NCBI GenBank assembly: GCA_016935485.1
Contig: JAFGQW010000084.1
Span: 1,450-65,449 of the forward strand
Reading direction: 5' to 3'
Source of the DNA: Planctomycetota bacterium
GTDB taxonomy: Bacteria > Planctomycetota > JAFGQW01
Length of the DNA stretch: 64,000 nucleotides
Shown here: positions 1 through 64,000 of the stretch, in pieces
Numbering within the stretch: position 1 is the stretch's first letter
Layout: each line of letters starts with the position of its first letter
Notes under the pieces: model-generated
What the model was told of the DNA's origin: nothing
Database searches by the model: none
Seen by the model: the letters and a program-made list of their open reading frames with translations, nothing else
Program-made: the position numbers and the translations under genes

Positions 1-130
1 CGGTCACGAGCGGCCCGCCGGCGCCGTCGAACACGTTGCCGCTCAGGTGGATCTGAGCCGGCGCGATCGGCGCCAAGCTGAACAGAACAAGCAGAACCGA
101 CACCGCTAGCCCGATTCGCGCGGTCGTCAT
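1..130 (-). CDS. 5' portion (N-terminus) of a secreted protein. A signal peptide (MTTARIGLAVSVLLVLFSLAPIAPAQ) is followed by IHLSGNVFDGAGGPL, which resembles a carboxypeptidase-regulatory-like (CarboxypepD_reg) beta-sandwich. The gene continues beyond the window start.
   Basis: Manual translation of the reverse complement of nt 1-130. ATG at 130-128 is preceded by GGGAGAC at -7. Hydrophobic h-region and AxA-like cleavage site. GxVxDxxGxPL motif. Confidence 0.55.
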   Translation of the reverse strand, partial: MTTARIGLAVSVLLVLFSLAPIAPAQIHLSGNVFDGAGGPLVT

Positions 131-321
131 CGGAGAGTCTCCCATCTTGCCGGCAAGGCAACCGCCTCGGATCGACGACCCGGGGCGACACAATCTCACA
201 GATTCACGGATGGTGCAGCAGGCAGACTATCCACGCGGGAGCGGGCGGTCAAGGGGCCGCCCGCGGAGCGCGCGGGCCTCCCGTCCCGGTCCGGGACGCG
301 GAGCGCGTGACGCGCGACTGC

Positions 322-1608
322 CTACCAGGCGAGCGCAATCTGCGCCGGGAACACGAGCCGCGCGTCGCCCCGGGCCGCAAGCGTCTCGAGTAGCGTGGCG
401 AGACGGCGCGCGACAGTAGCGCGGAAGATCTCCTTGCCGTCGCGCTCCACCACGACGGGCTGGTCGAGGTCCGCGAGCGCGTCGCTGAGCCGCAGCGTGA
501 GCCGGTTCGTCCCGGAAGCCCGCTCGATGCGAAAGAGGTTCTGGTCGCGCGAGACCACAATGTCCATCGCCCCGGAAGGGCGCTCCAGCGCGACGTAGTA
601 GAAGGTCCGGACGTGACCGCCCGTCGCGTCCACCGGCTTCCAGACGACTTTGCGGGGATACGGGTCGCGCGTGAACCGCGCGAGCCACCGCGGCGTGTTC
701 GCGTCCGAGATCCCGTGGCCCGCGCCCGGATGCTCCCGGTACTCGAAGAGGTAACCCTCGGGATCGGCGCGATGGAGCTCCTCGAGTCGCGCGCCGTACG
801 CGCGGGACAGCTCGTAGCGCCGGAAGGCATGGTCCGCGGTGCCGATCTGGAGGATCATCGGCGTGTTCCGCAGGTTCTCCGGATGCGCGCGGTCGACGTG
901 CTCGCCCCCCGCCGACGCGCCGACCGCCGCCCAGCGGTCGGCCATAGCCGGTCCCATGAGCAGCGCTCCCCAGCCCCCCATGGAGTAGCCGAGGACGTAG
1001 ACGCGATCGGGGTCCACGTCGCGCAGCAGGAAGCACTCGGCGAGCAGCCGGTCCACGAGCGGCCACATCTCCGGCACCGCCCAGCTCAACGCCACGTCCT
1101 GCGTGGCCCGCGGTGCGATCAAGCTGCCGGCGACGCTGTAGCGCCCCTTCGCCTGCTCCCAGGCCGAATCATTCACGGCCGGGTCGCTGCCGCCGCCGTG
1201 GAAGTTGAGGTAGAGCGGATAGCCGTTCGGACCGCGCTTCGTGCCGCGCCGGTAGTGGTACTTCATCGTCACGCCGGCAGCCGCGACCCGGAAGACCCCG
1301 CCCCGCTTGAAGTCCCGGAAGTCCGCCCCGTTCAGCCGCCTCGCCTCCGCGAGGAGCTGGCGCGCCATCGCCGTCTTGATCTGCGCAAGCCACCGCGTCG
1401 CATCCGTCGCCGACAGCGGGGGCACGGCGTCCAGGCGCCGCGCCAGCTCCGCGCGCGCCGGTGGTGCGGCGGCGAAGTAGTCCGCGATCCACTGGCGAAC
1501 CTCGGCCGCGGCGGGCGCCGCCGGCGTCTGTGCGCGCGCGCTGCCCCCCGCCGGCACGGCAAGCGCAACAGCGAGCAGCAAGACCCGCGGGCAAACCGGC
1601 GCCTCCAT
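322..1608 (-). CDS. Secreted alpha/beta-fold serine hydrolase (esterase/lipase or PHB-depolymerase-like).
   Basis: 428-aa ORF. N-terminal signal peptide (LLLAVALAVPAGGSARAQ). Nucleophile elbow GYSMGG (G-x-S-x-G). Downstream Asp/His candidates (ADH, GAGHG). Confidence 0.7.
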   Translation of the reverse strand: MEAPVCPRVLLLAVALAVPAGGSARAQTPAAPAAAEVRQWIADYFAAAPPARAELARRLDAVPPLSATDATRWLAQIKTAMARQLLAEARRLNGADFRDFKRGGVFRVAAAGVTMKYHYRRGTKRGPNGYPLYLNFHGGGSDPAVNDSAWEQAKGRYSVAGSLIAPRATQDVALSWAVPEMWPLVDRLLAECFLLRDVDPDRVYVLGYSMGGWGALLMGPAMADRWAAVGASAGGEHVDRAHPENLRNTPMILQIGTADHAFRRYELSRAYGARLEELHRADPEGYLFEYREHPGAGHGISDANTPRWLARFTRDPYPRKVVWKPVDATGGHVRTFYYVALERPSGAMDIVVSRDQNLFRIERASGTNRLTLRLSDALADLDQPVVVERDGKEIFRATVARRLATLLETLAARGDARLVFPAQIALAW

Positions 1609-1852
1609 GATGACCTCGATGAGTATTGCCTCCGGCGGCGGGCCGGCTTCCGCCCGAGTTCCGCACCGCCGGACGGGCCTTCCTCGGAAGTCCCGAACTT
1701 CTTCGCACAGCGAGAGGAAGCCCGCAAGCCGATTCGCCAGAACCGGTTACCGGGTGCGCTGTAAACCCAGTCGCGAAGCGCTGCCGGCGCGAGTGCCGCA
1801 GGCGGGATCCCCAAGCTCGGGAAGCGGGAAAACCGGCACCACAGAGTGTACC

Positions 1853-2473
1853 ATGGCTCGTTTGAGGCGGCCCGAAGGAGGGAGCAGGCCCTTGGCGACC
1901 CGGCCCCCGCCCGACCCCTGGCTCGACCACCGCCTGACGGCCGCCGCCCGCGGCGGCGATGCGGAGGCATTCGAGCAGCTCTACACCCGCTACCGCGACT
2001 GGGTGGTCTCGCTCGCCCTGCGGTACACCCGAAACCGGGACGACGCGCTCGACGTGCTCCAGGAGACCTTCCTCTACTTCCTGAGGAAGCTGCCGGAGTT
2101 CAGGCCCCGGGCCGAGCTGACCACGTTTCTCTACCCCGTGGTGAGAAACCTGGCGCTGACCCGCCGGCGCAAGCGCCGGCCCGAGCTGGCGGGCGAGGAG
2201 ATCCTGATCGAGGCGCCGGCGCCCGAGCCCGTCGACCACGATCACTCCCGCCGCGAGCTCGCCGCCGTCCTGCGGGGCCTCGCGGCCGGCCAGCACGAGG
2301 TGCTGCTGCTGCGCTTCGTGGACGGGCTCGCGCTCGAGGAGATCGCCGCCGCGCTCGCCATCCCGCTCGGCACGGTGAAATCGCGGCTCCACCACGCCCT
2401 TCGCACCCTGCGCGAGGACGCCCGGACCCGCGAGTACTTCGACCGCGATACCGGGAAAACCCGCGCCGAGTGA
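1853..2473 (+). CDS. ECF (sigma-70 family, group IV) RNA polymerase sigma factor.
   Basis: Internal Met of ORF 1607..2473. Region 2 motif (FEQLYTRYRDWVVSLALRYTRNRDDALDVLQETFLYFLRK). Region 4 HTH (LEEIAAALAIPLGTVKSRLHHAL). 206 aa. Confidence 0.85.
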   Translation: MARLRRPEGGSRPLATRPPPDPWLDHRLTAAARGGDAEAFEQLYTRYRDWVVSLALRYTRNRDDALDVLQETFLYFLRKLPEFRPRAELTTFLYPVVRNLALTRRRKRRPELAGEEILIEAPAPEPVDHDHSRRELAAVLRGLAAGQHEVLLLRFVDGLALEEIAAALAIPLGTVKSRLHHALRTLREDARTREYFDRDTGKTRAE

Positions 2474-2517
2474 ACCTTGCGCCCGGGCCCGGCGCTCCAC
2501 GAACCGGAGCATTCACC

Positions 2518-2973
2518 ATGACCCGACCCGAGAACGAGGGCTTCCCCGAACCCGAGCTGACCGCCCCGGCGCGGCTCGTGGAGGACCTCCGCCGCCTCCA
2601 CGACCGGACGATCCCGGTGCCCGCCGCCACGGACGCGGCCGTGCTCGGGCCGGCGCGCCGGGTGCTCGGCCGGCGCCGGACCGTGCACCGCGTGCGCTGG
2701 GTCGCCGCGGCCGCCGCCGCCATGCTGCTGCTGGCGCTGAGCCTTCCCGCCGTCCTGCGCCGGGCCGAGCGGCGGCCGGCCCCCGATCGGATCGCCTTCC
2801 GCGGCGACCTCGACGCGAGCGGGCGGATCGACATCCTGGACGCCTTCGTGCTCGCCCGCGGACTCCGCGCCGGCGCCGCGGCGGAAGAGCACTGGGATGT
2901 CACCGGCGACGGTCGCGTCGATGCCGAGGACGTGCACTGGATCGCCCGCCGCGCGGTGAGATTGGATCAGTAG
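2518..2973 (+). CDS. Putative membrane-anchored anti-sigma factor with a C-terminal dockerin-like (EF-hand-like Ca-binding) repeat pair.
   Basis: Starts 45 nt after the sigma-factor stop. Single TM segment (WVAAAAAAMLLLALSLPAVL). C-terminus carries two D-x-[DT]-x-[SD]-G-R-[IV]-D repeats (DLDASGRIDILDAF and DVTGDGRVDAEDV), typical of dockerin type I. 151 aa. Confidence 0.55.
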   Translation: MTRPENEGFPEPELTAPARLVEDLRRLHDRTIPVPAATDAAVLGPARRVLGRRRTVHRVRWVAAAAAAMLLLALSLPAVLRRAERRPAPDRIAFRGDLDASGRIDILDAFVLARGLRAGAAAEEHWDVTGDGRVDAEDVHWIARRAVRLDQ

Positions 2974-2974
2974 C

Positions 2975-3472
2975 ATGAACGGCCAACGTCTCCCCCTCGC
3001 CCGCCGGCACCTTCGACTGGCGACCGGTTTCGCCATCCTGCTTGCGGCGGCGCTGCTGACCTGGGCCGCCGGCGAGGCGCGGGCCATTCCGCAAGCGCCG
3101 ACCCCGTCGCTGTTCGAAGCGGTGGAGATCCACATCGATCCGGGCGGCCGGCCGCTCGCCGCCTTCCAGCTCGAGTTCGTCGACGAGGCCGGAACCGCGC
3201 GGATTGCAGGCATCGAGGGCGGCGAGCATCCCGCGTTCGCCAGGCCCGCCTACTACGACCCGGCGGCACTCGCGCGGAGCCGCGTCATCCTCGCGGCGTT
3301 CAGCACCGACGCCGACCTCCCGGCCGGCCGCACCCGCGTCGCCACGCTTCATCTGATCACGCGCCAGGGGGTGAGTCCCCGCTACCGGATCCATCTCGAG
3401 GTGGCTGCCGATCCCGAAGGACAGGATCTCCGCCCGGCGGCGGTCGTGGAATCGATTCGAAGAAAGGCTTGA
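2975..3472 (+). CDS. Small secreted protein of unknown function. Its size (~140-aa mature domain) is compatible with a cohesin-like beta-sandwich partner for the upstream dockerin.
   Basis: ATG 2 nt after the anti-sigma stop. Signal peptide (FAILLAAALLTWAAGEARA). No recognisable catalytic motif. Same operon as the sigma and anti-sigma genes. Confidence 0.5.
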   Translation: MNGQRLPLARRHLRLATGFAILLAAALLTWAAGEARAIPQAPTPSLFEAVEIHIDPGGRPLAAFQLEFVDEAGTARIAGIEGGEHPAFARPAYYDPAALARSRVILAAFSTDADLPAGRTRVATLHLITRQGVSPRYRIHLEVAADPEGQDLRPAAVVESIRRKA

Positions 3473-3474
3473 CG

Positions 3475-5541
3475 ATGCCCAGAACCTGGTTTCCCCGCCC
3501 CATGCTGGTCCTGGCCGCCCTCGGTCTGCTGGGTTCCTGCCATCCGGGGTCGAGCAGCCTCGACGCAAGAACACCGCCGCTCGGCCGCGCTGCCGGACTC
3601 GCCTTGCAACGGGCCTCCGCGCCGCCCGCGGGCTTCCTGCCGGCCGACGAGATCTGGGTGATCGAGCGCCCGGCGGCAGCTGCGGAGGGCGGCGAGGACG
3701 AAGGCCCCGGCACCGGCTCGCTCGTGGGCAGGCGCCCCGGGGAGACCACGACGGTGCCCGTGCCGCTCCGCCACACCGAGGCGTGCGCGAAGATCAGCGC
3801 CTGGCTGGCCACGGTCTCGGTCAAGCAGCGCTTCGAGAACCCCTTCGACAGGAAGATCGAGGCGGTCTACGTCTTCCCGCTCCCCCACGACGCCTCCGTC
3901 ACCGAGTTCCTGATGACGATCGGCGCCCGCCGGATCCGCGGCATCATCCGCGAACGCGAGGAAGCCCGCGAGATCTACCGGGCGGCGCGCCAGCAGGGCC
4001 ACGTCGCCGCCCTGCTGACGCAGACACGCCCCAACGTCTTCACCCAGTCCGTAGCCAACATCGAGCCCGGCCACGCGATCGACGTGGACATCACCTACTT
4101 CCACACGCTCGCTCTCGTCCGCGACACCTTCGAGTTCGTCTTCCCCATGGTGGTCGGCCCGCGCTTCAACCCTCCCGGCCATCCAGGCGGCATCGGGGCG
4201 GCCGCATACGGCGGCGGGCGCTCGAGCGGCCAGGCCACCGAGGTCACCTACCTCAAGCCGCACGAGCGAAGCGGCCACGACATCGCGCTCGCGGTGGAGC
4301 TCGACGCTGGCGTGCCACTCGAAGCAGTCTCCAGCCCGAGCCACGCCATCACCGTGACCCGCCCTTCGCCGGCGACGGCAACCGTGCAGCTCTGTCCCAA
4401 CGACCGCGTTCCCAACCGCGACTTCGTGCTGCACTACCGCGTGGCCGGGACCGCGATCAAGTCCGGCCTGCTCGCGCACCGTGACGAGCGGGGCGGCTTC
4501 TTCACCCTCGTGCTCCACCCGCCGGCCGACGGCGCCGCGCTCCACCGCCGGCCGGTCGAGATGATCTTCCTCGTGGACTGTTCGGGCAGCATGCAAGGCG
4601 CCCCGCTGGCGAAGGTCAAGACCGCGGTCGCGCGCGCCCTCCGGCGGCTCGAGCCCGGCGACGCCTACCAGATCGTCCGCTTCTCCGACACGGCCCAGGC
4701 GCTGCATGCAGACCTCCGGCCTGCCACCGCCACAAACATCGGCGAGAGCCTCGCCGACCTGGAGCAGCTCCAGGCCGGCGGCGGCACGATGATGGCGGAC
4801 GGCATCCGGGCGGCGCTCACCACCCGCCACGAACCCGACCGCCTCCGGGTCGTCTCGGTGATGACCGACGGCTACATCGGCAACGAGACCGAGGTGCTGG
4901 CGGTGATGCGCCGCCACCTCGGCCCGGCACGCATCTTCTCCTTCGGCGTCGGCTCCGCCGTCAACCGCTACCTCCTGGAGTCGCTGGCGCGGCTGGGGCG
5001 CGGCGCCGTGGCTTACGTCGGGCTCGACGAGAGCGCCGGCCGCGCCGTCGACCGCTTCTACGAGGAGGTATGCCGCCCGGCACTGACGGACGTGGCGATC
5101 GACTGGGCCGGGCTCGCCGTGAGCGAGCTCCAGCCGGCCGTGATCCCGGACCTCCTGGTGGGCCGACCGCTCCTCCTGACCGGCCGCTTCGAGGGCGAGC
5201 TGCCGCCGCGCATCCGGGTGCACGGCAAGACCGGCAGCGAGTCGACCTGGATCGACGTGCCCGCTGCCGATGGAAACGGCACCGCCCATCCCGCCCTGCC
5301 GCTGCTGTGGGCCCGCAGCAAGATCGGCGCACTCACGGACGCGGCGATCGTCGCCGGCGACCCCGGCGAGCTCGGGCCCGCCATCCGGCAGGTCGCGCTC
5401 GAGTTCGGGCTGCTTTCCGCGGAGACCGCCTTCGTCGCTGTCGATTCGCTCACGCGGACCGCAGGCGACCAGGGGATGACGCTGCAAGTGCCCGTGCCGG
5501 TGCCCGCCGGGGTACCCTACGACACGACCGTGCCGCAGTGA
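3475..5541 (+). CDS. Lipoprotein with an N-terminal VIT (vault/inter-alpha-trypsin) domain and a von Willebrand factor A domain.
   Basis: Start overlaps the previous stop (TTGACGATG). Lipobox LLGSC. VIT-like segment (VSVKQRFENPFDRKIEAVYVFPLPHDASVTEF...). vWA MIDAS motif DCSGSM (DxSxS) with downstream T and D residues. 688 aa. Confidence 0.85.
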   Translation: MPRTWFPRPMLVLAALGLLGSCHPGSSSLDARTPPLGRAAGLALQRASAPPAGFLPADEIWVIERPAAAAEGGEDEGPGTGSLVGRRPGETTTVPVPLRHTEACAKISAWLATVSVKQRFENPFDRKIEAVYVFPLPHDASVTEFLMTIGARRIRGIIREREEAREIYRAARQQGHVAALLTQTRPNVFTQSVANIEPGHAIDVDITYFHTLALVRDTFEFVFPMVVGPRFNPPGHPGGIGAAAYGGGRSSGQATEVTYLKPHERSGHDIALAVELDAGVPLEAVSSPSHAITVTRPSPATATVQLCPNDRVPNRDFVLHYRVAGTAIKSGLLAHRDERGGFFTLVLHPPADGAALHRRPVEMIFLVDCSGSMQGAPLAKVKTAVARALRRLEPGDAYQIVRFSDTAQALHADLRPATATNIGESLADLEQLQAGGGTMMADGIRAALTTRHEPDRLRVVSVMTDGYIGNETEVLAVMRRHLGPARIFSFGVGSAVNRYLLESLARLGRGAVAYVGLDESAGRAVDRFYEEVCRPALTDVAIDWAGLAVSELQPAVIPDLLVGRPLLLTGRFEGELPPRIRVHGKTGSESTWIDVPAADGNGTAHPALPLLWARSKIGALTDAAIVAGDPGELGPAIRQVALEFGLLSAETAFVAVDSLTRTAGDQGMTLQVPVPVPAGVPYDTTVPQ

Positions 5542-5629
5542 CGCCGAGCACCGGGGTTCGCGCCGCCCGGCCTCCCGGGGTAGACTGACGCCGTGTTCGC
5601 GCGCCCGTCCGGGCGCGCCGGAGACGGCC

Positions 5630-6700
5630 ATGCTCACGATCAACGGCTCGGCAGGCGAGGGCGGCGGGCAGATTCTGCGCACCTCGCTCGCGCTCGCGCT
5701 CGTCACCGGGACGCCGTTTTGCATCGAGCGGATCCGCGCCGCACGGCCCCGGCCCGGACTGCGGCCGCAGCATCTCACCGCCGTCGAAGCCGCCCGCGCC
5801 GTGAGCGAGGCCCACGTCGCAGGCGCCGTCCTGGGTTCCTGCAAGCTCCTCTTCGTTCCCGGCGCGGTCCGGCCGGGAAGCTACCGCTTCGACGTCGGCA
5901 CCGCGGGGAGCACCTCGCTCGTGCTGCAGACCGTCCTGCCGGCCCTGCTCATGGCCGGCGCCCCGAGCTCGCTCGTCCTCGAGGGCGGCACGCACAACCC
6001 TTTCGCGCCGCCGTTCCCGTTCCTCGAGCGGACCTTCCTGCCACTTCTCGGCCGGATGGGCATGCACGTCGAGACCCGCCTGGATCGCGCCGGCTTCTAC
6101 CCGGCCGGCGGCGGGCGGCTCGGCGTCTCGATCCGACCGGCGGCGCCCCTCGAGCCCCTCGAGCTCCTCGAGCGCGGCCCGATCCGGCGCCGGCGCGCGG
6201 TCGCGCTGGTCTCCCGCCTGCCGCGGAGCATCGCCCGGCGCGAGCTGGATCGCGTGCGCAAGACGCCTGGCTGGAACGAGTCCGCGCTTGAGATCGTCGA
6301 GGTCGCCGACAGCGCGGGGCCGGGCAACGTGCTCCTCCTCGAGGTCGAGAGCGCGGCGCTGACCGAGGTATTCTCCGGATTCGGGCAGCGCGGTATCCCC
6401 GCCGAGAAGGTGGCCGACGGCGTGATCCGGGAGGCGGCCGAGTACCTCGACGCCGGCGTCCCGGTCGGCCGGCACCTGGCCGATCAGCTCCTGATTCCGC
6501 TCGCCCTGGCCGGCGGCGGGGCCTTCCGGACGCTGCCTCTCTCCGACCACGCGACCACCAATATCGGCGTCGTGAAGCGCTTCCTCGCCGTCAACATCGC
6601 GGTGGGCGGCGCGCTGGGCGCGAGCCGGATCGACGTGCGCCTTGGGACGCCGAACGCGGGCGACCCGACGCGGGAACCTCCTTCTCGCGGAGCGACTTGA
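5630..6700 (+). CDS. rtcA: RNA 3'-terminal phosphate cyclase.
   Basis: N-terminal RtcA signature GSAGEGGGQILRTSLALA. 356 aa. Colinear with the RtcA fold along the whole ORF. Confidence 0.88.
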   Translation: MLTINGSAGEGGGQILRTSLALALVTGTPFCIERIRAARPRPGLRPQHLTAVEAARAVSEAHVAGAVLGSCKLLFVPGAVRPGSYRFDVGTAGSTSLVLQTVLPALLMAGAPSSLVLEGGTHNPFAPPFPFLERTFLPLLGRMGMHVETRLDRAGFYPAGGGRLGVSIRPAAPLEPLELLERGPIRRRRAVALVSRLPRSIARRELDRVRKTPGWNESALEIVEVADSAGPGNVLLLEVESAALTEVFSGFGQRGIPAEKVADGVIREAAEYLDAGVPVGRHLADQLLIPLALAGGGAFRTLPLSDHATTNIGVVKRFLAVNIAVGGALGASRIDVRLGTPNAGDPTREPPSRGAT

Positions 6701-6766
6701 CGCTACAATGGCGCCGCCGGAGGAGTCTCTCCGGCCCCATCCGCTGGCCGCCGAAACGGAGGACGC

Positions 6767-7228
6767 ATGAACATCGACATCCGCAAGATCATGGTCACCA
6801 CCGACTTCTCCGAGACTTCCTACGGAGCATTCCCGCTCGCCGCGCGGATCGCCGAGGGCTTCGACGCCAAGCTGTGCTGTGTCTACGTGCTGCGCTCGCC
6901 GGATCCGTTCTGGATCGGCAACCCGGCGATCGGACCCGTGCTGCCCACCCCGGCCGCACTCCGGGCCGAAGCGCTCGAGCACCTCGAGAAAGTCGTCGCG
7001 GACAAGTTCGGCGGCCTGAAGCGGAAAGCTCTTGCCGTGGTCATCAACGGTCAGAGCCACCTGGAGATCGTCGAGTACGCCCGTCAGAACGACATCGACA
7101 TGATCGTCATGGCCACGCACGGCCACACCGGGATCCAGGGCGTCCTGATCGGGAGCACCACGGAGCGGGTGGTGCGGTCGGCGCCCTGCCCGGTGCTCAC
7201 GGTGCGGGCGCCCGAAAAGGCGGACTGA
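6767..7228 (+). CDS. Universal stress protein (UspA family).
   Basis: 153 aa. The N-terminus (KIMVTTDFSETS) and C-terminus (MIVMATHGHTGIQGVLIGSTTERVVRSAPCPVLTV) match the Usp ATP-binding fold. RBS GGAGGA upstream. Confidence 0.85.
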   Translation: MNIDIRKIMVTTDFSETSYGAFPLAARIAEGFDAKLCCVYVLRSPDPFWIGNPAIGPVLPTPAALRAEALEHLEKVVADKFGGLKRKALAVVINGQSHLEIVEYARQNDIDMIVMATHGHTGIQGVLIGSTTERVVRSAPCPVLTVRAPEKAD

Positions 7229-7732
7229 ACGCCGGCGTAAGAGACCGGCGGAGCTGCTCTGCGACAGCGCGCGGAAGCGACGGGCGCCGGCGCGCGTGAA
7301 CGAGCGCCCCGGAGCAACGCAACACCATGTGGCCGTTCGGTGTAGGACACGGCGGCCGGGGTCCGAGGCCGCCCGGCGGGAGCGGCCGGTTGGACGATGC
7401 CGGCAACCTCCCCTGGAACTACGGTCGAGCGTGCCGGTGCGCCGATAGAAGGGCCGGTGCGAAGAAGGTGGTTGATTTTCCGGTCGTGCCGGGACAGAAT
7501 GCCCCGTAAAGGGTGGTCCCGGAACGAGCTTTGGCCTTCACCCCGCACCACGAGCCGGGCGGCAGCACCGAGATCTGCCCGCGAGCGCACGTCGCTCGCG
7601 CGCTGTGCTGATAGATGCGTTGGCGACCCGTCGCCGGTCCGACCCGCGGTCGGAGACGGGATGCGCACGGGGGGGAGCGGCTCCTCTCCCCGCGTCAGGC
7701 GGTGTGACGCAAGACGACAGGGCTCGAGTACC

Positions 7733-8221
7733 ATGAAGACGGGATTCAAGCAAATCCTCTTTCCCACCGATTTTTCCGAATCCGCAGCGCTCGCCGTGCC
7801 TCTCGCCCGCAAGATGGCGGAAGCCTTCGACGCCGAGATCACCTGCCTCCACGTCGCCGAGGACCCGATCCAGGAGTGGATCGGCTCCTGGAGCCTGGTT
7901 CCCGACAGCTCCGAGCCGGCGGCCGAGGGAGAGCCGGTGGCGTGCCGGACCGCCGCCTTGCACCAGCTGCGCACGTTCGTCGGCCAGCACTTCGCCGGTC
8001 TGAAGAAGAAGTGCCGGTTCGAGGTCGTGCGGGGCAAGCCCACCGAGGAGATCGTCCGCTATGCCCGCGAGCACGGCTTCGACCTCATCGTGATGGGCGG
8101 CCACGCCTACGGCGAGGTCGCGCCCGGTCTGCACGAGACCACCCCGGATCGCGTCATGCGCTCGAGCTCCACGCCGGTGCTGGCGGTCTCGGAGCCCGCG
8201 CCCGAATTCATCCGGCTCTGA
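7733..8221 (+). CDS. Universal stress protein (UspA family), paralogue of the previous gene.
   Basis: Internal Met of ORF 7397..8221. KQILFPTDFSESA and LIVMGGHAYGEV...STPVLAV. 162 aa. Confidence 0.8.
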   Translation: MKTGFKQILFPTDFSESAALAVPLARKMAEAFDAEITCLHVAEDPIQEWIGSWSLVPDSSEPAAEGEPVACRTAALHQLRTFVGQHFAGLKKKCRFEVVRGKPTEEIVRYAREHGFDLIVMGGHAYGEVAPGLHETTPDRVMRSSSTPVLAVSEPAPEFIRL

Positions 8222-8444
8222 GGGCCCGCGCGAGAGCCACGACCCGTTCTCGCGGATCCTCCCGCCGAGGTCCGCGCTGCCCGGAAGTCCGTGGCACCTC
8301 GCCGCAGGCGTCGCCGGCACGCCGGAGCGTTCGGCGTTGCCGGCACCGTGGATTCCACCCCGCCGGCCGCCGTTCCCATTCCATTCGGCGCGCCGTCGGG
8401 CATAATGGAGCGGCCGCCCCGGTCGCCCGTGAGAAGGAGTCGCC

Positions 8445-9149
8445 ATGACGGACCCGCTCGATCCCCCGATCAACGAGGAGCTGCTGCTGGAGGCGGCCCG
8501 CAAGGCCGTCGAAGCCGGCACGGACGTGCAGCGCGCCATCCGCGACCTCGCGCTGGAAGCCCTCGGCCAGGGCCGTCTCACGGCCGAGCGCACCAAGGCC
8601 GTGGTCCGCACCGTGGCCGAAGGCGCGGCCCGCGCGGCCGCGGCCGGAGGCGCCGAGCTCCGGGAGGAGCTCCTCAAGGCCATGGCGGGGCTCGAGGAGG
8701 CGCTCGGCATGACCGCCACCGCCACCCGGCTCGCGATCGAGGAGGCGGCCGCCAACCTGAAGGACTTCACCGCCTCGGACCTCAAGCGGGCGCTGGACGA
8801 CCTGCTGGCGCTCGAGCAGCTCTTCCTGGACTCGGTGGCCGAGGTCGGACGGAGCACGAAGAGCCGGGGAGCCGGCATCCTGCACGATCTGGCGGAGCAC
8901 GCCCGGAAGACCGGCACCGCCTTCGGCAGCCGGACGCGCGAGGCCTGCGAGGCCATCCGCAGGAAGCTCGGGCGCTCGGCCGCCACGGGCATGCGCGCCG
9001 GCAAGGAGACGGCGCTCGCCGTGAGCGCCCGGCTGGCGCGCAGCGCGAGCCAGATCCTGAGCGGGCTTGCGGACCGCCTCGAAGCCGAAACCCGGCAGGG
9101 CTCGGAAGAAGGGAACGCGCCGGCAGCGGGCGAGGCGGCGGACGCCTGA
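8445..9149 (+). CDS. Ala-rich, predicted all-alpha-helical hypothetical protein (phasin-like composition), translationally coupled to ubiB.
   Basis: 234-aa ORF with strong coding periodicity. No TM segments or catalytic motifs. Its stop lies 2 nt before the ubiB ATG. Confidence 0.5.
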   Translation: MTDPLDPPINEELLLEAARKAVEAGTDVQRAIRDLALEALGQGRLTAERTKAVVRTVAEGAARAAAAGGAELREELLKAMAGLEEALGMTATATRLAIEEAAANLKDFTASDLKRALDDLLALEQLFLDSVAEVGRSTKSRGAGILHDLAEHARKTGTAFGSRTREACEAIRRKLGRSAATGMRAGKETALAVSARLARSASQILSGLADRLEAETRQGSEEGNAPAAGEAADA

Positions 9150-9151
9150 AC

Positions 9152-10831
9152 ATGCTGTGGGAAACGCTGAGCGCGGCCCGCGACCTGGGGCGGTTGCACG
9201 CCATCGCCTCGGTGCTGGTCCGCTACGGCTTCAGCGACCTGGTGCGCCGCCTGGGCATGAGCCGCGTGCTCGAGAAGGCCGGCCGCGCGCTCCGCTGGAA
9301 GCGCCTGGAGCGCATGGCGCGGCTCACCCCGGCCCAGCGAACGTGCCAGGCTCTCGAGGAGCTCGGCCCCACCTTCGTCAAGCTCGGCCAGCTGCTCGCC
9401 ACCCGGGTCGACATGCTCTCGCCCGAGTGGATCGAGGCGTTCGAGACGCTGCAGGATCGCGTGCCGTTCGTGCCCTTCGACACCCTCCGGCCCCGCATCG
9501 AGGAGGAGCTCGGCACCCCGCCCGACGCCGTGTTCGCGAGGCTGGATGCCGAGCCGGTCGCCGCCGCGTCGCTCGCCCAGGTGCATCGCGCCTGGCTCGC
9601 CGACGGCACGCCGGTGGCCGTCAAGATCCGCCGGCCGGGGGTCACCCAGACGATCGCCGCCGATCTCAGGCTGCTGGAGCGGCTGGCGGAGATCGCCGAG
9701 ACGGAACTGCCCGAGTTCCGGCGGTTCCGGCCGCGCGAGCTCATGCGCCAGTTCGGCCGCGCCATGCGGAAGGAGCTCGATTTCTCCCAGGAATGCCGCC
9801 ACGCCGAGCGCGTGGCCCGGACGTTCCGCGAGGTGCCGTACTTCAAGGTCCCGCGGGTCTACTGGCAGTGGACCACGCCGCGCCTTAACGTGCAGGAGTT
9901 CGTCGAGGGCATCGCCGGACGGGATCTCGCGCGGGCGAAACAGAGCGGGCTCGACCCGAAGGTGCTGGCCGAACGCGGCGCCCGGATCGTGCTGAAGATG
10001 ATCTTCGAGGACGGCTTCTTCCACGCCGACCCGCACCCCGGCAACCTCTTCTACCTGCCCGACAACCGGATCGCGCTCATCGACTTCGGCATGGTCGGCC
10101 GCCTCACCGAGACCCGCCGCCAGGAGGTCGTGCGGCTGCTGACCGCCCTGGTGGATCGCGACGCGTTGGGCGCGGTGGACGTGCTGGCCGACTGGTCGGG
10201 CGAGCGCCCCGTCGAAACCGAGTCCCTGGCGGCGGAGATCGACGAGTTCATCGACGACTACCACGACCTCGCGCTGGGTCAGATCGATCTGGGGGCGATG
10301 CTGTCCGACATGATGCGCGTGGTCCGCGAGCACGGGGTGGCGCTCCCGCACGGGCTGGCGCTGCTGATCCGCGCGCTGATCTCGCTCGACGGCGTCGGCC
10401 GCCGCCTCGACCCGGAGTTCAGCGTCGTCGAGGCGGCACGCCCGTTTCTCCGGCGCACGATGCGGGAGCGCTACCGCCCGGAGGCGATCGTCCGGCGGGC
10501 CCGCCACAACCTGGCCGAGACCGTGGATCTGCTCATCGGTCTGCCGCGCGACGTCCGGCGCCTGGTCAAGGCCGCGCGGCGGGGCGCCATCCAGCTCAAG
10601 CTGGATCTCGGCCGCCTGGACCAGTTCGGCAAGCAGCTCGACCGCGCCGCCAGCCGTCTGACCGTGGGGCTGGTCACCGCCGCCATCATCATCGGCACCG
10701 CCATCGTGATGACCATGGCGAGCGGGCTGACGCTCTACGGCATCCCGCTGCTCGGCTACCTGGGGTTCCTCACGGCGCTGCTCGCCGGCGCCTGGCTGCT
10801 CGTCTCCATCTACCGCAGCGGCCGGGGATGA
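9152..10831 (+). CDS. ubiB: UbiB/ABC1-family atypical kinase (ubiquinone biosynthesis regulator).
   Basis: Internal Met of ORF 8291..10831. ABC1/ADCK motifs (ASLAQVHRA...VAVKIRRPG, FFHADPHPGNLF, DFGMVGRL). Two C-terminal TM helices. 559 aa. Confidence 0.88.
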   Translation: MLWETLSAARDLGRLHAIASVLVRYGFSDLVRRLGMSRVLEKAGRALRWKRLERMARLTPAQRTCQALEELGPTFVKLGQLLATRVDMLSPEWIEAFETLQDRVPFVPFDTLRPRIEEELGTPPDAVFARLDAEPVAAASLAQVHRAWLADGTPVAVKIRRPGVTQTIAADLRLLERLAEIAETELPEFRRFRPRELMRQFGRAMRKELDFSQECRHAERVARTFREVPYFKVPRVYWQWTTPRLNVQEFVEGIAGRDLARAKQSGLDPKVLAERGARIVLKMIFEDGFFHADPHPGNLFYLPDNRIALIDFGMVGRLTETRRQEVVRLLTALVDRDALGAVDVLADWSGERPVETESLAAEIDEFIDDYHDLALGQIDLGAMLSDMMRVVREHGVALPHGLALLIRALISLDGVGRRLDPEFSVVEAARPFLRRTMRERYRPEAIVRRARHNLAETVDLLIGLPRDVRRLVKAARRGAIQLKLDLGRLDQFGKQLDRAASRLTVGLVTAAIIIGTAIVMTMASGLTLYGIPLLGYLGFLTALLAGAWLLVSIYRSGRG

Positions 10832-10843
10832 CCGGCGCCGCCG

Positions 10844-11953
10844 TCACCCCTCGGCCCTTGCCAGCCGGAGCGGGCGCAGCATCTTGTCGCGCTGCGCCTC
10901 GGAGAGGACCACGTTCAGGTAGGTCGGCCGGTGGCCCTCGCGGAACGCCCACACCTGGAGCGCCAGGCCGCGCGGGAGGTGGTCGATCCGGTAGGCGCCG
11001 AGGTTGTCCGTGCGCCCGGTGATCTCGGACATCTCCTTGACGTAGCGGTAGCGGAACCGGCAGCGAACGCTGACCCCCTCGAGCGGCCGGCCGTCAGAAT
11101 CCGTCACCACGCCATGCACCGCCGCTCCGCGATCCAGCCGGATCTCGAGCCGGTGACGCTCGCCCGCGGAGCGGGGCTCCAGCGCGGCATAGCCGGGTGC
11201 GAATCCGTCGGCGGTCGCCTCGATCGGGAAAGGCCGCTCGCCCGCGGGAAGCAGGGGGAAGTGCGCGAACCGGAAGGTGCCGTCCGGCGCGGTCAGCACG
11301 GTCAGGAAGCGGCCGTGGAGTTCCCGGACCAGGGTGACGCGGGCCCCGCCCACCGGACCGCTGCCGTCCGCGGCCAGCACCACCCCCTCCACCTCGACGC
11401 CGGGCTCGAGCACGAGCTCCACCCGCTCGGTGGCGCCGTCGGCCAGGTCGACCCGGAAGCCCTCCGCCCGCGCCACGGCCGGAGCGAAGTCGGGATGGAA
11501 GGCCCCGAGCCGGTAATGCCCGCCGGGCAGGAAAGCGAAGGCGAATGCCCCGGCAGCGTCGGTCGCGACCTCGAGCTCGCCGCGGGGATGGGAGAGGCAC
11601 ACGCGCGCCGCCGCCACCGCGCGCCGCTGCGGATCGAGGACCCGCCCGAGAATCGCGCCGCCGCGCGCCGCGGGCGCCGGCGGCGCCCCGGGTTCAGTCC
11701 GCTCCCGCGCGGCCGCCCCGACCTCCGCCGCCACTGCCTCCTCCTCCTGGCGCGCCGCGGGCCGGACCGGCGGTATCGGGTTGGCGGCCCGCGGAACCGC
11801 TGGCCGCGCGCCACGCACGAGCGGCGCGGACGGGGACGGCGCGGCCGGACGCGGAGATCCCTCCTCCGCGGGGCTCGACAGGACGACCAACCCCGAGGCG
11901 CCCAGCAGCACGGCAAGCGCCGCAGCAATGACGGAAAAGCGGGCCTTGGACAC
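10844..11953 (-). CDS. Secreted or membrane-anchored protein with repeated carboxypeptidase-regulatory-like (CarboxypepD_reg) beta-sandwich domains and a Pro/Ala-rich linker.
   Basis: 369 aa. N-terminal signal anchor (FSVIAAALAVLLGASGLVVL). Three repeats of the pattern G-x-V-x-D-x-x-G-x-P-[LV]-x-G-[AV]-x-V. Confidence 0.6.
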   Translation of the reverse strand: MSKARFSVIAAALAVLLGASGLVVLSSPAEEGSPRPAAPSPSAPLVRGARPAVPRAANPIPPVRPAARQEEEAVAAEVGAAARERTEPGAPPAPAARGGAILGRVLDPQRRAVAAARVCLSHPRGELEVATDAAGAFAFAFLPGGHYRLGAFHPDFAPAVARAEGFRVDLADGATERVELVLEPGVEVEGVVLAADGSGPVGGARVTLVRELHGRFLTVLTAPDGTFRFAHFPLLPAGERPFPIEATADGFAPGYAALEPRSAGERHRLEIRLDRGAAVHGVVTDSDGRPLEGVSVRCRFRYRYVKEMSEITGRTDNLGAYRIDHLPRGLALQVWAFREGHRPTYLNVVLSEAQRDKMLRPLRLARAEG

Positions 11954-12316
11954 GACCTTCTCCCGGGTACGGCGGCTCCGGGCCGACCTCCGCTTTTTTC
12001 GACGCTACGTCCACGCCGCCTGCAGCGCCGCATCGCGACGACGCAAGGGCATCTGGCAGAGCGACTTGGACCGGGTCAACCGGCGCGTCGATCTCCCTGC
12101 GAGAAATCTCCGGCCCGCTGCAACGTCGTGGCCGGCTCGGCGGTTTCTAGCCCCCGGAAAAGGAGACTCGGGGACCGGCGGGAGTCCTTCGGATCGGCAA
12201 CCGGCGGAACGAGGGGAGATCCGGCCCTGATCCTGCTCGCCCGGGCTCGGGGCGCGGATCTCCCGGGGGATTGCCGGTCCGCGCCCGCGACCCCGCATGC
12301 GCCTCTTTCGCGGGCT

Positions 12317-13783
12317 CTACTGCTCCAGGATTGCGGCGCGCTCGGCCTCGACGGCCTGCCGCTCGGCCTCGGACAGCTCGCCGGCGGGATAGTCTCCCGT
12401 GAAGCAAGCGGTGCAGAAGGCCCGGATCTCGCGGTTGCCCGCCCGCGCGGCGTCCACCATGGCGTCGACCTCCTGGTAGAAGACCCGGTCGGCGCCAATC
12501 TCCGCCGCGATCTCCTCCAGGGTGTGGTCGGCCGCGATGAACTCCTTCCGGGTCTGCATGTCGATGCCGTAGTAGCAGGGGAAGCGAATCGGCGCGGAGT
12601 AGGACAGGAAGTAGACCTGGCGCGCCCCGGCTTCGCGCGCCAGCCGGACGATCTGCCGGGAAGTGCTGCCGCGGACGATGGAGTCGTCCACGAGCAGCAC
12701 GCGCTTGTCCTCGAACTCGAAGCGGATGGCGTTGAGCTTGCGGCGGATGTTCTGCTCGCGCTGGAGCCGGCCGGGCATGATGAAGGTCCGGCCGATGTAG
12801 CGGTTCTTCACCAGCCCCTCGGAGTACTTCACCCCTAGCTCGGTCGCCATGGCGGTGGCGGCCGGACGCGCGCTCTCCGGCACCGGGATGATCACGTCCA
12901 CCTCGATGCCGGTCTGCTTCCAGGCGCGCGCCAGGCTGCTGCCCATGCGCGTGCGCGTCTTGTAGACGCTGATGCCGTCGATGACACTGTCGGGGCGTGC
13001 AAAGTAGACCTGCTCGAAGATGCACGGCCGGGGATCGCCGGGCGCCACCTGCCGGGACACCATGCCGCCCATCGCGTCGAGGAACACCGCCTCGCCCGGC
13101 CGGAGGTCGCGGGCGCCCTGGAAACCGAGCAGATCCAGGGTGACCGACTCGCTCGCCACGCAGTGCTCGACGCGCCCGCCGGCCGAACGGCGCTCTCCCA
13201 GGATGCAGGGCCGGATGCCGTGCGGATCGCGGAAGGCGAGGATCCCGTGACCGGCGACGAGCGCCACCACCGAGTAGGCGCCCTTGACCCGCGTGAACAC
13301 GCCGCGCACCGCCCGGAACAGGTCCTCGGCCTTAAACGCGCGATCCGCGCGCGTCACGACGCCCTTGTCGAGCTCGTCGGCCAGCACGTTGAGAATGACC
13401 TCGGCGTCGCAGTCCGAGTTGACGTGGCGGCGATTGTCCCGGAAGAGCTCGGCCTTGAGCTCGCGGAAGTTGGTAACGTTGCCGTTGTGCGCCAGCGCAA
13501 TGCCGTAAGGCGCATTGACGAGAAACGGCTGGGCATCCCGCCCTTTGCCTTGGCCGACCGTCGGATAGCGCACGTGGCCGAGCCCGAGTTGGCCCGTGAG
13601 ACGCCGCATGTGCTTCAGGCCGAAGATGTCGCTCACCAGCCCGAAGCCCTTCTTCAGGTGGAAGCGGTCGTCGAAGGTCACCATGCCCGCCGCATCCTGC
13701 CCCCGGTGCTGGATGGAGATGAGGCCGTTGTAGAGATCGTGCACGACGTGGCCTTCGCCCCGGATCGCGATGATGCCGCACAT
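12317..13783 (-). CDS. purF: Amidophosphoribosyltransferase (purine biosynthesis).
   Basis: N-terminal MCGIIAI (Ntn Cys1). PRTase motif (VLLVDDSIVRGSTSRQIV). Fe-S cysteines (CTACFTGDYP). 488 aa. Confidence 0.96.
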   Translation of the reverse strand: MCGIIAIRGEGHVVHDLYNGLISIQHRGQDAAGMVTFDDRFHLKKGFGLVSDIFGLKHMRRLTGQLGLGHVRYPTVGQGKGRDAQPFLVNAPYGIALAHNGNVTNFRELKAELFRDNRRHVNSDCDAEVILNVLADELDKGVVTRADRAFKAEDLFRAVRGVFTRVKGAYSVVALVAGHGILAFRDPHGIRPCILGERRSAGGRVEHCVASESVTLDLLGFQGARDLRPGEAVFLDAMGGMVSRQVAPGDPRPCIFEQVYFARPDSVIDGISVYKTRTRMGSSLARAWKQTGIEVDVIIPVPESARPAATAMATELGVKYSEGLVKNRYIGRTFIMPGRLQREQNIRRKLNAIRFEFEDKRVLLVDDSIVRGSTSRQIVRLAREAGARQVYFLSYSAPIRFPCYYGIDMQTRKEFIAADHTLEEIAAEIGADRVFYQEVDAMVDAARAGNREIRAFCTACFTGDYPAGELSEAERQAVEAERAAILEQ

Positions 13784-13907
13784 GGAAACCGCACCTCAGG
13801 AGGACGGAGGGGAGGAGAAACCCCTGCGCAAAGGGGATCTATAGCCCAGCGGGCGCGGCCCCATCAAGGCGAGGCGGGCCGGCGGCGCGCGGCCAGGGCC
13901 GGGCCCG

Positions 13908-16553
13908 TCAATGGACGCGCCCCGCGGGAACCAGGTCGAAGCTCGAGCGATCGCCGTCGGCCCAGAAGCCGATCTCGTCCACCGCAGCCTCCCCCGCGCG
14001 AGCGAACGCCACCTCGAGCGTCCGCGCGGCCCCGGCCGCACCGCGGCCGCGGCCCTCCCGCTCCACGTAGCGCCCGCCGGTCGGCGGCAGGGCCAGGCGC
14101 TCGAGCTCCTCGCCCGCGCTCCCGCGCACGACCAGCGCGCCCTCGACCGTCGCGCGGTAGCGGATCGCGCAGCGATAGGGCCCCGGCGCGGCATCGGCGC
14201 ATTCCGCCCGGACCACGACGCCGGTTCGCCCGGCCGCCAGCACCGCGACGTGGAGATCGCGCGCGGCGAGATCGCCCTGCTTCTCGCCGGCGGCGCCAAG
14301 CCATGTCGCGCCCTTGAAGATCGCCCACGGACCGCGGTCGACCCGGCGCACGCCGACCAGGAGCTCGTGGCCGGCCACCCCGGCCGGAAGGACCGCAATC
14401 AGCCCGCCCTGCCACGCCCCCCCCGGCGCCACCGCATCGACCGTCTCCTGCCCGACGAGCGCGCGCAGCGCTCCTTCCGGCGAGCGCGTGAACAGGAACA
14501 GCTCGGGGCGGTGCGCCGCCGCCGGGTCCCGGTTCCTGAGGGTGAGCCGCACCTGCACGCGCTCGCCGGGGCCCGGCGCGGCCGGCGTGACGTCCACGGA
14601 AGTGAGCGCGATCCACGCACGTTCGATCCAGACCTCCGCCACCGCCGCGGCGGCGCCCGCCCGGCAACGGAAGCACAGCTCGAGCTGGCCGTCGTCGGCG
14701 ATCGCGCCGGAGGGCAGCGAATACGCGAGCTCGCGCGGCCGGAACGTCAGCGGCACGGGCCCGTGGAGGCGGTGCGCTCCCGCCCACAGCTCCTGGTAGG
14801 GCACGAGGCCGAACTTCCCCGCTTCGTGCCCGCCGTAGTACGTGACGCGCACCTGGCAGGGCTGACGCAGGTCGAGATCGCGGTAGCGGAAGCGAAGCTC
14901 CGGAGCACCCCACGCCACGTTCATCTCGGGCACCCGCGCCGTGGAGTAGGTGCCCCACGGCTCGTAGTCGCCGCTCCGGCCCGCCTCCCGCACGAGATGG
15001 GGCGCGGTCCGCGGATGGCCGGCGTCGTCGTAGCGCAGCACCTCGCCGCGGCGGAACTTCGCCTTGGCCGGATGGTAGTGCGGCAGCACCTCGAACCGCA
15101 CGACATAGACCGTGGCGAGCAGCGGCAGCGCCGCAAGCACCGGCGCCGCGATGCGGAATGCCGACACTCCCACCACGCGCCGCACCCCGGCCACCCCGAG
15201 CAACGTCGCCGGCAGGAGGACCGCGTGCAGGTCGCGGCCGGACGGCTGCTGGCCGAGGAGGCTCCAGACCAGCAGCGCCGCGAACGTGACGGCCACCGCC
15301 GCCAGGGCGAACAGCAGCGTGCGCCCGTCGAACCAGCTCAGAGCGGCCGCTGCTTCTTCCTCCTCGTCCGCGCCGGCGGCGGGAGGCACCTCGCCGCCCC
15401 TCGAGGCGGCCATCACGCGGGGATCGTCGGAGAGCACGAAATGCTCGGGCGACGCGAGCCGCGCCGGCGGGCGGCGCCCGCGGCACCAGGCGCGCCACCG
15501 GTCGCGCACCAGCAGCAGAACTCCGCCGGCGGCCACGCCTCCCAGCGCGAGGAAGACCAGCAGCAAGGGGCGGGAGAGGGCGAGCTCCCCGCCGCCGAGC
15601 TCCCCGAGATACCCGCGGACCAGACGCGCCGCGCCGTGGCCGAGGGCGCCTTGGTCCATGGCGAACCCAAGTGGCCGCTCCGGCCCGGCCGTCGTCAGCA
15701 GGAACCTCGGCACAAGCCCGTCGCGGGGAGCGAGATCGGCGAAGCACCACCAGCCCGCGACCGCGACGGCCGCGAGCGTGATCAGCGCCACCGCGCCGTT
15801 CCAGACGACGGCCGGGCGCCACGGCCCCACCGCGGCGAGCCCCACGGCGACGGGCAGCAGCAAGGCCGGGACCAGACCGCTCGGCCGGGTCATGACCGCG
15901 GCGCCGAGCACGAGTCCGAGCAGGACGGCGTGCCACGGCTCGGTCAGGAAACGGCCCGCCAGCGTGCGCACGTAGAGGGCGTAGGCCAGCGTGCCGAGTG
16001 CGGCAACGGCGATGGCATCCGACGCCACCGCGGCCGACAGGACCACGCCCGGAAGGAGCGCCCAGCCCACCGACGCGGCCACCGCGCGCCGGTGCACGCC
16101 GAGCGCCCAGCGCGCCCCGAGGCAAAGCCCGGCGAGCAATACCACGCCGAACAGCAGGCTCACCGCCCGCAGGGGATAGATCGGACTCGGCACGAGCTCG
16201 TCGCGGTCCGCGCGGCGCACGTACTCGATGTCCGTGCGGTAGGGACCGGGCAGGAACGAGAGGCGGCGAACCGCCTCGAGCCGCGGGCTCGCGGGGTCCA
16301 GACGGCCCGGCGCAGCGAACCTCAGCGCCGCTGCGCCCACGAGGTGGTACAGCGAGGGCGGACGCGGCGCGGCGAGCGGCGTGGCGGCGGCATCGGAACC
16401 ACCGGGGCTGTGGAGCCGGATGGCCCGGGCGAGGTGGGCGTCCTCATCCGGGCCCGCGCCGGCCGGGATCGCCAGCGCGAGGTAGCCGCCGAGCAGGACC
16501 AGCGCCAGGAGAGCGGCCGCTGCAAGAAGGCGAGAGACAGCGCGTGGGCTCAT
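13908..16553 (-). CDS. Large polytopic membrane protein, GT-C-fold glycosyltransferase-like (ArnT/PMT_2 family-like), with a ~350-aa C-terminal extracytoplasmic domain.
   Basis: 881 aa. About 12 predicted TM helices. First-loop acidic motif (GPDEDAHLARAIRL) resembles the DE/DD motif of ArnT/PMT enzymes. The soluble C-terminal domain has no recognisable family. Confidence 0.6.
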   Translation of the reverse strand: MSPRAVSRLLAAAALLALVLLGGYLALAIPAGAGPDEDAHLARAIRLHSPGGSDAAATPLAAPRPPSLYHLVGAAALRFAAPGRLDPASPRLEAVRRLSFLPGPYRTDIEYVRRADRDELVPSPIYPLRAVSLLFGVVLLAGLCLGARWALGVHRRAVAASVGWALLPGVVLSAAVASDAIAVAALGTLAYALYVRTLAGRFLTEPWHAVLLGLVLGAAVMTRPSGLVPALLLPVAVGLAAVGPWRPAVVWNGAVALITLAAVAVAGWWCFADLAPRDGLVPRFLLTTAGPERPLGFAMDQGALGHGAARLVRGYLGELGGGELALSRPLLLVFLALGGVAAGGVLLLVRDRWRAWCRGRRPPARLASPEHFVLSDDPRVMAASRGGEVPPAAGADEEEEAAAALSWFDGRTLLFALAAVAVTFAALLVWSLLGQQPSGRDLHAVLLPATLLGVAGVRRVVGVSAFRIAAPVLAALPLLATVYVVRFEVLPHYHPAKAKFRRGEVLRYDDAGHPRTAPHLVREAGRSGDYEPWGTYSTARVPEMNVAWGAPELRFRYRDLDLRQPCQVRVTYYGGHEAGKFGLVPYQELWAGAHRLHGPVPLTFRPRELAYSLPSGAIADDGQLELCFRCRAGAAAAVAEVWIERAWIALTSVDVTPAAPGPGERVQVRLTLRNRDPAAAHRPELFLFTRSPEGALRALVGQETVDAVAPGGAWQGGLIAVLPAGVAGHELLVGVRRVDRGPWAIFKGATWLGAAGEKQGDLAARDLHVAVLAAGRTGVVVRAECADAAPGPYRCAIRYRATVEGALVVRGSAGEELERLALPPTGGRYVEREGRGRGAAGAARTLEVAFARAGEAAVDEIGFWADGDRSSFDLVPAGRVH

Positions 16554-16690
16554 GCGATCGGTTCAACCGTCGGGCAGTCCAGGCGCCGCCGCGCGCCCGG
16601 CACCGGTCGGGTCGAAGGGTACGCGGGCCGCGGCCGGAATGCAACCCGCGATCGCGGCGCCCGCCCGCGCCGGCGCGGCGCCCCGCCGGC

Positions 16691-17833
16691 TCATGCCCGC
16701 CGCACCGCCTGGAACCGCTTCGCCATGCGTTTTTTCACCTCGAACCACCGCATGCGCGCCTGGCGGCGGTAGAAGTCGAAGTTGCGCGGCTCCACGGGAT
16801 TCTCGTTCACGAGAAAGCAGTTCTGGCAGAAGACGTTCAGCTTGCCGGTGTGGAACTGGCGGCGAAGCCGCCGCATGGCCGGCCCGTTCCAGATGCGGCG
16901 CATCGGCTCGCGGAGCGCGTCGCCGAGGTAGATGTCCGTCGGGTAGCAGCACGGAAACACCTCGCCGCCGTGGTTGACTCCGATACTCTGGCCCACGAAC
17001 CAGCAGACCCCGTCGTGGCGGAACTGCAGGAGCGGGGGATCCTCCGGCCGCGGCGGCGGATCGGCGATCACGTTGGGGTAGCCGATCTCGTGGAGGATCA
17101 CCGTCTGGTTGAGACGGCGCGCCTCCGCCGCAGTCTCGGCGACGATCGCGTCGAGCTCGGCCCGCGGCATGGCGGTCAGGATGTCCTCGCCTTCGAGGCC
17201 GGCGTGGGTCTTGAAGACGCGCTGCACGTGCAGCAGATCGAAGCCGAGCTCGCGCACGAAACCGACGAAGGCCGGCAGGAACCGCACGGTGCTCTTCAGG
17301 ATCGCCGCCTGACAGTGGTAGACGAAGGACTTGCCCTCCGCGTCCAGGATCGCCTTCATCATGCGCAGGTTGTCCACCACGCGCTCGTAGCTCGAGCGGA
17401 CCCGGATGCGCTCGTAGCCGTCCTTGTCGGGACAGTCCATGGAGACGTGCAGCAGATCGAAGAGCGCGCGGCTCGCCCGGAAGCGCTCCTCGGTCATGTT
17501 GAAGCACGAGGTGAACATATCGATCTTCACCTGGTAGTGCGCCGCGAGTGCCACGATCTCGTCGAAGTCGTTGATCAGCGGCTCGCCCGCGGCGGTCAGC
17601 ACCACCTTCCTGGCGGCCGGAAAGAGCTGGTGGCAGATGCGCTCCACATCGCGCAGCTTGACGGCGTGGATGGGCACCCCGGTGTGGTGCCAGCAGGTCA
17701 CGCACCGCAGGTTGCAAGCATTGGAGTGGTTGAGGTTCACGATCTCCGGCAGGCTCCGGAACACCTCGCGCTTGTCGCGCCAGTCCTGGCGGAGCCGGCG
17801 GCTGTTCTCGGCCTTGTATTCGAGGAGATCCAT
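16691..17833 (-). CDS. Radical SAM enzyme with a C-terminal SPASM/twitch-type auxiliary Cys cluster domain.
   Basis: Cx3Cx2C motif (CNLRCVTCW) about 40 aa from the chosen start. C-terminal Cys-rich segment (FPCCYPTDIYLGD...CQNCFL). Start chosen at the internal ATG (MDLLEYK), which has a GAGGAAG RBS. The ORF-track ATGATG start at 17932 has a poor RBS. 380 aa. Confidence 0.82.
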   Translation of the reverse strand: MDLLEYKAENSRRLRQDWRDKREVFRSLPEIVNLNHSNACNLRCVTCWHHTGVPIHAVKLRDVERICHQLFPAARKVVLTAAGEPLINDFDEIVALAAHYQVKIDMFTSCFNMTEERFRASRALFDLLHVSMDCPDKDGYERIRVRSSYERVVDNLRMMKAILDAEGKSFVYHCQAAILKSTVRFLPAFVGFVRELGFDLLHVQRVFKTHAGLEGEDILTAMPRAELDAIVAETAAEARRLNQTVILHEIGYPNVIADPPPRPEDPPLLQFRHDGVCWFVGQSIGVNHGGEVFPCCYPTDIYLGDALREPMRRIWNGPAMRRLRRQFHTGKLNVFCQNCFLVNENPVEPRNFDFYRRQARMRWFEVKKRMAKRFQAVRRA

Positions 17834-17965
17834 ACGCACTTCCTCGACCCGGGAATCGTCGAGACCGCGGACCGCCGACTCGTCGCCGGGATCGAGGTCT
17901 CCCCGGCGCCGCGGGGCAGGAGGCTCCATCATACTCCCGGTGCCGCGAAAGGGCCAGGACGGGGC

Positions 17966-18015
17966 TGTGCGGGGGTCCGGGGTCAGACCCTGTGCGGGGG
18001 TCCGGGGTCAGACCC
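17966..18015. repeat. Perfect tandem direct repeat, 2 x 25 nt (tgtgcgggggtccggggtcagaccc), in the divergent intergenic region. A third partial copy (cgtcagaccccgggcgg) follows.
   Basis: Read directly at 17966-17990 and 17991-18015. It lies between the radical-SAM start (17833, minus strand) and the GT-C gene start (18201, plus strand). Confidence 0.6.
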
Positions 18016-18056
18016 CGTTCCGAAGCGGAACGGCGTCAGACCCCGGGCGGCCTGAC

Positions 18057-18138
18057 CGCGGGCGCAATCCGCCCGCGCCACGCAGCGCGCGCCCTTCGCG
18101 CGCGACACCCGCACCCCCGCGGGCGCAATCCGCCCGCG
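18057..18138. repeat. Two copies of a 22-nt palindromic element (cgcgggcgcaatccgcccgcgc) about 60 nt apart. They flank a CG-alternating palindrome (gcgcgcgcccttcgcgcgcg).
   Basis: Each copy can form a 7-bp GC stem (cgcgggc/gcccgcg) with a 7-nt loop. Located 60-140 nt upstream of the 18201 start codon. The exact edges are ±2 nt. Confidence 0.5.
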
Positions 18139-18200
18139 CTGTGGTATGCTGGCGCGCCGGAATCCGGGTCGGGGTGATCTCGCTGTGACGGCGGAACGGT

Positions 18201-20039
18201 ATGCGGCGCGCGCTCGCTCTGGTCGCCTTGCTCGTCCTCGTGGCGCTCCCCCTCCGCGGGGCGCTCGACGTCGGTTTCCTGCAGGACGACTACAACGTCG
18301 CCCAACTGCTGGGCTCCGAGCTCGCCCTGGACGGGCCGACCCTCTACCGCCTCTTCCACCCGCCGGCCGACGAGCAGGACGCGCGACTACGGCCGCTGAC
18401 GTACCTGACCCTCGCCCTGGATCTGGCCGTGTTCGGGCTGGACCCGCTGGCGCTGCACTTGAGCGGGCTGCTCTTCCACCTGATCTCGACGGCCCTGGTC
18501 TTCGTCCTGGCAGGCGTGCTTGCCCCTCGGGCGCGCGCCTTCCCGTGGGTAGCCGCCCTGTTCTTCGGGCTGGCACCGGTGCACGCCGACGCAGTGGCCT
18601 GGCTCGCGGCGCGCGCCGATCCGGTCGCAGGCACGTTCGTGCTCGCCACCCTGCTCGCCTACGTGCGCTACCGGCGCACCGCCCGCCCGCTCGCCGCCGC
18701 GGCTTGCCTGCTGCTCTACGCGGCCGCGCTGCTTTCCAAGGAAGCCGCGGTCATCACCCCCGGCCTCGCCCTCCTCCTGGAGCCGGCGCTCCGCCGGCGC
18801 CCCCGGCCCGGCGGCCTCGTGCCCGCCCTGAGCGGGCTGGGCCTGCTCACCGCCGCCTACCTGCTCTACCGCCGTCATCTCTTCGGCGTCTTCCTCGGCC
18901 ACTACGGAGCCCGCGATGCCGCCTCGTGGTCCGTCGCTCCCGGCGACGTGACGTATGCCGGCCGCATGTTCCTCGCGGACGTTCCCGGGTCCGCCCTCGC
19001 GTCGGTGCTGCTCCTCGCGCCGATCGTCTTCGGAGCCGTCTGCCTTGTCATCGCGCGCCGTCCGCTCCGGGCGCGGTCGATCGCCGCCGGAGCGCTGCTC
19101 TTCCTCCTCGCGATCGTCGTGGCCGTGCTCCCGGTCGCGCCGTTTCTCGGCCAGGCCAGCGGCCGGCACTTCTATCTCGCGGCCGCACCGCTCGCCGGCC
19201 TGCTGGCGGCGGCCGTGACGGTACCGCGGCGGCGCGCGGCGGGAGCAGCGCTCCTGCCGGCCGCGCTCGTGCTGCTGTACGGAGCCGCGTCCGTCCTCGG
19301 GCTCCGGACGCGCATCGAGATGTACGTCGAGGCCAGCGCGATCACCGCAGCGGTGGCCCGAGACCTCGGGGCCCTGCGGGCCGCACACCCCGACGTGGCG
19401 GTCTTCGTGGTGGGCGACCTGCGGAGCGCCTGGCGCCGCGCACCGCTGCTGCACTCGGGCGCGGCCGGACTGGCGCAGCCGCCGTTCCAGCGCGAGCCGG
19501 TGCCGATCCGCGCGCACTTCGCCGGCCAGCCTCGGGACTACCGCTGGGAAGCGTACGTGATCCGCAAGCCGGCCGTCTTCCTTCGCCTGCGGACCGCCGC
19601 GCCGCTGCCGGGGCTCGAGCCCGTGTCGCCCATCCTGCGCTCGCTCCCGCCGCGGGAGGAAGACCCGGCCTACGCGTGCCTCTCTCCCGCCGCCGGCGCG
19701 GCGGTCCGCCTCGACGGCGACACCCCGTTTCGCTTCCGCATCCCCGCCGACCTGCCCTGGCCGATCCGCCTGGTGTTCGCGCTGCCGGGAGACCGGGTCG
19801 CGCCCCTGCTGATCGGAGCAACGAACGTCGTGGAGGAGCCCCCCGCTCCGGACCGGTCCCGCACGCTGGTCTGGCGGCCGCGCCAGGGCGCCCTCGGCCT
19901 GGCGGCGGCGCTGCCGCTCGAGGCCCCGCCCGCCGCGCCGGTGGGGGCGGCCTGGTGGATCGAGGAGGCGGACCTCGAGCACGCCGGCGTCCGGACCGTC
20001 CGCGCGAGCCCCGTCGCGCGATTCGTGGTCCAGCCCTGA
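18201..20039 (+). CDS. GT-C-fold glycosyltransferase-like polytopic membrane protein (PMT/TMTC-like), paralogue 1. It has an N-terminal TM bundle and a ~230-aa C-terminal soluble domain.
   Basis: 612 aa. First-loop motif FLQDDYNV. About 10-11 TM helices. The same architecture and motif are shared with the genes at 22140 and 24539. Confidence 0.6.
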   Translation: MRRALALVALLVLVALPLRGALDVGFLQDDYNVAQLLGSELALDGPTLYRLFHPPADEQDARLRPLTYLTLALDLAVFGLDPLALHLSGLLFHLISTALVFVLAGVLAPRARAFPWVAALFFGLAPVHADAVAWLAARADPVAGTFVLATLLAYVRYRRTARPLAAAACLLLYAAALLSKEAAVITPGLALLLEPALRRRPRPGGLVPALSGLGLLTAAYLLYRRHLFGVFLGHYGARDAASWSVAPGDVTYAGRMFLADVPGSALASVLLLAPIVFGAVCLVIARRPLRARSIAAGALLFLLAIVVAVLPVAPFLGQASGRHFYLAAAPLAGLLAAAVTVPRRRAAGAALLPAALVLLYGAASVLGLRTRIEMYVEASAITAAVARDLGALRAAHPDVAVFVVGDLRSAWRRAPLLHSGAAGLAQPPFQREPVPIRAHFAGQPRDYRWEAYVIRKPAVFLRLRTAAPLPGLEPVSPILRSLPPREEDPAYACLSPAAGAAVRLDGDTPFRFRIPADLPWPIRLVFALPGDRVAPLLIGATNVVEEPPAPDRSRTLVWRPRQGALGLAAALPLEAPPAAPVGAAWWIEEADLEHAGVRTVRASPVARFVVQP

Positions 20040-20162
20040 GAGGACCCGCGCCGGCCGGCCCGACCCCCTTGAACCGCCGGGGCGACATGCGAGAATGGCG
20101 CCGCGCACGGAGATCCGCCGCGCTCCGCCGGCGGGTCCGGACGATTCGCGAAGGAGACTGCC

Positions 20163-21236
20163 ATGAAACTGTCGTGTGGCCTCGGGTTCGGCTGCCTGGT
20201 GCTGGCCGCGGTGCTGGCTGCCCTCCCGTCGGCGGGCGCCCAGTCCGCCGGGGAGCGGTACAACCAGATCCTCCAGGAGACCGAGGAAGACTACTACAGC
20301 TGCGCCAAGGTCAAGGACAAGAAGGCGCGCGAGAAGGCCTACATCGAGCACGGCCAGCGCGCCACGGCCCTGTGGGAGGGCTTCCTCCGCGACCATGGTG
20401 AGACCTCCATGGCCTTCAATGCCAGGCTCAACCTGGCGCAGGCGCTCGACATGGCCAAGGAGACGGCGCGCGCCCGCGCGGTGATGGAGGAGGCCGCAGC
20501 CGCCGCGTACACCTTCCGCGAGATCACCCAGGCGGCCGAGATCACGAAGATCGTCTGCCACAGCGTGAAGGACGCCTACGACGTCATCGAGCGCGCCATG
20601 GCGAAGGTGGACGAGCCGGAGATGAAGGGCTCCCTCCACCTGGAGCTGTTCAAGTACCTCGAGATGCCGAAGAACCTGCAGGCGGACGAACAGCCGGCCC
20701 ACCGGAAGAAGATGTACCGCGAGCTCGCCGAGGCCATCGTCAAGCAGTATCCGGACACGAGCGCCGCCAAGGAGGCCGGGCTGATTCTCCGCGGGCTGGA
20801 CCTCAAGGTGGGCGATCCGCTGCTCAATCTCGCCGACTTCACCGACGCCGCGGGCGACCCCATCGATCTTGCCGCCTACTCGGGCAAGGTGGTCCTGCTG
20901 CACTTCTGGACCGGTCCGCGGAACGCCCGGCGCTCTCTCCAGACCCTCGTGAACCTCCACGGCGAGCTCCACCCCAAGGGACTCGAGGTCGTGGGCATCA
21001 ACTGCGACTACGCGGAGGACCACGAGCGCAACATGCTGGCCATGATCGAGGCGCTCGGCATCCCGTGGCGCAACTACCACGACGGCCAGAAGCTGCACAA
21101 CCGGATCGCCCGCATCTTCCACGTGCGCAAGTACCCCAGCAACATCGTGATCGGCCGCGACGGCAAGATCGCCGCCCTCGACGTCCCCACCGCCCAGCTC
21201 GAGGACAAGCTCCGGGAGCTCGTCGGCGGATCGTGA
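20163..21236 (+). CDS. Secreted TlpA/redoxin-like thioredoxin-fold protein with an N-terminal helical domain. The active-site CxxC is replaced (FWTGPRNARR), so it is predicted redox-inactive.
   Basis: Signal peptide (LVLAAVLAALPSAGAQS). The C-terminal ~150 aa are colinear with TlpA/ResA (GKVVLLHFW...LEVVGINCD...YPSNIVIGRDGKI), but both catalytic Cys positions are T and R. Confidence 0.7.
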   Translation: MKLSCGLGFGCLVLAAVLAALPSAGAQSAGERYNQILQETEEDYYSCAKVKDKKAREKAYIEHGQRATALWEGFLRDHGETSMAFNARLNLAQALDMAKETARARAVMEEAAAAAYTFREITQAAEITKIVCHSVKDAYDVIERAMAKVDEPEMKGSLHLELFKYLEMPKNLQADEQPAHRKKMYRELAEAIVKQYPDTSAAKEAGLILRGLDLKVGDPLLNLADFTDAAGDPIDLAAYSGKVVLLHFWTGPRNARRSLQTLVNLHGELHPKGLEVVGINCDYAEDHERNMLAMIEALGIPWRNYHDGQKLHNRIARIFHVRKYPSNIVIGRDGKIAALDVPTAQLEDKLRELVGGS

Positions 21237-21261
21237 CCCGCGCGCGCGAAGGACGCCGTTT

Positions 21262-21846
21262 TTGGCCATGATCGACCGCTTCCAGGTGAAGGGCGCCGGC
21301 TCCTCGGCGCTCGTGGTGATCGACGTGCAGACGCGGATGGTGCAGGCGCTCGCGCCCAAGGTCGTGCGCCGCAACGTCGGCAACATGGCGCTGCTCCTCG
21401 AGGCCGCACGCGCCCTCGCGATCCCGATCCTCGTGACCGAGCACTACCCGCAGGGGCTCGGCCCGACGATCGAGTCCCTCGGGCCGCTGCTCGCGGGCGC
21501 GCGCACCCTGGAGAAGATCGTCTTCAGCGGCACCGGCGCGCCGGGCTTCCGCGAGGCGCTGCGCGCGACCGGCCGGGAGCACATCGTGCTGATCGGCACC
21601 GAGACCCACGTCTGCGTGGCCCAGACCGCGCTCGACCTCCTGGCCGAGGGCTACCACGTGCACGTCCCCTCGGACGCCGTGCTGTCGCGCTTCACGGACG
21701 ACTGGCAGGGCGGGCTGGCCTTCATGCGCCAGGCGGGCGCCGTGGTCACGCGCACCGAGACGCTGGTTTTCCAGTGGCTGGAACGGGCCGGCACGGAGGT
21801 CTTCCGGCGCCTGTCGCCCCGCATCAAGAACCGCAGCGCCGAGTGA
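21262..21846 (+). CDS. Isochorismatase-family (cysteine hydrolase) protein.
   Basis: 194 aa. SALVVIDVQ at the N-terminus. Catalytic Cys context (IGTETHVCVAQTALD). Lys and Asp positions are conserved. Confidence 0.78.
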   Translation: MAMIDRFQVKGAGSSALVVIDVQTRMVQALAPKVVRRNVGNMALLLEAARALAIPILVTEHYPQGLGPTIESLGPLLAGARTLEKIVFSGTGAPGFREALRATGREHIVLIGTETHVCVAQTALDLLAEGYHVHVPSDAVLSRFTDDWQGGLAFMRQAGAVVTRTETLVFQWLERAGTEVFRRLSPRIKNRSAE

Positions 21847-22139
21847 ACGGGCCCGCGCCGGACTGACTTCCCCGGGTTTCGCCGCGAGGTTCGGGTTCGT
21901 GGGGCGCGAAGCCGGCTCCAATCGGCGATGCCACCGACGCTCCGCCGCGCGGACCTCGGCAGGAAGATCCGCGAGAACGGGAAGCGGTTCCGGCACGGGC
22001 CCCAAGGTCCGGGCCGCGCCGTATTGACTCCCCGGCCCCGCCCGCGTACATTCCCCCCCTGACGCGGGGGGACTCGCCGGCGGCGCGAACCGCCCGCGCG
22101 GCCAGACCGGGTCACCCGCCGCCCCAGGAACCCATTGGC

Positions 22140-24542
22140 ATGACCGACAAGCCCCACCCCGCCGGCCGGACGACCGTCGCGCTGGCCGCCATCGCCGTGA
22201 TGATCATAGCCGCCGTCGCCTACCTGCCGGCCCTCGACGACTCGTTCTTGCAGGACGACTTCCTCCTCGTCGGGCAGTTCTTCACGGACACCGGGACCTT
22301 CGAGCTCCCCCGCCAGCCCGCGCTGACCTTTCCCACCGGGTTCCTTCCGTTCTGGACGCACGTTCTCGACAGCTACCTCTGGGGCGCCCACGCCGTCGGC
22401 CACCGCATCACCAGCCTGCTCGTGCACGTGCTCGCCGCGCTGCTGGTCTTCGTGCTGGTCCGCAGAGTCGCCGGCGGCCGGACCCTGGTGGCATTCCTCG
22501 CCGCCGTCTTCTTCGTCCTCTCACCGCTGCACCTCAACGCCGTCCACTGGATCTCGGGACGCTCGCTCACGCTCGCGATCGTCTTCCTGCTCCTCGCCGC
22601 GCTGGCGGCGACCCGCCGCCGGCCCGCGCCGGTGCTTTCCGCCACGGCCTACCTGGCCGCGCTGCTCTGTCACCCCGCCGCCTTCACCGCGCCGCTCGTC
22701 GCGCTGCTGGTCGACGTGGTGGCCGGGCGCGGCGCCTGGCGCGGCCGCCTGCTGACCATCCACCTGCCGCTGCTCGCGCTGATGGCCGCTTACATCGTGT
22801 TCCAGTCCACGACCGGCGAGCGCCTCTGGCACACCCGGAACGTCCGCGCCGCGCTCGCGCCTGCGGTCCTCCTCGACACGCTCGCGCGCCTCATCGTCCC
22901 GCTCAACGAAGCAATCACCAACCCGGCCAAGGCCCCGCTGCTCAAGTGGGGCGTGCTGCTGGGTCTCCTTCCCCTGCAGATCCTGGTGCTGATCGTCCGC
23001 CGGGCAGCGCCGCCGCGTACGTTCTGGGTGGGGCTGATCTGGTTCGTGGTGATGCTGATCCCGATCCTGCCGTCGGCGCGCCTCGGGACGGAGCTGGCCG
23101 ACTCGCGCGTCTTCTACGGCGTGGTGCCCCCCCTTGCTCTGATGCTCGCGGCGCTGTTCCTCGCCGACACAGCGGTCTTCCGCCCCTCCGCCGGACGCGC
23201 CGCGGACCGCCGCGCGCTCGCCCGCGCCACGGTGTTCGCGCTGGTATTCGCGGTCTCGCTTGTCCTGGCGCTGGTCAAGAACGGCCAGGCCTACGCGGGC
23301 GCCGGCCGCCTCGTGCGCCACGTGCAAGACGCTGCGCTCGAAGCCGCGCGCGGGGAATCCGCGGATTCGTGGATCTACCTGATGGAGCCTCCGAGTGCCT
23401 ACGCCGGCGCGCCGGTGTTCGCGACGGGCCTCAAGCGGGCGCTCGCCCCGCCGTTCAGGACCGCCGCCGAAGCCCGCCGGATCGGCGTGGTGCACGTGCG
23501 CGACATGGCGCCGCTGCTCGAGCGCCTGCGCGGGGTCCACCCGCCGCTCGTCGTGCTGTGGATGCACGCCGCCGGGCTGGAGCCGCGCCGTCCGTTCGCG
23601 CGGATCTCGCCGCTGTTCCCGGCAACCGGCGAGCCCGACGAGCCGTTCCTGCCGCCACGGTTCGCCGGCGCGGAGCTCGCCACGTGGCGGCCAGACAGCG
23701 GGCTGGTCGGCGCGGCGGACGAGCGGGGTTTCGTGGGCCAGACCTCGAGCGAGGATCCCTGGCTGCTGTCACCACCGATGGTGATCCCGAGCGACTGGAT
23801 CGAGGCGGTCAGCGTGCGGATGAGCGTGCACGGCAGCCGGGAGCCCGTGCTCCCGGTGGATCTCTTCTGGGCCGAGCTGTCCCGGCCGGACGCCTTTCGC
23901 CCCGAGCGCTCCTGCCGCCAGTTCGTGCCCACGACCGGCGCGATGGAGACCCTGACTTTCGCGCTTTCGCCGCCGGACGGCGCCCGGCCGCCCGAGCGGT
24001 TTCTCGCGCGGCTCCGGCTCGATCCGCCCCCCGGGCCGGCCGCGGTGCACATCGAGTCGATCGCGCTCGTCCCGGGGCCCGGGTGCCCCTGCGCGCAGCG
24101 CGTGGCGGCATCCTGGGAGGGCCCGGAGCTCGCCGGCTGGACGGTCGCGCCGGGCACCACCGGAAGGCTCGAGAATAGCGACCTCGTGCTGCGGACCCAG
24201 GGCGTGGACCCCTACGCCGTCTCTCCGGTTCTCGACCTTCCGGCGGCCGCCCTGCGGGGGATCGAGGTCGCGCTGCGCGTGGACGCCGCGAGCACCGAGG
24301 CGGCGATCTACTGGGCCACGGACACTCCGGAAGGCTTCTGCGAGGAACAGCGCCTGCCCTTCACGGTCGCCGCCGGCGACGGCCAGTTCCACCGCTACAC
24401 GCTGTGGTTCCAGGAACGCGCTCGGCTGGCGCCGGACACGCGGATCCGGGCCATTCGCGTCGATCCGATGGCCGGTCCCGGCACGGCCTGGATCCGGCTC
24501 GTGAAGCTGTACCAGGACGCCCTCGACAGAGCACGACGATGA
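22140..24542 (+). CDS. GT-C-fold glycosyltransferase-like polytopic membrane protein (PMT/TMTC-like), paralogue 2, with a ~290-aa C-terminal soluble domain.
   Basis: 800 aa. First-loop motif SFLQDDFLLV. Multiple TM helices. The C-terminal domain is unrelated in sequence to paralogues 1 and 3. Confidence 0.6.
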   Translation: MTDKPHPAGRTTVALAAIAVMIIAAVAYLPALDDSFLQDDFLLVGQFFTDTGTFELPRQPALTFPTGFLPFWTHVLDSYLWGAHAVGHRITSLLVHVLAALLVFVLVRRVAGGRTLVAFLAAVFFVLSPLHLNAVHWISGRSLTLAIVFLLLAALAATRRRPAPVLSATAYLAALLCHPAAFTAPLVALLVDVVAGRGAWRGRLLTIHLPLLALMAAYIVFQSTTGERLWHTRNVRAALAPAVLLDTLARLIVPLNEAITNPAKAPLLKWGVLLGLLPLQILVLIVRRAAPPRTFWVGLIWFVVMLIPILPSARLGTELADSRVFYGVVPPLALMLAALFLADTAVFRPSAGRAADRRALARATVFALVFAVSLVLALVKNGQAYAGAGRLVRHVQDAALEAARGESADSWIYLMEPPSAYAGAPVFATGLKRALAPPFRTAAEARRIGVVHVRDMAPLLERLRGVHPPLVVLWMHAAGLEPRRPFARISPLFPATGEPDEPFLPPRFAGAELATWRPDSGLVGAADERGFVGQTSSEDPWLLSPPMVIPSDWIEAVSVRMSVHGSREPVLPVDLFWAELSRPDAFRPERSCRQFVPTTGAMETLTFALSPPDGARPPERFLARLRLDPPPGPAAVHIESIALVPGPGCPCAQRVAASWEGPELAGWTVAPGTTGRLENSDLVLRTQGVDPYAVSPVLDLPAAALRGIEVALRVDAASTEAAIYWATDTPEGFCEEQRLPFTVAAGDGQFHRYTLWFQERARLAPDTRIRAIRVDPMAGPGTAWIRLVKLYQDALDRARR

Positions 24543-26863
24543 GCACTGAGCCACCGCGGACCGCGAGCACGACCGTCTACACCGCGCGCTACCTCCTCTA
24601 CTCCACCGCCGGACTGCTCGCTGCGGTGCTCGTCGGCTACGCTCCCGTGCTGGCCAACCCCTTCCTGAGCGACGACCTCAACTTCCGGGTGTTCTTCCGC
24701 GGCGCCGAGCTCGACTGGGCGCGGATCCTCGGCGAGCTGTGGAGCGGCTGGGGCGGCCTGGTGGGCGCCGACTACTACCGGCCGCTGCTCACCGCGTCGG
24801 TGGTCGTGGACTACCTCGCCTGGGGAGCGAACCCGTTCGGCTGTCATCTGACCAACGTGCTGCTTCACACGCTCAACGCCACGCTGGTCGCGCACATCAT
24901 CATGCGGATCGCCGGCCCGGGAAAGCGCTACCCGGCGCTCCTTGGCGCGCTGGTCTTCGCCGTGCATCCCGTACACCCCGAGGCCGTTGCCTGGATTGCC
25001 GGCCGGGTCGATGTGCTCAGCGCCTTGTTCTTCCTGCTCACGGTGCGCTGCTACCTCGCCTATCGCTGGACCGGCCGGCGGCGCCACCTGATCGCCTCCC
25101 TGGTCGCGCTCGGCCTTGGGCTCGGCTCGAAGGAGTCGGCGGTGATGGCGCCGGCGGTGCTCGTCGCGCTCGACCTCGGGCTCAAGCTCGCGCGCGGCAC
25201 GCCGCGCTGGGGTCTCGGCGCCCGGACAGCGGTGCTCGCGCCGCTGGCCCTCGTTGCCGGCTACGTGGTGCTGCGCAAGCTGGTGCTCGGGAGCGTCGCG
25301 GGCAGCCAGGACCTACTGGCCCCCTACGCATCGGCCGGCGCGCTCGTCGCGACCCTCAAGCAGACGAGCATGAAGCTCTTCCTCCTGGTCGCGCCGGCCA
25401 ACCCCGCCGCGACGGGTCGCACGGGCGCCGCACTCTTCCAGGGGGCGGTGATCCTGATGATGCTGCTGCCGTTCCTCGCGCTGCTCACCCACGGCAAGCG
25501 CACCATTCCGGGGCCGCTTCTCGGCGGCGCGCTGATCCTCTTTCCCCTCGCGCTCGTGAGCCACATCCTGGTCGATCCCGACAACCTCGCCAACAGCCGG
25601 GTGCTCTACCTGCCGGCCGCGGGGTTCGTCGTGATGCTCTACTCGGCGCCGTGGGATCCGCGGGTCCGGCACGAGCTCCGCCGCCTCGGAGCGGCGCAGA
25701 TGGCCGTGCTGTCGCTGCTGATCGCCGGCGCCTACTTCGTCATGCTCCGCCTGAATCTCCGCCCGTGGACCGAGGCCGGTCGCATCATGAACACGCTCGT
25801 CCGCGAGGTCGACCGCGTCGAGGCCGACACGCCCGGCCACCGCAAGATCGTGGTGAAGGGGCTGCCCGACGTCCACCAGGGCGCCTACGTGGCGCGCAAC
25901 GGCTTCGTCTTTGCGCTGGTCCGCCCGTTCCACCACCGCGACATCACGCGGGTCTTCCCGGTGCTGGACTACTTCTACGGCCGCGACCCTGGAATGCTGC
26001 GCGCCGTGCACGGGGACCGGACGCGCATCGTGCTCTGGGACCTGGCGCGCCACCGACTGCTCGACCTGCCGCCGCCCCAGGAGGCCACCCACCAGATGAG
26101 CGCAGAGGACGGGCGCGCCTGGGCCGATCTGGCCGGCGGCGCGTGGACGCCGGAGCCCGGGCTCGAGCGGCAGGTGCACCCCGACGGCGGAGTGACGCTC
26201 GTCGCGCGGCGCGAGGGCGCCGGCCTGCGCGGCCCGGTGATGCGCATCTCCCCCGAGGCACTGCCGGCGCTCCGCTTCCGGCAGGCCGGCACGGCGCAGC
26301 TCGCGCTGGGCTGGTCCACGGCCGCCGAGCCCGACGTGTTCCCGACGAGCCCGGTGATGACGTTCCCGCCGCACGCGGGCGAGCGCACGGTGGCCCTGGT
26401 GAACCACGCCACCTGGTACCTGCCGGCCGCCCCGCCGGTGGGCCGACTGCGCCTTTCGGTCTGGCCGCAGAATACACCGCTGGTGCTCACCGACTTCACC
26501 CTCGTCCGGAGACTGCCGCGCCTGCCGCTCGCCATCGAGACCGAACCGCTGCTCCCCGAACCGGGAGCGCCCCTGGTGCTGCCGCTGCTGCGCTGCCCCT
26601 ACACGCACTTCAAGATCGTGATCCTCAACCCGGCCGCCCCGCACGCCGTGGCGATCGCGCGCCCGGCGGAGGCGGACACGCCGCTCGTGGTGCCGGCCGC
26701 CGGGCTCGCGCACCTCCACACCGTGGCCTGGGCGCTCGGAGGCTTCGAGGCCCTGCTGTATGTGGACGCGGTCGAGCCCGACCTGAACCCCCTCACCACC
26801 CGCGCGCGCAGCCGCCTCTTCACGGTGCGCTTCGCGGGCGCGGTGCGCCCCGGGCGGCGGTAA
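24539..26863 (+). CDS. GT-C-fold glycosyltransferase-like polytopic membrane protein (PMT/TMTC-like), paralogue 3. It is translationally coupled to paralogue 2.
   Basis: Internal Met of ORF 24404..26863. Its ATG overlaps the upstream stop (ATGA). First-loop motif PFLSDDLNFRVF. 774 aa. Confidence 0.6.
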   Translation: MSTEPPRTASTTVYTARYLLYSTAGLLAAVLVGYAPVLANPFLSDDLNFRVFFRGAELDWARILGELWSGWGGLVGADYYRPLLTASVVVDYLAWGANPFGCHLTNVLLHTLNATLVAHIIMRIAGPGKRYPALLGALVFAVHPVHPEAVAWIAGRVDVLSALFFLLTVRCYLAYRWTGRRRHLIASLVALGLGLGSKESAVMAPAVLVALDLGLKLARGTPRWGLGARTAVLAPLALVAGYVVLRKLVLGSVAGSQDLLAPYASAGALVATLKQTSMKLFLLVAPANPAATGRTGAALFQGAVILMMLLPFLALLTHGKRTIPGPLLGGALILFPLALVSHILVDPDNLANSRVLYLPAAGFVVMLYSAPWDPRVRHELRRLGAAQMAVLSLLIAGAYFVMLRLNLRPWTEAGRIMNTLVREVDRVEADTPGHRKIVVKGLPDVHQGAYVARNGFVFALVRPFHHRDITRVFPVLDYFYGRDPGMLRAVHGDRTRIVLWDLARHRLLDLPPPQEATHQMSAEDGRAWADLAGGAWTPEPGLERQVHPDGGVTLVARREGAGLRGPVMRISPEALPALRFRQAGTAQLALGWSTAAEPDVFPTSPVMTFPPHAGERTVALVNHATWYLPAAPPVGRLRLSVWPQNTPLVLTDFTLVRRLPRLPLAIETEPLLPEPGAPLVLPLLRCPYTHFKIVILNPAAPHAVAIARPAEADTPLVVPAAGLAHLHTVAWALGGFEALLYVDAVEPDLNPLTTRARSRLFTVRFAGAVRPGRR

Positions 26864-26896
26864 CGGTCCGCCGTGTCGCCGCACGCGGCGGCGGGA

Positions 26897-28216
26897 TCAG
26901 CGCCCGGGCCGCCCCGTCGCGACCAGACGCTCGACGTACGCGAATGCCGCGGCGACGCAGTGGTCGGTGTTGAAGTACTCCATGCGGCCGGTGCGGCCGC
27001 AGGTGTCGAACCCGATCCCGTCGAGGTAGGCGCGCACGCGCGCGATGTTCGCGGGGAAGTCCCGCCCGTGGTAGGCGTAGGCGTGATCCGCGCGGCTCCA
27101 GGCCGTGGCCGCGACCCGGCGGCGGTCGAGGACTTCCGCCTCCTCGAGGCGCGCCAGGAGCGCCGCGAGAGTCGCCTCGGGATCGGGCGGCCGATCGCCC
27201 CGGAACGTCACCTCGCACATCACCGAGGAGTGGCCGGCCGGGCAGTTCCCGGGACTGTAGTTCCCGAGGTGGGTCAGCCGGTTCACGGGGCCGTTCTCGG
27301 GGTGCGGCAGGTAGACCCAGGAGTACGGCACCCGGCCGGGGTGGTCGAGCCCGACCAGAAAGCACAGGACGTGGACGTACTCGAGCGCGCGGGCCGCCGC
27401 CGCCGCCGCGGGGTCCATCCCGTCGAGGAGGTCCGGCACGCCGCGCAGCGGCAGCGTCGAGACGACGCGATCGAAGCGGTCCCCGTTGACCTCCCAGCGG
27501 CCGGCGCGGCCCCGGACGTGCGCGACGGGAGTGGCGAGCCGGATGCGGTCCCGGATCGGCGCCGCGGTGGCGTCGGCCAGCGCCTGCATGCCGCCCCTCA
27601 GCGGGTAGCCGAACTGGAGCTGGTGGGTGTAGCCCTCGGTGCGGATGCCGACCGCGCTGCGGATGACGTCGTCGGGCGGCGCATCGGGCACGCGGTCCGC
27701 CACCCAGTCGAAGGACATGTCCCGCAGATCGGATTTCCAGATCTTCTCGTTGTAGGGGATCATGAACGACTCGGCGATGCCGTCGCCGAACCGCCAGTAG
27801 ATCCACTCGCGCAGGCTCGACGGCCGCGGCGCCGTGCCCTTCTCGCGCGCCAGATACGCGTTCACGTAGCCCCGGAGACACCGGAAGTTGTCCTCCGGCG
27901 AAAGGTCGCCGAGCCCGTTCTCGAAAGGGTAGTTGACGTAGCGGCCGTGATAGTAGATGCGGGTCTGCCGCCGGCTCTCGACCACCGCGCCCCCGAGCCG
28001 GTCCCAGAGGTGGCGCCGGAGCGCCGGATCGCGCGTGTAGAGGATGTGCCCGCCGGCGGTGTCCCAGGTGAAGCCGGCGCGCTGCTCGCTCTTCAGGAGC
28101 CCGCCGACCCGGTCGCTCCGCTCGAAGAGGACGAAGTCCCACTCGGGCGCACGCCGGGCGAGCTGGTAGCCGATCGTGAGGCCGGTGATGCCGGCGCCGA
28201 GAATCGCGATTCTCAA
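26897..28216 (-). CDS. FAD/NAD(P)-binding oxidoreductase of the amine-oxidase / UDP-galactopyranose-mutase / protoporphyrinogen-oxidase-like superfamily.
   Basis: N-terminal Rossmann motif (MRIAILGAGITGLTIGYQLARR, GxGxxG, then acidic ERSDRVGG). 439 aa. Sits beside the glycosyltransferase-like genes, so a UGM-like role is possible but unproven. Confidence 0.65.
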   Translation of the reverse strand: MRIAILGAGITGLTIGYQLARRAPEWDFVLFERSDRVGGLLKSEQRAGFTWDTAGGHILYTRDPALRRHLWDRLGGAVVESRRQTRIYYHGRYVNYPFENGLGDLSPEDNFRCLRGYVNAYLAREKGTAPRPSSLREWIYWRFGDGIAESFMIPYNEKIWKSDLRDMSFDWVADRVPDAPPDDVIRSAVGIRTEGYTHQLQFGYPLRGGMQALADATAAPIRDRIRLATPVAHVRGRAGRWEVNGDRFDRVVSTLPLRGVPDLLDGMDPAAAAAARALEYVHVLCFLVGLDHPGRVPYSWVYLPHPENGPVNRLTHLGNYSPGNCPAGHSSVMCEVTFRGDRPPDPEATLAALLARLEEAEVLDRRRVAATAWSRADHAYAYHGRDFPANIARVRAYLDGIGFDTCGRTGRMEYFNTDHCVAAAFAYVERLVATGRPGR

Positions 28217-28583
28217 GGCGTTCTGGGTCCTCGTGGATGGCTAGGGTCAGCGGCACGGGAAACGCTGCCGCCGGACCGGTCCACCGGTGGAAGGTCCAAC
28301 CCTTGCGACGGCCCAGCCCGGGCCCCAGTCTCCGTCGCTCTCGTGACGCCGAGGATAGCACGTGGCGCGATCGATTGCAACTGCAATCGCACAAGCGAGT
28401 TACCAGGGAGCTCGAGGCCCGGGTTTACAAACCCGCCGGGCCCGCCTACCATGGCGGGCACGGGGCATGCGCGGCCGGCGCCAGTCCCGCCGCGCGCGGC
28501 CGCGTCCGTCGAGGTGCCCCCAGCTCGGAAGGCGGCGCGCTCATGCCCGACCCGAGGCGTCCGGTCCGTACGGGCGCATTCCC

Positions 28584-29765
28584 ATGACCGCTCGCGCTCC
28601 GGTCGTGCTCTTCGGTCTGCTGTTCTTCCTGATCGCGACCGACCAGTTCTGTATCCTGCCGCTCCTCCACGTCATCGGCCGGGACCTGCATCTGAGCACG
28701 CTCGAGCTGTGTCTCCTGGTCACCGCCTACCACGGGTTTGCCGGCGCCTTCGGGCTGTTCGTCGGTCCGATGATCGACCGCCGCCGGCACGGCGGGGTCT
28801 TCCTGATCGGGCTGGTGCTCTTCCTCGGCGCGAGCGTGCTCACCACGGTGGCGCAGTCCCTGGCGGTGCTCCTCACCGTGCGCGCGCTGGCCGGCCTGGG
28901 CACGAGCGGCGTCGGCGTCGGCGTCTCGAGCTTCATCTCGACCCTGGTGCCGCCGGCCCAGCGGCGGGTGGTGAACGGGCGCGTGATGGTCGGCGCGCTG
29001 CTGGGACTGGTGCTGGGACCGCTCGCGTGCGGCGCGATCGCGCTCAAGCAGGACTGGCGGTGGATCTACGCGTTCCTGGCGGCGGTGACCCTGCCCACCG
29101 TCCCGATCGTGGCCGCGCTGGTCCGCAACCTGCCGCTGCCCGCCTACCGCCGCCGCCTGGTGCTGGCCCGCGGCTACGCGAGCCTGATGGTGCGACTCGA
29201 GACCGGCAGCGGCATCCTGGTGATGTTCCTGTTCACCGGGGCCATCGGCGGCATCATGGCCATCCTGGGGCTGTGGCTCTTCCGGTTCCCCGACGTCGAC
29301 GTCTTCGACGTCACCAAGGTGTTCGCCGCCGGCGGCCTCGGGCTCTACGCGGGCGGCAACCTCAGCCAGGGGCTGGCGCACCTGATCGGCCGCAAGCGCC
29401 TCGTGGTGCTGTCGAGCCTGCTGCTGCTGCTCTGCTTCTTCTTTCTCTTCTGCATCGACGAGTGGGTCGGGCTCGTCTACACCGCGTTCTTCTTCACCGC
29501 GCTGGTCGAGTCGGTGCGGCGCGGACCGCTCCAGGGCACGCTGGTCGCCATGGTGAAGACGCGGGAGATGCCGACCTACACGCTGCTCAAGAACGGCGCC
29601 GGCCACGTGGGCACGGCCGTGATGGTGCCGATCATGGGCATCCTGCTCGAGGCGGGAGGCAACATCGAGATGCCCATCCTGCTGGCGGTCGCGCTCACGA
29701 TCTCGGCCACGCTGGCCTACTTCTTCTTCGTGCGCCCACCCGTTCACGAACCGGACCGCACCTGA
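28584..29765 (+). CDS. MFS-type transporter.
   Basis: Internal Met of ORF 28362..29765. Twelve hydrophobic segments. MFS loop 2-3 motif-like (GPMIDRRRHGGVF). 393 aa. Confidence 0.78.
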   Translation: MTARAPVVLFGLLFFLIATDQFCILPLLHVIGRDLHLSTLELCLLVTAYHGFAGAFGLFVGPMIDRRRHGGVFLIGLVLFLGASVLTTVAQSLAVLLTVRALAGLGTSGVGVGVSSFISTLVPPAQRRVVNGRVMVGALLGLVLGPLACGAIALKQDWRWIYAFLAAVTLPTVPIVAALVRNLPLPAYRRRLVLARGYASLMVRLETGSGILVMFLFTGAIGGIMAILGLWLFRFPDVDVFDVTKVFAAGGLGLYAGGNLSQGLAHLIGRKRLVVLSSLLLLLCFFFLFCIDEWVGLVYTAFFFTALVESVRRGPLQGTLVAMVKTREMPTYTLLKNGAGHVGTAVMVPIMGILLEAGGNIEMPILLAVALTISATLAYFFFVRPPVHEPDRT

Positions 29766-30583
29766 CCGCCGGCGCCCCGGACAAACGCCGCCATGCCCTT
29801 GAGCTCCCGGCGAAGCCGCGGCAGCCACCACGCCCGCATCGGCACCGGGCCCACCTCCACGCTGATGTTGCCCGCGTACCGGTCCGCCAACAGCCGCGCC
29901 AGCAGCGCCGCGAGCGGCAGCACGCCGGTGCCGGGCACCTGGTGGTGGACGAAGTGGTTCCGCAGCAGACCGTTGTCGACGAGCGCCGACCCGGGGCGGT
30001 AATCGCTCAGGTGGACGTTCTCCAGACGCGGGCCGAACTGCGCCGCAGCATCGAGGAGATCGTGCCCGAAGGACGCCGCGTGCGAGGTGTCGAGCGTGAG
30101 ACCGAGGTCGTACTCCCGGGCGAAGCGCACGAGCACGGCGAGGTCGGTGAAGGGGTTGCGGTCATCGGCGCGCCGCTTTCGGCCGAGGTTCTCGAGCGCG
30201 ATCCGCACGTCCGCGCCCGCGGCGTGGCGCGCCTCCTCGATGCGGCGCCGGAAGCGGCGCGCCTGCGCGTCCCCGGGGTCGGCGCAGCGCCGGGGCGGGT
30301 GGGCGACCACGCGGGGGGCGCCGAGCGCGCGCGCCAGCCCGACCGCGCGGCAAAGCCCGCCGCGCCGTTCGCGCCACCCGGGAATCCAGACCAGCGGCGG
30401 GTGCACAGCCGCGATCTCGAGCCCGTGGTCGGCCACCAGCGCCCGCACGCGGCCGGGCCCGCGCACGACGACCTCGGGAGCGACCACCAGCTCCAGGCTC
30501 TCGAACCCGGCCTCGGCCGCCAGGCGGCACACCGCCTCGAGCGGCAAGCCGTAGAGCGCGCCGGTCGACAGGCTGATCCTCAT
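29744..30583 (-). CDS. Sugar phosphate isomerase/epimerase (xylose-isomerase-like TIM-barrel, AP-endonuclease-2 fold).
   Basis: Start at the internal ATG (MRISLSTGAL) with a GGGAGGGGAG RBS. Motifs LELV, ALENL and HLSD fit metal-binding TIM-barrel isomerases. 279 aa. The 3' end overlaps the MFS gene by 22 nt (convergent). Confidence 0.68.
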   Translation of the reverse strand: MRISLSTGALYGLPLEAVCRLAAEAGFESLELVVAPEVVVRGPGRVRALVADHGLEIAAVHPPLVWIPGWRERRGGLCRAVGLARALGAPRVVAHPPRRCADPGDAQARRFRRRIEEARHAAGADVRIALENLGRKRRADDRNPFTDLAVLVRFAREYDLGLTLDTSHAASFGHDLLDAAAQFGPRLENVHLSDYRPGSALVDNGLLRNHFVHHQVPGTGVLPLAALLARLLADRYAGNISVEVGPVPMRAWWLPRLRRELKGMAAFVRGAGGQVRSGS

Positions 30584-30660
30584 ACCAGCTCCCCTCCCGG
30601 CGGGAGACGTATTACACTTGGCGCGCCTCGACAACCGTTGCCCCGCGGATCCCCGACAAG

Positions 30661-32382
30661 ATGGCCAGACCCGAGAAGCTCTTGCGTATCCTCGAGACCA
30701 TCGACGGGCGGGGCTACGGCGCGTATCGCGACATCGCCGGGCGCTTCGACTTCGGCGAGTTCATCCTGTTCATCGACCACGTCCAGGCCGATCCCTTCGC
30801 GGCGCCGAGCCGGGTGCGGGTGAACCTCCCGGCCGGCATCGCCGCGCTCCCGCCGGAGCTGTACGCCGATGCGGCGGGCCGCGTGGCGGTGGCGGACTTC
30901 CTCGCGCGCCGCGCCGCCGAGGCGCTCCACCGCCACGGCCGCGGTATCCGCGGCTCGGGATCGAGCGGGCTGATCCGGATCGACGGGCCCGGCCAGGAGA
31001 TCCTCGAGCACACCGCCGTCACCCTGCGCCCCGGCGGCATCGTGGACGCCCGCTTCTTCGTCGGGCTGCCCGCCAAGAACCGGCGGGTGCTCGCGCGCGT
31101 CTGCCGCTCGATGATCGAGTCGGAGCTGGTGGCCGTGCTCGAGGAGGCGCTGCTGTATCGCAACCTCGATGCGGACGCGCTGGCCGCGCACGTGGCCGCC
31201 TACCGGACCCAGGAAGCGCTGCGCGCCCGGCTGCCCGCGCACGGCCTCGTGGCGTTCGTGGGGGACGGCGCCCGCCTGCCGCGCCGCAGCGGCGTCGACG
31301 ACCGGCCCCTCGAGGACGACCGCGTGGTGCCGTTCCGGGCGCCGCCCGAGCACCGCGTCGTCCTCACCCTCGACGACGGCCGCCGGTTCGCCGGCATGGG
31401 CATTCCCGCCGGCATCACGCTCATTGTCGGCGGCGGCTTCCACGGCAAATCGACCCTGCTGCGCGCCATCGAGCGCGGCATCTACAACCATGTGCCGGGC
31501 GACGGCCGCGAGCTCGTGGTGACGGACCCCACGGCCGTGAGGGTCCGGGCCGAGGACGGCCGCAGCGTGGCCGAGGTCGACATCTCCGCCTTCATCCGCA
31601 ACCTGCCCTGCGGGCACGACACGACGGCGTTCTCCACCGAGCTCGCGAGCGGTTCGACCTCCCAGGCCGCCGGCCTCCTGGAGGCCCTGGCGGCGGGCGC
31701 GCGGGTGCTCGTGCTGGACGAGGACACCTCGGCGACCAACTTCCTGATCCGCGACCACCGCATGCAGCGGGTCGTGCCGGCCGCGTGCGAGCCGATCACG
31801 CCGCTACTCGACCGCGCCCGCGAGCTCCACGGCCGGCTGGGCGTCTCGATCCTGCTGGTGCTCGGCGGGTCGGGCGATTACTTCGACGTCGCCGACACCG
31901 TGATCCACATGAACACCTTCCGACCCGAGGACGCGACCGCACGCGCCCGCGAGGCGGCCGCCGCGCTGCCGACGGGCCGCACCTCGGAGGCGCCGCCGCT
32001 TGGCGCCGATCTGTTCCCGCCGCGGCGCCTGCTGCCCGCGACCTTCGCCGACCCGTCGGCGCTGCGGGGCGAGGCGCGGCTCAAGGCGCGGGGCACCAGG
32101 ACGATCCTCCTCGGCAAGCACGCCCTCGATCTCTCGGCGCTCGAGCCGCTCGTCCACCCGGCCCAGGTGACCGCGCTCGCCGAGGGGCTCCGCCTGGCCC
32201 GCGACCACTTCGCCGACGGCCACCGCACGGTCGAGGAGGTCGTGGCATTGGTGATGCAGCGGCTCGACGAGGAGGGCCTCGACGCGCTGACCCGGCGCCC
32301 GAGCGGCGGGCTGGCTCGGTTTCGCGGGCTCGAGCTTGCCGCCGCGATCAACCGCCTGCGGAGCCTGCGCATCGCGCGGTAG
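30661..32382 (+). CDS. Predicted ATPase of the ABC class (COG3044 / ABC_ATPase family), not functionally characterised.
   Basis: 573 aa. Walker A motif (GGGFHGKST). Walker B-like LVLDEDTSATN. The N-terminal region is typical of this uncharacterised P-loop family. Confidence 0.68.
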   Translation: MARPEKLLRILETIDGRGYGAYRDIAGRFDFGEFILFIDHVQADPFAAPSRVRVNLPAGIAALPPELYADAAGRVAVADFLARRAAEALHRHGRGIRGSGSSGLIRIDGPGQEILEHTAVTLRPGGIVDARFFVGLPAKNRRVLARVCRSMIESELVAVLEEALLYRNLDADALAAHVAAYRTQEALRARLPAHGLVAFVGDGARLPRRSGVDDRPLEDDRVVPFRAPPEHRVVLTLDDGRRFAGMGIPAGITLIVGGGFHGKSTLLRAIERGIYNHVPGDGRELVVTDPTAVRVRAEDGRSVAEVDISAFIRNLPCGHDTTAFSTELASGSTSQAAGLLEALAAGARVLVLDEDTSATNFLIRDHRMQRVVPAACEPITPLLDRARELHGRLGVSILLVLGGSGDYFDVADTVIHMNTFRPEDATARAREAAAALPTGRTSEAPPLGADLFPPRRLLPATFADPSALRGEARLKARGTRTILLGKHALDLSALEPLVHPAQVTALAEGLRLARDHFADGHRTVEEVVALVMQRLDEEGLDALTRRPSGGLARFRGLELAAAINRLRSLRIAR

Positions 32383-34599
32383 TCAGGCGGACGCGCCGGG
32401 ATGGGGCCTCGCAGCGACCGGCGCGCCGACGCGCCGGACCCGCTCGAGCCACGCCTCGAACGCCGCCCGCTCGGCGGCTGAGAGCGGGTGGCCGCCGTAA
32501 CAGACCGCGTAGAGCCGCTCCACGATCGGCACGAGCGGCGTCTCGACCAGGGGCTCCACGCGCGCGGCGAACTCGAGCGGCGTCTCGCCCCGGCGCGGCC
32601 GCACGCCGCGGCGCTGCAGCGCGCCGAGGAGCTCGAGAATCGGGTGGCGCACGCGGACCGGCCCGGTCTCCGGCGCGGCGGCGCCGTCCGCGGCACCGGC
32701 GGCAAGCCGCCGGCGGCGGAGCGCAACCATCGCGAGCAGCCCGCCCAGCACGACCAGCAGCACCGGCCAGCCCACCGCCTCCACGATCTCGCGGGCGCGG
32801 GCCAGCAGATCCTGGTAGAGCGTGAGCTGCGCCGCGCCACTGAAGGAGTCCTGCGCGAGCGCGAGCTCGGCATTGGCCGCCTCCAGGGGCAGCGTCTCGA
32901 ACGGAAGCGCGAGCCCGAGCGCCCCGGCGTCGCCCGCCGGCGCAGGATCGACGGCGACCCAGCCCAGCCGCTCGAAGTGGACCTCGACCCAGACGTGGGC
33001 ATCCTGGCGGCGGAAGACGAAGCCGGGAATCGGCCGCTCCCGCCACTCCCCGCCCAGGTATCCCGTCACCACGCGCGCGGCGAGATCGGCGTGGCGGCAC
33101 AGCACGGCCAGGCCGTCGGCGAACCGCTCGCAGTGGCCGGCCCGCGAACGGCACAGGAAATCCTCGGTCGGGTTGGCGCCAAACTGCACCGGCCCGAGCT
33201 CCAGTGTGTAGCGAAACGGCGGACTGCGCAGGTAGCCGACCAGCGCATCAAGCGCTTCCGTGCCGCCGCGGGCGCGCGCCACGAGCGTGCGCGCCAGGCT
33301 CGCCACCTTCTCCCGGCGGGGCCGCTCGGGGACATGGGTGTAGTGGTCCTGCTCCTCGTGCCGGGCGTGAAGCCCGTGGCGCCGCACGAGCTCCCGGACC
33401 TGCTCCCAGCCGTAGATCACCTCGCCCTCGACCCCGTAGCGGGCGCGCGGCCCGAGCGGGCGCGCGAAGACAAGCTCCTCCTCGGGGTGGCCGCGCAGCG
33501 CCCGATCGACCGCCACGCGGACGGGCCGCCCGAGGCTCACCACGTCCGCGCGGCCGTCCGGGTGCAGCGGCCGCACGTCGAGCCGGTAGCCGGCCCGCGG
33601 CCGGGGCGCCGGCCCGGGCAGGTCGACCCGCCCGCGGGCGTCCGGGCGGTGGACGCGCGGGTAGTGGGAGCCGCTCGCGGCCCAGCCCTGCTCCCGGCAC
33701 TCGTCGAGGACGTGCGACCGGAGGTAGAGCCGGCCGCCGTACTCCGGAGGCAGCTCGCGACCGTGCGCCTCGAGCCGGATGCGCACCGAGTGAACGGGCG
33801 CCGGATCCCGCCGGATCCGGCCGTGACGCGTGAGATCGAGCGCGCGGCTCGGCCCGGTCCGGAGCGAGCCGGCGCGGGAATCGCCCGGGGCCGGCTCGGC
33901 ATCGGCCTCGGCCACCGGCGCCGCGGATCCACCGAGCAGATCGAACGCACCGGTCAGCGTCGCGTAGCGCGGCAGCAGGTAGAAGACGGCGGCGCCGAGC
34001 ACCCCCAGGACCGGCATCAGGACCAGCGCGAGCCCGGCCAGCCGAAGCGCGTGGCCGCGCGGCCGCAGCGGGCGGACGCCGACCGCGTCCACCTCGCGCG
34101 CCACGGCGTACTGGAGCAGCGCGAACACCAGAAGCGGGCAGAAGGCAGCGCCGAGCAGCCAGGACGGCGTGCGCGCGAGCGTCATCCCGTAGAGGAACTG
34201 GCAGACGGCCACCAGCCCGAGCAGCATCAGCTCCTGCACGGTGCGCCGGCCCGTCCACAGCGCCGCCTGCGCCGGATACAGGATCACCAGCCCCACGATG
34301 CTCAGGCCGTCGAGCGCCGAGAAGCGGTTTGCGGACGGCTCGAGGTACGGGCGGAGCACGGCCACGAGCACGAAGTAGGCCACGACGAGAACCACCGCCG
34401 CGCCGGCCGAGAGCCGCGGCGCGAGCCACCGGTAGACGAGACAGCCCAGCAGGCTGAGGCCGAGCGGCGCCGTGACCCAGGCCGGACCGCGCACCCGGGA
34501 CAGAGCGGCCAGCGCAACCGCCGTCAGGAGGAACACGCCGACTGCAAGACCGCGCCGCCACCAGGGCGCCCGCCGTTCCTGCGTCCCCGGGGTCGTCAT
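32383..34599 (-). CDS. Transglutaminase-like membrane protein (N-terminal TM bundle, Cys-His-Asp transglutaminase core, C-terminal TM and DUF4129-like tail).
   Basis: Start at MTTPGTQ, overlapping the DUF58 stop (ATGA). Core motif (GHCERFADGLAVLCRHADLAARVVTGYL...DAHVWVEVHF...D). 738 aa. Confidence 0.8.
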   Translation of the reverse strand: MTTPGTQERRAPWWRRGLAVGVFLLTAVALAALSRVRGPAWVTAPLGLSLLGCLVYRWLAPRLSAGAAVVLVVAYFVLVAVLRPYLEPSANRFSALDGLSIVGLVILYPAQAALWTGRRTVQELMLLGLVAVCQFLYGMTLARTPSWLLGAAFCPLLVFALLQYAVAREVDAVGVRPLRPRGHALRLAGLALVLMPVLGVLGAAVFYLLPRYATLTGAFDLLGGSAAPVAEADAEPAPGDSRAGSLRTGPSRALDLTRHGRIRRDPAPVHSVRIRLEAHGRELPPEYGGRLYLRSHVLDECREQGWAASGSHYPRVHRPDARGRVDLPGPAPRPRAGYRLDVRPLHPDGRADVVSLGRPVRVAVDRALRGHPEEELVFARPLGPRARYGVEGEVIYGWEQVRELVRRHGLHARHEEQDHYTHVPERPRREKVASLARTLVARARGGTEALDALVGYLRSPPFRYTLELGPVQFGANPTEDFLCRSRAGHCERFADGLAVLCRHADLAARVVTGYLGGEWRERPIPGFVFRRQDAHVWVEVHFERLGWVAVDPAPAGDAGALGLALPFETLPLEAANAELALAQDSFSGAAQLTLYQDLLARAREIVEAVGWPVLLVVLGGLLAMVALRRRRLAAGAADGAAAPETGPVRVRHPILELLGALQRRGVRPRRGETPLEFAARVEPLVETPLVPIVERLYAVCYGGHPLSAAERAAFEAWLERVRRVGAPVAARPHPGASA

Positions 34600-35744
34600 C
34601 CGCGCCTCCTTTCGATCCAGCGCACCAGGCGCGGATCGTCGGCGCGCACCACGATCTCGTCGGGGTGCACCGGCTCCCGGGGCGGCTCGTCCAGCACGAC
34701 ATGGACCCGGCGCACCGCGTGGCGGCGGCGCCGGCGCCCGCAAGCCCGCGGCAGCGCTCCCGGTCCCGGGCCGTACCGCGCGAGCAGATCCATCGCACGG
34801 ACGAAGGTATGCGGGTGCGCGTCGACCACGGCCATGCCGGGCCGCGCGCCCTGCACCTCGAGCCGGAGCCGCACGCCCGTGCGGCGCGCCTGCTCCAGGA
34901 GCGCGGCGGTGAACGCGACCGCGCGCTCCGCCAGCGCGGCGAGCTGCGGGGTGGCGCGGCCGCGGCCGTGCAGGACGACGTCCGTCTCCCCCTCGGCCTG
35001 GGCGCGCATCTCCCGCACCACGAGCTTTCCGAGGCGCGCCGTGGCCCGCCACGAGATGCGGCGATAGCGATCGCCGGCCCGGTGGTCGCGCAGCCCGTAA
35101 AACTCGTCGTCTCCCGAGCGCACCACCTCCTCGCCGTCGCCGCGCGCGTGCGCCCGATCCGCCGCGACGAAGCGCGGCTCGAGGAAACCGGGCACGGGGT
35201 GGACGATGAGCTCCAGATGGACCGGCAGCACGGCGCGGTGCCGCACGAGGCCGAAGGGAAAGAGCGTCGTGACGCGCACCCACTCCAGCACGTACACGCC
35301 GCGCCGGGGGACCCGGTAGAGCCCCTCCACCCGCCGGCGCACCCCCACGGGGGCGTGGACGACCAGGAGGTGGCGGCCCCGGAGAAAGCCCGGCGCGATC
35401 CGGAGGCCGTGAGCGCCCAGCCAGCCCCGGCGCTTTCGCACATCGACCGTCAGCCGGAAGGGCCGGTTCGCGAGCACCCGCCGCGGCAGGTTCACGCGGA
35501 GCTCGAGCCCCCGGAGCACGGCGCGGCCGAGCGGAATCGACAGGAGCAGCAGCGGCGCCATGAACGCGCTCACGACCACGAAGGCGTTGCGGTCCCCGAG
35601 GAACCCGGCCGCCCAGAACAGCAGCGTGAACGCCAGCATTCCCTGCCCGGGTCGCGTGAGCGACCAGGAGGGCGGCCCCACGGACTCCAGGCCCGGGACC
35701 TCGTCGGGCGGCGCGCGGCGCCGGTGGCTCGCGAGCGCGATCAT
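34596..35744 (-). CDS. DUF58-family protein (vWA-like, the usual partner of MoxR ATPases).
   Basis: DUF58 signature (GDDEFYGLRDHRAGDRYRRISWRATAR). N-terminal TM hairpin. Start chosen at the ATG (MIALASH) with a GAGGAA RBS. The ORF-track start at 35783 is a GTG. 382 aa. Confidence 0.82.
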   Translation of the reverse strand: MIALASHRRRAPPDEVPGLESVGPPSWSLTRPGQGMLAFTLLFWAAGFLGDRNAFVVVSAFMAPLLLLSIPLGRAVLRGLELRVNLPRRVLANRPFRLTVDVRKRRGWLGAHGLRIAPGFLRGRHLLVVHAPVGVRRRVEGLYRVPRRGVYVLEWVRVTTLFPFGLVRHRAVLPVHLELIVHPVPGFLEPRFVAADRAHARGDGEEVVRSGDDEFYGLRDHRAGDRYRRISWRATARLGKLVVREMRAQAEGETDVVLHGRGRATPQLAALAERAVAFTAALLEQARRTGVRLRLEVQGARPGMAVVDAHPHTFVRAMDLLARYGPGPGALPRACGRRRRRHAVRRVHVVLDEPPREPVHPDEIVVRADDPRLVRWIERRRG

Positions 35745-35808
35745 CGTTCCTCGGGGGTGCGGCGGCAACCGCGCGCGCCGCACGGCCGGCCGGGGAATCC
35801 ACGCCGGC

Positions 35809-36789
35809 TCACCGCGGCACCGGCAGGCCTTCCAGCAGCTCGTGCATGCGCCCCTCCGCCGCCAGGGAGTCCAGACCGACCCCGTCCCGGAAGACCACCC
35901 GGTGGGCGCATACGGGCACGGCGAGCACCTTCACGTCGTCGGGAATCACGTAGTCGCGGCTGTGGACCAGCGCCCGCGCCTGCGCCGCGGCGGACAGCGC
36001 CAGCGACGCCCGCGGACTCATGCCCACCTCGATCTCGGGATGATCGCGGGTCGCGGCGGCGATGGCGAGGATGTAGTCCTCGATCGCGGGGTCCACGCGA
36101 ATCTCGCGCACCAGCGCCTGCAGCCGGACCACCTCCTCGGTGGCGAGCACCGGCTCCAGCGCGTGCAGCGGATCGACCCGGCGGCGGGTGCGCAGCACCT
36201 CGCGCTCGCTCTCGCGGTCGGGATAGCCGATCCGGATGCGCATCAGGAAGCGGTCGAGCTGAGACTCGGGCAGCGGGTAGGTGCCGAGGTACTCCTGCGG
36301 GTTCTGCGTGGCCACCACCAGGAACGGCGCGGGGAGCGGCCGCGTGATCCCATCGACGGAGACCTGCCCGTCGTTCATGGCCTCGAGCAGGCACGACTGG
36401 GTGCGGGGCGTCGTCCGGTTGATCTCGTCGGCCAGCACGACGTGAGCGAAGATCGGACCGGGCTGGAAGACGAAGGTCGCGGTCTCGGACTGGTAGACGC
36501 TCACGCCCAGCACGTCGGAAGGCAGCAGGTCCGCGGTGAACTGGATGCGGCGGAACCGGCCGTGCAGGCTCTGCGCGAGCGCCCGGGCCAGGGTCGTCTT
36601 CCCGACGCCCGGGATGTCCTCGAGCAGGAGGTGCCCGCGCGCGAGCAGCGTCACCAGCGCGAGCTCCACCACCTCGGGCTTGCCGAGCAGGATGCCGGCG
36701 ACGTTGTCTCGCATCCGCGCCAGCGCGCGGTGCTCGAACGCGCGCGGCGCCGGGCCCAGCGGCGCGGGCAGGCTTGGTTCATCGGCCAC
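35809..36789 (-). CDS. MoxR-like AAA+ ATPase.
   Basis: Walker A ([15 protein letters not shown]). Walker B (VVLADEINR). Sensor motifs. About 326 aa with the GTG start (VADEPS) preceded by GGAGGA. An ATG 25 codons downstream (MRDNVAG) is the alternative start. Confidence 0.88.
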
Positions 36790-37102
36790 GATCGCAGATC
36801 CTCCTCGGGGTACTGCGCACGCGACGCGCGGGCGCGGCGCGAGCTCGCCGCGCGCGAGCCCTGCATCTGCATGAGGGTACCGGAGATGGCGCGAAGTTGC
36901 AAACCTGTCGTGCGGCGGGCGCGCCGTGGCGCCGCCCCCGGGGCGGCACGCCGCCGGTCGCTCGGTTACCGCCGCCGGGAGGATGTGGTAACCTTTCTCG
37001 CAACGGGGCGCTTGTGCCCGGGGGGGCGGCCGGCAGGGGGTGCGTGGAGCGCCCCCGATCGCTGCGGGCTCGGCCATGGCGTCTGGAACGGGACCGGAGA
37101 GC

Positions 37103-38815
37103 ATGACGGTGTCCCTGACTTCGTGCACGTCGCTCGAACGCGCGGCGCCGTTCCTCCTGCTGCTCGTGCTCCTGGGGGGCTGCGGCGACCGCGACCCGGC
37201 GCCCGCGGCCGGGACTGCGGCGGCGCCCGCGGCCGTGCGGCCGCAGGCCGGCGACCGCCTGAAGCAGCTGCCGGACCGGGCGCAGGCGCCGGTCCCGGAG
37301 GAAGGCCCCTTCCGGTTCCACGATCGCGAGACCCGCCCGACGGCGCGCGACGTGGCCTGGCTGCTGCTCAAGGCGTCCCGCCAGAAGTCGGTCTCCAGGG
37401 AGAAGGTCGGGGTGGAGCTGGTCGGCAGCCTGAAGGGAGTTTCGTTCGGCCACTTGAAGCGCTTCTTCGAGTCGCTCGGGCTGCGGCCGCGCGCGGTCGA
37501 GGAACCGCTCGCGGCGTTCCTGCTGCGTGACACCCCCGGCGTGCTCGCCATGAAGCCCGTGAACCCGGCGCTTCCGGAGTGGGCGTGCAGCTTCCTCCTC
37601 TTCCGCGGCCTCACGCCGGACGGCAAGCTCGAGGTCACCGACCCGCTCACGGGAGCGCACGTGGTGGACGAGGCGGCGCTGGCCGAGCGCTACCTCGGCG
37701 CCGCGTTCTATCTCGAAGAGGACGCGACGGGCCCCCTCCTCGAGGAGGCGGACATCGGCGTGGACGAGATTCACTACAGCTACGACCGCGTCGATGCGGG
37801 CACGCTCGTGCGCAAGACCTTCCGCATCTTCAACCGCGGCGCCGCTCCGCTGAAGATCCTCGGCATCCGCCCGACCTGCGGCTGCCTGGCGACGCCCCTC
37901 CACGAGAAGGGGGCCAAGGTCGCCGATCCCAGGGCCACGTTCAAGCGCAACCCCGACACCGGAGTCTGGGAGATCGACTTCGTGGCCGGGAAGCTCTCCA
38001 CGGTGATCGCGCCGCACGGCGAGGTCTACGTGACCGGCTTCTACGACACGACCAACCGCATCGGACGCCAGCCCACTTCCTTCACCGTCGTGTTCAGCGA
38101 TCCCGACGAGCCCGAGCTCACCTTCGTGGTGGAAGGGTTCGTCACCCAGGTGGCGCAATTCGACCCGCCCGTCCTTCACTGGCCCGAGATCCGGTCGGCC
38201 GAGGGCGCCCGCGCCCACATCTGGCTTCGGAGCACGAAGGGCCGGGACTTCGCGATCGAGCGCATCGAGTTCAAAAACGACCACCTGGCAGTGGCTCTGG
38301 ATCCCGACGCCCCGCGCGAGGCCGCGCCGGTGACGTTCGTGCTGCCGCGCGCCGCGGCGCCGCGGGCGCACCCGGCCGCCGACGGCTGGCAGGCCCTCGA
38401 GGTGCGCGTGAAACCCGGCGCCCCGGTGGGCCCCTTCAACACGGTGATCCAGCTCTCCACCGACCTCACCTCGAGCCCGCTCGCGTTCGGCGCCTGGGGC
38501 ACGGTGAAGGGCAACGTGGTCGTGGAGCCGACGCTCGCGAGCTTCGGCCGCGTGCAGCTCGGCGTGCAGGCAACCGCGCTCGTCCGGATCCACTCGATAG
38601 GCCCGGAGCCCTTCCGGGTCACCGAGGCGGTGGTGAGCCAGCCCCGGCTCATGGACGTGGCGCTCCGCGAAGAGGCGCCGGGCGTCTACGTGGTGGAGCT
38701 TGCCCTAAGGAAGGGCTGGCAGGCGCCCTCGCTGCAGGGTCAGCTCACGGTGCGGACGAACGACTCGCTCGAGCCGGTCGTGCACGTGGAGGTGACGGGA
38801 TTCGTGCAGCGCTGA
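37103..38815 (+). CDS. Lipoprotein with a C-terminal DUF1573 (ASH/Ig-like) domain and an N-terminal domain of unknown function.
   Basis: Lipobox LLGGC. DUF1573 hallmark ([26 protein letters not shown]). Transcribed divergently from the MoxR operon. 570 aa. The start could also be the upstream Met at 37076. Confidence 0.68.
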
Positions 38816-38824
38816 CCGACCCGG

Positions 38825-39487
38825 TCACGCGCGGCGAAAGCGGGCGAGGAAGCGGCGCATCTCCCGGCACTCGTCGTCGCCGCCGGCGCCCTCGAGCGCT
38901 GCGCGAGCGCGCTCCCGGAGCCACACGTCCGGGTTGGTCCCGCCGTGCCGATAACACCAGCGCCTGAGCGCCCAGGCCTCGCCGGGGTTCGCGAACGGCG
39001 GCTCCTCCTCGGGCATGCGCCAGCCAAGGAACGTGAGCGTGCGCGCCGCCTCGACCGCGAAGATGCGCGTGTGCGTGTCCTGCGACGAGAGCAGCTGGCG
39101 AATCCGCGGCATCAGCGTGCCGTCGTAGGAGGCGCCGGCCACCCAGCCGAACAGCGCCGCCGGGTAGCGGGCGGGCCCGAGGGAGTCGGTTTCCGCCAGC
39201 CGCACGATCCGCTGGACGGTCTCGCCGTCCCGCAGCACGACCAGGCAGCGGGCCGCCATGCGGACCGCCGGCCCCTCGCCGTAGAAGAGAATCTCGCGGT
39301 AGGGCGCCGGAGAGCGCTCGACCGCGAGCAGATCCTCGGCGGCGTCGGGATCGAAGTCGAGCGCCTGCATCTCCGCCACCACCGCCGCCGCCGGAGAACC
39401 CAGCCACGGTCCTCGCGGCGGCGCCGCCGGCTCGGCGACCTCCAGGTTGAGGAGGCCGAGCAGCACCAGAGCCATCAGTTCACCCAT
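38825..39487 (-). CDS. Hypothetical secreted protein.
   Basis: Start at the internal ATG (MGELMALVLLGLLNLEVAEP) with an AGGAAA RBS. Signal-peptide-like N-terminus. No recognisable motifs. 220 aa. Confidence 0.5.
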   Translation of the reverse strand: MGELMALVLLGLLNLEVAEPAAPPRGPWLGSPAAAVVAEMQALDFDPDAAEDLLAVERSPAPYREILFYGEGPAVRMAARCLVVLRDGETVQRIVRLAETDSLGPARYPAALFGWVAGASYDGTLMPRIRQLLSSQDTHTRIFAVEAARTLTFLGWRMPEEEPPFANPGEAWALRRWCYRHGGTNPDVWLRERARAALEGAGGDDECREMRRFLARFRRA

Positions 39488-39577
39488 GCCATTTCCTTTT
39501 TTCCCCCCGGTGAATGGCTCTAAGTTACCAAATGGCAAGGGGATAGGCAAGGGTCCCGAAGCACTTTCCGGGTGGAT

Positions 39578-40912
39578 TCAGCAAGATTTTCCGGAGCGCT
39601 CCCGGCCCGGCGCCGCGGGTGGCTCCGGCGGCGTTGCGGGTGGCTCCGGCGGCGTTGCGGGAGCCTCCGGCGGCGTTGCGGGAGCCTCCGGGGGCGCCGC
39701 GGGAGGTGCAGCCGTGACGGCCCGGGTGGCGCGCTTCAGGAACAGCAGCGCGAAGCAGGTGCCGAGCACGTCCGTTGGCGCGCACGACGACGTGTCGTCC
39801 CACCGGCCGGTCTTGGTCTCCTGCTCGGCGAGCAGATACTCGGCGCCCTCGCGGTACCAGGGGTGCGCGCCGATCGTCTCCCGGCCCGAGAGCGAGCCGA
39901 TCCGCTCCAGCGCGTAGAGGTAGCAGTAGAGGTAGTGGTGCGCCTTGGGATTGCGCTGGACCTCCCAGTTCTCGTCCAGCCACTTCTCCGCGTCGCGGAT
40001 CGCCGCCTCGAGCCGGCCGTCCGGAGAAACCCCGAGGCGGCGGCACTCGAGCCGGCACAGGTGGAGGGAGGCCAGCCCCGCCGCGGTCGTGCCGCCGGAG
40101 ACGTGCATCGCGTCGCGGGTGCGGCCCGGCCCATAGGGAAACCCCCGCGCCAGGCCGCCCTCGCCGGTCGTCAGCTCGGGTTGACTCTCCTGGAGGTCGC
40201 AGAGAAAGCGGCTCGCGTCCTGGAAGACGCGGGGCGGCACCGCGTAGCCGGCGCGCGACGCCGTGACCAGGCCGAGCAACGCGAATACCGTCGCCGAAAC
40301 ATCGCGATCGAAGCTGAGTGCGGCGTTGACGGTGTAGTAGCGCCAGCCCCCGCCGGTCTGGGCGCGCTCGAGGAAGCCCACGAGATGCGCGGCCCATTTC
40401 CAGTCGTCCCGGGCGTAGGCGCAGCCGGGCGGCGCCTTGCCCGGGTCGCGGCCCGCCTGCTCTGGCGGGACCGGGTCGCGCGGCGTCCCCGTCACCGTCT
40501 CGGAGTAGCGGGCGTCGATGGCCATCAGCAGCACCGCGGTCTCGTAGGTCGTGGCGGGTCGCGCGTGCCGGCGCGCCAGGCGCTGGTAGATCTCCCGGAG
40601 CGGCGCCGCGGCGGGTTTCTTGCCCGTGGTGAGCAGCGTGTAGTAGGCGAGCGCGGTGAGACCGGACGGGAAATCGTACGTGTTCAGCGCGCCCTCCGCC
40701 GGCAGCGGCCCGTAGTCGGCCTTGCGGCCGCGCTGGCGCACCAGCCAGCTCGCCCCCCGCGCGATGGCCTCGTCCACCCGCTTCTGGAAGGCGGCGGCCT
40801 CGCGCGCCCTGGCGGCCGCCTCTTGCGGCTCGTCCTGCGCGGCACCGACCGCGCCCGCCGCCGCCAGCACGAGCAGCACCGTGACGGATCGGGTCCGTTT
40901 CGAGAACGTCAT
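39578..40912 (-). CDS. Secreted protein with prenyltransferase/squalene-oxidase-type (alpha/alpha-toroid) repeats and a C-terminal Pro-rich heptad-repeat tail.
   Basis: Start at MTFSKRTRSVTVLLVLAAAGAVGAAQ (signal peptide). Recurrent aromatic-rich QW-like repeat segments (GGWRYY, AHHYLYCYLYAL). Tail is (ATPPEAP)n. 444 aa. Confidence 0.5.
   Translation of the reverse strand: MTFSKRTRSVTVLLVLAAAGAVGAAQDEPQEAAARAREAAAFQKRVDEAIARGASWLVRQRGRKADYGPLPAEGALNTYDFPSGLTALAYYTLLTTGKKPAAAPLREIYQRLARRHARPATTYETAVLLMAIDARYSETVTGTPRDPVPPEQAGRDPGKAPPGCAYARDDWKWAAHLVGFLERAQTGGGWRYYTVNAALSFDRDVSATVFALLGLVTASRAGYAVPPRVFQDASRFLCDLQESQPELTTGEGGLARGFPYGPGRTRDAMHVSGGTTAAGLASLHLCRLECRRLGVSPDGRLEAAIRDAEKWLDENWEVQRNPKAHHYLYCYLYALERIGSLSGRETIGAHPWYREGAEYLLAEQETKTGRWDDTSSCAPTDVLGTCFALLFLKRATRAVTAAPPAAPPEAPATPPEAPATPPEPPATPPEPPAAPGRERSGKSC
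39607..39694. repeat. 21-nt tandem repeat, about 4 copies (gggtggctccggcggcgttgc, gggagcctccggcggcgttgc variants). It encodes the 7-aa Pro-rich repeats of the gene above.
   Basis: Read directly: two identical copies at 39607-39627 and 39628-39648, then two diverged copies. Confidence 0.6.
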
Positions 40913-41088
40913 GTCTCCATGGAAAACGATGCGAGGCCGGCGCGCAAGGACGTTGTTCCCGCGCCGGCGCCGGCTGGCGGGAAAACGCTGTGCGAATGCG
41001 AGAATATGGGGTAGGCTCTCCTCCTCCGGCCGGTCCGCTGTCGCCGGGCTTTGCGCCGGGGAACCTGCCGCCACAGGAAGGTCCGTTC

Positions 41089-43026
41089 ATGCTACACGCT
41101 CGCCGCAAGCGCCTGCTGCTCGCGATCGCCGGGGTGCTCGTCGTCCTGGGCGGCGCACTGCTCGTCTGGATGGACCGCCATCCGGTCGATGTGCCGTGGC
41201 TCGATGACCGCGACCCCGAAGCGCCATCGATCGACGCCTTCTCGAACGAGGCGGCCCCGGTCCTGCTCATCAGCTCGCTCGAGGACCTGGCCCGCGCCGC
41301 GCGCGCGCGCGACTTCGACCGCATGGACTGGAGCCTCGCCTGGCGGAACCTCCTCGAACAGGAGGTCGGGTGGTTCGCCCACCGGGAGTACGTCGAGCTC
41401 GGCGCCGAGCCGTGGACCGGACGCGCCCTGGTGATCGTCGCCCACAGCGCCATCGCCCGCTGCACGCCGGCGGAGATCGCGGAGCTCGCGGCGTTCGTCG
41501 CGGCCGGCGGCGTGTTGCTGCTGGACCGCCCCGGCCCCGCGTGGGAAGCGCTCTCCGGGCTCAGGCTCGGGCCGGAGCGCCGGCGCGAGGGCCGGATCAG
41601 CGCCGCTGCGCCGGACGTGCTGGCGCCCGAGGTCCGCGCGGAGCTCCAGCGCGCCGGGATCCCGCTGCCCGTGCGCCTCCACGCCCTGGATTCCCCGCTG
41701 GACGCGGGCCTCGAGACGCTGCTCGCATTCGACGGCGAGCCCGCCCTGGTGGCCCGCCCGGCGGGCCGCGGGGCCGTCGTCAGCGTGCTGTTCGATCTGG
41801 GCTGGCTGCTCGTGACCGTCCAGCAGGGCCGGCCCGAGCCCGACTACCGCGTCGCGAAGCGCTGGGGGTTCTACCGCCACCTGCTGGAATCGCACGACCT
41901 GGTCTGGCACGAGTCGTACCTGCGCAACGCCGTCCCCGCCGCCGACGTCCTCGAGCGCGCCGTCCTCGCCGCGGCGTGCCGCTTCGTATCGCTCCCGGTG
42001 TGGTGGGCCTTCCCCCGCGAGGCCATGGGCCTGCTCCTGATGACGCACGACGAGGACGAGTACGGCGCGGACCGGTGCCGGCTGCTGCTCGATCACGAGG
42101 TCTCAATCGGCGCGCGCTCCACGTTCTTCCTGCTGTCCGGCCGCCGCATGGAGGACGGCTGGCCGGCGGACGCGGTCCGTCACTTCGCCGCTCAGGGCGC
42201 CGATCTCGCGCTCCACTGGAACCGGCTGCCGGCCATCACCGGCCTCTGGAAACTCGAGCCGATCGCGCGTGTGTTCGCGCTCGCCGACCAGGTGGACTTC
42301 TTCCGGGAGACGCAGCGGCGGGGCGGGCTGCCCGCCGGCCCGCTGCTCAACCGCAACCACTACCTGATGTGGGCCTCGCCCGCGGAGTTCCGCGCCGGCG
42401 ACACCCACTACACGCGCACCTTCCGGATCCTCCACCGCCACGGCATCGTGATGGACTCCACCTACGGCCCCAACCGGGAGGGACGCGGCTACCTGTTCGG
42501 GACGGGGCGGCCCTTCCATCCGCTCGACGTCGACGGCAAGCACATCCCGCTGCGAGAGATGCCGTTCTTGAGCCAGGAGGACTGGGGCGGCGAGGACGAG
42601 GCCTGGTTCGGCCGGCTGTTCGCCGAGAGCGAGGCGTGGTACCACAGCGCGATCTGCTGCATCTTCCACCCGCACCTGATCGTCCGGGAGGAGGCCGGAG
42701 AGCGCCTCTGGAAATCGGTCTACGCGAGCGCCGCCCGCCACCGCCATGCGGCCGTGAGCTTCCGCGAGTATCACGACTTCCTGGAGGCGCGGCGCGCCAG
42801 CCCGCTCCGCTTCGCGCGGGCCGACGACGGCGCGCTGCGGATCGAGTGCGAGGCCGAGGGGCCCGACCTGGCCGTGCTGCTGCGCGGCACCGTGCACGCG
42901 GTCGAGCTCGACGGCCAGCCCGTCGACCGACCGGGAACCTTGTCGCTCGACGGCCAGCGCTGCACGCTCGTGGCGGTGCCCGCCGGACGGCACGTCCTCG
43001 TGATCCGGGATGGAAACAGTCGTTGA
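41089..43026 (+). CDS. Hypothetical N-terminally membrane-anchored, two-domain periplasmic protein. The first domain may be class-I glutamine-amidotransferase-like, and the second has acidic His/Asp-rich motifs, possibly hydrolase- or deacetylase-like.
   Basis: Internal Met of ORF 40990..43026 with an AGGAAGG RBS. Single TM segment (LLLAIAGVLVVLGGALLVWM). 645 aa. The domain assignments are weak. Confidence 0.45.
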   Translation: MLHARRKRLLLAIAGVLVVLGGALLVWMDRHPVDVPWLDDRDPEAPSIDAFSNEAAPVLLISSLEDLARAARARDFDRMDWSLAWRNLLEQEVGWFAHREYVELGAEPWTGRALVIVAHSAIARCTPAEIAELAAFVAAGGVLLLDRPGPAWEALSGLRLGPERRREGRISAAAPDVLAPEVRAELQRAGIPLPVRLHALDSPLDAGLETLLAFDGEPALVARPAGRGAVVSVLFDLGWLLVTVQQGRPEPDYRVAKRWGFYRHLLESHDLVWHESYLRNAVPAADVLERAVLAAACRFVSLPVWWAFPREAMGLLLMTHDEDEYGADRCRLLLDHEVSIGARSTFFLLSGRRMEDGWPADAVRHFAAQGADLALHWNRLPAITGLWKLEPIARVFALADQVDFFRETQRRGGLPAGPLLNRNHYLMWASPAEFRAGDTHYTRTFRILHRHGIVMDSTYGPNREGRGYLFGTGRPFHPLDVDGKHIPLREMPFLSQEDWGGEDEAWFGRLFAESEAWYHSAICCIFHPHLIVREEAGERLWKSVYASAARHRHAAVSFREYHDFLEARRASPLRFARADDGALRIECEAEGPDLAVLLRGTVHAVELDGQPVDRPGTLSLDGQRCTLVAVPAGRHVLVIRDGNSR

Positions 43027-43153
43027 CTCGCTTGCCCACACGGCGCCTTCCTCCCCGCTCTGTCCGGGTCCCGCACCGGGATTCGTGCGCGGCCTAAAGG
43101 CCAGCCGTAGGCGCGACGATAGGAACAGCGAAGCGAGGAGCCCTGCTGCGACC

Positions 43154-45490
43154 ATGGAGCCGCATGTACCCGCGCCACCCCCAGCGCCCGATCCCGGGGA
43201 CCGGCTGCCGGCGGTAACCGCCTTCCTCTCCAGCTTGCTCAAGCTGGTGCGTATCCTCCGGCTCTACCCCGCCGGCCATCCGCTGATCGCGACGGCGACG
43301 GCAGAGCTGCGCGGTGCGCGGGCGGCCCTGGACGAGACAACGCACATCGCCGTGGACCACCGGACCGGCTCCCTGGTTCTCGACGGCACGCGGGTCGTGC
43401 CGCTGCCCCGGAGCCTCGGCCTCCTCGACAAGCTCCTCATCGAGCAGAAGGCGGACGTCCTGGCGATCAGCGGCGCCGCCGGCGAGACCGAGATCGTGTC
43501 CCTGGCCGCGCGGCTCGCCCGGCCCGAGGATCCGGCGGCGGCGGACCGCGACCGCGACGACCGTCACCCGGGAGTGCAGCTCGTAGCGGCCGGTGTCATG
43601 CCCGTCCTCGACCCGGCACTCGCCGCGGCCGTGGCGGCCCCGTTCTCGCTTGCGCGACTGCTCGCGGCGGCCTTTCCCTTCCGCACGCCCACCGCAAGCG
43701 TTCCGATCCCGTTCCAGGCCTGGGCGTGCCCTTCCCTGGACGGCTCCTCCTCGGCCCTCGAGCAGGTCCACGACGTGGCGCAGACCCTGCACCGCGATCC
43801 CGCCGGCCTCGCCCGCCGGGTGATCGCCGCCGCCGGAGAGCGGCTCGCAGGCGCCGAGAACGACGCCCCCGAGGACCTGCTGCGCGCGCTCGCGCACGGC
43901 CTCGAGCGGCTGGTCCTGGCGCGCCTGGACGAGGATGGCGGCGGCCTCGCCGAGGCGCGCGACACCGTGAACCGGGTCGTCGCCCCGCTCGCGCCCGGCT
44001 TTCTCCGGCGCCTGCTCCCCACCGGATCGGACGGCGCCTCCCGGGCGGACAGACTCCTCCAGCACTTCTCGCCGCCGACCCGCATCCGCCTCCTCAAGGC
44101 GGCGGTCCGCGACGGCGGGCTGGACCGCACGGAGTTCTCTCGCCTCCTGGAGGCGCTCACCGCCGACGCCGCGGACGAGGAGAACCTGTTGACGCTCCTC
44201 TCCCAGGAACTCGACCGTGACACCGCGCCCGCCGCCGAGCGCGAGCCGTGGCTTGCCGTCATTGGCTCGAGCTGCCCGCGGCGCCGGCGCCGCGCCGTGG
44301 TGCTTCTCCTCGCCGGCGACGCCGAGACCGCCGCGCGGGTCCAGGCCGCGCTCGAGGAGCACGGCCTCACGGTCCACGTGCTGAGCAACGGCGCGCGGCT
44401 GGTGGGCGAGGTGGAACGGCTCGCGCCGGACGTCGTGATCCTGGACCCGCAGCAGCGGGGCACTCCGGGGCTGCCGCTCATCGCCGCCCTGCGCCGGGCG
44501 GGCAGCCGCCGGCGCGCGGTTCCCCTCGTCGTGTTCACCCACGAGGAGTCGTTTCGCCACGACTTCGAGGTCATGAGCTACCCCGGGTGCCGGTTCCTCC
44601 TCGCCGACGAGGGGCTGGATCGACTGCGGGCATGCCTCGACGAGATGCTGGCCGCGGAGCCACCGCCCGTCTCCACCGCCGGGCGCCCCGTGCCGAGCAA
44701 CTACCGGCCGGCTTCCGAGATCGCCCGCGGCCACCTCTACGTGCCCCGGTTCGAAATCCTCACCTTCTTCGAGCCCGGCACCGGCGAGACGACGACCTTC
44801 CTCGACATCGTTCCGCTCACCGCGAGCCGCACGGTGATGCTGCTTGCCGACGGTTTCCGGCCGGACGACGGCCGGGACGACACGGCCGTTGCCGTCCGCG
44901 CGGCAATGCGCGAGCTGATGGACTCGGGAGCCGAGCCCCGGGCGCTCATCGACGCCCTGAACACGCTCTTCCACGAGCACTTCGCCGGCCGGCCGCTCAT
45001 CACGGCGCACGCGGTCCTGGTCGATTCCGAACGGCCGGCGATCACCAGCTGCCTTGCCGGCGGCGTGCGACCGATCCGGATTGACGCGCTCGGGGACAGC
45101 GAGGAGATCGCTCTTCCCACCGGAATCGTGCTCGGTTTCTCACCCGCCGGCGTCTTCAAGCACACGCTGCAGGAGCGCGTGCTGCCGGTCGGCGCGGGCG
45201 ACAGCGTGCTGATCTTCTCGCACGGCCTGGCCCGGACGCTCGGCGAGGGCGAGGAGCAGCGGGCCTTTCGCCGCATTCGCCGCGAGATGGCGCTGGCGTA
45301 CCACGAGACGCGCGCCCCGGCCTCGCCGTTGCTGCTTGCACGTGACCGGATCGCCGCGGCGGTCCAGGGGGCTGGGGAGGCAGCCACCGATCGCGCCGCC
45401 ATCTGGATCCGCAACCTCGAGCGCCGGGCGCCCTCCCGCCCGACGACCCGGCGGCGTCCCGCGCCGGCACGCCGGACAGCGGCGCCATGA
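43154..45490 (+). CDS. Response-regulator receiver domain fused to a PP2C/SpoIIE-type phosphatase (RsbU-like), with a ~350-aa N-terminal region of unknown function.
   Basis: REC segment (AVVLLLAGDAETAARVQAALEEHGLTVHVL...DVVILDPQQRG...PLVVFT). PP2C motifs (TFLDIVPL...MLLADGFRPDDGRDDTAVAVRAAM...GDSVLIFSHGL). The start is uncertain (ATG 43154 versus ATG 43010). Confidence 0.75.
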   Translation: MEPHVPAPPPAPDPGDRLPAVTAFLSSLLKLVRILRLYPAGHPLIATATAELRGARAALDETTHIAVDHRTGSLVLDGTRVVPLPRSLGLLDKLLIEQKADVLAISGAAGETEIVSLAARLARPEDPAAADRDRDDRHPGVQLVAAGVMPVLDPALAAAVAAPFSLARLLAAAFPFRTPTASVPIPFQAWACPSLDGSSSALEQVHDVAQTLHRDPAGLARRVIAAAGERLAGAENDAPEDLLRALAHGLERLVLARLDEDGGGLAEARDTVNRVVAPLAPGFLRRLLPTGSDGASRADRLLQHFSPPTRIRLLKAAVRDGGLDRTEFSRLLEALTADAADEENLLTLLSQELDRDTAPAAEREPWLAVIGSSCPRRRRRAVVLLLAGDAETAARVQAALEEHGLTVHVLSNGARLVGEVERLAPDVVILDPQQRGTPGLPLIAALRRAGSRRRAVPLVVFTHEESFRHDFEVMSYPGCRFLLADEGLDRLRACLDEMLAAEPPPVSTAGRPVPSNYRPASEIARGHLYVPRFEILTFFEPGTGETTTFLDIVPLTASRTVMLLADGFRPDDGRDDTAVAVRAAMRELMDSGAEPRALIDALNTLFHEHFAGRPLITAHAVLVDSERPAITSCLAGGVRPIRIDALGDSEEIALPTGIVLGFSPAGVFKHTLQERVLPVGAGDSVLIFSHGLARTLGEGEEQRAFRRIRREMALAYHETRAPASPLLLARDRIAAAVQGAGEAATDRAAIWIRNLERRAPSRPTTRRRPAPARRTAAP

Positions 45491-45909
45491 GTCTGCGCGC
45501 GGCCGAGCGCCGGCTCCGCGCGCTCTACCGGCGCGTCGATCGGCAGGTCGCCGCCGCCGGACCCGTCTGCACCCGGTCCGGGCGCTGCTGCGATTTTGCC
45601 CGCTCCGGCCTGACGCTCTTCGCCACCGCGCTCGAGACGGACCTGGTCCTCGCCGCGCACGCGCCCCCGGCCCCGGAGCGCGCCGGGGCGTGCCCGTTCC
45701 AGCGGCACGGCCTCTGCACGATGCGCGCGCTCCGGCCGCTGGGGTGTCGGGTCTACTTCTGCGATCCCCGCTACCTCGCGACGGCCATGAGCGGCATCGC
45801 CGAGTCCGCCCAGCGCGCACTCAGGCAGATTCACGAGGAGCACGGCGTCCCCTACCGCTACGCCCCGTTCCTGGAGCTCCTCGCGCGACCGCGGCCGGCA
45901 CCAGCGTGA
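45487..45909 (+). CDS. YkgJ/UPF0153-family protein (putative Zn/Fe-S-binding CxxCxxCC domain).
   Basis: Its ATG overlaps the upstream stop (ATGA). Motifs CTRSGRCC, CPFQRHGLC and GCRVYFCDPRY. 140 aa. Confidence 0.72.
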   Translation: MSLRAAERRLRALYRRVDRQVAAAGPVCTRSGRCCDFARSGLTLFATALETDLVLAAHAPPAPERAGACPFQRHGLCTMRALRPLGCRVYFCDPRYLATAMSGIAESAQRALRQIHEEHGVPYRYAPFLELLARPRPAPA

Positions 45910-46036
45910 GGACGCGCACGGCACGGCGCCTGCGCCCGGCAATCCGCCGCCCGCCGGCGCGCTCCGGGGCGCCTCGGACGTCGGAGCGCGCGCCCGAACG
46001 GTTCGTCCCTCCCCACCGCCGGGTATAATCCGCGGC

Positions 46037-48058
46037 ATGGATCCGCATCGACCGCGCGCGGCCGAGGCCCCGGCTGCCGGACCCGCTCGGGCTCATCTGG
46101 GGTTCGTCTGCCTCACGCTGGCGGTCGTGCTCGCCGCCACGCTGGTCGCATTCGACGAGGCCCCCGGGCTGTGGGGGCTCGGCGGCTGGGGCGATGCGCG
46201 CCTGCCCTTCCTGGTGGCCGCCGCGGCCGCGCTGCTCGTCCTCGTGGTCGTCAGACCGCTCGCCGCGCGGCTCGGCGCGGCGGTGCTGGCCGTTCCGCTG
46301 CCGGTCCGCGGCATCGGCCCCTTCGTGGTCGGGCTCCTCGTCGTGCCCGTCTTCTACGCGCTGCGCACCTCGGTGCTGGTCGGCGACTGGCGTCTCGTGC
46401 TCGAACGTCTCGCGCTCGATCTCTACTATCCCTCCAGCCTCTGGACGGACTACCTGTTCCGGCTGGCCCAGGCGGCCGGCGGCCGGTCCGGGTTCTTCCC
46501 CGACGACGCCATCGCGCTGGTATCCGCGGCGAGCGGCGGCGTGTTCGTCGCCTTCCTGCTCCGCCTCGCCGGCGAGCTGGGGGACACGCCCGGCCGCCGC
46601 CGCTTCCTCTTCTGGTTCCCGCTCGTGAGCGGCGCCACCCTGATCTTTTTCGGCCACCTCGAAGCCTACGGCCCCGTGGCCGCCGGACTGGTCGTGTTCC
46701 TCGATCTGCTGGTGCGCGCCCGCCGCGGCCGCCTGCACCTTGCACTGCCGGGATTCGCGCTGGGCGCCGCGGTCTGCCTCCACGGCGTGGCCCTGCTGTG
46801 GCTCCCCCCGTACCTGGTGGCGGTCGTCCGCTGGAGCGCGACCCACCGCCTGCGCCGCCTGCTCCTCAGCGTGCTCCTGTTCCTGCTGCCCGTGGCGGTC
46901 TCGGCCGCGGTTCTCTTCTTCGTGCACTGGGGCGCCCGCCCGCCCGACGACCCGGCGCTGCGCCACGGGACCTTTCTCGGCGCCGCGGGCCAGGGGCTGA
47001 TCACGCCCCTCACCCGCGCGGCGGCGTCGGAGGCGCACGTCTACGTGCTCGCGGAGGCGCGCCACTGGATCGACCGGTGGAACGTGCTGCTGCGGCTCGC
47101 GCCGATCGCGCTGGTGCTCGCCCTGCCGGCACTGGGGGCGCGCGGCCGGCGGCGCTTTCCGCGCGACCCGATCCGGGCCGACCTCCACGACCACCTCGCC
47201 CTGACGCTGTGCCTCTCGCTGCTGTGGCTGGCGGTGCACAACCTCAGCTACCCCGCCGCCCACGACTGGGACCTCTTCGCCCCGATCGGCTTCCTGCTCG
47301 CGCTGCTCGCCGCGAGCGCGCCGGGCGTCCCCCATCCGGAGCGCACCGCCGGCTGGCTCGCGCTCGCGGCCTTCACGGCGCTGCCCTGGTGGGCGACGGC
47401 GATCGCGCCGCCGGCCTACAAGGCCGCGGCGGCGCACTACGCGCTGGCACGCGTCTACCAGGAGATCGGCGGACCGCAGGCGGAGGCCGCCTTCCTGCAC
47501 CACCTCGACCGGGCCGCCTCCCGCGGCACCCGCCCGCATCGGCTCGCGGTCAAGACGCTCGGCGTGTATTACGCCTCCCGCGGCCAGCCGCAGGCCGAAC
47601 GCTGGCTCCAGCTCGGCGCCGACGCCTACCCCTGCGACGCCGAGATCCGCGCCAATCTCGGGCTTTACCACTACAGCCTGAAGAAGTACGCTCCCGCCCT
47701 GGAGCATCTGCGCGCCGCGGTCGCGCTCGCGCCCGACGCCCCGCTCTTTCACCGCGATCTTGCCCGGCTCCTCTTCGAGATCCAGGACCACGAGGAGGCC
47801 TATGCCCACTTTCGCCGCGCGGTGGAGCTCCGGCCCGACGACCGCGAGCTCGTGGACGACGCGCTGCGGGCGGCCTGGAAGGTGAACCGGCCGCGCGAAG
47901 GCCTGGCCTTCCTTGCCCGGCTGCACGAGCACCACCCCGAGGACCGCGAGATTCTCGAGCGCCTCTTCGAACTCGAGAAGCAGGCGGGCTCGCTCGAGAA
48001 AGCGCGCCACTACCAGCAGAAGCTGATCGAGCTCGCCAGCCGCCGCCGCGACGAGTGA
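46037..48058 (+). CDS. Polytopic membrane protein with C-terminal TPR repeats (O-antigen-polymerase / TMTC-like architecture).
   Basis: 673 aa. About 11 TM helices followed by a ~230-aa TPR-like helical tail (YALARVYQEIGGPQAEAAF...LGLYHYSLKKYAPALEHLRAAVALAPD...). Confidence 0.62.
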   Translation: MDPHRPRAAEAPAAGPARAHLGFVCLTLAVVLAATLVAFDEAPGLWGLGGWGDARLPFLVAAAAALLVLVVVRPLAARLGAAVLAVPLPVRGIGPFVVGLLVVPVFYALRTSVLVGDWRLVLERLALDLYYPSSLWTDYLFRLAQAAGGRSGFFPDDAIALVSAASGGVFVAFLLRLAGELGDTPGRRRFLFWFPLVSGATLIFFGHLEAYGPVAAGLVVFLDLLVRARRGRLHLALPGFALGAAVCLHGVALLWLPPYLVAVVRWSATHRLRRLLLSVLLFLLPVAVSAAVLFFVHWGARPPDDPALRHGTFLGAAGQGLITPLTRAAASEAHVYVLAEARHWIDRWNVLLRLAPIALVLALPALGARGRRRFPRDPIRADLHDHLALTLCLSLLWLAVHNLSYPAAHDWDLFAPIGFLLALLAASAPGVPHPERTAGWLALAAFTALPWWATAIAPPAYKAAAAHYALARVYQEIGGPQAEAAFLHHLDRAASRGTRPHRLAVKTLGVYYASRGQPQAERWLQLGADAYPCDAEIRANLGLYHYSLKKYAPALEHLRAAVALAPDAPLFHRDLARLLFEIQDHEEAYAHFRRAVELRPDDRELVDDALRAAWKVNRPREGLAFLARLHEHHPEDREILERLFELEKQAGSLEKARHYQQKLIELASRRRDE

Positions 48059-48083
48059 CGGCGGCGGCGCCGGCGACCCGCGG

Positions 48084-50858
48084 TCAGGGCACGCCCGCTT
48101 CACCCGCCAGGTAGCGAGCGCAGCGCAGGCCGAGGAACTTCGTGCGCAGGACCGGCGGGTAGCCGACCCGCGTGTTCACGCGCAGAAACTCGGGCGAGTG
48201 GAACCAGGACCCGCCCCGGACCAGGTAGCCGCCGGCCTCGGGATGGGGCTCGAGGCACCACTCCATGACGTTTCCGGCCATGTCGTGGCAGCCGAACGGC
48301 GAGCGCCCTTGCGCCAGGGACATCACCGGAAGGGGTCCGGCCGCGTCGCTCCCGAGGTAGTTGGCGTAGTGCCGCTGGGGCGCGCCGTCGCCCCACGGAT
48401 AGACGGCCTCGGGCACGCCGCGCGCCGCCAGGACCCAGGTGGCGTCGGTCATCAGGCTCTTGCCGGCCCACCGGGCGTAGGCGTAGGCGTCCCACCAGTC
48501 CACCCCGACCACGGGCAGGTCGTCGGCCGCCAGCGCGGGATCTCCCCAGAACGCCGGCGTGCGGTCCTTGCCGGTCGGCTCGGAGGGATGCGAGTAGCGG
48601 CGCGGTTCGGCCGCCTCGCGGCTCCACTCGAGGAAGCGCCGGTACTGCGCGTTGGTGACCTCCGTGACATCCACGAAGAACGGCTCGGTCGTCGAGCGCC
48701 GCGGTCGGCCGCGCCCGTCGCGCACCACGAACTCCACCCCGGGAACGCGCACCATGTAGGACCGGTCCTTCAGCGAGAAGAACTTGTCGCCGCGCGGCTC
48801 GAGCTCGGGCGGCACCCACCCGGGGTGGTGGAGCTGGATCCGGGTGATCTCGCTCCGGTGTCCAGCCCGGTCCTCCACCGCGAAGCTCAGCTCAGGGTGG
48901 AGTCCGCTCACCGGCACCGTGAATGTGAAGCGCCGCTCCTCGAGGGTCACGTCCTGCTTCTCGGGTTCGCACCAGACCGCCGCGATCGGCTCGCTCGCCT
49001 CGCCGCGCACCACGACCTGCGAGGCCTCGAGCACGGCGCCGGACCGCGGCTCGAACGCGGCGATCGTCGGCGGCCGGGTGTCGACGTGCACCGCGAGCTC
49101 GCGCACCAGCAGGTTGTCGCCGTGATCCCGGATCTCGATGCGGAACGTGTGGTCCCCCTCGGCGAGCCCGCGGCAGGCGAACGTGGACACGCCCTCGGCG
49201 TCCGGGGGCGCCACCTCGGCGCCCAGGCGGACCTCCTTGACGGGGTACTGCCCCAGGTGGACCTGGATCTCGCACTCCGCGGCGGTCAGCAGGGGTCCGG
49301 GAGGCGCCAGCGTGATCCGGAGCGCCTGGCCGATGCTCTCGTGAATGCGGTCGCGGATGGCGAGCAGGCGGTCGCGCGATTCCTCGCCGAATCTCAGCCC
49401 CAGGCGATACGTCTCCTGCGCCTCGAGCAGCCGCCCTTGCGCCGCCAGGGCGTCGCCCCAGAGCGCGTAGACGTGGGAGATTCCCTCACTCACCTCGGCG
49501 CGATCGGCGACGAGTTTCCCGGCCTCCTGGTACGCGTCGAGCGCAGCCGCGAATCTTCGCGCGCCGAGCTGCTGCGCCGCGTGCGCAAGCGCCGCGGCGA
49601 AGCGCTCCTCGGGCGTCGGCGCCGCCGGAGGCCCGGGCGGAGACGGTACCTCGGAAGCCGCCGCAGGGGCCGGCGCGGCGGGCGTCGGCGCGACAGCGGC
49701 CGGCGCGACCGGCGCCGCGGCAGGCGTCGCCGCGGCAGGCGGCGCCGGCGGACGCGCCGTCACGGACGCCGGCACCGGCCGCGGCTTATGCCGCGCGGTC
49801 TCGGCCCGGGCCGCAATCGCCCGGTCCGGCGGGGTCTGCCGGCGCTGGTGCTGGTAGAAGAACACTGCCCCCGCCACCGCCACCACCGCCACGGCAGCCG
49901 CCGCCACCAGCCCGAGCGGCCGGGGCCGCCGCGGCGGCCCCGCGCCGACCGCCGCCGCCGGGACCTCCAGGCAGGCGCGCACCTCGGCGGCCGTCTGGAA
50001 ACGCTCGTCGGGGTGCTTGGCCAGGCAGCCGAGGATGACCTGCTCGAGAGGCTCCTCGATGGAGGCGACGAGCTCGGAGGGCGCTTGCGGGACTTGGTGT
50101 ACGTGCGCGTACGCCACGTTGCCCTCGACGAACGGTGGCCGCCCGGTCCGGAGCTCGTAGAGGATGCAGCCCAGCGCGTAGAGATCGCCGCGATGGTCCA
50201 TGCCCTGGTGGAGCAGGTCCTCGGGCGGGGCGTAGGCAACCAGGCGGGCCCGGTTGGTGACCTCGCGATTCAGGGCCGTACGCTGCTCGCGGAGCAGGCG
50301 GGCCAGTCCGAACCCGCGCACCTTGATCGAGCCGTCGTCGAGGATCCAGACGTGCTCCGGACGCAGGTCGCGGTGGATGATCCCCGCCGCGTGCGCGGCA
50401 TCGAGCGCGCGGAGGATCTCGAGGCCGATAGCGTCGGCCTCGGCGGGCGCAAGCTGGCCGCCCTGGGCGAGAAAGGCGGCGAGATCCTGGCCGTCGAAGC
50501 GGTCCTCCACCAGGTAGCCGCACCGCTCGCCGGTCACGTAGTCCAGCACCCGGACGATGGCGTCGTCCCGGAGCTGGGTGAGGATCTCGACCTGCATCAT
50601 GAGCTGCTTCTCGAGTCGCTCGCTGGAGGTCAGCTCGGCCGGCAGGCGCGTGAGCACCACCTCGCGGTTGAGCTCGTGGTCGAAGGCCGGACGGGTCTCT
50701 CCGATGGCGCTCATCCCGACGGGACCGGTGGCCTCGAAACGCCCGAGCAGCAGCGATTCACGCGAGGAGGCCTCGGCGCCCGCTTTCCGCCCCCCGGGAG
50801 AAGACCCGGTCGCTCCACCGGCACCCGCGTTTGCCTCGGACGGTCTTGCTTCGGACAT
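48084..50858 (-). CDS. Membrane-spanning fusion protein. An N-terminal cytoplasmic Ser/Thr-kinase-like domain with degenerate catalytic motifs (a predicted pseudokinase) is followed by a TM helix, a Pro/Ala-rich linker, and a C-terminal FGE-sulfatase (formylglycine-generating-enzyme-like) domain.
   Basis: Start at MSEARPS with an AAGGAG RBS. Kinase subdomains are recognisable, but VAIK becomes VVLTRL, HRDLKPEN becomes HRDLRPEH, and DFG becomes GFG. TM segment LVAAAAVAVVAVAGAVFFY. FGE motifs RGGSWF and LGLRCA. 924 aa. Confidence 0.82.
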   Translation of the reverse strand: MSEARPSEANAGAGGATGSSPGGRKAGAEASSRESLLLGRFEATGPVGMSAIGETRPAFDHELNREVVLTRLPAELTSSERLEKQLMMQVEILTQLRDDAIVRVLDYVTGERCGYLVEDRFDGQDLAAFLAQGGQLAPAEADAIGLEILRALDAAHAAGIIHRDLRPEHVWILDDGSIKVRGFGLARLLREQRTALNREVTNRARLVAYAPPEDLLHQGMDHRGDLYALGCILYELRTGRPPFVEGNVAYAHVHQVPQAPSELVASIEEPLEQVILGCLAKHPDERFQTAAEVRACLEVPAAAVGAGPPRRPRPLGLVAAAAVAVVAVAGAVFFYQHQRRQTPPDRAIAARAETARHKPRPVPASVTARPPAPPAAATPAAAPVAPAAVAPTPAAPAPAAASEVPSPPGPPAAPTPEERFAAALAHAAQQLGARRFAAALDAYQEAGKLVADRAEVSEGISHVYALWGDALAAQGRLLEAQETYRLGLRFGEESRDRLLAIRDRIHESIGQALRITLAPPGPLLTAAECEIQVHLGQYPVKEVRLGAEVAPPDAEGVSTFACRGLAEGDHTFRIEIRDHGDNLLVRELAVHVDTRPPTIAAFEPRSGAVLEASQVVVRGEASEPIAAVWCEPEKQDVTLEERRFTFTVPVSGLHPELSFAVEDRAGHRSEITRIQLHHPGWVPPELEPRGDKFFSLKDRSYMVRVPGVEFVVRDGRGRPRRSTTEPFFVDVTEVTNAQYRRFLEWSREAAEPRRYSHPSEPTGKDRTPAFWGDPALAADDLPVVGVDWWDAYAYARWAGKSLMTDATWVLAARGVPEAVYPWGDGAPQRHYANYLGSDAAGPLPVMSLAQGRSPFGCHDMAGNVMEWCLEPHPEAGGYLVRGGSWFHSPEFLRVNTRVGYPPVLRTKFLGLRCARYLAGEAGVP

Positions 50859-51116
50859 GGAGGGATCTCCTTGCGCATCGCCTGCCAGCATCGGAAGCGC
50901 GGCCACACCGTGGGGCGCGGCCACACCGGAGTTTTTCGGCATGGGCGCCCTCCAGCCTGAGCCCGGCCCGGGTTCCCGCCCCGCGCCGGCCCGGCCGCTT
51001 CCGCCGGCGGGCGCACCTGGTAGAATGCCGCGGCAGTCCGCTTCGAGAGACGGCAGCGATCCGGAGCGCGGCAAGCCCGGGCATGCCGTGACCTTCGGAA
51101 CCGGAGGCGCCAGACG

Positions 51117-51476
51117 ATGCCGCACGTGACGATCGAGGGCGCGCTCGACCTCCGGGCGTTCTCAGGCGAGTTCATCCCCGTCGTCGAGCAGCTCCCCTGG
51201 GGCCTCCTCCGGATCCGCAACGTCTACCTCGACGCCCGCGGTCGCACGCTGCTGTTCGAGGCCCTGGCCATGGAAAGCGGGGCGGGGCGCAGTTTCCTGG
51301 TCCGCGTCGAGACCAAGCGATCCGACCGCCACATGGTGCGCCTCGACCCGATCGTGCCGGTGGACCGGACCCGCGGGGTCCGGTCGGCCGTGGTCTGGGT
51401 GGCGCGGAGGCTCCGCGACCGCAACCCCGGCTGCGCGTTCGGCACCACCAACCTCGCGGAGCTCGCCGGGTCCTGA
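51117..51476 (+). CDS. Hypothetical small protein (119 aa).
   Basis: ORF with coding-like composition, divergent from the kinase-FGE gene. No motifs recognised. Confidence 0.4.
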   Translation: MPHVTIEGALDLRAFSGEFIPVVEQLPWGLLRIRNVYLDARGRTLLFEALAMESGAGRSFLVRVETKRSDRHMVRLDPIVPVDRTRGVRSAVVWVARRLRDRNPGCAFGTTNLAELAGS

Positions 51477-51667
51477 ATCGAGAGCGGCCGGCGGCCGCTC
51501 CGGACGCCGCACCGCGGGGGACCAGGAACCGTTTTCCGGCGCGGCGGCGGCCCGATCACGGCCGCGACTCAACCCCGGGGCGCCGGCTGCCGAAATAGCC
51601 TACAGCAGCGCGCTCCCCGCGGGCCGGCCGCGCGGCGTCGCCCGCTTGCCCCAAGGCGGAGGGATCC

Positions 51668-52936
51668 ATGAGCTCTCGAAGGGTTCGCGCAAGAATAACT
51701 TCCCGGATTTCGCCGCGAGATTCTCGTTCAGGTTCCTGTGGCGGGAAGCCGGTTCGAATCAGAGATTCCACTGGCTTTCCGCCGCGCGGACCTGGGCGAG
51801 AAGAGCCGCGAAAACCGGAAGTCATTCTTGCGCGGGCCCTAAGGCTGTTCGCCTGTCTGCTGGCGCTCGCCCTCGCTCCGGACCCGGCGCTGCCGGCCCA
51901 GACCGGCGCCGACCAGGCCGCCGCTCGCGTGTTCGCCCGGCTGCTCGACGAGTTCGGCCCGGACGCCGAGCTGCGCTTCGTGCGCGCCTACAGCCATCTG
52001 GAACGGACCGAGTTCGCCCGCCTCTCCACCGAATTCCTCCAGAACCGCGAGAGCGCGCTGCGCCGGTTCCTGGCGCAGTTCGACGCCGCGGCGGAGGCCC
52101 ACCGCGCACGGGTGCTGCTCGCCCACACCCTCGGCTACCGCGAAGCCACGGCGGAGGCCGAGTCGCTGCTGAAGATGGTCATCCTCACCACCCCCGACGC
52201 CGAGCTCGGAAACGAGGCGCGTTTCACGCTGACCCAGCTCTACCGCAAGACCGATCCCATCCAGGCCCGCATCCTGCTCCGCGAGATCGCGAGCTCCAGC
52301 CGTCTCGACGACGCCTCAAAGGCGCGGGCGTGCCTCGAGCTGGCCGGTCTCCTCGACCGCAAGGCGGCGGTGCCGGTGCTGCGCGAGGGCGGGGCGCTGG
52401 CGGACAACAGCTTCGCACGCCGCTGCCGCTTGCAGCTCGCGCGGCTCACGCTCCGCGAGGAGGGACGCCTCCAGCCCGGCCAGCCGGCCCGCCCGTTCCG
52501 GGTGAAAGCCGTGGACGGCCGGGTGCTGACCGAGCTCGACTTCGCCGGCAAGGTCTACCTCATCTACTTCTGGAGCCGGCACATGCCGACCGCCGAAGGC
52601 GTCCAGACCTATCTCGGCGCGCTGCGCCAGAACTTCGCCGACGAAGGCTTCGAGATCCTCGGCGTCAACCTCGACGGCGAGCCGCCGCCGCTCGCGGCGG
52701 CGGCGGCCGAGGGGCGGCTGCCGTGGTGCGAGGTGGGCGACCCGTGGGGAGCGCTCACGGAGCTCGTGCTGCGCTATGCGCCCGACCCGCCGCCGTTTTG
52801 CATCCTGATCGACCGCGCCGGGTTGATCCGCTTCGAGGGCGACCCCGAGGCCCCCGAAGCCGCCACGCGCTACGCCGAAACCCCGCTCTGGAAGCGCGTC
52901 CTCCTGTCGGTGCGCACGCTCGAGGGGACCGCCTAG
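51668..52936 (+). CDS. Secreted TlpA/redoxin-like thioredoxin-fold protein with an N-terminal helical domain. The active-site CxxC is absent (FWSRHMPTAE). It is a paralogue of the 20163 gene.
   Basis: The C-terminal ~150 aa are colinear with TlpA (GKVYLIYFW...FEILGVNLD...PPFCILIDRAGLI). The start is uncertain. The only in-frame ATG gives a 56-aa Arg-rich extension before the hydrophobic signal segment (ILARALRLFACLLALALA). Confidence 0.6.
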   Translation: MSSRRVRARITSRISPRDSRSGSCGGKPVRIRDSTGFPPRGPGREEPRKPEVILARALRLFACLLALALAPDPALPAQTGADQAAARVFARLLDEFGPDAELRFVRAYSHLERTEFARLSTEFLQNRESALRRFLAQFDAAAEAHRARVLLAHTLGYREATAEAESLLKMVILTTPDAELGNEARFTLTQLYRKTDPIQARILLREIASSSRLDDASKARACLELAGLLDRKAAVPVLREGGALADNSFARRCRLQLARLTLREEGRLQPGQPARPFRVKAVDGRVLTELDFAGKVYLIYFWSRHMPTAEGVQTYLGALRQNFADEGFEILGVNLDGEPPPLAAAAAEGRLPWCEVGDPWGALTELVLRYAPDPPPFCILIDRAGLIRFEGDPEAPEAATRYAETPLWKRVLLSVRTLEGTA

Positions 52937-52975
52937 CAGCGCCGCCTGCGGGCGCCCGTCGGGCCGCGGTCGCAC

Positions 52976-53452
52976 TCACGCGCCTTCCTCGAACTCCTTC
53001 AAGACGTCGTGGATCTCCGCCTTCTTGCGGGCCTTGCGCATGAACTGACAGTAGAGCTTGTTGCGCACCATCGAGGAGATCTTCTTCAGGATGTCGAGAT
53101 GCACGTCGGCCTGGTCCAGCGGCGCGAAGAAAAGGAAGAACAGGTAGACCGGCTCGCCGTCGACGGCGTTGAAGTCGATGCCCTTCTCGCTGCGCCCGAT
53201 GGCGCCCAGGACGTCGTCGATGAGATCGGTCCGGATGTGCGGGATCGCCACGCCGCCGCCGATTCCCGTCGAGCCCTCCCGCTCGCGCGCCAGCAGCTCC
53301 GCGACCAGGTCATCCACGACCGAGCCGGGGAAGGCCTCGTTCGCCACCAGCAGCTCGACCAGTTCCCGGATCACGCCCTCGGCGTCCGTCGCCTTGAGCT
53401 TCTCGGTGATGACTTTCCGGGAGAATACGTTGTGGAGTTTGTAGTTCTTCAT
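52976..53452 (-). CDS. ptsN: PTS EIIA component of the fructose/nitrogen-regulatory type (PtsN-like).
   Basis: Start at the internal ATG (MKNYKLHNVF). Phosphorylatable His context (GGGVAIPHIRT). 158 aa. Confidence 0.8.
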   Translation of the reverse strand: MKNYKLHNVFSRKVITEKLKATDAEGVIRELVELLVANEAFPGSVVDDLVAELLAREREGSTGIGGGVAIPHIRTDLIDDVLGAIGRSEKGIDFNAVDGEPVYLFFLFFAPLDQADVHLDILKKISSMVRNKLYCQFMRKARKKAEIHDVLKEFEEGA

Positions 53453-53564
53453 CTGCTCCGAGGCCTCTCCACCCAACCGCTCGCCATCCAGGCCGCTCCC
53501 GCCGTGATTCCGGGTCGCACACGCACCGCGCGGTCCGGCCGGCACCGGTGCGGTCCGGCCGGCG

Positions 53565-54011
53565 CTAGTGGTTGTCCAGCAGCTCCCAGAGGTCGTTCAC
53601 CTCCAGGTTGCGAATCGTGACGTGGTTGAACTCCTGCTCCTGGGCCAGCCGCGCGATCCGGGCCAGCATCTCGGTGTGGATCTGGATGCCGATCCTGGGC
53701 GAGATGAACTGGAAGACGAGATGGACCGGCCGGTCGTCCGGCGCCGCCCACGCGATGCCATCCACGCTCCGTCCCAGCACCGCCCGCACGTGCGCGACGC
53801 TCGTCACCCGGGCGTGCGGGATGGCCACGCCGTGGCCGATCGCCGTGGAGGCGAGCCGCTCGCGCTCGAGGATCTCCTCCTCGATCCGACCGGCCTCCGC
53901 GGCATCCATGCCGCCCTGCACCGCAAGTCCGTGCATCAGCTCGCGGATGGCCTCGAACCGATCCGACGCCTTGAGGTCGTGAATCTTCAGCTCGATCTTG
54001 TGGTCCGCCAT
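53565..54011 (-). CDS. Second PTS EIIA(Fru/Ntr-type) paralogue.
   Basis: 148 aa. His context (GHGVAIPHARV). Same fold pattern as the previous gene. Confidence 0.8.
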   Translation of the reverse strand: MADHKIELKIHDLKASDRFEAIRELMHGLAVQGGMDAAEAGRIEEEILERERLASTAIGHGVAIPHARVTSVAHVRAVLGRSVDGIAWAAPDDRPVHLVFQFISPRIGIQIHTEMLARIARLAQEQEFNHVTIRNLEVNDLWELLDNH

Positions 54012-54084
54012 GCCTGGCTCCTGGTTCGCTGGATTCCGGCTCGCCTATCGTGCCGCGTTGCCCCCCCTGCGGGCAGCGATTATG

Positions 54085-54140
54085 ACCGCAAATTAAGCCG
54101 GATCCAGAGACCTTGTTCAACTCCTTTTTCACCCGACCTC
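54085..54140 (-). promoter_or_regulatory. AT-rich island in a >70% GC background, immediately upstream of the EIIA genes. It is a candidate internal promoter or operator.
   Basis: The segment gattatgaccgcaaattaagccggatccagagaccttgttcaactcctttttcacc is visibly AT-rich. It contains TTGAAC and CATAAT hexamers on the minus strand, but their spacing is not canonical. Confidence 0.3.
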
Positions 54141-54174
54141 CAGCCGGCCTCACCGCGTGCCGGCCGCACGCCAC

Positions 54175-55920
54175 TCATGGCACCGGCACCGCGAAGCATC
54201 GGGTATTCTCCGCGTCCAGGAGCGCCGCGATCTCGCGGCGCGAGCCGAGCTTCAGCGCGCGCGCCGCGAGCCGTCGGGCCTCGCTCACGTTCACCTGCTG
54301 GATCCGTCGCCGGAGCGGCGGCAGCAGGAACGGCGAGACGCTCAGCCGCCGGTAGCCCAGCCCTAGCAGCAGCATCGTGTTCTCCAGGTCGGCCGCCATC
54401 TCGCCGCACATCGACAGGGACTTGTTCGCCGCACGCGCTGCGCGCGCCAGCTTCGCCAGCAGCGTGAGCATCGCGGGATGCAGGGGCTGGAAGAGATGCG
54501 CCACCCGCGGGTTACCGCGATCGACGGCCAGGGTGTACTGCGTCAGATCGTTGGTGCCCACGCTGATGAAATCCGCCAGCGCCAGCAGGCTCCGGATGTT
54601 GAGCGCGGCCGCGGGCACCTCCACCAGCACGCCAAGTGGAACGTCGGCGCGGTGCTCGACGCCCTCCGCTTCGAGCTTCGCGCTGGCCTCCCGGAAGATC
54701 TCTCGCGCGCGCTCCAGCTCGCTGCGCGTGGTGATCAGCGGCAGCATCGCCCAGGCGTTGCCGTACACCGCCGCCCGCAGGATGGCGCGGATCTGCGGCA
54801 AGATGATCTCGGGCCGCTGCAGGCACAGCCGGATGGAGCGGCACCCCATCATGGGGTTGTCCTCGTGGCCGGCCTTGAGGTAGCTGATCACCTTGTCCCC
54901 GCCCGCATCCAGGGTGCGGATCACGACCTCCTTGCCGGCCGCCCGCTCGCACAGGTCCCGGTAGATCCGGAACTGCTCCTCCTCGCTCGGCAGCCGGTTC
55001 GAGGTCATGAAGAAGTACTCGGTCCGGAAGAGTCCCACGCCGTCCACCGTCTTGACGATCTCCGCCGTCATGTCCTCCGGCCGGTTGACGTTGGCCAGCA
55101 GCGTGACCCGCACGCCGTCCCGCGTGTGCACCGGACCCGCCTCGTACAGCTCGCAGACATCGGCCCGGATCGTGGCCTGGCGCTGGCGGTACGCCGCGAG
55201 CGTCGCGGGCTTCGGATTGACGATCACCGTGCCCGTGGTGCCGTCGACGATCAGGCGCGCCGCCGGATGCAGCGCCGAGAGCAGGCCCGGAATCCCGCAC
55301 ACCGCCGGAATGCCGTAGGAGCGGGCGAGGATCGCCGTGTGCGACGTCGCCCCGCCCAGCTCCGAGATGACGCCCAGCAGCTTGGCGCGGTCGATCCGGG
55401 CGGTCTGGGACGGCAGGAGCTCGCGGGCCGCCACCACGAACGGCTCCTCCGGGGTGAGGATGGCGCGCTGGTAGCGATCGATGTGCATGTTGAGGAGCTG
55501 TGTGCACACGTCCTTGATGTCGATCGCGCGCTCCCGGATGAGGATCTCCTCGAAGGCGTCGAACTTCTCCTCGTAGCTCTCCATCACCGTGGTGATGGCC
55601 GCGGCCAGCGACCGCTGGTTCTCCGCCACCTGCCGCTCGATCTCCCCGACGAGGCTGGGGTCCTCGAGCAGCATGAGGTGCGTGCGGCGGATCCCCTTCT
55701 CGGGTCCGGTGGCGGAGGCCTGGGCGCGCTCGATCTCCTGCTTCAAGGCCGTGACGGCGGCGCGGAGACTGTCGAGCTCCCGATCGATCTCGCTCGGCTT
55801 GACGGTGGCCGCGTCCCGGTCGACGGCGGGCAGCCCGACCAGGAAGAGCCGCCCGATGGCGATGCCCGGCGAGACGGGCAAACCGCGCAGGACGACCTCG
55901 CCGGCCTTTCTCGGGTTCAT
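54175..55920 (-). CDS. ptsI: Phosphoenolpyruvate-protein phosphotransferase (PTS Enzyme I).
   Basis: Start at the internal ATG (MNPRKAG) with an AAGGAGAG RBS. EI signatures (GGATSHTAILARSYGIPAV active-site His region, PEP-utilising C-terminal domain motifs). 581 aa. Confidence 0.92.
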   Translation of the reverse strand: MNPRKAGEVVLRGLPVSPGIAIGRLFLVGLPAVDRDAATVKPSEIDRELDSLRAAVTALKQEIERAQASATGPEKGIRRTHLMLLEDPSLVGEIERQVAENQRSLAAAITTVMESYEEKFDAFEEILIRERAIDIKDVCTQLLNMHIDRYQRAILTPEEPFVVAARELLPSQTARIDRAKLLGVISELGGATSHTAILARSYGIPAVCGIPGLLSALHPAARLIVDGTTGTVIVNPKPATLAAYRQRQATIRADVCELYEAGPVHTRDGVRVTLLANVNRPEDMTAEIVKTVDGVGLFRTEYFFMTSNRLPSEEEQFRIYRDLCERAAGKEVVIRTLDAGGDKVISYLKAGHEDNPMMGCRSIRLCLQRPEIILPQIRAILRAAVYGNAWAMLPLITTRSELERAREIFREASAKLEAEGVEHRADVPLGVLVEVPAAALNIRSLLALADFISVGTNDLTQYTLAVDRGNPRVAHLFQPLHPAMLTLLAKLARAARAANKSLSMCGEMAADLENTMLLLGLGYRRLSVSPFLLPPLRRRIQQVNVSEARRLAARALKLGSRREIAALLDAENTRCFAVPVP

Positions 55921-56136
55921 GACTCTCCTTGTTGCATCGATCGGGCACGATCTCAAGGGCGGCGTGCGCCCGGCCGTGGAAATGGCGCCGCGTAAAGGTT
56001 CCCGCGCCGGCTTTGACGATGGAAGCCCTGCGGACTACGATGGCCCGGGTCCGGCCCCGCGCTCCCGGTCGGGCCCGCGAGGCGCCGGGTCGGCAGACCG
56101 GAGCCCGATGGACCGCGCTGCCGGCGAAGGCCAGCC

Positions 56137-57768
56137 ATGACGGACGACACGCCGCCCTCCCGCTCCCGGGTCGGCCAGCTCGTGATCAACGTCGTTGCCA
56201 ACTACGGCTACTACGCCGTCGGCATGGTCGTCGGCGTCGTGCTCACGCCTTTTCTGAACAACCGCCTCGGCCGCGAGGTGTTCGGCGAGTGGTTCTTCCT
56301 GATCGGGCTGACGCTCTACTTCTCGCTCGCCGATGCCGGCTTCAATGCGGCCACTGTGAAGTACGTCTCCGAGCACCTGGCGCGCCGGGAGTGGGCGGCG
56401 GCCGGCCGCATCATGGCGGCCAGCCTGCGGTTCTTCGTGGCGATCGCGGCCGCCTTCGCGCTGCTCGCCGTGGGGACCGTGCTCTTCCCCCGTTACCTCG
56501 TGCTCCCCGCCCTCATCGCCGGAGCGCTCCAGTTCCTCTCCGCCCACACCGGGATCGTCGTGCTGGCGATCATCCTCGGCAACTGGGCGGTCGAGATGGC
56601 CTTCGCGCCGTTCAACGCCGCGCTGTTCGGGGCGCAGCGCTACGATCTGGCGCGCGCCGTCGCCGTGCTGGCCCGCCTCGCGAAGTTCGCCGCCATCCTC
56701 GTGCTGATCGGGCTCGGCCATGGCGTGATCGCGCTCGCGCTGGTCACCGTCGGCGAGGCGCTGCTGCGCGGGCTGTTCCAGTGGTGGCTGGTGCGCCGGA
56801 AGATCCCCGAGCTGCCGCTGGGCTTCTCGGGAGCCCAGCCCGAGACCTACCGGAAGTTCTTCCGGTTCAGCGCCTGGATCGTGGTCTCGAACCTTGCGTA
56901 CAAGCTCATCATGCTGTCCGACATCCCGCTCGTGCAGTTCACGCGCGCCGGCGAGCGAGAGAACGTGCTCTACAACGCCGCGATGCAACCGATCCTCGAG
57001 ACGGAGCAGCTGCTCTGGGCGCTGGCGCAGGTCCTCGTCCCGTTCGCCGCCGCCGGTGCCGCTCTGGCCGACCGACGCCTCCTCCAGGAGACGATCGTCC
57101 GCGGCGCCCGGTTCACGCTGCTGATGGCGCTGCCGATCCTCACCTACCTCCTGCTCGGCGGGCGCGGGCTGTACGGCGCCTGGATGTACCACGAGAAAGA
57201 GTTCCCGCTCGAGCATGTGGCCCAGGCGCAGCTGCTGCTGTGGATCCTCGCCCCCGCTTTCCTGCTGCTCTTCCTGCAGCAGCCGGCCATCGCGGTCTTC
57301 GTCGGCAGCGGCCGCGTGCGCGTGCCGGCGCTCCTCAATCTCGTGCAGGGCGTCGTGAAGATCGCCCTCAGCCTCTGGCTCGTCCAGTACTTCGGCCTGG
57401 CCGGAATCGCGCTCGGCACGGTCATTCCGCTGGCCGTGGTGAACGGCCTGGTGTTTCCCCGGTTCGTCCGCCGCGAGCTCGGCGTGGGCTGGGGCGATCT
57501 GTGCCGCGGTGCCCTCCTGCCGGCCGGCGCCACCGCGCTGATCGCCGGCCCGCTCGCCTGGCTGTGGCTCGAGCTGACCGGGGCGGCAGCGATGGACCAG
57601 TGGCGGTTTCGCTACCAGATCCCCATCGCGCTGGGCGTCGCGCTGCTCTTCGCCGCGACCGCATGGTTCACCGGGCTCAAGGCCGACGACCGGCGCTGGA
57701 TCCGGGCGCGTCTGCCGTTTCGCCGCCGCCGACCGGGGCCGCTTTCCCCGGAGCCGCCGGCGAAGTAG
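56137..57768 (+). CDS. Polysaccharide/oligosaccharide flippase (MOP superfamily, Wzx/MurJ-like).
   Basis: 543 aa. About 14 TM helices. Typical N-terminus (VINVVANYGYYAVGMVVGVVLTPFL). Confidence 0.72.
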   Translation: MTDDTPPSRSRVGQLVINVVANYGYYAVGMVVGVVLTPFLNNRLGREVFGEWFFLIGLTLYFSLADAGFNAATVKYVSEHLARREWAAAGRIMAASLRFFVAIAAAFALLAVGTVLFPRYLVLPALIAGALQFLSAHTGIVVLAIILGNWAVEMAFAPFNAALFGAQRYDLARAVAVLARLAKFAAILVLIGLGHGVIALALVTVGEALLRGLFQWWLVRRKIPELPLGFSGAQPETYRKFFRFSAWIVVSNLAYKLIMLSDIPLVQFTRAGERENVLYNAAMQPILETEQLLWALAQVLVPFAAAGAALADRRLLQETIVRGARFTLLMALPILTYLLLGGRGLYGAWMYHEKEFPLEHVAQAQLLLWILAPAFLLLFLQQPAIAVFVGSGRVRVPALLNLVQGVVKIALSLWLVQYFGLAGIALGTVIPLAVVNGLVFPRFVRRELGVGWGDLCRGALLPAGATALIAGPLAWLWLELTGAAAMDQWRFRYQIPIALGVALLFAATAWFTGLKADDRRWIRARLPFRRRRPGPLSPEPPAK

Positions 57769-57860
57769 CGCCCGCACGGCGGGGGCGCGTTTGACTTCTG
57801 CCCACAAACGGCGCTAACTGGTGGAGCAAGCATGCTCGTGCCGCCCAGGGAGTCATATCC

Positions 57861-58925
57861 TTGTCCTTGAGAAACCTCTTCGACGTCGGTCCCGAGGAGC
57901 TCCGGGCGTTCGTCGCCGGGCTGGGCGCGCCGCGATTCTGCGCCGAGCAGGTCCTGCACTGGATCTACCGGCGGCGGGCCGATCGCTTCGGTGCGATGGC
58001 CAATGTCCCCGCGTCCGTGCGGCGCGCGCTTCAAGCCGAGTACCGCTTCGGCGTCCTTGCCCTGCTCGAACGCCAGCAGAGCGGCCGGGATCTCACCACC
58101 AAGTTCCTGCTGGGGCTGCCGGAAGGCGACGGGATCGAAGCGGTCTTCATGCGCGACCGCGACCGCGTCACCGGCTGCCTCTCCGTGCAGGCCGGCTGTC
58201 CGCTCGCCTGCCGGTTCTGCGCCACCGGCTACGCGGGCTTCACCCGCAACCTGAGCGCCGGCGAGATCGTCGAGCAGCTGCACATCATCGCCCGCACCCT
58301 CGATCCGCCCACCCATGTCGTCTACATGGGCATGGGCGAGCCGCTCCTCAACGTGGCCGCGGTGATGGATTCCATCCGGCGGCTGACCGACCCGGCCGCC
58401 TTCGGTCTGTCCCCGCGGCGGATCACGGTCTCGACCGCGGGGATCGTGCCGGGCATCGAGCGCCTCGCCACGCTCGAGCGGCCGGTGAACCTGGCGCTGA
58501 GCCTCCACGCTCCGAACGACGCGCTGCGCGCCGAGCTGATGCCCATCAACCGCCAGTATCCCCTGGACCGGGTGATCCCCGCGCTCAAGCGCTATCTCCG
58601 CGAGACCGGGCGGAGAATCACGCTCGAGTACATCATGATCGCCGGGTGCAACATGGAGGCGGCGCACGCTGCCGAGCTGGCCGCAATCGCGCGCGAGAAC
58701 GCGGCGCGGATCAACCTTGTCGCGTTCAACCCGGTGCGCGAGAGCGGCTTGCGGACCCCCAGCGCCGAGGAGGAAGGCGCGTTTCGCGACCGGCTCCGCG
58801 CGCTGGGCGCGGACGCCATGATCCGGTTTCGGCGCGGCCGCGACATCAACGCTGCCTGCGGTCAGCTCCGCGGCCGGCGCCTCGAGACCCGCAGCGAACC
58901 CGACCGCACAGCGCGGCGGCGCTAG
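57861..58925 (+). CDS. rlmN: 23S rRNA/tRNA (adenine-C2)-methyltransferase, radical SAM.
   Basis: Cx3Cx2C (CPLACRFCATG). RlmN-specific downstream motifs (MGMGEPLLN, Cys in GCN...). 354 aa. Confidence 0.92.
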   Translation: MSLRNLFDVGPEELRAFVAGLGAPRFCAEQVLHWIYRRRADRFGAMANVPASVRRALQAEYRFGVLALLERQQSGRDLTTKFLLGLPEGDGIEAVFMRDRDRVTGCLSVQAGCPLACRFCATGYAGFTRNLSAGEIVEQLHIIARTLDPPTHVVYMGMGEPLLNVAAVMDSIRRLTDPAAFGLSPRRITVSTAGIVPGIERLATLERPVNLALSLHAPNDALRAELMPINRQYPLDRVIPALKRYLRETGRRITLEYIMIAGCNMEAAHAAELAAIARENAARINLVAFNPVRESGLRTPSAEEEGAFRDRLRALGADAMIRFRRGRDINAACGQLRGRRLETRSEPDRTARRR

Positions 58926-59068
58926 CGGTCGTTGAACTTGTCCCAGATCGCCCGACCCCGGCGCCGACGGCGCCTCAGGATCGCCCGGCCGCCCCGGGTC
59001 TTCATCCGGGTGCGGAACCCGAACCGCTTCTTCGCCTTCAAGGTGGACTTGCGTATGCGAACTTTCAT
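58922..59068 (-). CDS. rpmH: 50S ribosomal protein L34.
   Basis: 48-aa product MKVRIRKSTLKAKKRFGFRTRMKTRGGRAILRRRRRRGR... matches the L34 consensus core (HGFRxRMxTxxGRxVLxRRRxKGR). Convergent with rlmN, overlapping by 4 nt. Confidence 0.72.
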   Translation of the reverse strand: MKVRIRKSTLKAKKRFGFRTRMKTRGGRAILRRRRRRGRAIWDKFNDR

Positions 59069-59377
59069 GGGCGCACCCGATCTGAGTGGCGTCACTCCCT
59101 GGGCCGGGCTCGACGGGATCCCGCCCGGTGCTCCGCGCCTCCGGACCGCTCGGCCGGGCGCGGGGAGTGCAAGCATAGCCCGGAATCCCCGCTTGACCAG
59201 CGTTTTCGGCGCGTGCCGCCCCGCCCGGTCGGCGCGCGCCCGCGCCCTGCCCGGGGCATTCCGCTTTCGCCTCGAAGATGCTACGCTGGTCGAGGACTGG
59301 CCGGTCGCGGGGGGCCGGGGGCAGGCGCCCTGTGGCGCGCCTTGAAGAACGACCACGAAGCCGAGGAGAGCGGAATC

Positions 59378-61159
59378 ATGCAGCGTGTGTGTCGCAGCGC
59401 CATCGCCCTGGCGCTCGCCTGCCTGCTGGGCGGGGCCCTTGTGGCCCAAGAGCAGCGCGCCTGGGTGCGCGTGCACCATCCCGCGCCGGCGGCGCTCGCC
59501 GCCGCGCTCGAAGCGGCCGGCTACGACGTGGCCGCGCTGCGCCAGGGGCCGGCCCGGGACGGGGTTGACGTGATCGTCACTGCGCCCCAGCTGAACCGGC
59601 TGATCCAGGCTGGACTCGCGGTGGAGGTGCTGGCGGGCTTCGGCGAGGACGCGCCGCCGGATCCCATGTTCAAGACCGACGCGGAGGTCGTGGAGATTCT
59701 CCAGGCTGCCGCTCATGCCTACCCCGCCATTGCCCGCGCCGTGAACCTCAACGCGGATCTCGGCCTGCCGCTCACGCACGAGAAGCGGGCGCTCTGGGCG
59801 CTGAAGATCTCGGACAACGTCGGCCAGGACGAGGACGAGGAAGCGATCCTCATCTACGCCTGCGAGCACGCCCGCGAGCTGCTCTCGATCGAGGTGGTCC
59901 TCTACGCGCTGGACCAGCTGCTGAAGGGCTACAACCAGGATCCCCAGATCACGCGCTGGATCGACACCAAGGAGATCTGGCTGGTGCCCAACGTGAACCC
60001 GGACGGACTCGCCTATGTCTGGTCCACGAACAACATGTGGCGCAAAAACCGCACGCCCTACGGCAGCTACTTCGGCGTCGATGTGAACCGGAACTTCGGC
60101 ATGGGCTGGTCCTCGACCTGTGCGGGGTCCACGAACCCGGGCAGCGACACCTACAAGGGTCCCGCTCCCTTCAGCGAGGTGGAGACCCAGGTGATCCGCG
60201 ATCTGCACAAGCGCGAGCACTTCGCCAAGGTCTCAAGCAACCACAACTACGGCCGCGAGGTGCTCTACCCCTTGCTCTGCAGCGCGGGCGGGGTGCCCGG
60301 GACCCTCTACACCTACCTCAAGGGACTCGACGCCACGATGGCGGCCACCATGACCTACACGAACCGCAATCCGAGCGCCGAGGGCGAGGGCTACCAGTGG
60401 TGCTTCCAGTGGAACGGCTCGTTCGGCATGGTGATCGAGAGCGGCACCTCCTTCCAGCCTTCCTGGTCGACCGTGGACGCGGAGGTCAAGCGCGTGTGGC
60501 CGGGGCTCCGATGGCTGATCGACCTCCCGATCCCGCTGAGCGGCCACGTCACCAACCGCTACACCGGCGGCCCGGTGCGCGCAGACATCGCCGTCGAAGG
60601 CTATGTCTACGGCAACGGCGAGACGCGCTTCAGCGAAGCCCGGGGCGGGCGCTACCACTACTTCCTGCCGGACGGCAGCTTCAACCTGACGTTTACCGCC
60701 GACGGCTACGTGCCCAAGGTCGTGCCGGCCGTCAAGGTCAGTGCAGCCGGCACCGTGCTCAACGTGGCGCTGGAGCCCTCGGCCACCCTGACCGTCACCG
60801 GCCCGGCGCGGATCGGCACCACGGTGGGGCTCACCCTCGAAGACCCCGGCATGCCGCTCAAGGCCTACGCCATGCACGCTGCGCTGACGACCACGCCGCC
60901 GATCAACCTGGGTCACGGCGACCTCGTGCCGCTGGGTCCCGACTTCCTGTTCTTCCTGTCCCCGCAGCTCACGGGGATCTTCCAGAACTACTACGGCGTG
61001 CTCGACGCGGCGGCCCGCGCCACGGCCCGCGCCGTGCTGCCGCGGGAGCCGGCCTTCGTCGGGCTCACTGTCCATCACGCGTTCGTGAGCATCGACCCCG
61101 CGGCCCCGAACGGCATCGGCCACGTGTCCGGACCGGCGAGCTTCCAGATTGTGCCCTGA
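59378..61159 (+). CDS. Secreted M14-family zinc carboxypeptidase with C-terminal beta-sandwich extension(s).
   Basis: Signal peptide. Zn ligands H-x-x-E (HARE). NPDG, VDVNRNF and the catalytic Glu region. A GAGGAGAG RBS lies 8 nt upstream. 593 aa. Confidence 0.86.
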   Translation: MQRVCRSAIALALACLLGGALVAQEQRAWVRVHHPAPAALAAALEAAGYDVAALRQGPARDGVDVIVTAPQLNRLIQAGLAVEVLAGFGEDAPPDPMFKTDAEVVEILQAAAHAYPAIARAVNLNADLGLPLTHEKRALWALKISDNVGQDEDEEAILIYACEHARELLSIEVVLYALDQLLKGYNQDPQITRWIDTKEIWLVPNVNPDGLAYVWSTNNMWRKNRTPYGSYFGVDVNRNFGMGWSSTCAGSTNPGSDTYKGPAPFSEVETQVIRDLHKREHFAKVSSNHNYGREVLYPLLCSAGGVPGTLYTYLKGLDATMAATMTYTNRNPSAEGEGYQWCFQWNGSFGMVIESGTSFQPSWSTVDAEVKRVWPGLRWLIDLPIPLSGHVTNRYTGGPVRADIAVEGYVYGNGETRFSEARGGRYHYFLPDGSFNLTFTADGYVPKVVPAVKVSAAGTVLNVALEPSATLTVTGPARIGTTVGLTLEDPGMPLKAYAMHAALTTTPPINLGHGDLVPLGPDFLFFLSPQLTGIFQNYYGVLDAAARATARAVLPREPAFVGLTVHHAFVSIDPAAPNGIGHVSGPASFQIVP

Positions 61160-61197
61160 CGCACCGCCACCGGCTGCAAGACGGAACGGGAGAACGC

Positions 61198-61605
61198 ATG
61201 CCCGCGCCACCCGACCTGCCGATCGAGACGATTCCCAACCCCAACCCCGAGCGGCCCTACGACGTGGCGATCGAGTGCCCGGAGTTCACGTGCCTGTGCC
61301 CGCGCACCGGCCAGCCCGACTTCGCCACGATCCGCATCGCCTACGTGCCGGCCGCGCGCCTCGTGGAGCTGAAGAGTCTCAAGCTCTACCTCGGACGCTA
61401 CCGCGAGCAGGGCCTCTTCCACGAGGCAGCCGCAAACCGCGTCCTGGACGACCTGGTGGCAGCGCTCGCACCGCGCCGGCTGGAGGTCGTGGCCGACTTC
61501 AACGTGCGCGGCGGCCTCCACACCGTGGTCACCGTGAAGTACCGGGATCCGGCGGTCGAGGCCGGCGGCCCGGCGGCCGCCGCGCCCTCGCGTCAGAACG
61601 TGTAG
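61198..61605 (+). CDS. queF: NADPH-dependent 7-cyano-7-deazaguanine (preQ0) reductase.
   Basis: QueF motif E(C)PEFTxLCPxTGQPDF with the catalytic Cys. 135 aa. GGGAGAA RBS. Confidence 0.9.
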   Translation: MPAPPDLPIETIPNPNPERPYDVAIECPEFTCLCPRTGQPDFATIRIAYVPAARLVELKSLKLYLGRYREQGLFHEAAANRVLDDLVAALAPRRLEVVADFNVRGGLHTVVTVKYRDPAVEAGGPAAAAPSRQNV

Positions 61606-62858
61606 CCGTCCGGAAGCGTGGTGCGCCGCGGCACCACGATGATCCCCTCCCGCACGCAGATCTCGTCGCTCTCGTAGTGCACGTGACCCGCCGCATTGAC
61701 GAGCTCGACGCCGCGGCCAATGCGGGTGTCCTTGTCGATGATGGCGTTCGTGATGATCGAACCGTCCCCCACCCCCAGCGGGACGGCGTGCGCCGGCCCC
61801 GCCGGCTCGTCGTAGAACTCCGCGCCCATGTGGATCACGTTCTCGAGGACGACGTTCTTGCGGATCACGGAGCGCACGCCGAGCATGGCCCGCACGAGCC
61901 GCGCGCCCTCCACCTGGCCGCCGTCCGCCAGCAACGCGTTGGTGATCTCCGCGCGGAAGACGCGCGCCGGAGGCAGGAACCGCGGCCGCGTGTAGACCGG
62001 CCGGTGCGGGTCGTAGAAGTTGAACGCCGGATCCGTGTCGGTCATGGCTAGGTTGGCGTCGAAGAAGCTGCGGATCGTCCCGATGTCCTCCCAGTAGCCG
62101 CCGTAGACGTAGCCGAAGACCGGCCGGTGGTGGATGGCGAACGGAAAGACGTCGCGGCCGAAATCGTCGCCCGCCACCTCGCGCAGCACCGCCTCGGACG
62201 CCGCCGCCCGGATGGCGTAGATACCCATCGACGCGAGGTAGCAGCGCGCGCCGTCGCCGACCCCGAAGCGGCGGAGCGCCTCGCGGTCCGACGCCATCTC
62301 GTCGAGGACTCGTGCGTCCTTCGGCTTCTCCTCGAAGCGCACCACCCGGCTGTCCCGGTCCAGCTTCACCAGCCCGAAGCGCGGTGCCTCCGCGCGCGCC
62401 ACCGGATGCAGCGCCACCGTCATGTCGGCCTCGGTCTGGCGGTGGAACTGGACCATCTCGACAAAATCCAGGCGGTAGAGCTGGTCGCCCGAGAGGATCA
62501 GCAGGTCGCGCACGTGGGGCAGCGCGAACGCGTCCAGGTTCTGGCGCACGGCGTCGGCGGTGCCCTGGTACCAGTCCTCGCGCGTGAGGCTCTGCTGGGC
62601 GGCCAGGATCTCCACGAAGGAGGCCGAGAACGCGTGCGGCGGGTAGGCCTGGCCGACGTGCCGGTTGAGCGAGCGCGAGTTGAACTGCGTCAGGATGTAG
62701 ACGCGGTCGATGCCGCAGTACAGGCAGTTGGAGATGGGCACGTCCACCAGGCGGTACTTGCACCCGATCGGCACGGCAGGCTTGGCGCGGTAGCGGGTGA
62801 GCGGGTCGAGCCGCGTGCCCCGCCCGCCGCCCAGGATGACGCCCAGCACCTCCATCAT
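61593..62858 (-). CDS. glgC: Glucose-1-phosphate adenylyltransferase (ADP-glucose pyrophosphorylase).
   Basis: Start at MMEVLGVILGGGRGTRL with a GGAGGA RBS. GlgC motifs (AKPAVPIGCKYRLVDVP, left-handed beta-helix C-terminal domain). 421 aa. The 3' end overlaps queF by 13 nt (convergent). Confidence 0.94.
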   Translation of the reverse strand: MMEVLGVILGGGRGTRLDPLTRYRAKPAVPIGCKYRLVDVPISNCLYCGIDRVYILTQFNSRSLNRHVGQAYPPHAFSASFVEILAAQQSLTREDWYQGTADAVRQNLDAFALPHVRDLLILSGDQLYRLDFVEMVQFHRQTEADMTVALHPVARAEAPRFGLVKLDRDSRVVRFEEKPKDARVLDEMASDREALRRFGVGDGARCYLASMGIYAIRAAASEAVLREVAGDDFGRDVFPFAIHHRPVFGYVYGGYWEDIGTIRSFFDANLAMTDTDPAFNFYDPHRPVYTRPRFLPPARVFRAEITNALLADGGQVEGARLVRAMLGVRSVIRKNVVLENVIHMGAEFYDEPAGPAHAVPLGVGDGSIITNAIIDKDTRIGRGVELVNAAGHVHYESDEICVREGIIVVPRRTTLPDGYTF

Positions 62859-63133
62859 CGGTCTCGGTCCTCCCTCGCCTGACGGCGGCCCGCAACGCCC
62901 CGGGGCGGGACCGGCCCCCGCCGTGGCGGCGGCCGCGCGTCGCGGCGAGCATCGTAGCATCCCGGCGGCCGCGCCCCAAATGCGAGCGGGGCGATTTTCC
63001 GGCGGCGGGCCGGCGCACGGTGCTACAATTCGTCCCCGCCGGGCGCGGCCGGCGGCGCGCACCGGCCCGCGCTCGTCCGCGAGCCGAGCGCCGCCGCGAG
63101 CGGCCGGGAGCGGCGCGGACCGCGGCGGGAGAA

Positions 63134-64000
63134 ATGGCGATCGTGGCCGACCCAGCGCCCCCCCGGACCCGGATTCTCTCGGGCATCCAGCCCTCGGGAC
63201 GGCTCCACCTCGGCAACTACTTCGGCGCCATCCGCCAGCACCTCGAGCTCCAGGCCACCAGCGACTGCTTCTATTTCATCGCCAACTACCACGCACTCAC
63301 CACCGTGAAGGAGCCCGCCGCGCTGCGGCGGAACACGCTCGACGTGGCGGCGACCTATCTCGCGCTCGGCCTCGATCCCGACCGGACCGTGTTCTTCCGC
63401 CAGTCCGACGTGCCCGAGGTGTGCGAGCTCACCTGGCTGCTCATGACCGTGACCGGAATGGGCCTGCTCGAGCGCGCCCACTCCTACAAGGACAAGATCG
63501 CCCGCGGCATCAAGCCGTCGGTGGGACTGTTTGCGTACCCCGTGCTCATGGCCTCCGACATTCTCGCCTACCGGCCCCGTCTGGTTCCGGTCGGCAAGGA
63601 CCAGGAGCAGCACGTGGAGATGGCCCAGGACATGGCCGCCTCGTTCCACCACGCCTTCGGGACGGAGGTGTTCGTCCGGCCCGAGCCGCGGTTCACCGAG
63701 ACCGCCCGCGTTCCGGGCACGGACTGGGAGCGCGGCCCCGACGGGAGTTTTCTCCGCGACGAGCGGGGCCGGCGCGTGCCGCAGAAGATGTCCAAGAGCT
63801 ACGGCAACACGCTGGAGATCTTCGCCGAGGGCCGCGCCCTGAAGCGGGCGGTGGGCCGCATCCCGACGGACTCCGTGGCGCTCGAGAATCCGATCGATCC
63901 CGACGACTGCCTGGTCTTCCAGCTGTGCGCGCTGTTCCTGGAGCCCGACGAGCAGGCGGAGCTCCGGGCCCGCTACCGCGCCGGCGGCTTCGGCTACGGG
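63134..64000 (+). CDS. trpS: Tryptophanyl-tRNA synthetase, 5' partial (continues beyond the window).
   Basis: Manual translation: MAIVADPAPPRTRILSGIQPSGRLHLGNYFGA (HIGH-like HLGN), a KMSKS motif (QKMSKSYGNT) about 200 aa in. Not in the ORF track because there is no stop in the window. Start ±1 codon. Confidence 0.9.
   Translation, partial: MAIVADPAPPRTRILSGIQPSGRLHLGNYFGAIRQHLELQATSDCFYFIANYHALTTVKEPAALRRNTLDVAATYLALGLDPDRTVFFRQSDVPEVCELTWLLMTVTGMGLLERAHSYKDKIARGIKPSVGLFAYPVLMASDILAYRPRLVPVGKDQEQHVEMAQDMAASFHHAFGTEVFVRPEPRFTETARVPGTDWERGPDGSFLRDERGRRVPQKMSKSYGNTLEIFAEGRALKRAVGRIPTDSVALENPIDPDDCLVFQLCALFLEPDEQAELRARYRAGGFGYG

Follow-up and report, generated by a model that had tools for sequence, protein, structure and literature searches.

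Thioredoxin-fold proteins of the cell envelope

TlpA of Bradyrhizobium (PDB entries 1jfu and 4txo), ResA of Bacillus (2f9s and 4nmu) and CcmG/DsbE are extracytoplasmic thiol:disulfide reductases, and both of their catalytic cysteines are missing from two proteins encoded in the 64,000-nucleotide stretch of a Planctomycetota genome analyzed here (the window). Compared with these reductases, protein 1 also lacks the tryptophan that precedes the cysteine, both proteins add a TPR-like domain of ~180 aa, and neither has genes for cytochrome c or Cu-oxidase maturation nearby. PDB sequence searches with proteins 1 and 2 place two TlpA-like structures from structural genomics among the best matches, 3fw2 of Bacteroides thetaiotaomicron and 2lrt of Bacteroides vulgatus (BVU_1432), which read FWASWNDSISQ and FTVYNNAMSAA at the CxxC position, with no cysteine. 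They differ in belonging to another phylum, in sharing only about 20% identity and in that each solved chain covers just a thioredoxin-like domain of ~150 residues. They are a precedent for the loss of the cysteines, not for a mechanism.

CnoX (YbbN) of Escherichia coli carries a thioredoxin-like domain without CxxC and a TPR domain, and works in the cytoplasm as a holdase, or "chaperedoxin," that binds client proteins. The combination of a reductase-dead thioredoxin fold with TPRs recalls proteins 1 and 2, although the order in CnoX is reversed (thioredoxin and then TPR) and its thioredoxin domain is of the classical type; this is an analogy, and no homology is claimed. The TPR domain of CpoB/YbgF (6g5s and 2xev) is the best structural and profile match of the N-terminal domains, a generic TPR resemblance, with no thioredoxin domain in CpoB and no Tol-Pal context around proteins 1 and 2. 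Ost3/Ost6 and MagT1/TUSC3 are thioredoxin-fold subunits of the eukaryotic oligosaccharyltransferase (PMC4137057). As extracytoplasmic accessory proteins that hold acceptor polypeptides beside a GT-C glycosyltransferase, they offer an analogy for protein 1 and its GT-C neighbor gene, but they are membrane proteins with a functional CxxC, the homology is limited to the fold, and the bacterial pairing is proposed from gene order. Our literature search on characterized cysteine-less TlpA-like proteins or periplasmic thioredoxin pseudo-enzymes found nothing relevant.

Two proteins with a TPR-like domain and a TlpA-type thioredoxin fold

The open reading frames (ORFs) that an earlier, sequence-only reading had placed at positions 20163 to 21236 (protein 1, 357 aa) and 51668 to 52936 (protein 2, 422 aa as called) were both found, with third-position GC (GC3) of 0.94 and 0.87, respectively, as in coding sequence. 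Both genes lie on the forward (+) strand, as do all genes, protein features and repeat elements located below. Protein 1, whose sequence is identical to P0001, has a ribosome-binding site, GAAGGAGA, 6 nt 5' of its ATG and is named "TlpA family protein disulfide reductase" by NCBI.

Both proteins had been described as secreted. In protein 1 it is plain on inspection: the translation opens with a predicted Sec signal peptide (MKLSCGLGFGCLVLAAVLAALPSAGAQ, 20163 to 20243), and the leader, read as MKLSCGLGFGCLVLAAVLAALPSAGA/Q, is typical of its kind; for protein 2 it is suggested by an in-frame hydrophobic segment that is homologous to the signal peptides of its orthologues. The AGAQ site of protein 1 is kept in most orthologues (5/7) and is degenerate in P0002, P0006, and P0007, and residues 1 to 25 are modeled by AlphaFold2 (AF2) with a pLDDT below 50. 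A lipoprotein was considered for protein 1 and rejected, Cys11 not being conserved.

The extra N-terminal helical domain noted earlier is predicted by AF2 in both proteins, with 9 helices in protein 1 (aa 29 to 212; 20247 to 20798) and 10 in protein 2 (residues 2 to 176 in the numbering of P0071; 51932 to 52456), mostly at a pLDDT above 90. A profile of the protein 1 N-domain matches the TPR domain of CpoB/YbgF (6g5s; E = 5.5e-5) and the TPR-like repeats of 4y6w (E = 3e-4) and 2xev (E = 0.0065). In the protein 2 family, the N-domain is the best-conserved part. The C-terminal ~140 aa (protein 1, aa 215 to 357, 20805 to 21233; protein 2, 52478 to 52933) match AhpC-TSA, Redoxin, and Thioredoxin_8 above the Pfam gathering scores and TlpA (1jfu/4txo) and ResA (4nmu) in the PDB, which bears out the likeness to TlpA and ResA, and the central insertion typical of TlpA is present in the fold. 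The two proteins are distant paralogues, as had been proposed: an hhalign comparison of their family alignments (A1 versus A2) gives a probability of 98.3 (E = 1.4e-14), with 293 columns aligned colinearly, those of the N-domains among them.

The catalytic cysteines are replaced in both proteins

The sequence-only reading had matched the W-C-x-x-C active site to WTGPR in protein 1 and WSRHM in protein 2. The strings and the absence of cysteine are correct, but the register is not, the tryptophan having been taken from the upstream F-W. The motif's true counterpart is G-P-R-N-A for protein 1 and, for protein 2, H-M-P-T-A. In protein 1, the ex-active-site segment FWTGPRNARR (20904 to 20933) equals (F/L)WATWCxxC(R/x)K minus one residue and with no cysteine; when HFW-TGPRNARR is set against NLWATWCVPCRK of TlpA, the tryptophan is deleted, the first cysteine is replaced by proline and the second by alanine. 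In protein 2, the segment YFWSRHMPTAEG (52565 to 52600) corresponds to NFWGTWCKPCEK of ResA, and YFWSRHMPTAE aligned with NFWGTWCKPCE shows methionine and alanine in place of the first and second cysteines. Since neither segment contains a cysteine, the substance of the claim holds despite the register error.

These segments are less well conserved (0.54 in protein 1 and 0.49 in protein 2) than the remainder of the domain (0.70 and 0.68, respectively). The cis-proline is kept in both: Pro325 of protein 1, in KYPSN (21129 to 21143), aligns with GMPTS of TlpA and is invariant among the orthologues aligned, and the third proline of APDPPP in protein 2, also invariant, aligns with the cis-proline of ResA. 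A near-invariant block of protein 2, LPWCEVGDPWGALTELVLRYAPDPPP (52718 to 52795; conservation scores of alignment A2), ends at this same proline. No conserved cysteine was found within the thioredoxin domain in the alignments of either family, and those genes of the window that were compared with Pfam included neither DsbD nor CcdA. A peroxiredoxin was considered, AhpC/TSA being the best Pfam match, and rejected, the peroxidatic position being alanine in both proteins. A selenoprotein of the ResA-like WAxxUGC type (NF041054) was rejected as well, with 24.8 bits against a cutoff of 300 and no in-frame TGA in the ORF. With the dithiol replaced and no conserved cysteine in the thioredoxin domains, the alignments show both proteins, as far as sequence can tell, to be incapable of thiol-disulfide exchange or peroxiredoxin chemistry.

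Orthologues share the loss, which recurs in the family

An intact CxxC in orthologues would have pointed to a sequencing error or a recent pseudogene, and none was found. The motif is absent in all orthologues read, 9/9 for protein 1 and 11/11 for protein 2, at 40 to 71% identity (alignment A1, 7/7; alignment A2, 12/12; plus genes in loci L011, L012, and L019), all of them from one narrow clade. Because the loss is common to every orthologue read, sequencing error and recent pseudogene formation are rejected, and the loss of the CxxC is, judging from these alignments, ancient and conserved in related organisms.

Proteins 1 and 2 belong to a wider family with the same architecture. Profile-search matches to P0112, P0113, P0116, and P0120 span positions 10 to 359, i.e., they are colinear over the full length (alignment A4). 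Four metagenomic members with this two-domain colinearity and 27 to 30% identity to protein 1 (P0112, P0113, P0116, and P0148) keep FWATWCGPC and, unlike protein 1, do not lie beside GT-C genes in the contexts read; samples that contain P0112 also contain orthologues of both cysteine-less proteins. Seven further members (P0114, P0120, P0176, P0185, P0163, P0243, and P0248) are cysteine-less or half-degenerate. In the tree, the clade of protein 1 is sister to a group of P0112 (CGPC), P0114, and P0120, and the clade of protein 2 stands apart. Each of the two proteins has CxxC-bearing relatives that are nearer to it than the other protein is, which makes it more likely that the cysteines were lost twice independently, and the tree suggests several independent losses within the architecture family. 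The CxxC is missing from 61 of 310 related TlpA-like domains (~20%); together with the two PDB entries, 3fw2 and 2lrt, this means that the loss is widespread though uncharacterized, and the cysteine-less case is less special than the sequence-only reading implied.

A palindromic repeat covers the 5' end of the protein 2 gene

The start of protein 2 at ATG 51668 was not borne out. GC3 is 0.45 at 51668 to 51820, which looks noncoding, 0.83 at 51821 to 51928 and 0.93 thereafter, so that the coding signal starts near 51821. NCBI places the start at GTG 51929, giving a 335-aa "redoxin family protein"; a strain with 98% identity has GCG at this codon. The hydrophobic leader segment has no canonical start codon ahead of it, and ATT 51824 is the sole start candidate positioned like the ATG of the orthologues. 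From the ORF, GC3, and the orthologues' signal peptides, the probable coding extent is 51824 to 52936.

A 160-nt palindromic repeat element with 24-nt terminal inverted repeats lies on this 5' end (51680 to 51840). Its RNA would fold with a minimum free energy (MFE) of -115.8 kcal/mol (z = -11.5), and homology between the window and the 98%-identical strain starts exactly at its left end. A second, degenerate copy, 76% identical to the first and with an MFE of -93 kcal/mol (z = -1.8), lies downstream of protein 1 (21849 to 22008), between the stop codon of an isochorismatase gene and an 800-aa gene. A promoter-like site follows the second copy at 22024 to 22052. Rfam gave only subthreshold look-alikes of miRNA hairpins for the element. 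The protein 2 gene is monocistronic and its context is uninformative: all that is conserved around it is a synteny, common to the lineage, with a Ser/Thr kinase-FGE gene and with PTS EIIA/PtsP genes, and the small gene upstream is kept in 1/4 loci.

Protein 1 follows a GT-C-like gene

One of the two copies had been placed inside a GT-C island, and protein 1 does sit amid GT-C-like genes. Directly upstream, at 18201 to 20039, is a gene for a 612-aa polytopic membrane protein that has no direct Pfam, phmmer, or PDB match and whose TMTC/PMT_2-like assignment is taken from the Pfam domains of distant homologues. These homologues (phmmer E from 1e-12 to 1e-4) combine TMTC_DUF1736 or PMT_2 with C-terminal TPR arrays, with scores of 37.7 and 39.7 bits for PF08409 TMTC_DUF1736 (cutoff, 27) and 29.3 for PF13231 PMT_2 (cutoff, 26.1). 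Within the 612-aa family, D30 is invariant and D29 nearly so; they are candidates for the acidic pair expected in the first extracytoplasmic loop of such glycosyltransferases. A PDB profile search with this family and its distant homologues was swamped by TPR matches and was uninformative on the membrane domain. Downstream of protein 1 lie its usual neighbor, a gene for an isochorismatase-family hydrolase (21262 to 21846; Pfam E = 5e-35), and genes for two paralogues of the 612-aa protein, one of 800 aa (22140 to 24542; 34 to 35% identity over about 140 to 200 N-terminal residues) and one of 819 aa (24404 to 26863; 30% identity over 379 aa; a weak PMT_2 match, E = 0.0033), the true start of the latter probably being further downstream. 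Pfam finds no TPR in the 612-, 800-, and 819-aa proteins, whereas the homologues P0094 to P0111 have TPR arrays; neither of the two paralogues has a partner gene of the protein 1 type.

In 7/7 lineages, each protein 1 orthologue that was read is immediately preceded by a 612-like gene on its own strand, while the outer flanks vary; the isochorismatase gene follows in the P0003 locus and in L010, L012, and L019 and is absent in L011. The 123-bp gap between the 612-aa gene and protein 1 contains no terminator and no promoter, and the two genes are probably read in one transcript. On the other hand, locus L020 has a 612-like gene (58% identity) with no TlpA-like gene after it, and no GT-C adjacency was seen in the contexts read of other family members (P0112, P0116, P0120, and P0176). 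Because the orthologues all come from one narrow clade, the genes could have stayed together through inherited synteny without forming an operon.

Possible functions of the cysteine-less proteins

Since the loss of the cysteines is conserved in related organisms, proteins 1 and 2 are probably noncatalytic binding modules, and we consider it reasonably probable that they are redox-dead periplasmic binding or adaptor modules on a TPR plus TlpA scaffold. In the predicted layout common to both, a signal peptide is followed by a TPR-like domain of ~180 aa and then by a thioredoxin fold of the TlpA/ResA type, and purifying selection would have kept them as "pseudo-oxidoreductases." The former active-site turn is the least constrained part of the domain, while the cis-proline loop, the adjacent strands, and the TPR-like domain are invariant or highly conserved. 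Thioredoxin-fold proteins grip substrate backbones at the cis-proline groove. With this retained groove and the TPR-like surface, the proteins may act in the periplasm as adaptors or holdases for a partner or a client polypeptide, and we infer that they bind peptides or work like chaperones. The TMTC/PMT-like GT-C protein encoded directly upstream would be the likely partner of protein 1, which itself lacks the fused TPR array of its homologues.

A bolder form of this proposal, which we regard as rather doubtful, is that protein 1 serves a bacterial protein glycosyltransferase of the TMTC/PMT-like kind as a dedicated periplasmic subunit that needs no redox chemistry, providing in trans the TPR module and a groove for the acceptor polypeptide. 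By analogy, it would be a bacterial counterpart of Ost3/Ost6/MagT1 without the CxxC, and the members of the TPR-TlpA family would be adaptors that bind clients, can do without thiol chemistry and have lost it repeatedly.

The invariant residues PWRNYHDGxKLxN of protein 1 and PWxEVGDxWGxLxELxLRYAP of protein 2 might instead form a new, non-thiol catalytic or ligand site in the thioredoxin fold (a Sco-like metal, a small molecule, or a glycan). We think this improbable: the CxxC-bearing relatives carry nearly the same block, WRHYFDGxGWxN, so that the subfamily inherited it and did not newly acquire it as a site; the histidine of the protein 1 block is phenylalanine in those relatives; no metal-binding Cys/His cluster is conserved; and the former active-site turn is variable.

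Redox activity through other cysteines is quite improbable. A substitute pair elsewhere in the fold, a possibility raised by the sequence-only reading, is missing from the thioredoxin domains, and protein 1 has no conserved pair at all (Cys47 in 6/7 and Cys281 in 4/7 orthologues). Protein 2 does have two N-domain cysteines, Cys135 (in RACLE; 52331 to 52333) and Cys166 (in RRCRL; 52424 to 52426; P0071 numbering), which are invariant in 12/12 sequences and could form a redox-active or metal-binding site, every second helix of a helical repeat being able to pack side by side. They lie, however, outside the thioredoxin fold, 31 residues and two helices apart (H128-139 and H161-176), a spacing that suits a disulfide with a structural role, as in exported proteins; the pair may form one of this kind.

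That the two genes are decaying relics, i.e., nonfunctional genes, pseudogenes, or sequencing errors, is the least probable account, although protein 2 here has lost its canonical start codon to the palindromic element and differs from the 98%-identical strain by 6 nonsynonymous and 4 synonymous changes (not clearly purifying, and too few to judge constraint): the orthologues are intact full-length ORFs down to 40% identity and share numerous invariant residues across the two domains, the GC3 of 0.93 to 0.94 is typical of this genome's genuine genes, and the loss of the cysteines is common to every orthologue read.

Implications for envelope pseudo-enzymes

On sequence evidence alone, this is a well-documented but ordinary loss of a catalytic site. 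The database names of proteins 1 and 2 (disulfide reductase and redoxin) are probably wrong, and the same error likely affects about one-fifth of related TlpA-like domains. Redox-dead binding modules of this kind would make the family a thioredoxin fold that repeatedly sheds its chemistry yet stays conserved, a useful case for pseudo-enzymes of the envelope; we know of no bacterial-envelope pseudo-enzyme of the TPR-TlpA type that has been characterized. To our knowledge, little is known about TMTC/PMT-like protein glycosylation in Planctomycetota, and if the link to the GT-C gene is true, proteins such as protein 1 would be accessory subunits for this kind of glycosylation in bacteria.

Loss of the active-site cysteines in two TlpA-like proteins

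The C-terminal ~140 residues of protein 1 (20163-21236, + strand) and protein 2 (51668-52936, + strand) match AhpC-TSA, Redoxin, and Thioredoxin_8 above the Pfam cut-offs, their NCBIfam TlpA and ResA matches lie far below the equivalog cut-offs, and both proteins match TlpA (1jfu, 4txo) and ResA (4nmu) in the PDB. NCBI names the products "TlpA family protein disulfide reductase" (protein 1) and "redoxin family protein" (protein 2). In residue-level alignments, protein 1 HFW-TGPRNARR differs from TlpA NLWATWCVPCRK by one deletion and by Cys-to-Pro and Cys-to-Ala replacements, and protein 2 YFWSRHMPTAE differs from ResA NFWGTWCKPCE by Cys-to-Met and Cys-to-Ala replacements. The sequence-only reading had placed the loss of CxxC at WTGPR and WSRHM; neither former active-site segment contains a cysteine, so the loss itself holds, but these alignments show that the motif register was wrong. 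Selenocysteine as a replacement is ruled out, since the ORFs have no internal stop codon. Both proteins keep the proline corresponding to the cis-Pro of TlpA and ResA. These alignments show a TlpA-type fold without the dithiol in both cases.

The same loss is shared by orthologues of each protein. The active-site cysteines are absent from all members of the protein 1 family (7/7, 41 to 55% identity) and from three more orthologue genes read from the DNA of related loci (L011, L012, and L019), as well as from 12/12 members of the protein 2 family (53 to 71% identity), indicating that the CxxC loss is real and old. Within the domain, conservation is lowest in both families at the ten residues that took the place of the active site, with a mean majority fraction of 0.54 versus 0.70 for the rest in protein 1 and 0.49 versus 0.68 in protein 2. 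Invariant in both families are the cis-Pro loop and the block ahead of it, IPWRNYHDGxKLxN in protein 1 and PWxEVGDxWGxLxELxLRYAPxPxP in protein 2. This variable former active site beside an invariant cis-Pro loop is consistent with selection having relaxed on the former chemistry but persisted on the fold and groove. Could another cysteine pair substitute? No conserved cysteine column exists in the thioredoxin domain of either family alignment, but the helical domain of protein 2 does hold C135 (52331-52333) and C166 (52424-52426; numbering of P0071), invariant in 12/12 members, outside the thioredoxin fold and two helices apart in the TPR-like domain, where they may form a structural disulfide.

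Shared architecture and probable repeated loss

As first read, both proteins carry an extra N-terminal domain, which is all-helical and confidently modelled. BLAST aligns proteins 1 and 2 at merely 28% identity across 100 residues; profile-profile comparison of the two families gives 293 colinear columns including the N-domains (probability 98.3, E = 1.4e-14), which upholds the proposed paralogy and points to distant paralogues with one common architecture.

An exhaustive profile search with the protein 1 family against 1.84 billion representatives found only two further 50%-identity clusters in its own family, followed by full-length relatives with E values of 1e-44 to 1e-24. Canonical FWATWCGPC is present in database proteins P0112, P0113, P0116, and P0148, one cysteine is left in P0114, P0163, P0243, and P0248, and none in P0120, P0176, and P0185, showing by sequence that CxxC-bearing relatives with the same architecture exist. 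In a neighbour-joining tree, the protein 1 clade (100% bootstrap) pairs at 61% with its sister {P0112, P0114, P0120}, itself a 99% clade; protein 2 forms a separate clade (100%), and at least three further clades mix active and degenerate members. Pairwise scores are 137 bits for protein 1 and P0112, 52 for protein 2 and P0112, and 32 for protein 1 and protein 2. This tree, whose deep nodes are weakly supported, and these scores make independent CxxC loss in the two lineages the more parsimonious reading.

Among the TlpA-like domains matched in the profile search, 61/310 lack CxxC and 42/310 have a cysteine-free segment, and cysteines are also missing from 3fw2 and 2lrt, both among the best PDB matches; by this count, CxxC loss is frequent in this region of sequence space and widespread within the family. 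We found no characterised cysteine-less TlpA-like protein in the literature.

Gene starts and a palindromic element

The window (72% GC) is part of a contig from an uncultured Planctomycetes metagenome-assembled genome. Protein 1 was correctly delimited as a 357-aa ORF, with a GC3 of 0.94, a ribosome-binding site (GAAGGAGA), and a typical signal peptide predicted from the translation. The 422-aa mechanical ORF of protein 2 does not hold at its 5' end: its first 153 nt (GC3 0.45, GC content 0.59) look non-coding, and translation from ATG 51668 would read through a palindrome. Orthologues have an ordinary ATG start followed by a signal peptide, to which the in-frame LFACLLALALAPDPALPAQ of protein 2 aligns as homologous, with no ATG, GTG, or TTG ahead of it in the window. 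The NCBI start, GTG 51929, removes this leader and is GCG in a 98%-identical strain. The low upstream GC3, the leader homology, and these objections to GTG 51929 place the start of coding near 51821, with ATT 51824, the sole start at the position equivalent to the orthologues' ATG, as the candidate codon.

The palindrome (51680-51840; 160 nt, near-perfect, 24-nt terminal inverted repeats, MFE -115.8 kcal/mol, z = -11.5) overlies the 5' end of protein 2 exactly. It recurs as a diverged copy after the isochorismatase stop codon (21849-22008), as half a copy around 8218-8304, and at 1772-1937 of L035, a locus of the 98%-identical metagenomic strain. Homology between L035 and the window sets in right at the left end of the element, which identifies the element as a site of rearrangement or insertion; the start codon that protein 2 once had was probably displaced by it. 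Similar inverted-repeat pairs occur on other metagenomic contigs, so the element may be MITE-like.

Genomic context

A 612-aa polytopic membrane protein is encoded 123 bp upstream of protein 1 on the same strand (18201-20039), with no terminator-like or promoter-like site in the gap. It has no Pfam or PDB match itself; its distant homologues (E 1e-12 to 1e-4), also membrane proteins, have TPR arrays at the C-terminus, score above cut-off for TMTC_DUF1736 or PMT_2, and share its acidic pair D29-D30. Two downstream genes (22140-24542, 800 aa; 24404-26863, 819 aa), related to TMTC/PMT_2-type GT-C enzymes, are its paralogues, and the GT-C island described around protein 1 is thus real, with the qualification that all three proteins lack the TPR array of the homologues and end in a different non-TPR domain each.

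A 612-like gene lies immediately upstream in every lineage with a readable protein 1 orthologue (the window, the P0003 locus, L001 to L003, L010, L011, L012, and L019), while the outer flanks vary: a DinB-like gene is inserted or not, isochorismatase is present or absent, and upstream genes differ. Against a strict link, locus L020 has a 612-like gene without a TlpA-like neighbour, other members of the architecture family do not adjoin GT-C genes, and all data come from one narrow clade. The link is only suggestive. From the invariant pairing, protein 1 would supply substrate-recruiting functions in trans to the adjoining TPR-less TMTC/PMT-like GT-C, a proposal we consider rather unlikely; such a pair would resemble the thioredoxin-fold OST subunits Ost3/6 and MagT1 (PMC4137057).

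The protein 2 gene is monocistronic, and its synteny is conserved yet uninformative. On one side lies a 1013-aa fusion of a Ser/Thr protein kinase domain and a C-terminal FGE-sulfatase (formylglycine-generating-enzyme-like) domain (48084-51125, - strand), two adjacent separate genes in the related genome L004. On the other side, convergent, are two tandem PTS EIIA(2)-type genes and a PtsP/Enzyme I gene (52976-55956, - strand), an arrangement kept at all related loci. The scan of window genes turned up no PTS permease, and the system therefore resembles a regulatory (nitrogen-type) PTS.

Functional implications

Many CxxC-less TlpA-like domains stand in tandem with an active domain. Many large multi-domain proteins (P0121, P0122, P0124, P0129, P0130, P0136, and P0138) have tandem TlpA-like domains, with WCxxC kept in one copy and lost in another. 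This arrangement suggests that dead TlpA domains generally serve as partners of active ones. The P0112 gene (L008 5822-7062; L009 2118-3358), preceded by a 58-aa ORF ending 3 nt ahead of its start and adjoining fabG-fabF-acpP, comes from metagenomes that also contain orthologues of both dead proteins, and the lineage thus apparently retains one active paralogue alongside two inactive ones.

With the dithiol absent and its loss common to all orthologues read, the non-redox interpretation first proposed is well supported by sequence for both proteins. Both proteins keep the cis-Pro groove and the TPR-like domain, and would serve in the periplasm as binding or adaptor modules without catalytic activity, much like redox-inactive thioredoxin folds elsewhere, for example CnoX and the PDI b' domain.

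Follow-up and report, generated by a model that had tools for sequence, protein, structure and literature searches.

A planctomycete gene block around a degenerate receiver-PP2C protein of the RssB type and an overlapping Cys-cluster gene

Introduction

A PP2C-type protein with a receiver-like domain, encoded by a gene that overlaps the gene of a small Cys-rich protein, raises the question of whether the pair forms a phosphatase switch with a redox or metal input or whether the phosphatase fold serves a non-enzymatic function. We addressed this question for a block of four genes, A to D (Table 1), in the window, i.e., the whole 64-kb stretch of planctomycete DNA under analysis. The initial annotation, made from the sequence alone, had proposed the first option, a phosphorylation-controlled module of RsbU type. 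A comparison of gene B and its neighbors with their relatives, in sequence, predicted fold and gene order, places the locus instead with the RssB-type "dead enzyme" regulators already described, of which it is a variant, and not as a new phosphatase-redox switch.

Results and Discussion

Gene layout of the block

The four ORFs of the block (41089–48058, plus strand) are genuine; all appear coding by their GC3 values (0.89–0.94 vs. 0.49–0.60 for GC2) and by the homologues found for each of them, which bears out the four-gene plus-strand cluster described initially. For gene B, the ATG at 43154 was preferred over an upstream start at 43010, GC3 being 0.69 over 43010–43153 vs. 0.90 downstream, and the 778-aa protein of the NCBI annotation agrees with this choice. 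Because B begins at 43154, A and B are separated by 127 nt; thus, of the "short gap or overlap" previously considered for this junction, the gap stands and the overlap does not. The ATGA sequence proposed to couple the translation of B and C is present and can be read directly off the sequence.

Table 1. Coordinates of the block, of diagnostic positions in B and C, and of the convergent neighbor
Feature	Position	Strand	Remarks
Gene A	41089–43026	+	645 aa; GC3 0.94
Gene B	43154–45490	+	778 aa; start set by GC3 and NCBI call
B N-terminal region, residues ~14–373	43193–44272	+	three parts
B receiver-like domain	44291–44653	+	PF00072, 27.1 bits, under the gathering score of 30.2
B D431	44444–44446	+	acceptor position
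B Ala484	44603–44605	+	conserved-Lys position
B PP2C/SpoIIE-fold domain, degenerate metal site	44711–45424	+	MAFFT alignments with canonical relatives
B T546-T547-T548	44789–44797	+	in place of GGD
B D566-G567	44849–44854	+	kept
B H690	45221–45223	+	in place of the TDG Asp
B D746	45389–45391	+	kept
ATGA overlap, B stop/C start	45487–45490	+	read off the sequence
Gene C	45487–45909	+	140 aa; GC3 0.91
C motif C-T-R-S-G-R-C-C	45568–45591	+	C28-x2-S31-G-R-C34-C35
Gene D	46037–48058	+	673 aa; membrane + TPR
D TPR region	~47414–48058	+	C-terminal
Ser/Thr kinase-FGE-sulfatase-like fusion	48084–51125	−	1013 aa, convergent; Pkinase E 7.5e-34, FGE-sulfatase E 1e-37

The PP2C fold of B and its metal site

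B is a cytoplasmic protein in which a novel N-terminal domain precedes a receiver of atypical kind and a SpoIIE-type PP2C fold that is degenerate. The last of these scores 48.8 bits on the SpoIIE family (PF07228, cut-off 25) and its fold is seen in the predicted structure of B, so that the PP2C phosphatase called initially holds as a fold; its set of metal-binding Asp residues does not. Two of these positions are altered, the Asp of GGD being replaced by T548 and the Asp of TDG by H690, while D566-G567 and D746 are kept. In SpoIIE the metal ligands are D628, G629, D746 and D795 (PMC5468089), and H690 of B stands at the equivalent of SpoIIE D746. Neither Asp is found in any of the nine members of the B clade, where T, V or similar residues stand for GGD and one of H, T, Y or R takes the place of the TDG Asp, whereas canonical relatives aligned with MAFFT retain GGDYxD, DVSGKG, YTDGV and DDxT; SpoIIE scores are 37–57 bits in the clade vs. 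135–155 bits in the canonical relatives. Absence of the metal-binding Asp residues is what the initial annotation had itself named as speaking against its phosphatase, and for two of these residues we observe it, in the window as in all nine clade members. As judged from these alignments, B is a predicted pseudo-enzyme in this clade, having lost two canonical metal-binding Asp residues, and the label "SpoIIE family protein phosphatase" is probably incorrect where it implies enzyme activity. In principle, H690 of the window protein could still bind a metal.

Receiver and N-terminal region of B

The receiver fold is predicted with high confidence (pLDDT > 90) and aligns to the receivers of LuxO and FrzS, the LuxO receiver being also the best sequence match in the PDB (E 1e-5). 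Within this fold, the acceptor position is occupied by D431 and T462 is present, the position of the conserved Lys holds Ala, and the acidic pair of beta1 is replaced by G-D, with one acidic residue only. Variation in the clade (n = 9) follows a different pattern at each site: at the acceptor position, seven of nine members have E or N, with D limited to the window and one further locus (L082), and the Lys is present in every member except the window. Thus, the receiver described initially is upheld as a fold but falls below the Pfam gathering score, and its acceptor Asp is unconserved.

The initial annotation had also set apart a domain of ~350 aa without assignment at the N-terminus, and this observation is sustained: the N-terminal ~375 aa yielded no match among Pfam and NCBIfam families or PDB sequences, the latter also searched with a profile of this region. 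Three parts can be distinguished in it, (i) an alpha/beta subdomain (residues 14–145) with a LYPxxHP motif, whose Y38 and H42 are invariant in one alignment of the N-terminal region (A4) and almost invariant in another (A3), (ii) a disordered Ala/Pro-rich linker (~146–206), and (iii) a helical bundle (~200–373). The sole hydrophobic stretch of B (143–161) sits in the low-confidence Ala-rich linker, and B was rejected as a membrane protein.

A search of the AlphaFold2 model of B (pLDDT 80) with Foldseek returned RssB structures as the top matches, namely 3f7a/3eq2 (E 1e-13) and also 6od1, 8twd and 8t85, and the model likewise matches the structures of Rv1364c-RsbU, RsbX and SpoIIE. This likeness lies below the reach of sequence comparison, as phmmer of B against PDB sequences found no solved PP2C. 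An RssB-type receiver joined to a degenerate PP2C domain is nevertheless a precedent for B, where initially no characterized one had been recognized. Relatives of B had to be gathered by an exhaustive search, a word-index search giving one relative only, and a metagenome scan with the B-clade alignment found three loci only. The B family is planctomycete-specific and combines the novel N-terminal domain with a receiver and a SpoIIE-type PP2C domain.

C as a probable distant relative of YkgJ-type proteins

The soluble protein C contains seven Cys residues, all of them invariant, those outside the motif being C69, C77, C87 and C92. It had been described as a YkgJ protein with a CxxCxxCC cluster, an assignment that could not be maintained: the motif reads CxxSGRCC, and the score on PF03692 is 13.8 bits (E 0.1) vs. 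a cut-off of 23. Across the family, any match to PF03692 is seen in 4 of 22 members only (best E 0.024). Nine motif residues, including Ser31, are invariant in 120/120 members; YkgJ proteins carry Cys at the position of this Ser, and C has an extra invariant Cys92. Alignment of the C family with canonical YkgJ neighbors by hhalign (E 0.012, low probability) nevertheless brings all Cys motifs into register. By these sequence criteria, the name "YkgJ" claims too much for C, which appears to be remotely related to YkgJ-type proteins and to differ from them by its Ser. No NCBIfam family covers it, and a PDB sequence search with the C-family profile gave nothing meaningful. The family is large, with at least 1114 planctomycete relatives and 409 matches in GTDB representative genomes, and some members have been named "Fe-S-cluster containing protein" by JGI. 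An Fe-S cluster or Zn is the probable ligand of C, which could thus serve as a reporter of iron or redox state.

Gene order in related loci

Related loci show a longer arrangement than the window. The full order A-B-Y-C-M-D, in which Y is a canonical YkgJ/CxxCxxCC protein (47.5 bits on PF03692 for Y of L086) and M a 517-aa polytopic membrane protein, is found in L001, L085 and L086/87; L021 has A-B-Y-C-D, without M, L093 has B-Y-C-M-D, and L082 and L094 have B-Y-C. B-Y-C is common to all related loci with B, and the longer order is seen in those whose contigs reach far enough, M of L021 apart. The closest relatives of C (68% identical) lie in the order Y-C-M. Overlaps of 4 nt are seen at B/Y and Y/C in L086/L087, at Y/C in L091 and at B/C in the window. 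The 64-kb window contains no homologue of Y or M, and among the loci examined it is the only one in which B and C are joined directly. Thus, A-B-Y-C-M-D is the ancestral order of a block conserved within a single uncultured lineage of Planctomycetota, and the window holds a reduced copy from which Y and M have been lost, the loss of Y having placed C directly behind B with the ATGA overlap. The direct B-C pair is therefore not what is conserved, C being preceded by Y rather than by the PP2C gene in every related locus listed above (L001, L021, L082, L085, L086/87, L093 and L094). The B-Y-C order with its 4-nt overlaps persists while identity of B falls to 33–48%, and in a more distant lineage (P0126-type, B 26–31% identical) Y-C-M lies within 8 kb of B.

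A Planctomycetota-wide view of the C neighborhoods, anchored by tblastn and HMM, shows Y upstream of C in 58 of 83 loci, most of them without PP2C, and at least 70 loci with a Y-C pair have no PP2C or kinase nearby. Other neighbors of C vary by family (BamB/PQQ-like in Gemmataceae, HU-like in Isosphaeraceae, FTCD_C in Phycisphaerae). In five loci of another lineage, C (only 47–74% identical between them) directly follows a Hanks Ser/Thr kinase gene, against a background of 18 kinase ORFs in 1233 kb. A canonical SpoIIE PP2C gene (164 bits) directly precedes Y-C in L069 (Phycisphaerales); it is missing from four sister loci, so that the arrangement is that of one genome. This placement of C beside Ser/Thr kinases and an active-type PP2C is suggestive only. 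Canonical members of the B family occur after ParB, near EF-G or near FHA/MshEN genes, none with Y, C, A or D nearby.

Membrane proteins flanking B and C

The membrane anchor previously assigned to A is confirmed as a single N-terminal TM segment (residues 9–27), followed by a large extracytoplasmic part. This part includes a DUF4350/GH42M-like domain at ~residues 110–235 (DUF4350 28.2 bits, under the cut-off of 30.4) and a conserved His/Asp-rich C-terminal domain with THDED, HWNR and FHPH motifs; the family profile matches the C-terminal domain of 7bob, an endo-beta-mannanase, weakly (E 0.003), and NCBIfam has no family for A. Orthologues of A share 57–63% identity and invariably precede B. 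Its remote homologues (33–39% identity) are found in polysaccharide clusters with Wzx-like flippases, one of them (L089) also near GT2 and DUF2079 genes, and it is mainly these sequence relatives that suggest a connection of the block to glycans.

D was correctly recognized at the outset as a membrane protein with TPRs, having at least nine TM segments before its C-terminal TPR region; its orthologues, 39–59% identical, occupy the equivalent position in L001, L021, L085 and L086. Close to its N-terminus, M carries the invariant motif FPLDDSW. No known family is matched by the membrane domains of M or D. For a possible GT-C glycosyltransferase nature of the two, a class with an acidic motif in the first extracytoplasmic loop, the FPLDDSW motif and a faint AftB-type match (E 0.0035) are the only hints; the M profile found nothing meaningful in the PDB, and hhalign of M against D and against a DUF2079 protein gave no significant relation.

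Proposed function and alternative explanations

Taken together, we favor, at a probability of about 0.45, a reading in which B would be a non-catalytic switch or adaptor, maybe binding C, inside an envelope-glycan gene block. Rather than a phospho-regulated phosphatase, B would be a conformational switch acting by partner binding; the putatively co-translated Cys-cluster proteins (Y and C in the relatives, C alone here) would be its likeliest stoichiometric partners, much as small anti-adaptors attach to RssB in E. coli; and the output of the block would be envelope glycan assembly. An output at the envelope is suggested because the remote relatives of A lie in polysaccharide loci and because the membrane proteins A, M and D flank B and C. 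It is plausible that B and the Cys-cluster protein are linked in signalling without catalysis, since B-(Y)-C is kept with 4-nt overlaps throughout this lineage and C lies behind kinases or, in one genome, a PP2C gene elsewhere. The same facts of gene order might also reflect synteny without a common mechanism, with Y-C a housekeeping pair whose function is unrelated to B, placed and co-transcribed by chance between the gene of a regulatory pseudo-enzyme and envelope genes, and the B/C overlap a deletion scar. The size of the C family, the frequency of Y beside C with remaining neighbors that differ by family, the many Y-C loci without PP2C or kinase (pointing to a function maybe independent of B), the unrelated contexts of canonical B relatives and the restriction of the direct B-C junction to the window all agree with this explanation, which we regard as a serious if rather unlikely one: the B-Y-C order and its overlaps survive strong divergence of B, the P0126-type lineage still has Y-C-M close to B, C was kept and coupled to B after the loss of Y, and C adjoins Ser/Thr kinases or PP2C in two further lineages.

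Other readings assign a role to phosphorylation. C itself may be the target (e.g., at Ser31 or Thr78), with the mark written by neighboring kinases and erased by an active PP2C and the modified protein bound or shielded by the dead PP2C of B, so that C would stand in for a STAS protein. Invariance of Ser31 at a position where YkgJ has Cys, the Hanks kinases immediately preceding C in five divergent loci, the active-type PP2C upstream of Y-C in L069 and the pseudo-PP2C upstream in the window clade would fit such a scheme; most C loci are without a kinase or phosphatase neighbor, Ser31 may instead have a structural role or coordinate a cluster, and the L069 arrangement is confined to one genome, so that we consider it improbable. 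Its extension, by which the C family would comprise metal or Fe-S proteins under Ser/Thr phosphorylation, forming a new partner switch with a Cys-cluster protein in place of STAS that connects envelope glycan assembly with iron or redox state, appears very improbable. The model of the initial annotation, an active RsbU-type REC-PP2C with partner-switching-like output and a redox or metal input through YkgJ, can draw on the above-threshold SpoIIE score, the presence of D431, D566-G567 and D746, the genuine ATGA coupling to C and the example of FliB, in which related Cys motifs can bind [4Fe-4S] (PMC8598068). Against it stand the missing GGD and TDG Asp residues throughout the clade, the unconserved acceptor and the Lys-to-Ala change in the window, and the position of C outside PF03692 with the second Cys of its motif missing. 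The partners suggested for it, a STAS antagonist or a GHKL anti-sigma kinase, were sought by a Pfam scan of nearly all window genes, and none was found among the genes scanned. We thus deem this model highly improbable; both kinds of observation that had been named as speaking against it (the altered metal site and the different partners of the YkgJ-like gene) were made, and what survives of it is a weaker proposal, that of a signalling connection which joins B to the Cys-cluster protein without catalysis.

Comparison with known systems

E. coli RssB is a ClpXP adaptor for sigma-S that is inhibited by IraD, IraM and IraP. It is an established case of a PP2C-type pseudo-phosphatase that serves as an adaptor and to which small anti-adaptors bind (PMC5468089; PMC6546054). 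Like B, it has a receiver followed by a PP2C fold with catalytic Asp residues lost, such pseudo-phosphatases being expected to act by protein binding; its chains 6od1, 8twd and 8t85 rank high among the fold matches of B, in which the same degenerate-site REC-linker-PP2C arrangement is found, and small proteins are candidate regulators or partners in both cases. B differs in its extra ~375-aa N-terminal region, in keeping the C-terminal strand region and D746, in a receiver without the conserved Lys (and, in orthologues, without the acceptor Asp) and in partner candidates that are Cys-cluster rather than Ira proteins; the likeness is structural and below phmmer detection. The best structural match of B is P. 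aeruginosa RssB (3eq2/3f7a), a REC-PP2C protein with an intact active site, and the receiver and PP2C domains of a canonical relative (P0130, residues 369–744) align to nearly the whole of 3eq2 (E 1e-19). The canonical planctomycete proteins P0128–P0156 have the N-terminal domain and overall architecture in common with B; they and P. aeruginosa RssB keep GGDxxD, DVSGxG, TDG and DDxT, which the B clade does not, and their gene contexts differ from that of B.

SpoIIE, RsbU and RsbP have the PF07228 fold in common with B, likewise preceded by an N-terminal regulatory region, but the active site of B is degenerate and a receiver takes the place of RsbU-N or PAS; unlike in partner-switching modules, the Pfam scan of window genes found no STAS substrate or GHKL kinase. 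C resembles YkgJ/UPF0153 proteins in being small and Cys-rich and in the motif order C..(C/S)G.CC ... C.F ... C..Y/R..RP..CR in the alignment with YkgJ neighbors; it departs from them by the invariant Ser in place of the second Cys, by the extra Cys92 and by its score under the Pfam threshold. FliB, which methylates lysines of flagellin, has a [4Fe-4S] cluster and the motif CX4CX3CC (PMC8598068), and C is without an extension of methyltransferase size.

If the preferred reading of B as a non-catalytic switch or adaptor is correct, B would be a second, independent bacterial REC-PP2C pseudo-phosphatase after the gammaproteobacterial RssB, in a phylum whose Ser/Thr signalling repertoires are very large, and with active relatives of the same family available for comparison. 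C defines a large uncatalogued family (> 1100 members, no Pfam model) that nearly always comes with a canonical YkgJ protein as its pair, a handle on the poorly understood YkgJ/UPF0153 superfamily, and its repeated position behind kinase or PP2C-type genes offers a directly testable hypothesis.

Genomic surroundings

An Rfam search of the window found no RNA family, and a promoter and terminator scan of the intergenic gaps detected nothing. The surrounding genes are ordinary chromosomal ones (PTS EI/EIIA, RlmN, GlgC, PurF), and a defence-island or mobile-element reading was rejected on this context. The kinase-FGE-sulfatase-like gene that faces D is also present on the opposite strand after D in L085, L086 and L087 and is thus syntenic with the block.

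A Lineage-Specific Gene Block

The best-supported reading of the analyzed region is a conserved, lineage-specific, operon-like block of the order A-B-(Y)-C-(M)-D, where A to D are four genes of the window (B encoding a REC-PP2C-type protein and C a small Cys-cluster protein), and Y (a canonical YkgJ, or CxxCxxCC, gene) and M (a polytopic membrane protein gene) occur in related loci (designated by L numbers). Across all four window ORFs GC3 is 0.89–0.94 and GC2 0.49–0.60, at a window GC content of ~72%. A start of B at ATG 43010, as taken in the initial annotation, is disfavored by a GC3 of only 0.69 over 43010–43153; the NCBI protein begins at ATG 43154, and the A–B gap is thus 127 nt. Other elements of that annotation were borne out, namely the membrane anchoring of A (a single predicted N-terminal segment), the membrane plus TPR composition of D, and the ATGA coupling of B and C (TGA/ATG overlap at 45487–45490). 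A scan for sigma-70-like promoters and intergenic terminators found none, and no Rfam families were found in the window.

Coordinates of the block and of related features (positions in the window or in the named locus)
Feature	Locus	Coordinates	Strand	Description
A–D block	window	41089–48058	+	four ORFs with GC by codon position as in real genes
A	window	41089–43026	+	645 aa; one N-terminal TM segment, preceded by a basic N-terminus
B	window	starts at ATG 43154	+	778 aa (NCBI call)
C	window	45487–45909	+	140 aa
D	window	46037–48058	+	at least nine TM segments, C-terminal TPRs
Ser/Thr kinase + FGE-sulfatase-like fusion	window	48084–51125	-	1013 aa, convergent with D
Y–C tandem	L035	9539–10378		CxxCGxCC gene + CxxSGRCC gene C
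Y–C tandem	L048	9666–10378		CxxCGxCC gene + CxxSGRCC gene C
Y, database call	L001	12586–12921		begins downstream of CxxCGxCC
Y, database call	L085	15592–15921		begins downstream of CxxCGxCC
Y, database call	L094	638–973		begins downstream of CxxCGxCC
SpoIIE phosphatase–Y–C	L069	7839–10471		Phycisphaerales, one MAG
Hanks kinase–C	L054	8791–10402	same strand	
Hanks kinase–C	L058	8778–10390	same strand	
Hanks kinase–C	L075	5115–6772	same strand	
Tandem A-paralogue pair	L089	7878–11830		
Tandem A-paralogue pair	L090	7977–12044		

Loci found through homologues of A, B and C show the order A-B-Y-C-M-D in L001, L085 and L086/87, along with the shorter versions A-B-Y-C-D (L021), B-Y-C-M-D (L093) and B-Y-C (L082, L094). 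The closest relatives of C (68% identity, L091/L092) lie in the order Y-C-M, and in a more divergent lineage, typified by the B relative P0126, Y-C-M is located 7.5 kb downstream of B. In L086/87 4-nt overlaps join B to Y as well as Y to C. The M proteins are polytopic (514–522 aa) and share an invariant FPLDDSW near the N-terminus. The opposite-strand kinase/FGE-sulfatase gene follows the block in L085 (where it is split in two), in L086/87 and in the window, and two genes, one for an ECF sigma factor and one for a Ser/Thr kinase, precede the block in L001, L085, L086 and L087 and are missing from the window. Among the loci seen, the window alone lacks Y and M, and no homologue of either is found within its 64 kb. 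These gene orders make the ATGA junction of B and C a derived state, produced by the loss of Y.

The C Family and Its Neighbors

The initial assignment of C to the YkgJ proteins does not hold: against PF03692 it scores 13.8 bits (E 0.1; cut-off 23), with Ser in place of the second Cys, and 4 of 22 C-family members give any match to this model. The family comprises at least 1114 relatives of 133–165 aa, with 409 matches among GTDB species representatives; of the best 80, nearly all carry a Planctomycetota label (including Gemmataceae, Isosphaeraceae and Phycisphaerales). Nine residues (C28, S31, G32, C34, C35, C69, C77, C87 and C92; motif CxxSGRCC) are invariant in 120/120 members, and despite these the family, at least 1100 strong, is without a Pfam model. 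Comparison of C with profiles of the adjacent canonical YkgJ proteins gives a weak match (E 0.012) with all motifs in register and Ser31 on the second Cys. By these comparisons C falls outside the YkgJ proteins proper and belongs to an uncatalogued family that is probably related to them. Motifs of such type can hold a [4Fe-4S] cluster, as in FliB (PMC8598068); no solved structure related to C by sequence was found. At residue 42 (window 45610–45612) C has Leu where 117/120 members have His (GHTLF to GLTLF), and its nearest relative, P0004, has Gln; the substitution, in the same lineage in which Y is gone from the window, may mark the loss of a metal-binding or contact residue.

The neighborhood of C was compared across 83 loci (the best 80 of the 409 GTDB matches plus L001, L082 and L084). 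In 48 loci the gene directly before C is Y, a further 10 have Y at most 5 kb upstream, and the flanks of the remaining 25 lack it. Of the 80 GTDB loci, L021 alone also has homologues of A, B and D. As C has other neighbors and a B homologue occurs in this single GTDB locus, the PP2C–YkgJ gene pair suggested earlier is not general; in most of the 83 loci the partner of C is Y. The Y proteins are ~140–170 aa long with CxxCGxCC (PF03692 score 47.5 bits in L086). Some database calls are shorter (109–111 aa, see table), and the open frame runs further upstream and takes in the motif (L001: ...RFRCTRCGRCCSGGPGYVWVTVEE...), so that the true Y is ~140–170 aa long, the size called in L086. Inserted genes split the Y–C pair in several loci of Gemmataceae (between Y and C in L007, L019 and L049; also L034 and L044), either two small genes of ~110 aa or a ~650 aa + 445 aa pair, which by eye resemble toxin-antitoxin and DUF1553/DUF1501-type genes.

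Several loci hint, although not conclusively, that C is connected with Ser/Thr signaling. A canonical SpoIIE phosphatase without a receiver (446 aa, 164 bits) lies directly upstream of Y–C in L069; its sister loci L060, L073, L078 and L080 have FTCD_C, DUF1579 or other genes instead. In five loci without Y (L054, L055, L058, L070, L075), C is preceded at 24–150 nt by the gene of a Hanks kinase in the same orientation (168 bits in L054), against a background of 18 kinase ORFs per 1233 kb. The C proteins of these five are only 47–74% identical, which argues that the adjacency is old.

Domain Architecture of B

An exhaustive search among 1.8 billion representative proteins returned very few close full-length relatives of B: P0002 and P0123 (38–41% identity across almost the entire protein), P0124, which has diverged further (34%, 750 aa), and, in the same clade, the shorter P0126 (28%, 620 aa). 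Some 30 distant relatives (720–790 aa, 22–26% identity) possess all three regions, and the few with source names are named Planctomycetota or Planctomycetes. Aligning the canonical ones with the nine members of the window clade (window B plus orthologues) exposes a degraded PP2C site.

PP2C motifs in canonical distant relatives and in the window clade
Motif	Canonical relatives	Window B	Nine clade members
GGDxxD	GGDYxD	TTTFLD	first Asp absent
DVSGxG	DVSGKG	ADGFRP	D, E or G at the Asp position
TDG	YTDGV	FSHGL	H, T, Y or R at the Asp position
DDxT	DDxT	TDRAAI	first Asp retained

Contrary to the expectation of intact metal-binding Asp residues, those of GGD and TDG are gone from all nine clade members, the window protein included. 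SpoIIE scores are 135–155 bits for distant relatives vs. 37–57 bits for the clade (48.8 bits for window B in Pfam). With reference to the SpoIIE metal ligands D628, G629 carbonyl, D746 and D795 (Bradshaw et al., PMC5468089), window B retains D566-G567 and D746 as equivalents of D628/G629 and D795; its His690, at the SpoIIE D746 position, varies across the clade. No solved PP2C structure matching B was detected by phmmer. The canonical relative P0130 (REC + PP2C) aligns to P. aeruginosa RssB at E 1e-19, and the best Foldseek matches of an AlphaFold2 model of B (pLDDT 80) are RssB (P. aeruginosa, E. coli), followed by Rv1364c-RsbU, RsbX and SpoIIE. By its sequence B is a PP2C fold with an incomplete active site, the alignment of the two groups being decisive.

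The receiver is likewise atypical, with a sub-threshold Pfam match (27.1 bits vs. a cut-off of 30.2). Within the clade, the window and L082 alone have Asp as the acceptor, and the remaining members have Glu or Asn there (some canonical relatives also have Glu); a DP(D/N/H)P-type motif (G-D in the window) stands in place of the beta1 acidic pair; and the conserved Lys is kept by every member but the window, which has Ala484. Receiver phosphorylation thus would not be a conserved feature of the clade. The proposed N-terminal domain without known function stands: the first ~375 residues have no match in Pfam, NCBIfam or PDB sequences. Models predict a confident alpha/beta subdomain (residues 14–145) with an LYPxxHP motif, then a disordered linker and a helical bundle; the Tyr and His of this motif are the best-conserved N-terminal residues (fully invariant in alignment A4 and almost invariant in A3).

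Canonical B relatives occur in unrelated contexts (after ParB, near EF-G, near FHA/MshEN genes). One active-type relative (L095 7126–10379) starts at the last base of the ParB gene, with tpiA, yicC and gmk behind it; the neighbors of two others (L096, L097) are quite unlike these.

Interpretation and Alternatives

Under the block reading, B would act as a non-catalytic, RssB-like switch or adaptor, and the co-translated Cys-cluster proteins would be its most plausible partners. REC-PP2C pseudo-phosphatases are already known: E. coli RssB is an adaptor of this kind, bound by small anti-adaptors (PMC5468089, PMC6546054). B differs from it by an N-terminal domain of no known family and by its occurrence in another phylum. 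The main rival holds that Y–C is an independent housekeeping pair merely sharing a transcript with B. The tandem of a CxxCGxCC gene and its Ser-variant paralogue is conserved across Planctomycetota, and its cultured carriers include Zavarzinella formosa DSM 19928 (L048) and Gemmata strains. The initial model of an active phosphatase driving a phosphorylation-controlled, partner-switching-like module with redox or metal input is contradicted both by the missing PP2C metal Asp residues and by the pairing of C with other neighbors; Pfam searches covering nearly all genes of the window turned up no STAS or GHKL partner. That C itself is a phospho-regulated metalloprotein seems highly improbable.

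The surrounding genes suggest that the output of the block may concern envelope glycans. A has 29 detectable relatives; its N-terminal half resembles DUF4350/GH42M-type domains, and its C-terminal half, in which certain His and Asp residues are invariant, has no family match. Relatives at 33–39% identity adjoin Wzx-like flippases, with no B nearby in the three loci examined; in two of these three they are tandem paralogues, and the L089 pair lies inside a polysaccharide cluster (GT2 glycosyltransferase, Wzx-like Polysacc_synt, DUF2079). The membrane domains of D and M gave no family match, the hints being a faint AftB-type match and a DD motif. Full-text searches found no description of the A–D arrangement in the literature.

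Other Features of the Window

Two adjacent PTS EIIA(Ntr)-type genes beside PTS enzyme I (52976–55956, minus strand) resemble what is left of a regulatory PTS, here in a planctomycete. Four large ORFs of 800–881 aa with a strong coding signal (13908–16553, minus; 22140–26863, plus; 32488–35067, plus) have no Pfam match at E ≤ 0.001. A 432-aa ORF (58922–60220, minus strand) with a low GC3 of 0.74 matches ribosomal protein L34 in its last ~40 residues only and is probably a short rpmH whose frame was called too long.

Follow-up and report, generated by a model that had tools for sequence, protein, structure and literature searches.

The question raised by this locus is whether a membrane protein with a protein kinase-like domain at one end and an FGE-sulfatase domain at the other is still an enzyme at either end and, if it is not, what such a protein might do. 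The gene lies in a 64-kb stretch of DNA that was analysed as a whole and is called the window below (Table 1). In the ORF list it runs on the minus strand from an ATG at 50856-50858 to a stop codon at 48084-48086, and its GC3 of 0.89 is typical for coding sequence in this genome. A longer reading from a GTG at 51125 would run into the divergent gene starting at 51117, and the AAGGAG located 8 nt upstream of the ATG favours the 924-aa start over that GTG. Exact-sequence look-up of the 924-aa protein gave no identical entry; the product of the neighbouring gene is, however, 100% identical to an NCBI protein from a Planctomycetes MAG, so the gene is probably on record under another start call. 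Pfam assigned Pkinase to residues 46 to 289 (118 bits, cut-off 31.7) and FGE-sulfatase (PF03781) to residues 713 to 915 (130.9 bits, cut-off 23.3), and there is one transmembrane helix, which bore out the transmembrane kinase-FGE fusion proposed in the preliminary description of this locus. Such fusions were described there as known in Myxococcota and Actinobacteria; the host of this gene is a Planctomycetes MAG and belongs to neither.

Table 1. Features of the pseudokinase gene, its protein and the adjoining genes (window coordinates; AF2 = AF2 model)
Feature	Residues	Coordinates	Strand	Basis or remark
Pseudokinase gene, predicted single-pass membrane receptor	924 aa	48084-50858	minus	ORF list and translation
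Shine-Dalgarno-like AAGGAG		50867-50872	minus	Read from sequence, 8 nt 5' of ATG 50858
Cytoplasmic Hanks-type pseudokinase domain	36-300	49959-50753	minus	Pfam, PknB alignment, AF2, Foldseek
Single transmembrane helix	315-338	49845-49916	minus	Kyte-Doolittle, AF2
Ala/Pro-rich disordered linker	339-412	49623-49844	minus	Composition, pLDDT <50
TPR-like five-helix domain	416-512	49323-49613	minus	AF2 ectodomain model
Two Ig-like beta-sandwich domains	514-592, 599-675	48834-49319	minus	AF2 ectodomain model
FGE-like module (pFGE/EgtB C-domain fold) without catalytic cysteines	686-917	48108-48803	minus	
Convergent neighbour, about 10-12 TM helices, C-terminal TPR repeats	673 aa	46037-48058	plus	
Divergent protein	119 aa	51117-51476	plus	Upstream in three lineages

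Motif positions in the kinase-like domain were assigned by aligning the sequence with HMMER to structures of PknB from M. tuberculosis, together with MAFFT alignments. The domain has a Hanks-type fold (PF00069), as judged by the Pfam score, by PknB being its best match in both sequence and structure (E 3e-36), and by Foldseek, in which the top match of the modelled domain was PknB 6i2p with a TM score of 0.81 normalised to the target. Block-mean pLDDT values in the AF2 model of this domain were mostly 77-94, and about 59-71 at residues 191-210. Within the fold, the β3 lysine (PknB Lys40) is replaced by Thr70, in the motif VVLTRL, and the αC glutamate (PknB Glu59) by Gln89. The catalytic loop at residues 162-169 reads HRDLRPEH opposite HRDVKPAN of PknB; Asp164 of HRD is kept, the lysine has become Arg166 and the asparagine has become His169. 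The DFG aspartate (PknB Asp156) is Gly182, in GFG at residues 182-184, and the Gly-rich loop is degenerate at residues 47-55, where the window protein has GMSAIG in place of GxGxxG. The motifs quoted in the preliminary description were all placed as it had guessed, and the misalignment that it had allowed for, with Lys and Asp present but shifted, was not seen. With four catalytic, ATP-binding or Mg-binding positions and the Gly-rich loop substituted, its view that the kinase side is catalytically dead held up in silico.

Orthologues were collected from a scan of genome contigs, an exhaustive HMMER search and the genomic contexts of the 673-aa neighbour. The exhaustive search, of 1.84 billion representatives, yielded only four orthologous clusters, and the orthologues come from related, uncultured Planctomycetes represented by metagenomes only. 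A word-indexed search with the full-length protein gave only generic kinases of 25-35% identity and no orthologue among the matches listed, a failure likely owed in part to the low-complexity linker. The Thr, Arg, His and Gly substitutions are common to all six kinase-bearing family members, the equivalent of DFG being GFG in the window and GFS in the orthologues. Of the 242 other kinase domains that the searches retrieved, 237 have the canonical residue at Lys40, 236 at Lys140, 240 at Asn143 and 241 at Asp156. In the Gly-rich loop, which in the orthologues follows the pattern W-x-(S/N)-x-x-G, the G18 position is Trp in five of the six members and the G20 position is Ser or Asn in all of them. 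The position of the αC Glu varies between Q, V and E, a drift to be anticipated after loss of the Lys with which it pairs. At the position of activation-loop Thr171 only one member of the six has Thr (the rest have Q or N), compared with 193 of the 242 others, and the P+1 'GT' motif is also lost. A full-length, highly conserved activation segment is retained, as are the HRD Asp, in all six members, and an invariant Arg166 and His169. The contacts of the PknB-type N-lobe dimer are partly kept, the equivalents of Arg10 and Asp76 being retained and that of Leu33 being L, A or T. In a comparison of four lineages with about 50% identity, 79 of the 265 positions in the pseudokinase domain showed no variation. 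For the L001 and L085 orthologues, which are 81% identical, dN/dS was 0.225 in the pseudokinase domain, 0.24 in both the helical domain and the Ig domains, 0.16 in the FGE-like domain, and 0.39 in the transmembrane helix and linker. Thus, an apparently dead version of the kinase is maintained under purifying selection in a handful of related Planctomycetes.

The transmembrane helix gave the only Kyte-Doolittle peak in the protein (2.59), and the AF2 helix spans residues 317-338. The linker that follows is rich in Ala and Pro (32 and 23, respectively, in residues 341-430) and varies in length and sequence among the orthologues, with a mean identity of 0.27. Both elements had been predicted from the sequence, together with a direct junction between linker and FGE domain; the latter did not stand, since about 270 folded residues intervene, comprising the TPR-like domain and the two Ig-like domains. 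In the full-length AF2 model the C-terminal FGE half was poor (pLDDT <50), the most likely cause being misaligned kinase-only proteins in that part of the MSA; a model of the ectodomain alone, made with a cleaner MSA, gave a pLDDT of 93.4 and a pTM of 0.74.

No part of the protein is more conserved than the FGE-like module. It has the FGE-sulfatase fold (PF03781) of FGE/SUMF1, and the motifs by which it had been recognised, RGGSWF and GLRCA, lie at residues 881-886 and 910-914. The Cu(I)-binding catalytic cysteines of FGE, Cys336 and Cys341 in the human enzyme, are both missing. In the profile-to-FGE alignments the first belongs to a three-residue 'lCH' insertion that the window protein does not have, the second falls opposite Pro889 in RGGSWFHSPEF, and no Cys occurs between residues 868 and 913. 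The best PDB sequence match of the domain was pFGE/SUMF2, the non-catalytic paralogue of human FGE. The earlier suggestion that this domain may be a ligand-binding module and not an enzyme agrees with these losses. Two other kinds of FGE-like protein were considered and rejected. The EgtB, OvoA and SenA sulfoxide or selenoxide synthases carry a DinB-like domain at the N-terminus, ahead of the FGE-like domain, and its His triad binds iron; Pfam found no DinB domain in the window protein, in which Ig-like domains precede the FGE-like domain instead, and the scores were 43.2 bits for TIGR03440 (cut-off 360) and 37.7 bits for SenA (cut-off 420). For the T9SS ring lipoproteins PorK/GldK, TIGR03525 gave 56.8 bits (cut-off 350), and the N-terminus of the window protein is a cytoplasmic kinase fold with no lipoprotein signal. 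The sequence evidence as a whole supports a kinase-dead transmembrane pseudokinase with a probably non-enzymatic FGE-like module.

The likely source of such a protein was suggested by its relatives. Three metagenomic proteins (P0288, P0300 and P0328) have the same layout of kinase, transmembrane helix, Ig repeats and FGE domain, and share with the window protein the FGE subtype motifs HPxEPxxKDxTPxF/W ... PVVGVDW(W/F)DA(Y/W)AYA; the tandem-FGE kinases P0123, P0125 and P0246 are listed alongside them as active Planctomycete-type receptor kinases. Residues 565-914 of the window protein align to the active receptor-kinase relatives at 32-36% identity. These relatives keep the Lys of VA(V/F/I)K, HRDIKPxN, DFG, GxGGMG and the canonical LPTEA(Q/E)WE; whereas, the window family has T, RPEH, GF(G/S), a Trp/Ser G-loop and SL(M/L/I)xDxxWV in their place and, unlike them, carries an additional, membrane-proximal TPR-like domain. 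As P0288, P0300 and P0328 combine the shared layout and FGE subtype with canonical catalytic residues, the window family would appear to descend from receptor kinases of this kinase-TM-Ig-FGE type that were active and belonged to the same general lineage.

These data establish how the protein is built, that catalytic residues are missing from the domains at both ends, that these losses are fixed in all the orthologues, and that every folded domain is under purifying selection. As to function, we propose, with a probability of about 0.6, that the protein is a non-catalytic membrane receptor or scaffold, derived from active receptor kinases and kept under purifying selection. Its cytoplasmic Hanks fold would be unable to bind ATP-Mg or to transfer phosphate in the canonical way, and would be followed by the transmembrane helix, the disordered Ala/Pro spacer and predicted periplasmic TPR-like, two Ig-like and terminal FGE-like domains, the last being C-type-lectin-related and without the FGE copper site. 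The FGE-like tip, together with the Ig and TPR domains, would bind an envelope or periplasmic ligand, and the pseudokinase would relay the ligand signal without catalysis, as an allosteric partner or a docking scaffold; a role of this kind, which the preliminary description had suggested, may reasonably be inferred from the sequence. By analogy with HER3-type pseudokinases and mycobacterial MviN, the most plausible partner would be an active Hanks kinase whose gene lies elsewhere in the genome; less likely would be the polytopic TPR membrane protein, whose gene always adjoins that of the pseudokinase. An active partner kinase or FHA protein had been thought worth seeking in the genome; within the 64-kb window neither of these nor an obvious output protein is encoded, and there are no other Hanks kinases, the one further kinase-like match being ABC1/UbiB at 8291-10831. 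Partner-switching with a nearby REC-SpoIIE phosphatase was rejected, as no STAS or anti-sigma partner was found. A 140-aa protein near that phosphatase is weakly CxxCxxCC-like.

The several inactivating substitutions, and a frameshift near residue 495 in the L083 orthologue, might also be expected of a decaying receptor-kinase remnant, that is, of a pseudogene in the making without a function of its own. This is very improbable, since uninterrupted reading frames are found in the window, L001, L081 and L085/L086, lineages of about 50% identity have the same substitutions fixed, and dN/dS is 0.16-0.24 in all folded domains; moreover, the frameshift of L083 is on a long-read contig and the frame resumes perfectly after a 1-nt shift, a pattern typical for assembly indels. 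Purifying selection on the kinase-like domain would also be consistent with a cytoplasmic side that is still an enzyme, an atypical kinase or nucleotide transferase using Asp164 and His169 or a relocated Lys. The strict conservation of the HRD Asp and of the new His169 leaves room for such an unconventional activity, and there are precedents in WNK, SelO and SidJ, proteins without the β3 Lys that still bind nucleotide or catalyse other reactions. The bSTK Atlas preprint also raises non-canonical ligand binding (10.1101/2025.01.12.632604). However, the Mg-coordinating Asn143 and DFG Asp, the β3 Lys and two Gly-loop glycines are all gone, the αC Glu position drifts, and no conserved substitute Lys was visible in the family alignment. 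Between β1 and β3 there was no Lys or Arg conserved across the family; the sole G-loop Lys is confined to the L001/L085 lineage, and a WNK-like relocated Lys was rejected on this ground. We regard a surviving enzymatic activity as quite improbable.

The remaining alternatives involve the convergent neighbour, to which the pseudokinase gene is adjacent in L001, L081, L083, L085/L086, L087 and L088. Only 7 clusters of this 673-aa protein were found among 5.8 billion proteins; Pfam placed TPR repeats at residues 521-607, the transmembrane helices were read from hydrophobicity peaks, and the membrane domain gave no Pfam, NCBIfam or PDB sequence match. Working with this protein, the pseudokinase might have a mainly structural or assembly role in the cell envelope, with no part in signalling, its kinase fold serving as an anchor or dock and its ectodomain binding an envelope polymer. 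We consider this unlikely. The two genes, being convergent, are not co-transcribed, no known family could be matched to the neighbour's membrane domain, and the link between the two proteins is genomic only, with nothing to tie them physically. The genomes carrying the pair are all related and share wider synteny, so the linkage may simply be inherited. The conserved neighbourhood may only mirror genome relatedness, as the window and L081 show 71-79% identity in their housekeeping neighbours. The divergent 119-aa protein, which has no Pfam, NCBIfam or PDB sequence match, was found by tblastn at 51-52% identity in L001 and L081 and without a match in L083. It is doubtful, too, that the pseudokinase and its 673-aa neighbour form a lineage-specific membrane machine, in which ligand sensing by the TPR-Ig-FGE ectodomain would set off allosteric control between the dead kinase and a membrane enzyme or transporter, in one direction or the other; if true, this would be a bacterial receptor pseudokinase with an output other than another kinase.

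We know of a mechanism for almost none of the bacterial Hanks-type pseudokinases. The window family, which is restricted to Planctomycetes and in which the HRD Asp has outlasted Lys, Asn and the DFG Asp, has close intact relatives with the same receptor architecture and, therefore, offers a clean natural pair for studying the loss of catalysis, a pair that poses the question of what a bacterial receptor kinase becomes once catalysis is lost. It would also be a further example of the FGE fold serving as a non-enzymatic extracytoplasmic module. As the organisms are uncultured and the family is tiny, the practical impact is limited.

Compared with known systems, the window protein has the topology of PknB/Stk1, with an N-terminal kinase fold, one transmembrane helix and an extracytoplasmic sensor, but Pfam found no PASTA domain and the catalytic residues are lost; NF033483 gave 187.5 bits (cut-off 450) in a match confined to the kinase part, residues 36-298, and a PASTA kinase was rejected. 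M. tuberculosis MviN (Rv3910) likewise has a Hanks-fold pseudokinase domain on a membrane protein, and that domain has a non-catalytic function, offering FhaA a docking site that is phosphorylated. The window protein differs from MviN in having a TPR-Ig-FGE ectodomain instead of a MurJ flippase, and comes from another phylum. Bacterial Hanks-type pseudokinases from RefSeq and UniProt were recently catalogued in seven families, with the MviN domain placed in ActPs3, of which 97% of members lack the HRD Asp and the activation loop is often missing (10.1101/2025.01.12.632604); in contrast, the window family keeps the HRD Asp and a full-length activation segment. In ActPs1, ActPs2, ActPs3 and GLW the HRD Asp is lost in 97-100%, along with the VAIK Lys and DFG Asp (10.1101/2025.01.12.632604), and membership in these four was rejected, as the HRD Asp is retained in all six window-family members. 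As for the other three, the Lys is missing from 60% of DYD members and 34% of CP1 members, DLHK carries four additional domains at the C-terminus, and none is reported with an FGE-sulfatase domain (10.1101/2025.01.12.632604). As far as could be checked, with DLHK, DYD and CP1 compared by description only, the window family lies outside the catalogued families; it is a small new pseudokinase family of an already known kind. At its other end, the FGE-like domain caps a bacterial membrane receptor distally, whereas pFGE (SUMF2) is a soluble, single-domain ER protein. In HER3/ErbB3 and plant BIR2 a ligand-binding ectodomain and a single transmembrane helix are joined to an impaired kinase fold that acts through partners; the concept in these eukaryotic receptor pseudokinases is like that proposed here, and their evolutionary origin is independent.

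The window protein aligned unambiguously to M. tuberculosis PknB structures over residues 38–297 (HMMER, E 3e-36), and the kinase domain of its full-length AF2 model matched PknB with a TM score of 0.81 normalised to the target. Relative to PknB, the beta3 Lys40 was replaced by Thr70 and the alphaC Glu59 by Gln89; the catalytic loop HRDVKPAN became HRDLRPEH, with Asp164 kept, Lys changed to Arg166 and Asn to His169; DFG became G182-F-G; and the Gly-rich loop GFGGMS became GMSAIG. The motif readings of the preliminary description were thus confirmed, and the misalignment it had raised as a possibility does not apply. In an alignment of the kinase domain of every protein retrieved, Thr, Arg, His and Gly occupied the four catalytic positions in all six kinase-bearing copies of the family (the window protein and its orthologues); of the 242 domains outside the family, 237 had Lys40, 240 had Asn143 and 241 had the DFG Asp, and the Thr/His/Gly combination was confined to the family. 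The family's Gly-rich loop carried Trp in five of six copies and Ser or Asn in all six, the P+1 loop "GT" was gone, and the position of activation-loop Thr171, Thr in 193 of the 242 others, was Thr in one member and Q or N in five. The alphaC Glu position (Q, V, E, E, E, E across the six) was relaxed, as would be expected after loss of the Lys that pairs with it. These alignments showed that the domain has lost the residues that ATP-Mg binding and phosphotransfer catalysis require.

We took the 924-aa product as the best call for this gene because AAGGAG precedes ATG 50858 with a spacer of 8 nt, and because the alternative upstream start, a GTG at 51125, would run into the divergent gene starting at 51117. 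Its third-position GC, 0.89, is what genuine genes in the 72%-GC window typically show. Pfam assigned a protein kinase domain to residues 46–289 (118 bits against a cut-off of 31.7) and an FGE-sulfatase domain to residues 713–915 (130.9 bits against 23.3); the NCBIfam matches, which were to PASTA kinases, EgtB and GldK, were all partial and below threshold. The linker had been described as joining straight to the FGE domain; an ectodomain-only AF2 model (residues 413–924, mean pLDDT 93.4, pTM 0.74) instead placed a TPR-like and two Ig-like domains between them. The overall layout is a membrane receptor architecture.

Genes and protein regions, with dN/dS for the L001/L085 pair of orthologues
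Feature	Position	Strand	Description	dN/dS
Pseudokinase ORF	48084-50858	-	single ORF, 924-aa product	
Pseudokinase domain				0.225
Hydrophobic helix	residues 315-338		single	
Ala/Pro-rich stretch	residues 341-430		after helix; 32 Ala and 23 Pro; disordered in AF2	
TM plus linker				0.391
TPR-like domain	residues 416-512		five helices; ectodomain AF2 model	0.237
Ig-like domains	residues 514-592, 599-675		two beta-sandwiches; ectodomain AF2 model	0.241
FGE-like domain	residues about 686-917		ectodomain AF2 model	0.156
Convergent neighbour	46037-48058	+	673 aa, about 10-12 TM helices and C-terminal TPRs	
Orphan protein	51117-51476	+	119 aa; divergent, upstream of pseudokinase gene in three lineages	
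REC-SpoIIE protein and 140-aa Cys-rich protein	43010-45909	+	first protein 826 aa; receiver and SpoIIE/PP2C phosphatase domains after long uncharacterised N-terminal region	

The suggestion that the FGE domain may not be an enzyme was supported by aligning solved FGEs with a profile built from the family plus its relatives. The first copper-binding Cys falls within a three-residue "lCH" insertion missing in the family, the second corresponds to Pro889 within RGGSWFHSPEF, and the window protein has no cysteine between Cys868 and Cys913. An EgtB-like iron site was ruled out because no DinB domain is present, and the best PDB sequence match was pFGE, a non-catalytic paralogue. By these comparisons the domain lacks the FGE copper site and is not an FGE. 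Conservation within the protein is nevertheless highest in this domain, where pairwise identity averages 67% and 123 of 232 positions are invariant, and the family departs from the near-universal LPTEAEWE motif, replaced by SLMTDATWV in the window protein; together these features point to a specialised binding function under constraint.

With the full protein as query, a word-indexed homologue search returned ordinary kinases only. A scan of GTDB species genomes gave one full-length orthologue, L001, from an uncultured Planctomycetota MAG (residues 16–923; its best tblastn segment is 46% identical), and many Planctomycetota and Verrucomicrobiota proteins sharing the FGE domain alone or a canonical kinase. 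Exhaustive HMMER searching of 1.84 billion cluster representatives yielded four orthologous clusters only (P0241, P0243, L001 itself as P0242, and the fragment P0121); after P0243, at 371 bits, scores fell to matches of a generic multi-domain kind. Contexts of the conserved neighbour added orthologues at loci L085/L086 (984 aa, 81% identity to L001), L087 and L088, so that the family spans at least five lineages at ~50% identity. On the 449-kb contig L083 (7606–9092) a single base shifts the frame near residue 495 and so splits the orthologue into two called genes, of 609 and 421 aa; as the assembly is long-read and the frame resumes seamlessly, this is probably an assembly indel, genuine disruption being possible.

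The pseudokinase gene was the immediate convergent neighbour of the 673-aa protein gene in every context recovered. That neighbour, 100% identical to an NCBI protein of a "Planctomycetes bacterium" MAG, belongs to a family of seven clusters only among 5.8 billion proteins, and its membrane domain had no Pfam, NCBIfam or PDB sequence match. The orphan protein, also without family or structure match, showed 51–52% identity in L001 and L081 and no match in L083. Beyond the neighbour, several lineages but not all carried the REC-SpoIIE phosphatase, a weakly CxxCxxCC-like 140-aa Cys-rich protein and a DUF4350 protein (40990–43026 in the window). The 140-aa gene overlaps the REC-SpoIIE gene end by 4 nt, and synteny of the two extends to L001, L083 and L085; an extra 516-aa gene, missing from the window, is present in several relatives. 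The preliminary description had proposed to look for an active partner kinase or FHA protein; within the 64-kb window neither another Hanks kinase nor an FHA protein was found. The sole other kinase-like gene is an 846-aa ORF (8291–10831, +; N-terminus possibly over-extended) whose atypical kinase-like domain is of the ABC1/UbiB type (256 bits).

Elsewhere in the window, PTS Enzyme I and, after it, two separate EIIA genes (PTS_EIIA_2, Ntr-type; 52976–55956, −), with no EIIB or EIIC nearby, look like a regulatory (nitrogen-type) PTS; L081 has the same arrangement. A MoxR-type AAA ATPase, a DUF58 protein and a large TgpA-like transglutaminase membrane protein lie in tandem (32383–37650, −), and a VIT-VWA protein at 3469–5541. 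The MoxR gene (35809–37650, −) overlaps a DUF1573 gene (37040–38815, +) by ~600 nt with coding-like GC3 in both; the true start of the latter is probably well downstream of 37040. In the long mechanical ORF at 58922–60220 (−), a match to ribosomal protein L34 (rpmH) covers the C-terminal 40 residues; probably only this short 3' part is the true gene, and the remainder is likely a spurious high-GC ORF.

Three metagenomic proteins (P0288, P0300 and P0328) share the layout kinase-TM-Ig repeats-FGE and the same FGE subtype (HPxEPxxKDxTPxF/W and PVVGVDW(W/F)DA(Y/W)AYA), but differ from the family in having the canonical Lys, HRDIKPxN, DFG and GxGGMG; other Planctomycetota kinase-FGE proteins are also canonical. 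The family is therefore best interpreted as an offshoot of active receptor kinases that has become a pseudokinase. Decay of the gene is the only one of three alternatives that is clearly disfavoured. By the Nei-Gojobori method applied to the L001/L085 pair, with dS about 0.3–0.4 and not saturated, every folded domain was under purifying selection; the dead kinase fold (0.225) was as strongly constrained as the others, which excludes simple decay, and its activation segment (GFSVARILRDQQTAL) and alphaF region were among its best-conserved stretches. The catalytic and copper-site losses are fixed in all orthologues.

The protein would bind an envelope or periplasmic ligand through its ectodomain, and the pseudokinase domain would act without catalysis. 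Its most plausible mode of action would be to pair with, or dock, an active Hanks kinase whose gene lies elsewhere, a role with analogues in the HER3-type receptor pseudokinases and in mycobacterial MviN. A less likely alternative is that the domain has some non-canonical enzymatic activity that relies on His169 and on the HRD Asp (Asp164), which all six members retain. Another is a structural role exercised jointly with the TPR membrane neighbour. The genomes are related (housekeeping neighbours are 71–79% identical between the window and L081), and we therefore do not regard the shared gene order as proving that the two genes are functionally connected.

Kinase families have shed catalysis repeatedly, and this family will therefore not surprise a specialist. 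STK-FGE fusions are common and already known, FGE-sulfatase being listed with the active Proteo1 family in the bSTK Atlas; bacterial pseudokinases are likewise recognised, seven families of them having been described, and MviN is assigned to one of them, ActPs3 (preprint 10.1101/2025.01.12.632604). In our full-text literature searches, no Planctomycete Hanks-type pseudokinase was found described. Four of the seven families (ActPs1-3 and GLW) are without the HRD Asp, whereas the present family keeps it; the remaining three (DLHK, DYD and CP1), compared by description only, are none of them described with an FGE domain. The finding thus adds one very small new family to a kind already known, and its main interest is that it offers a natural active/dead pair of receptor architectures.
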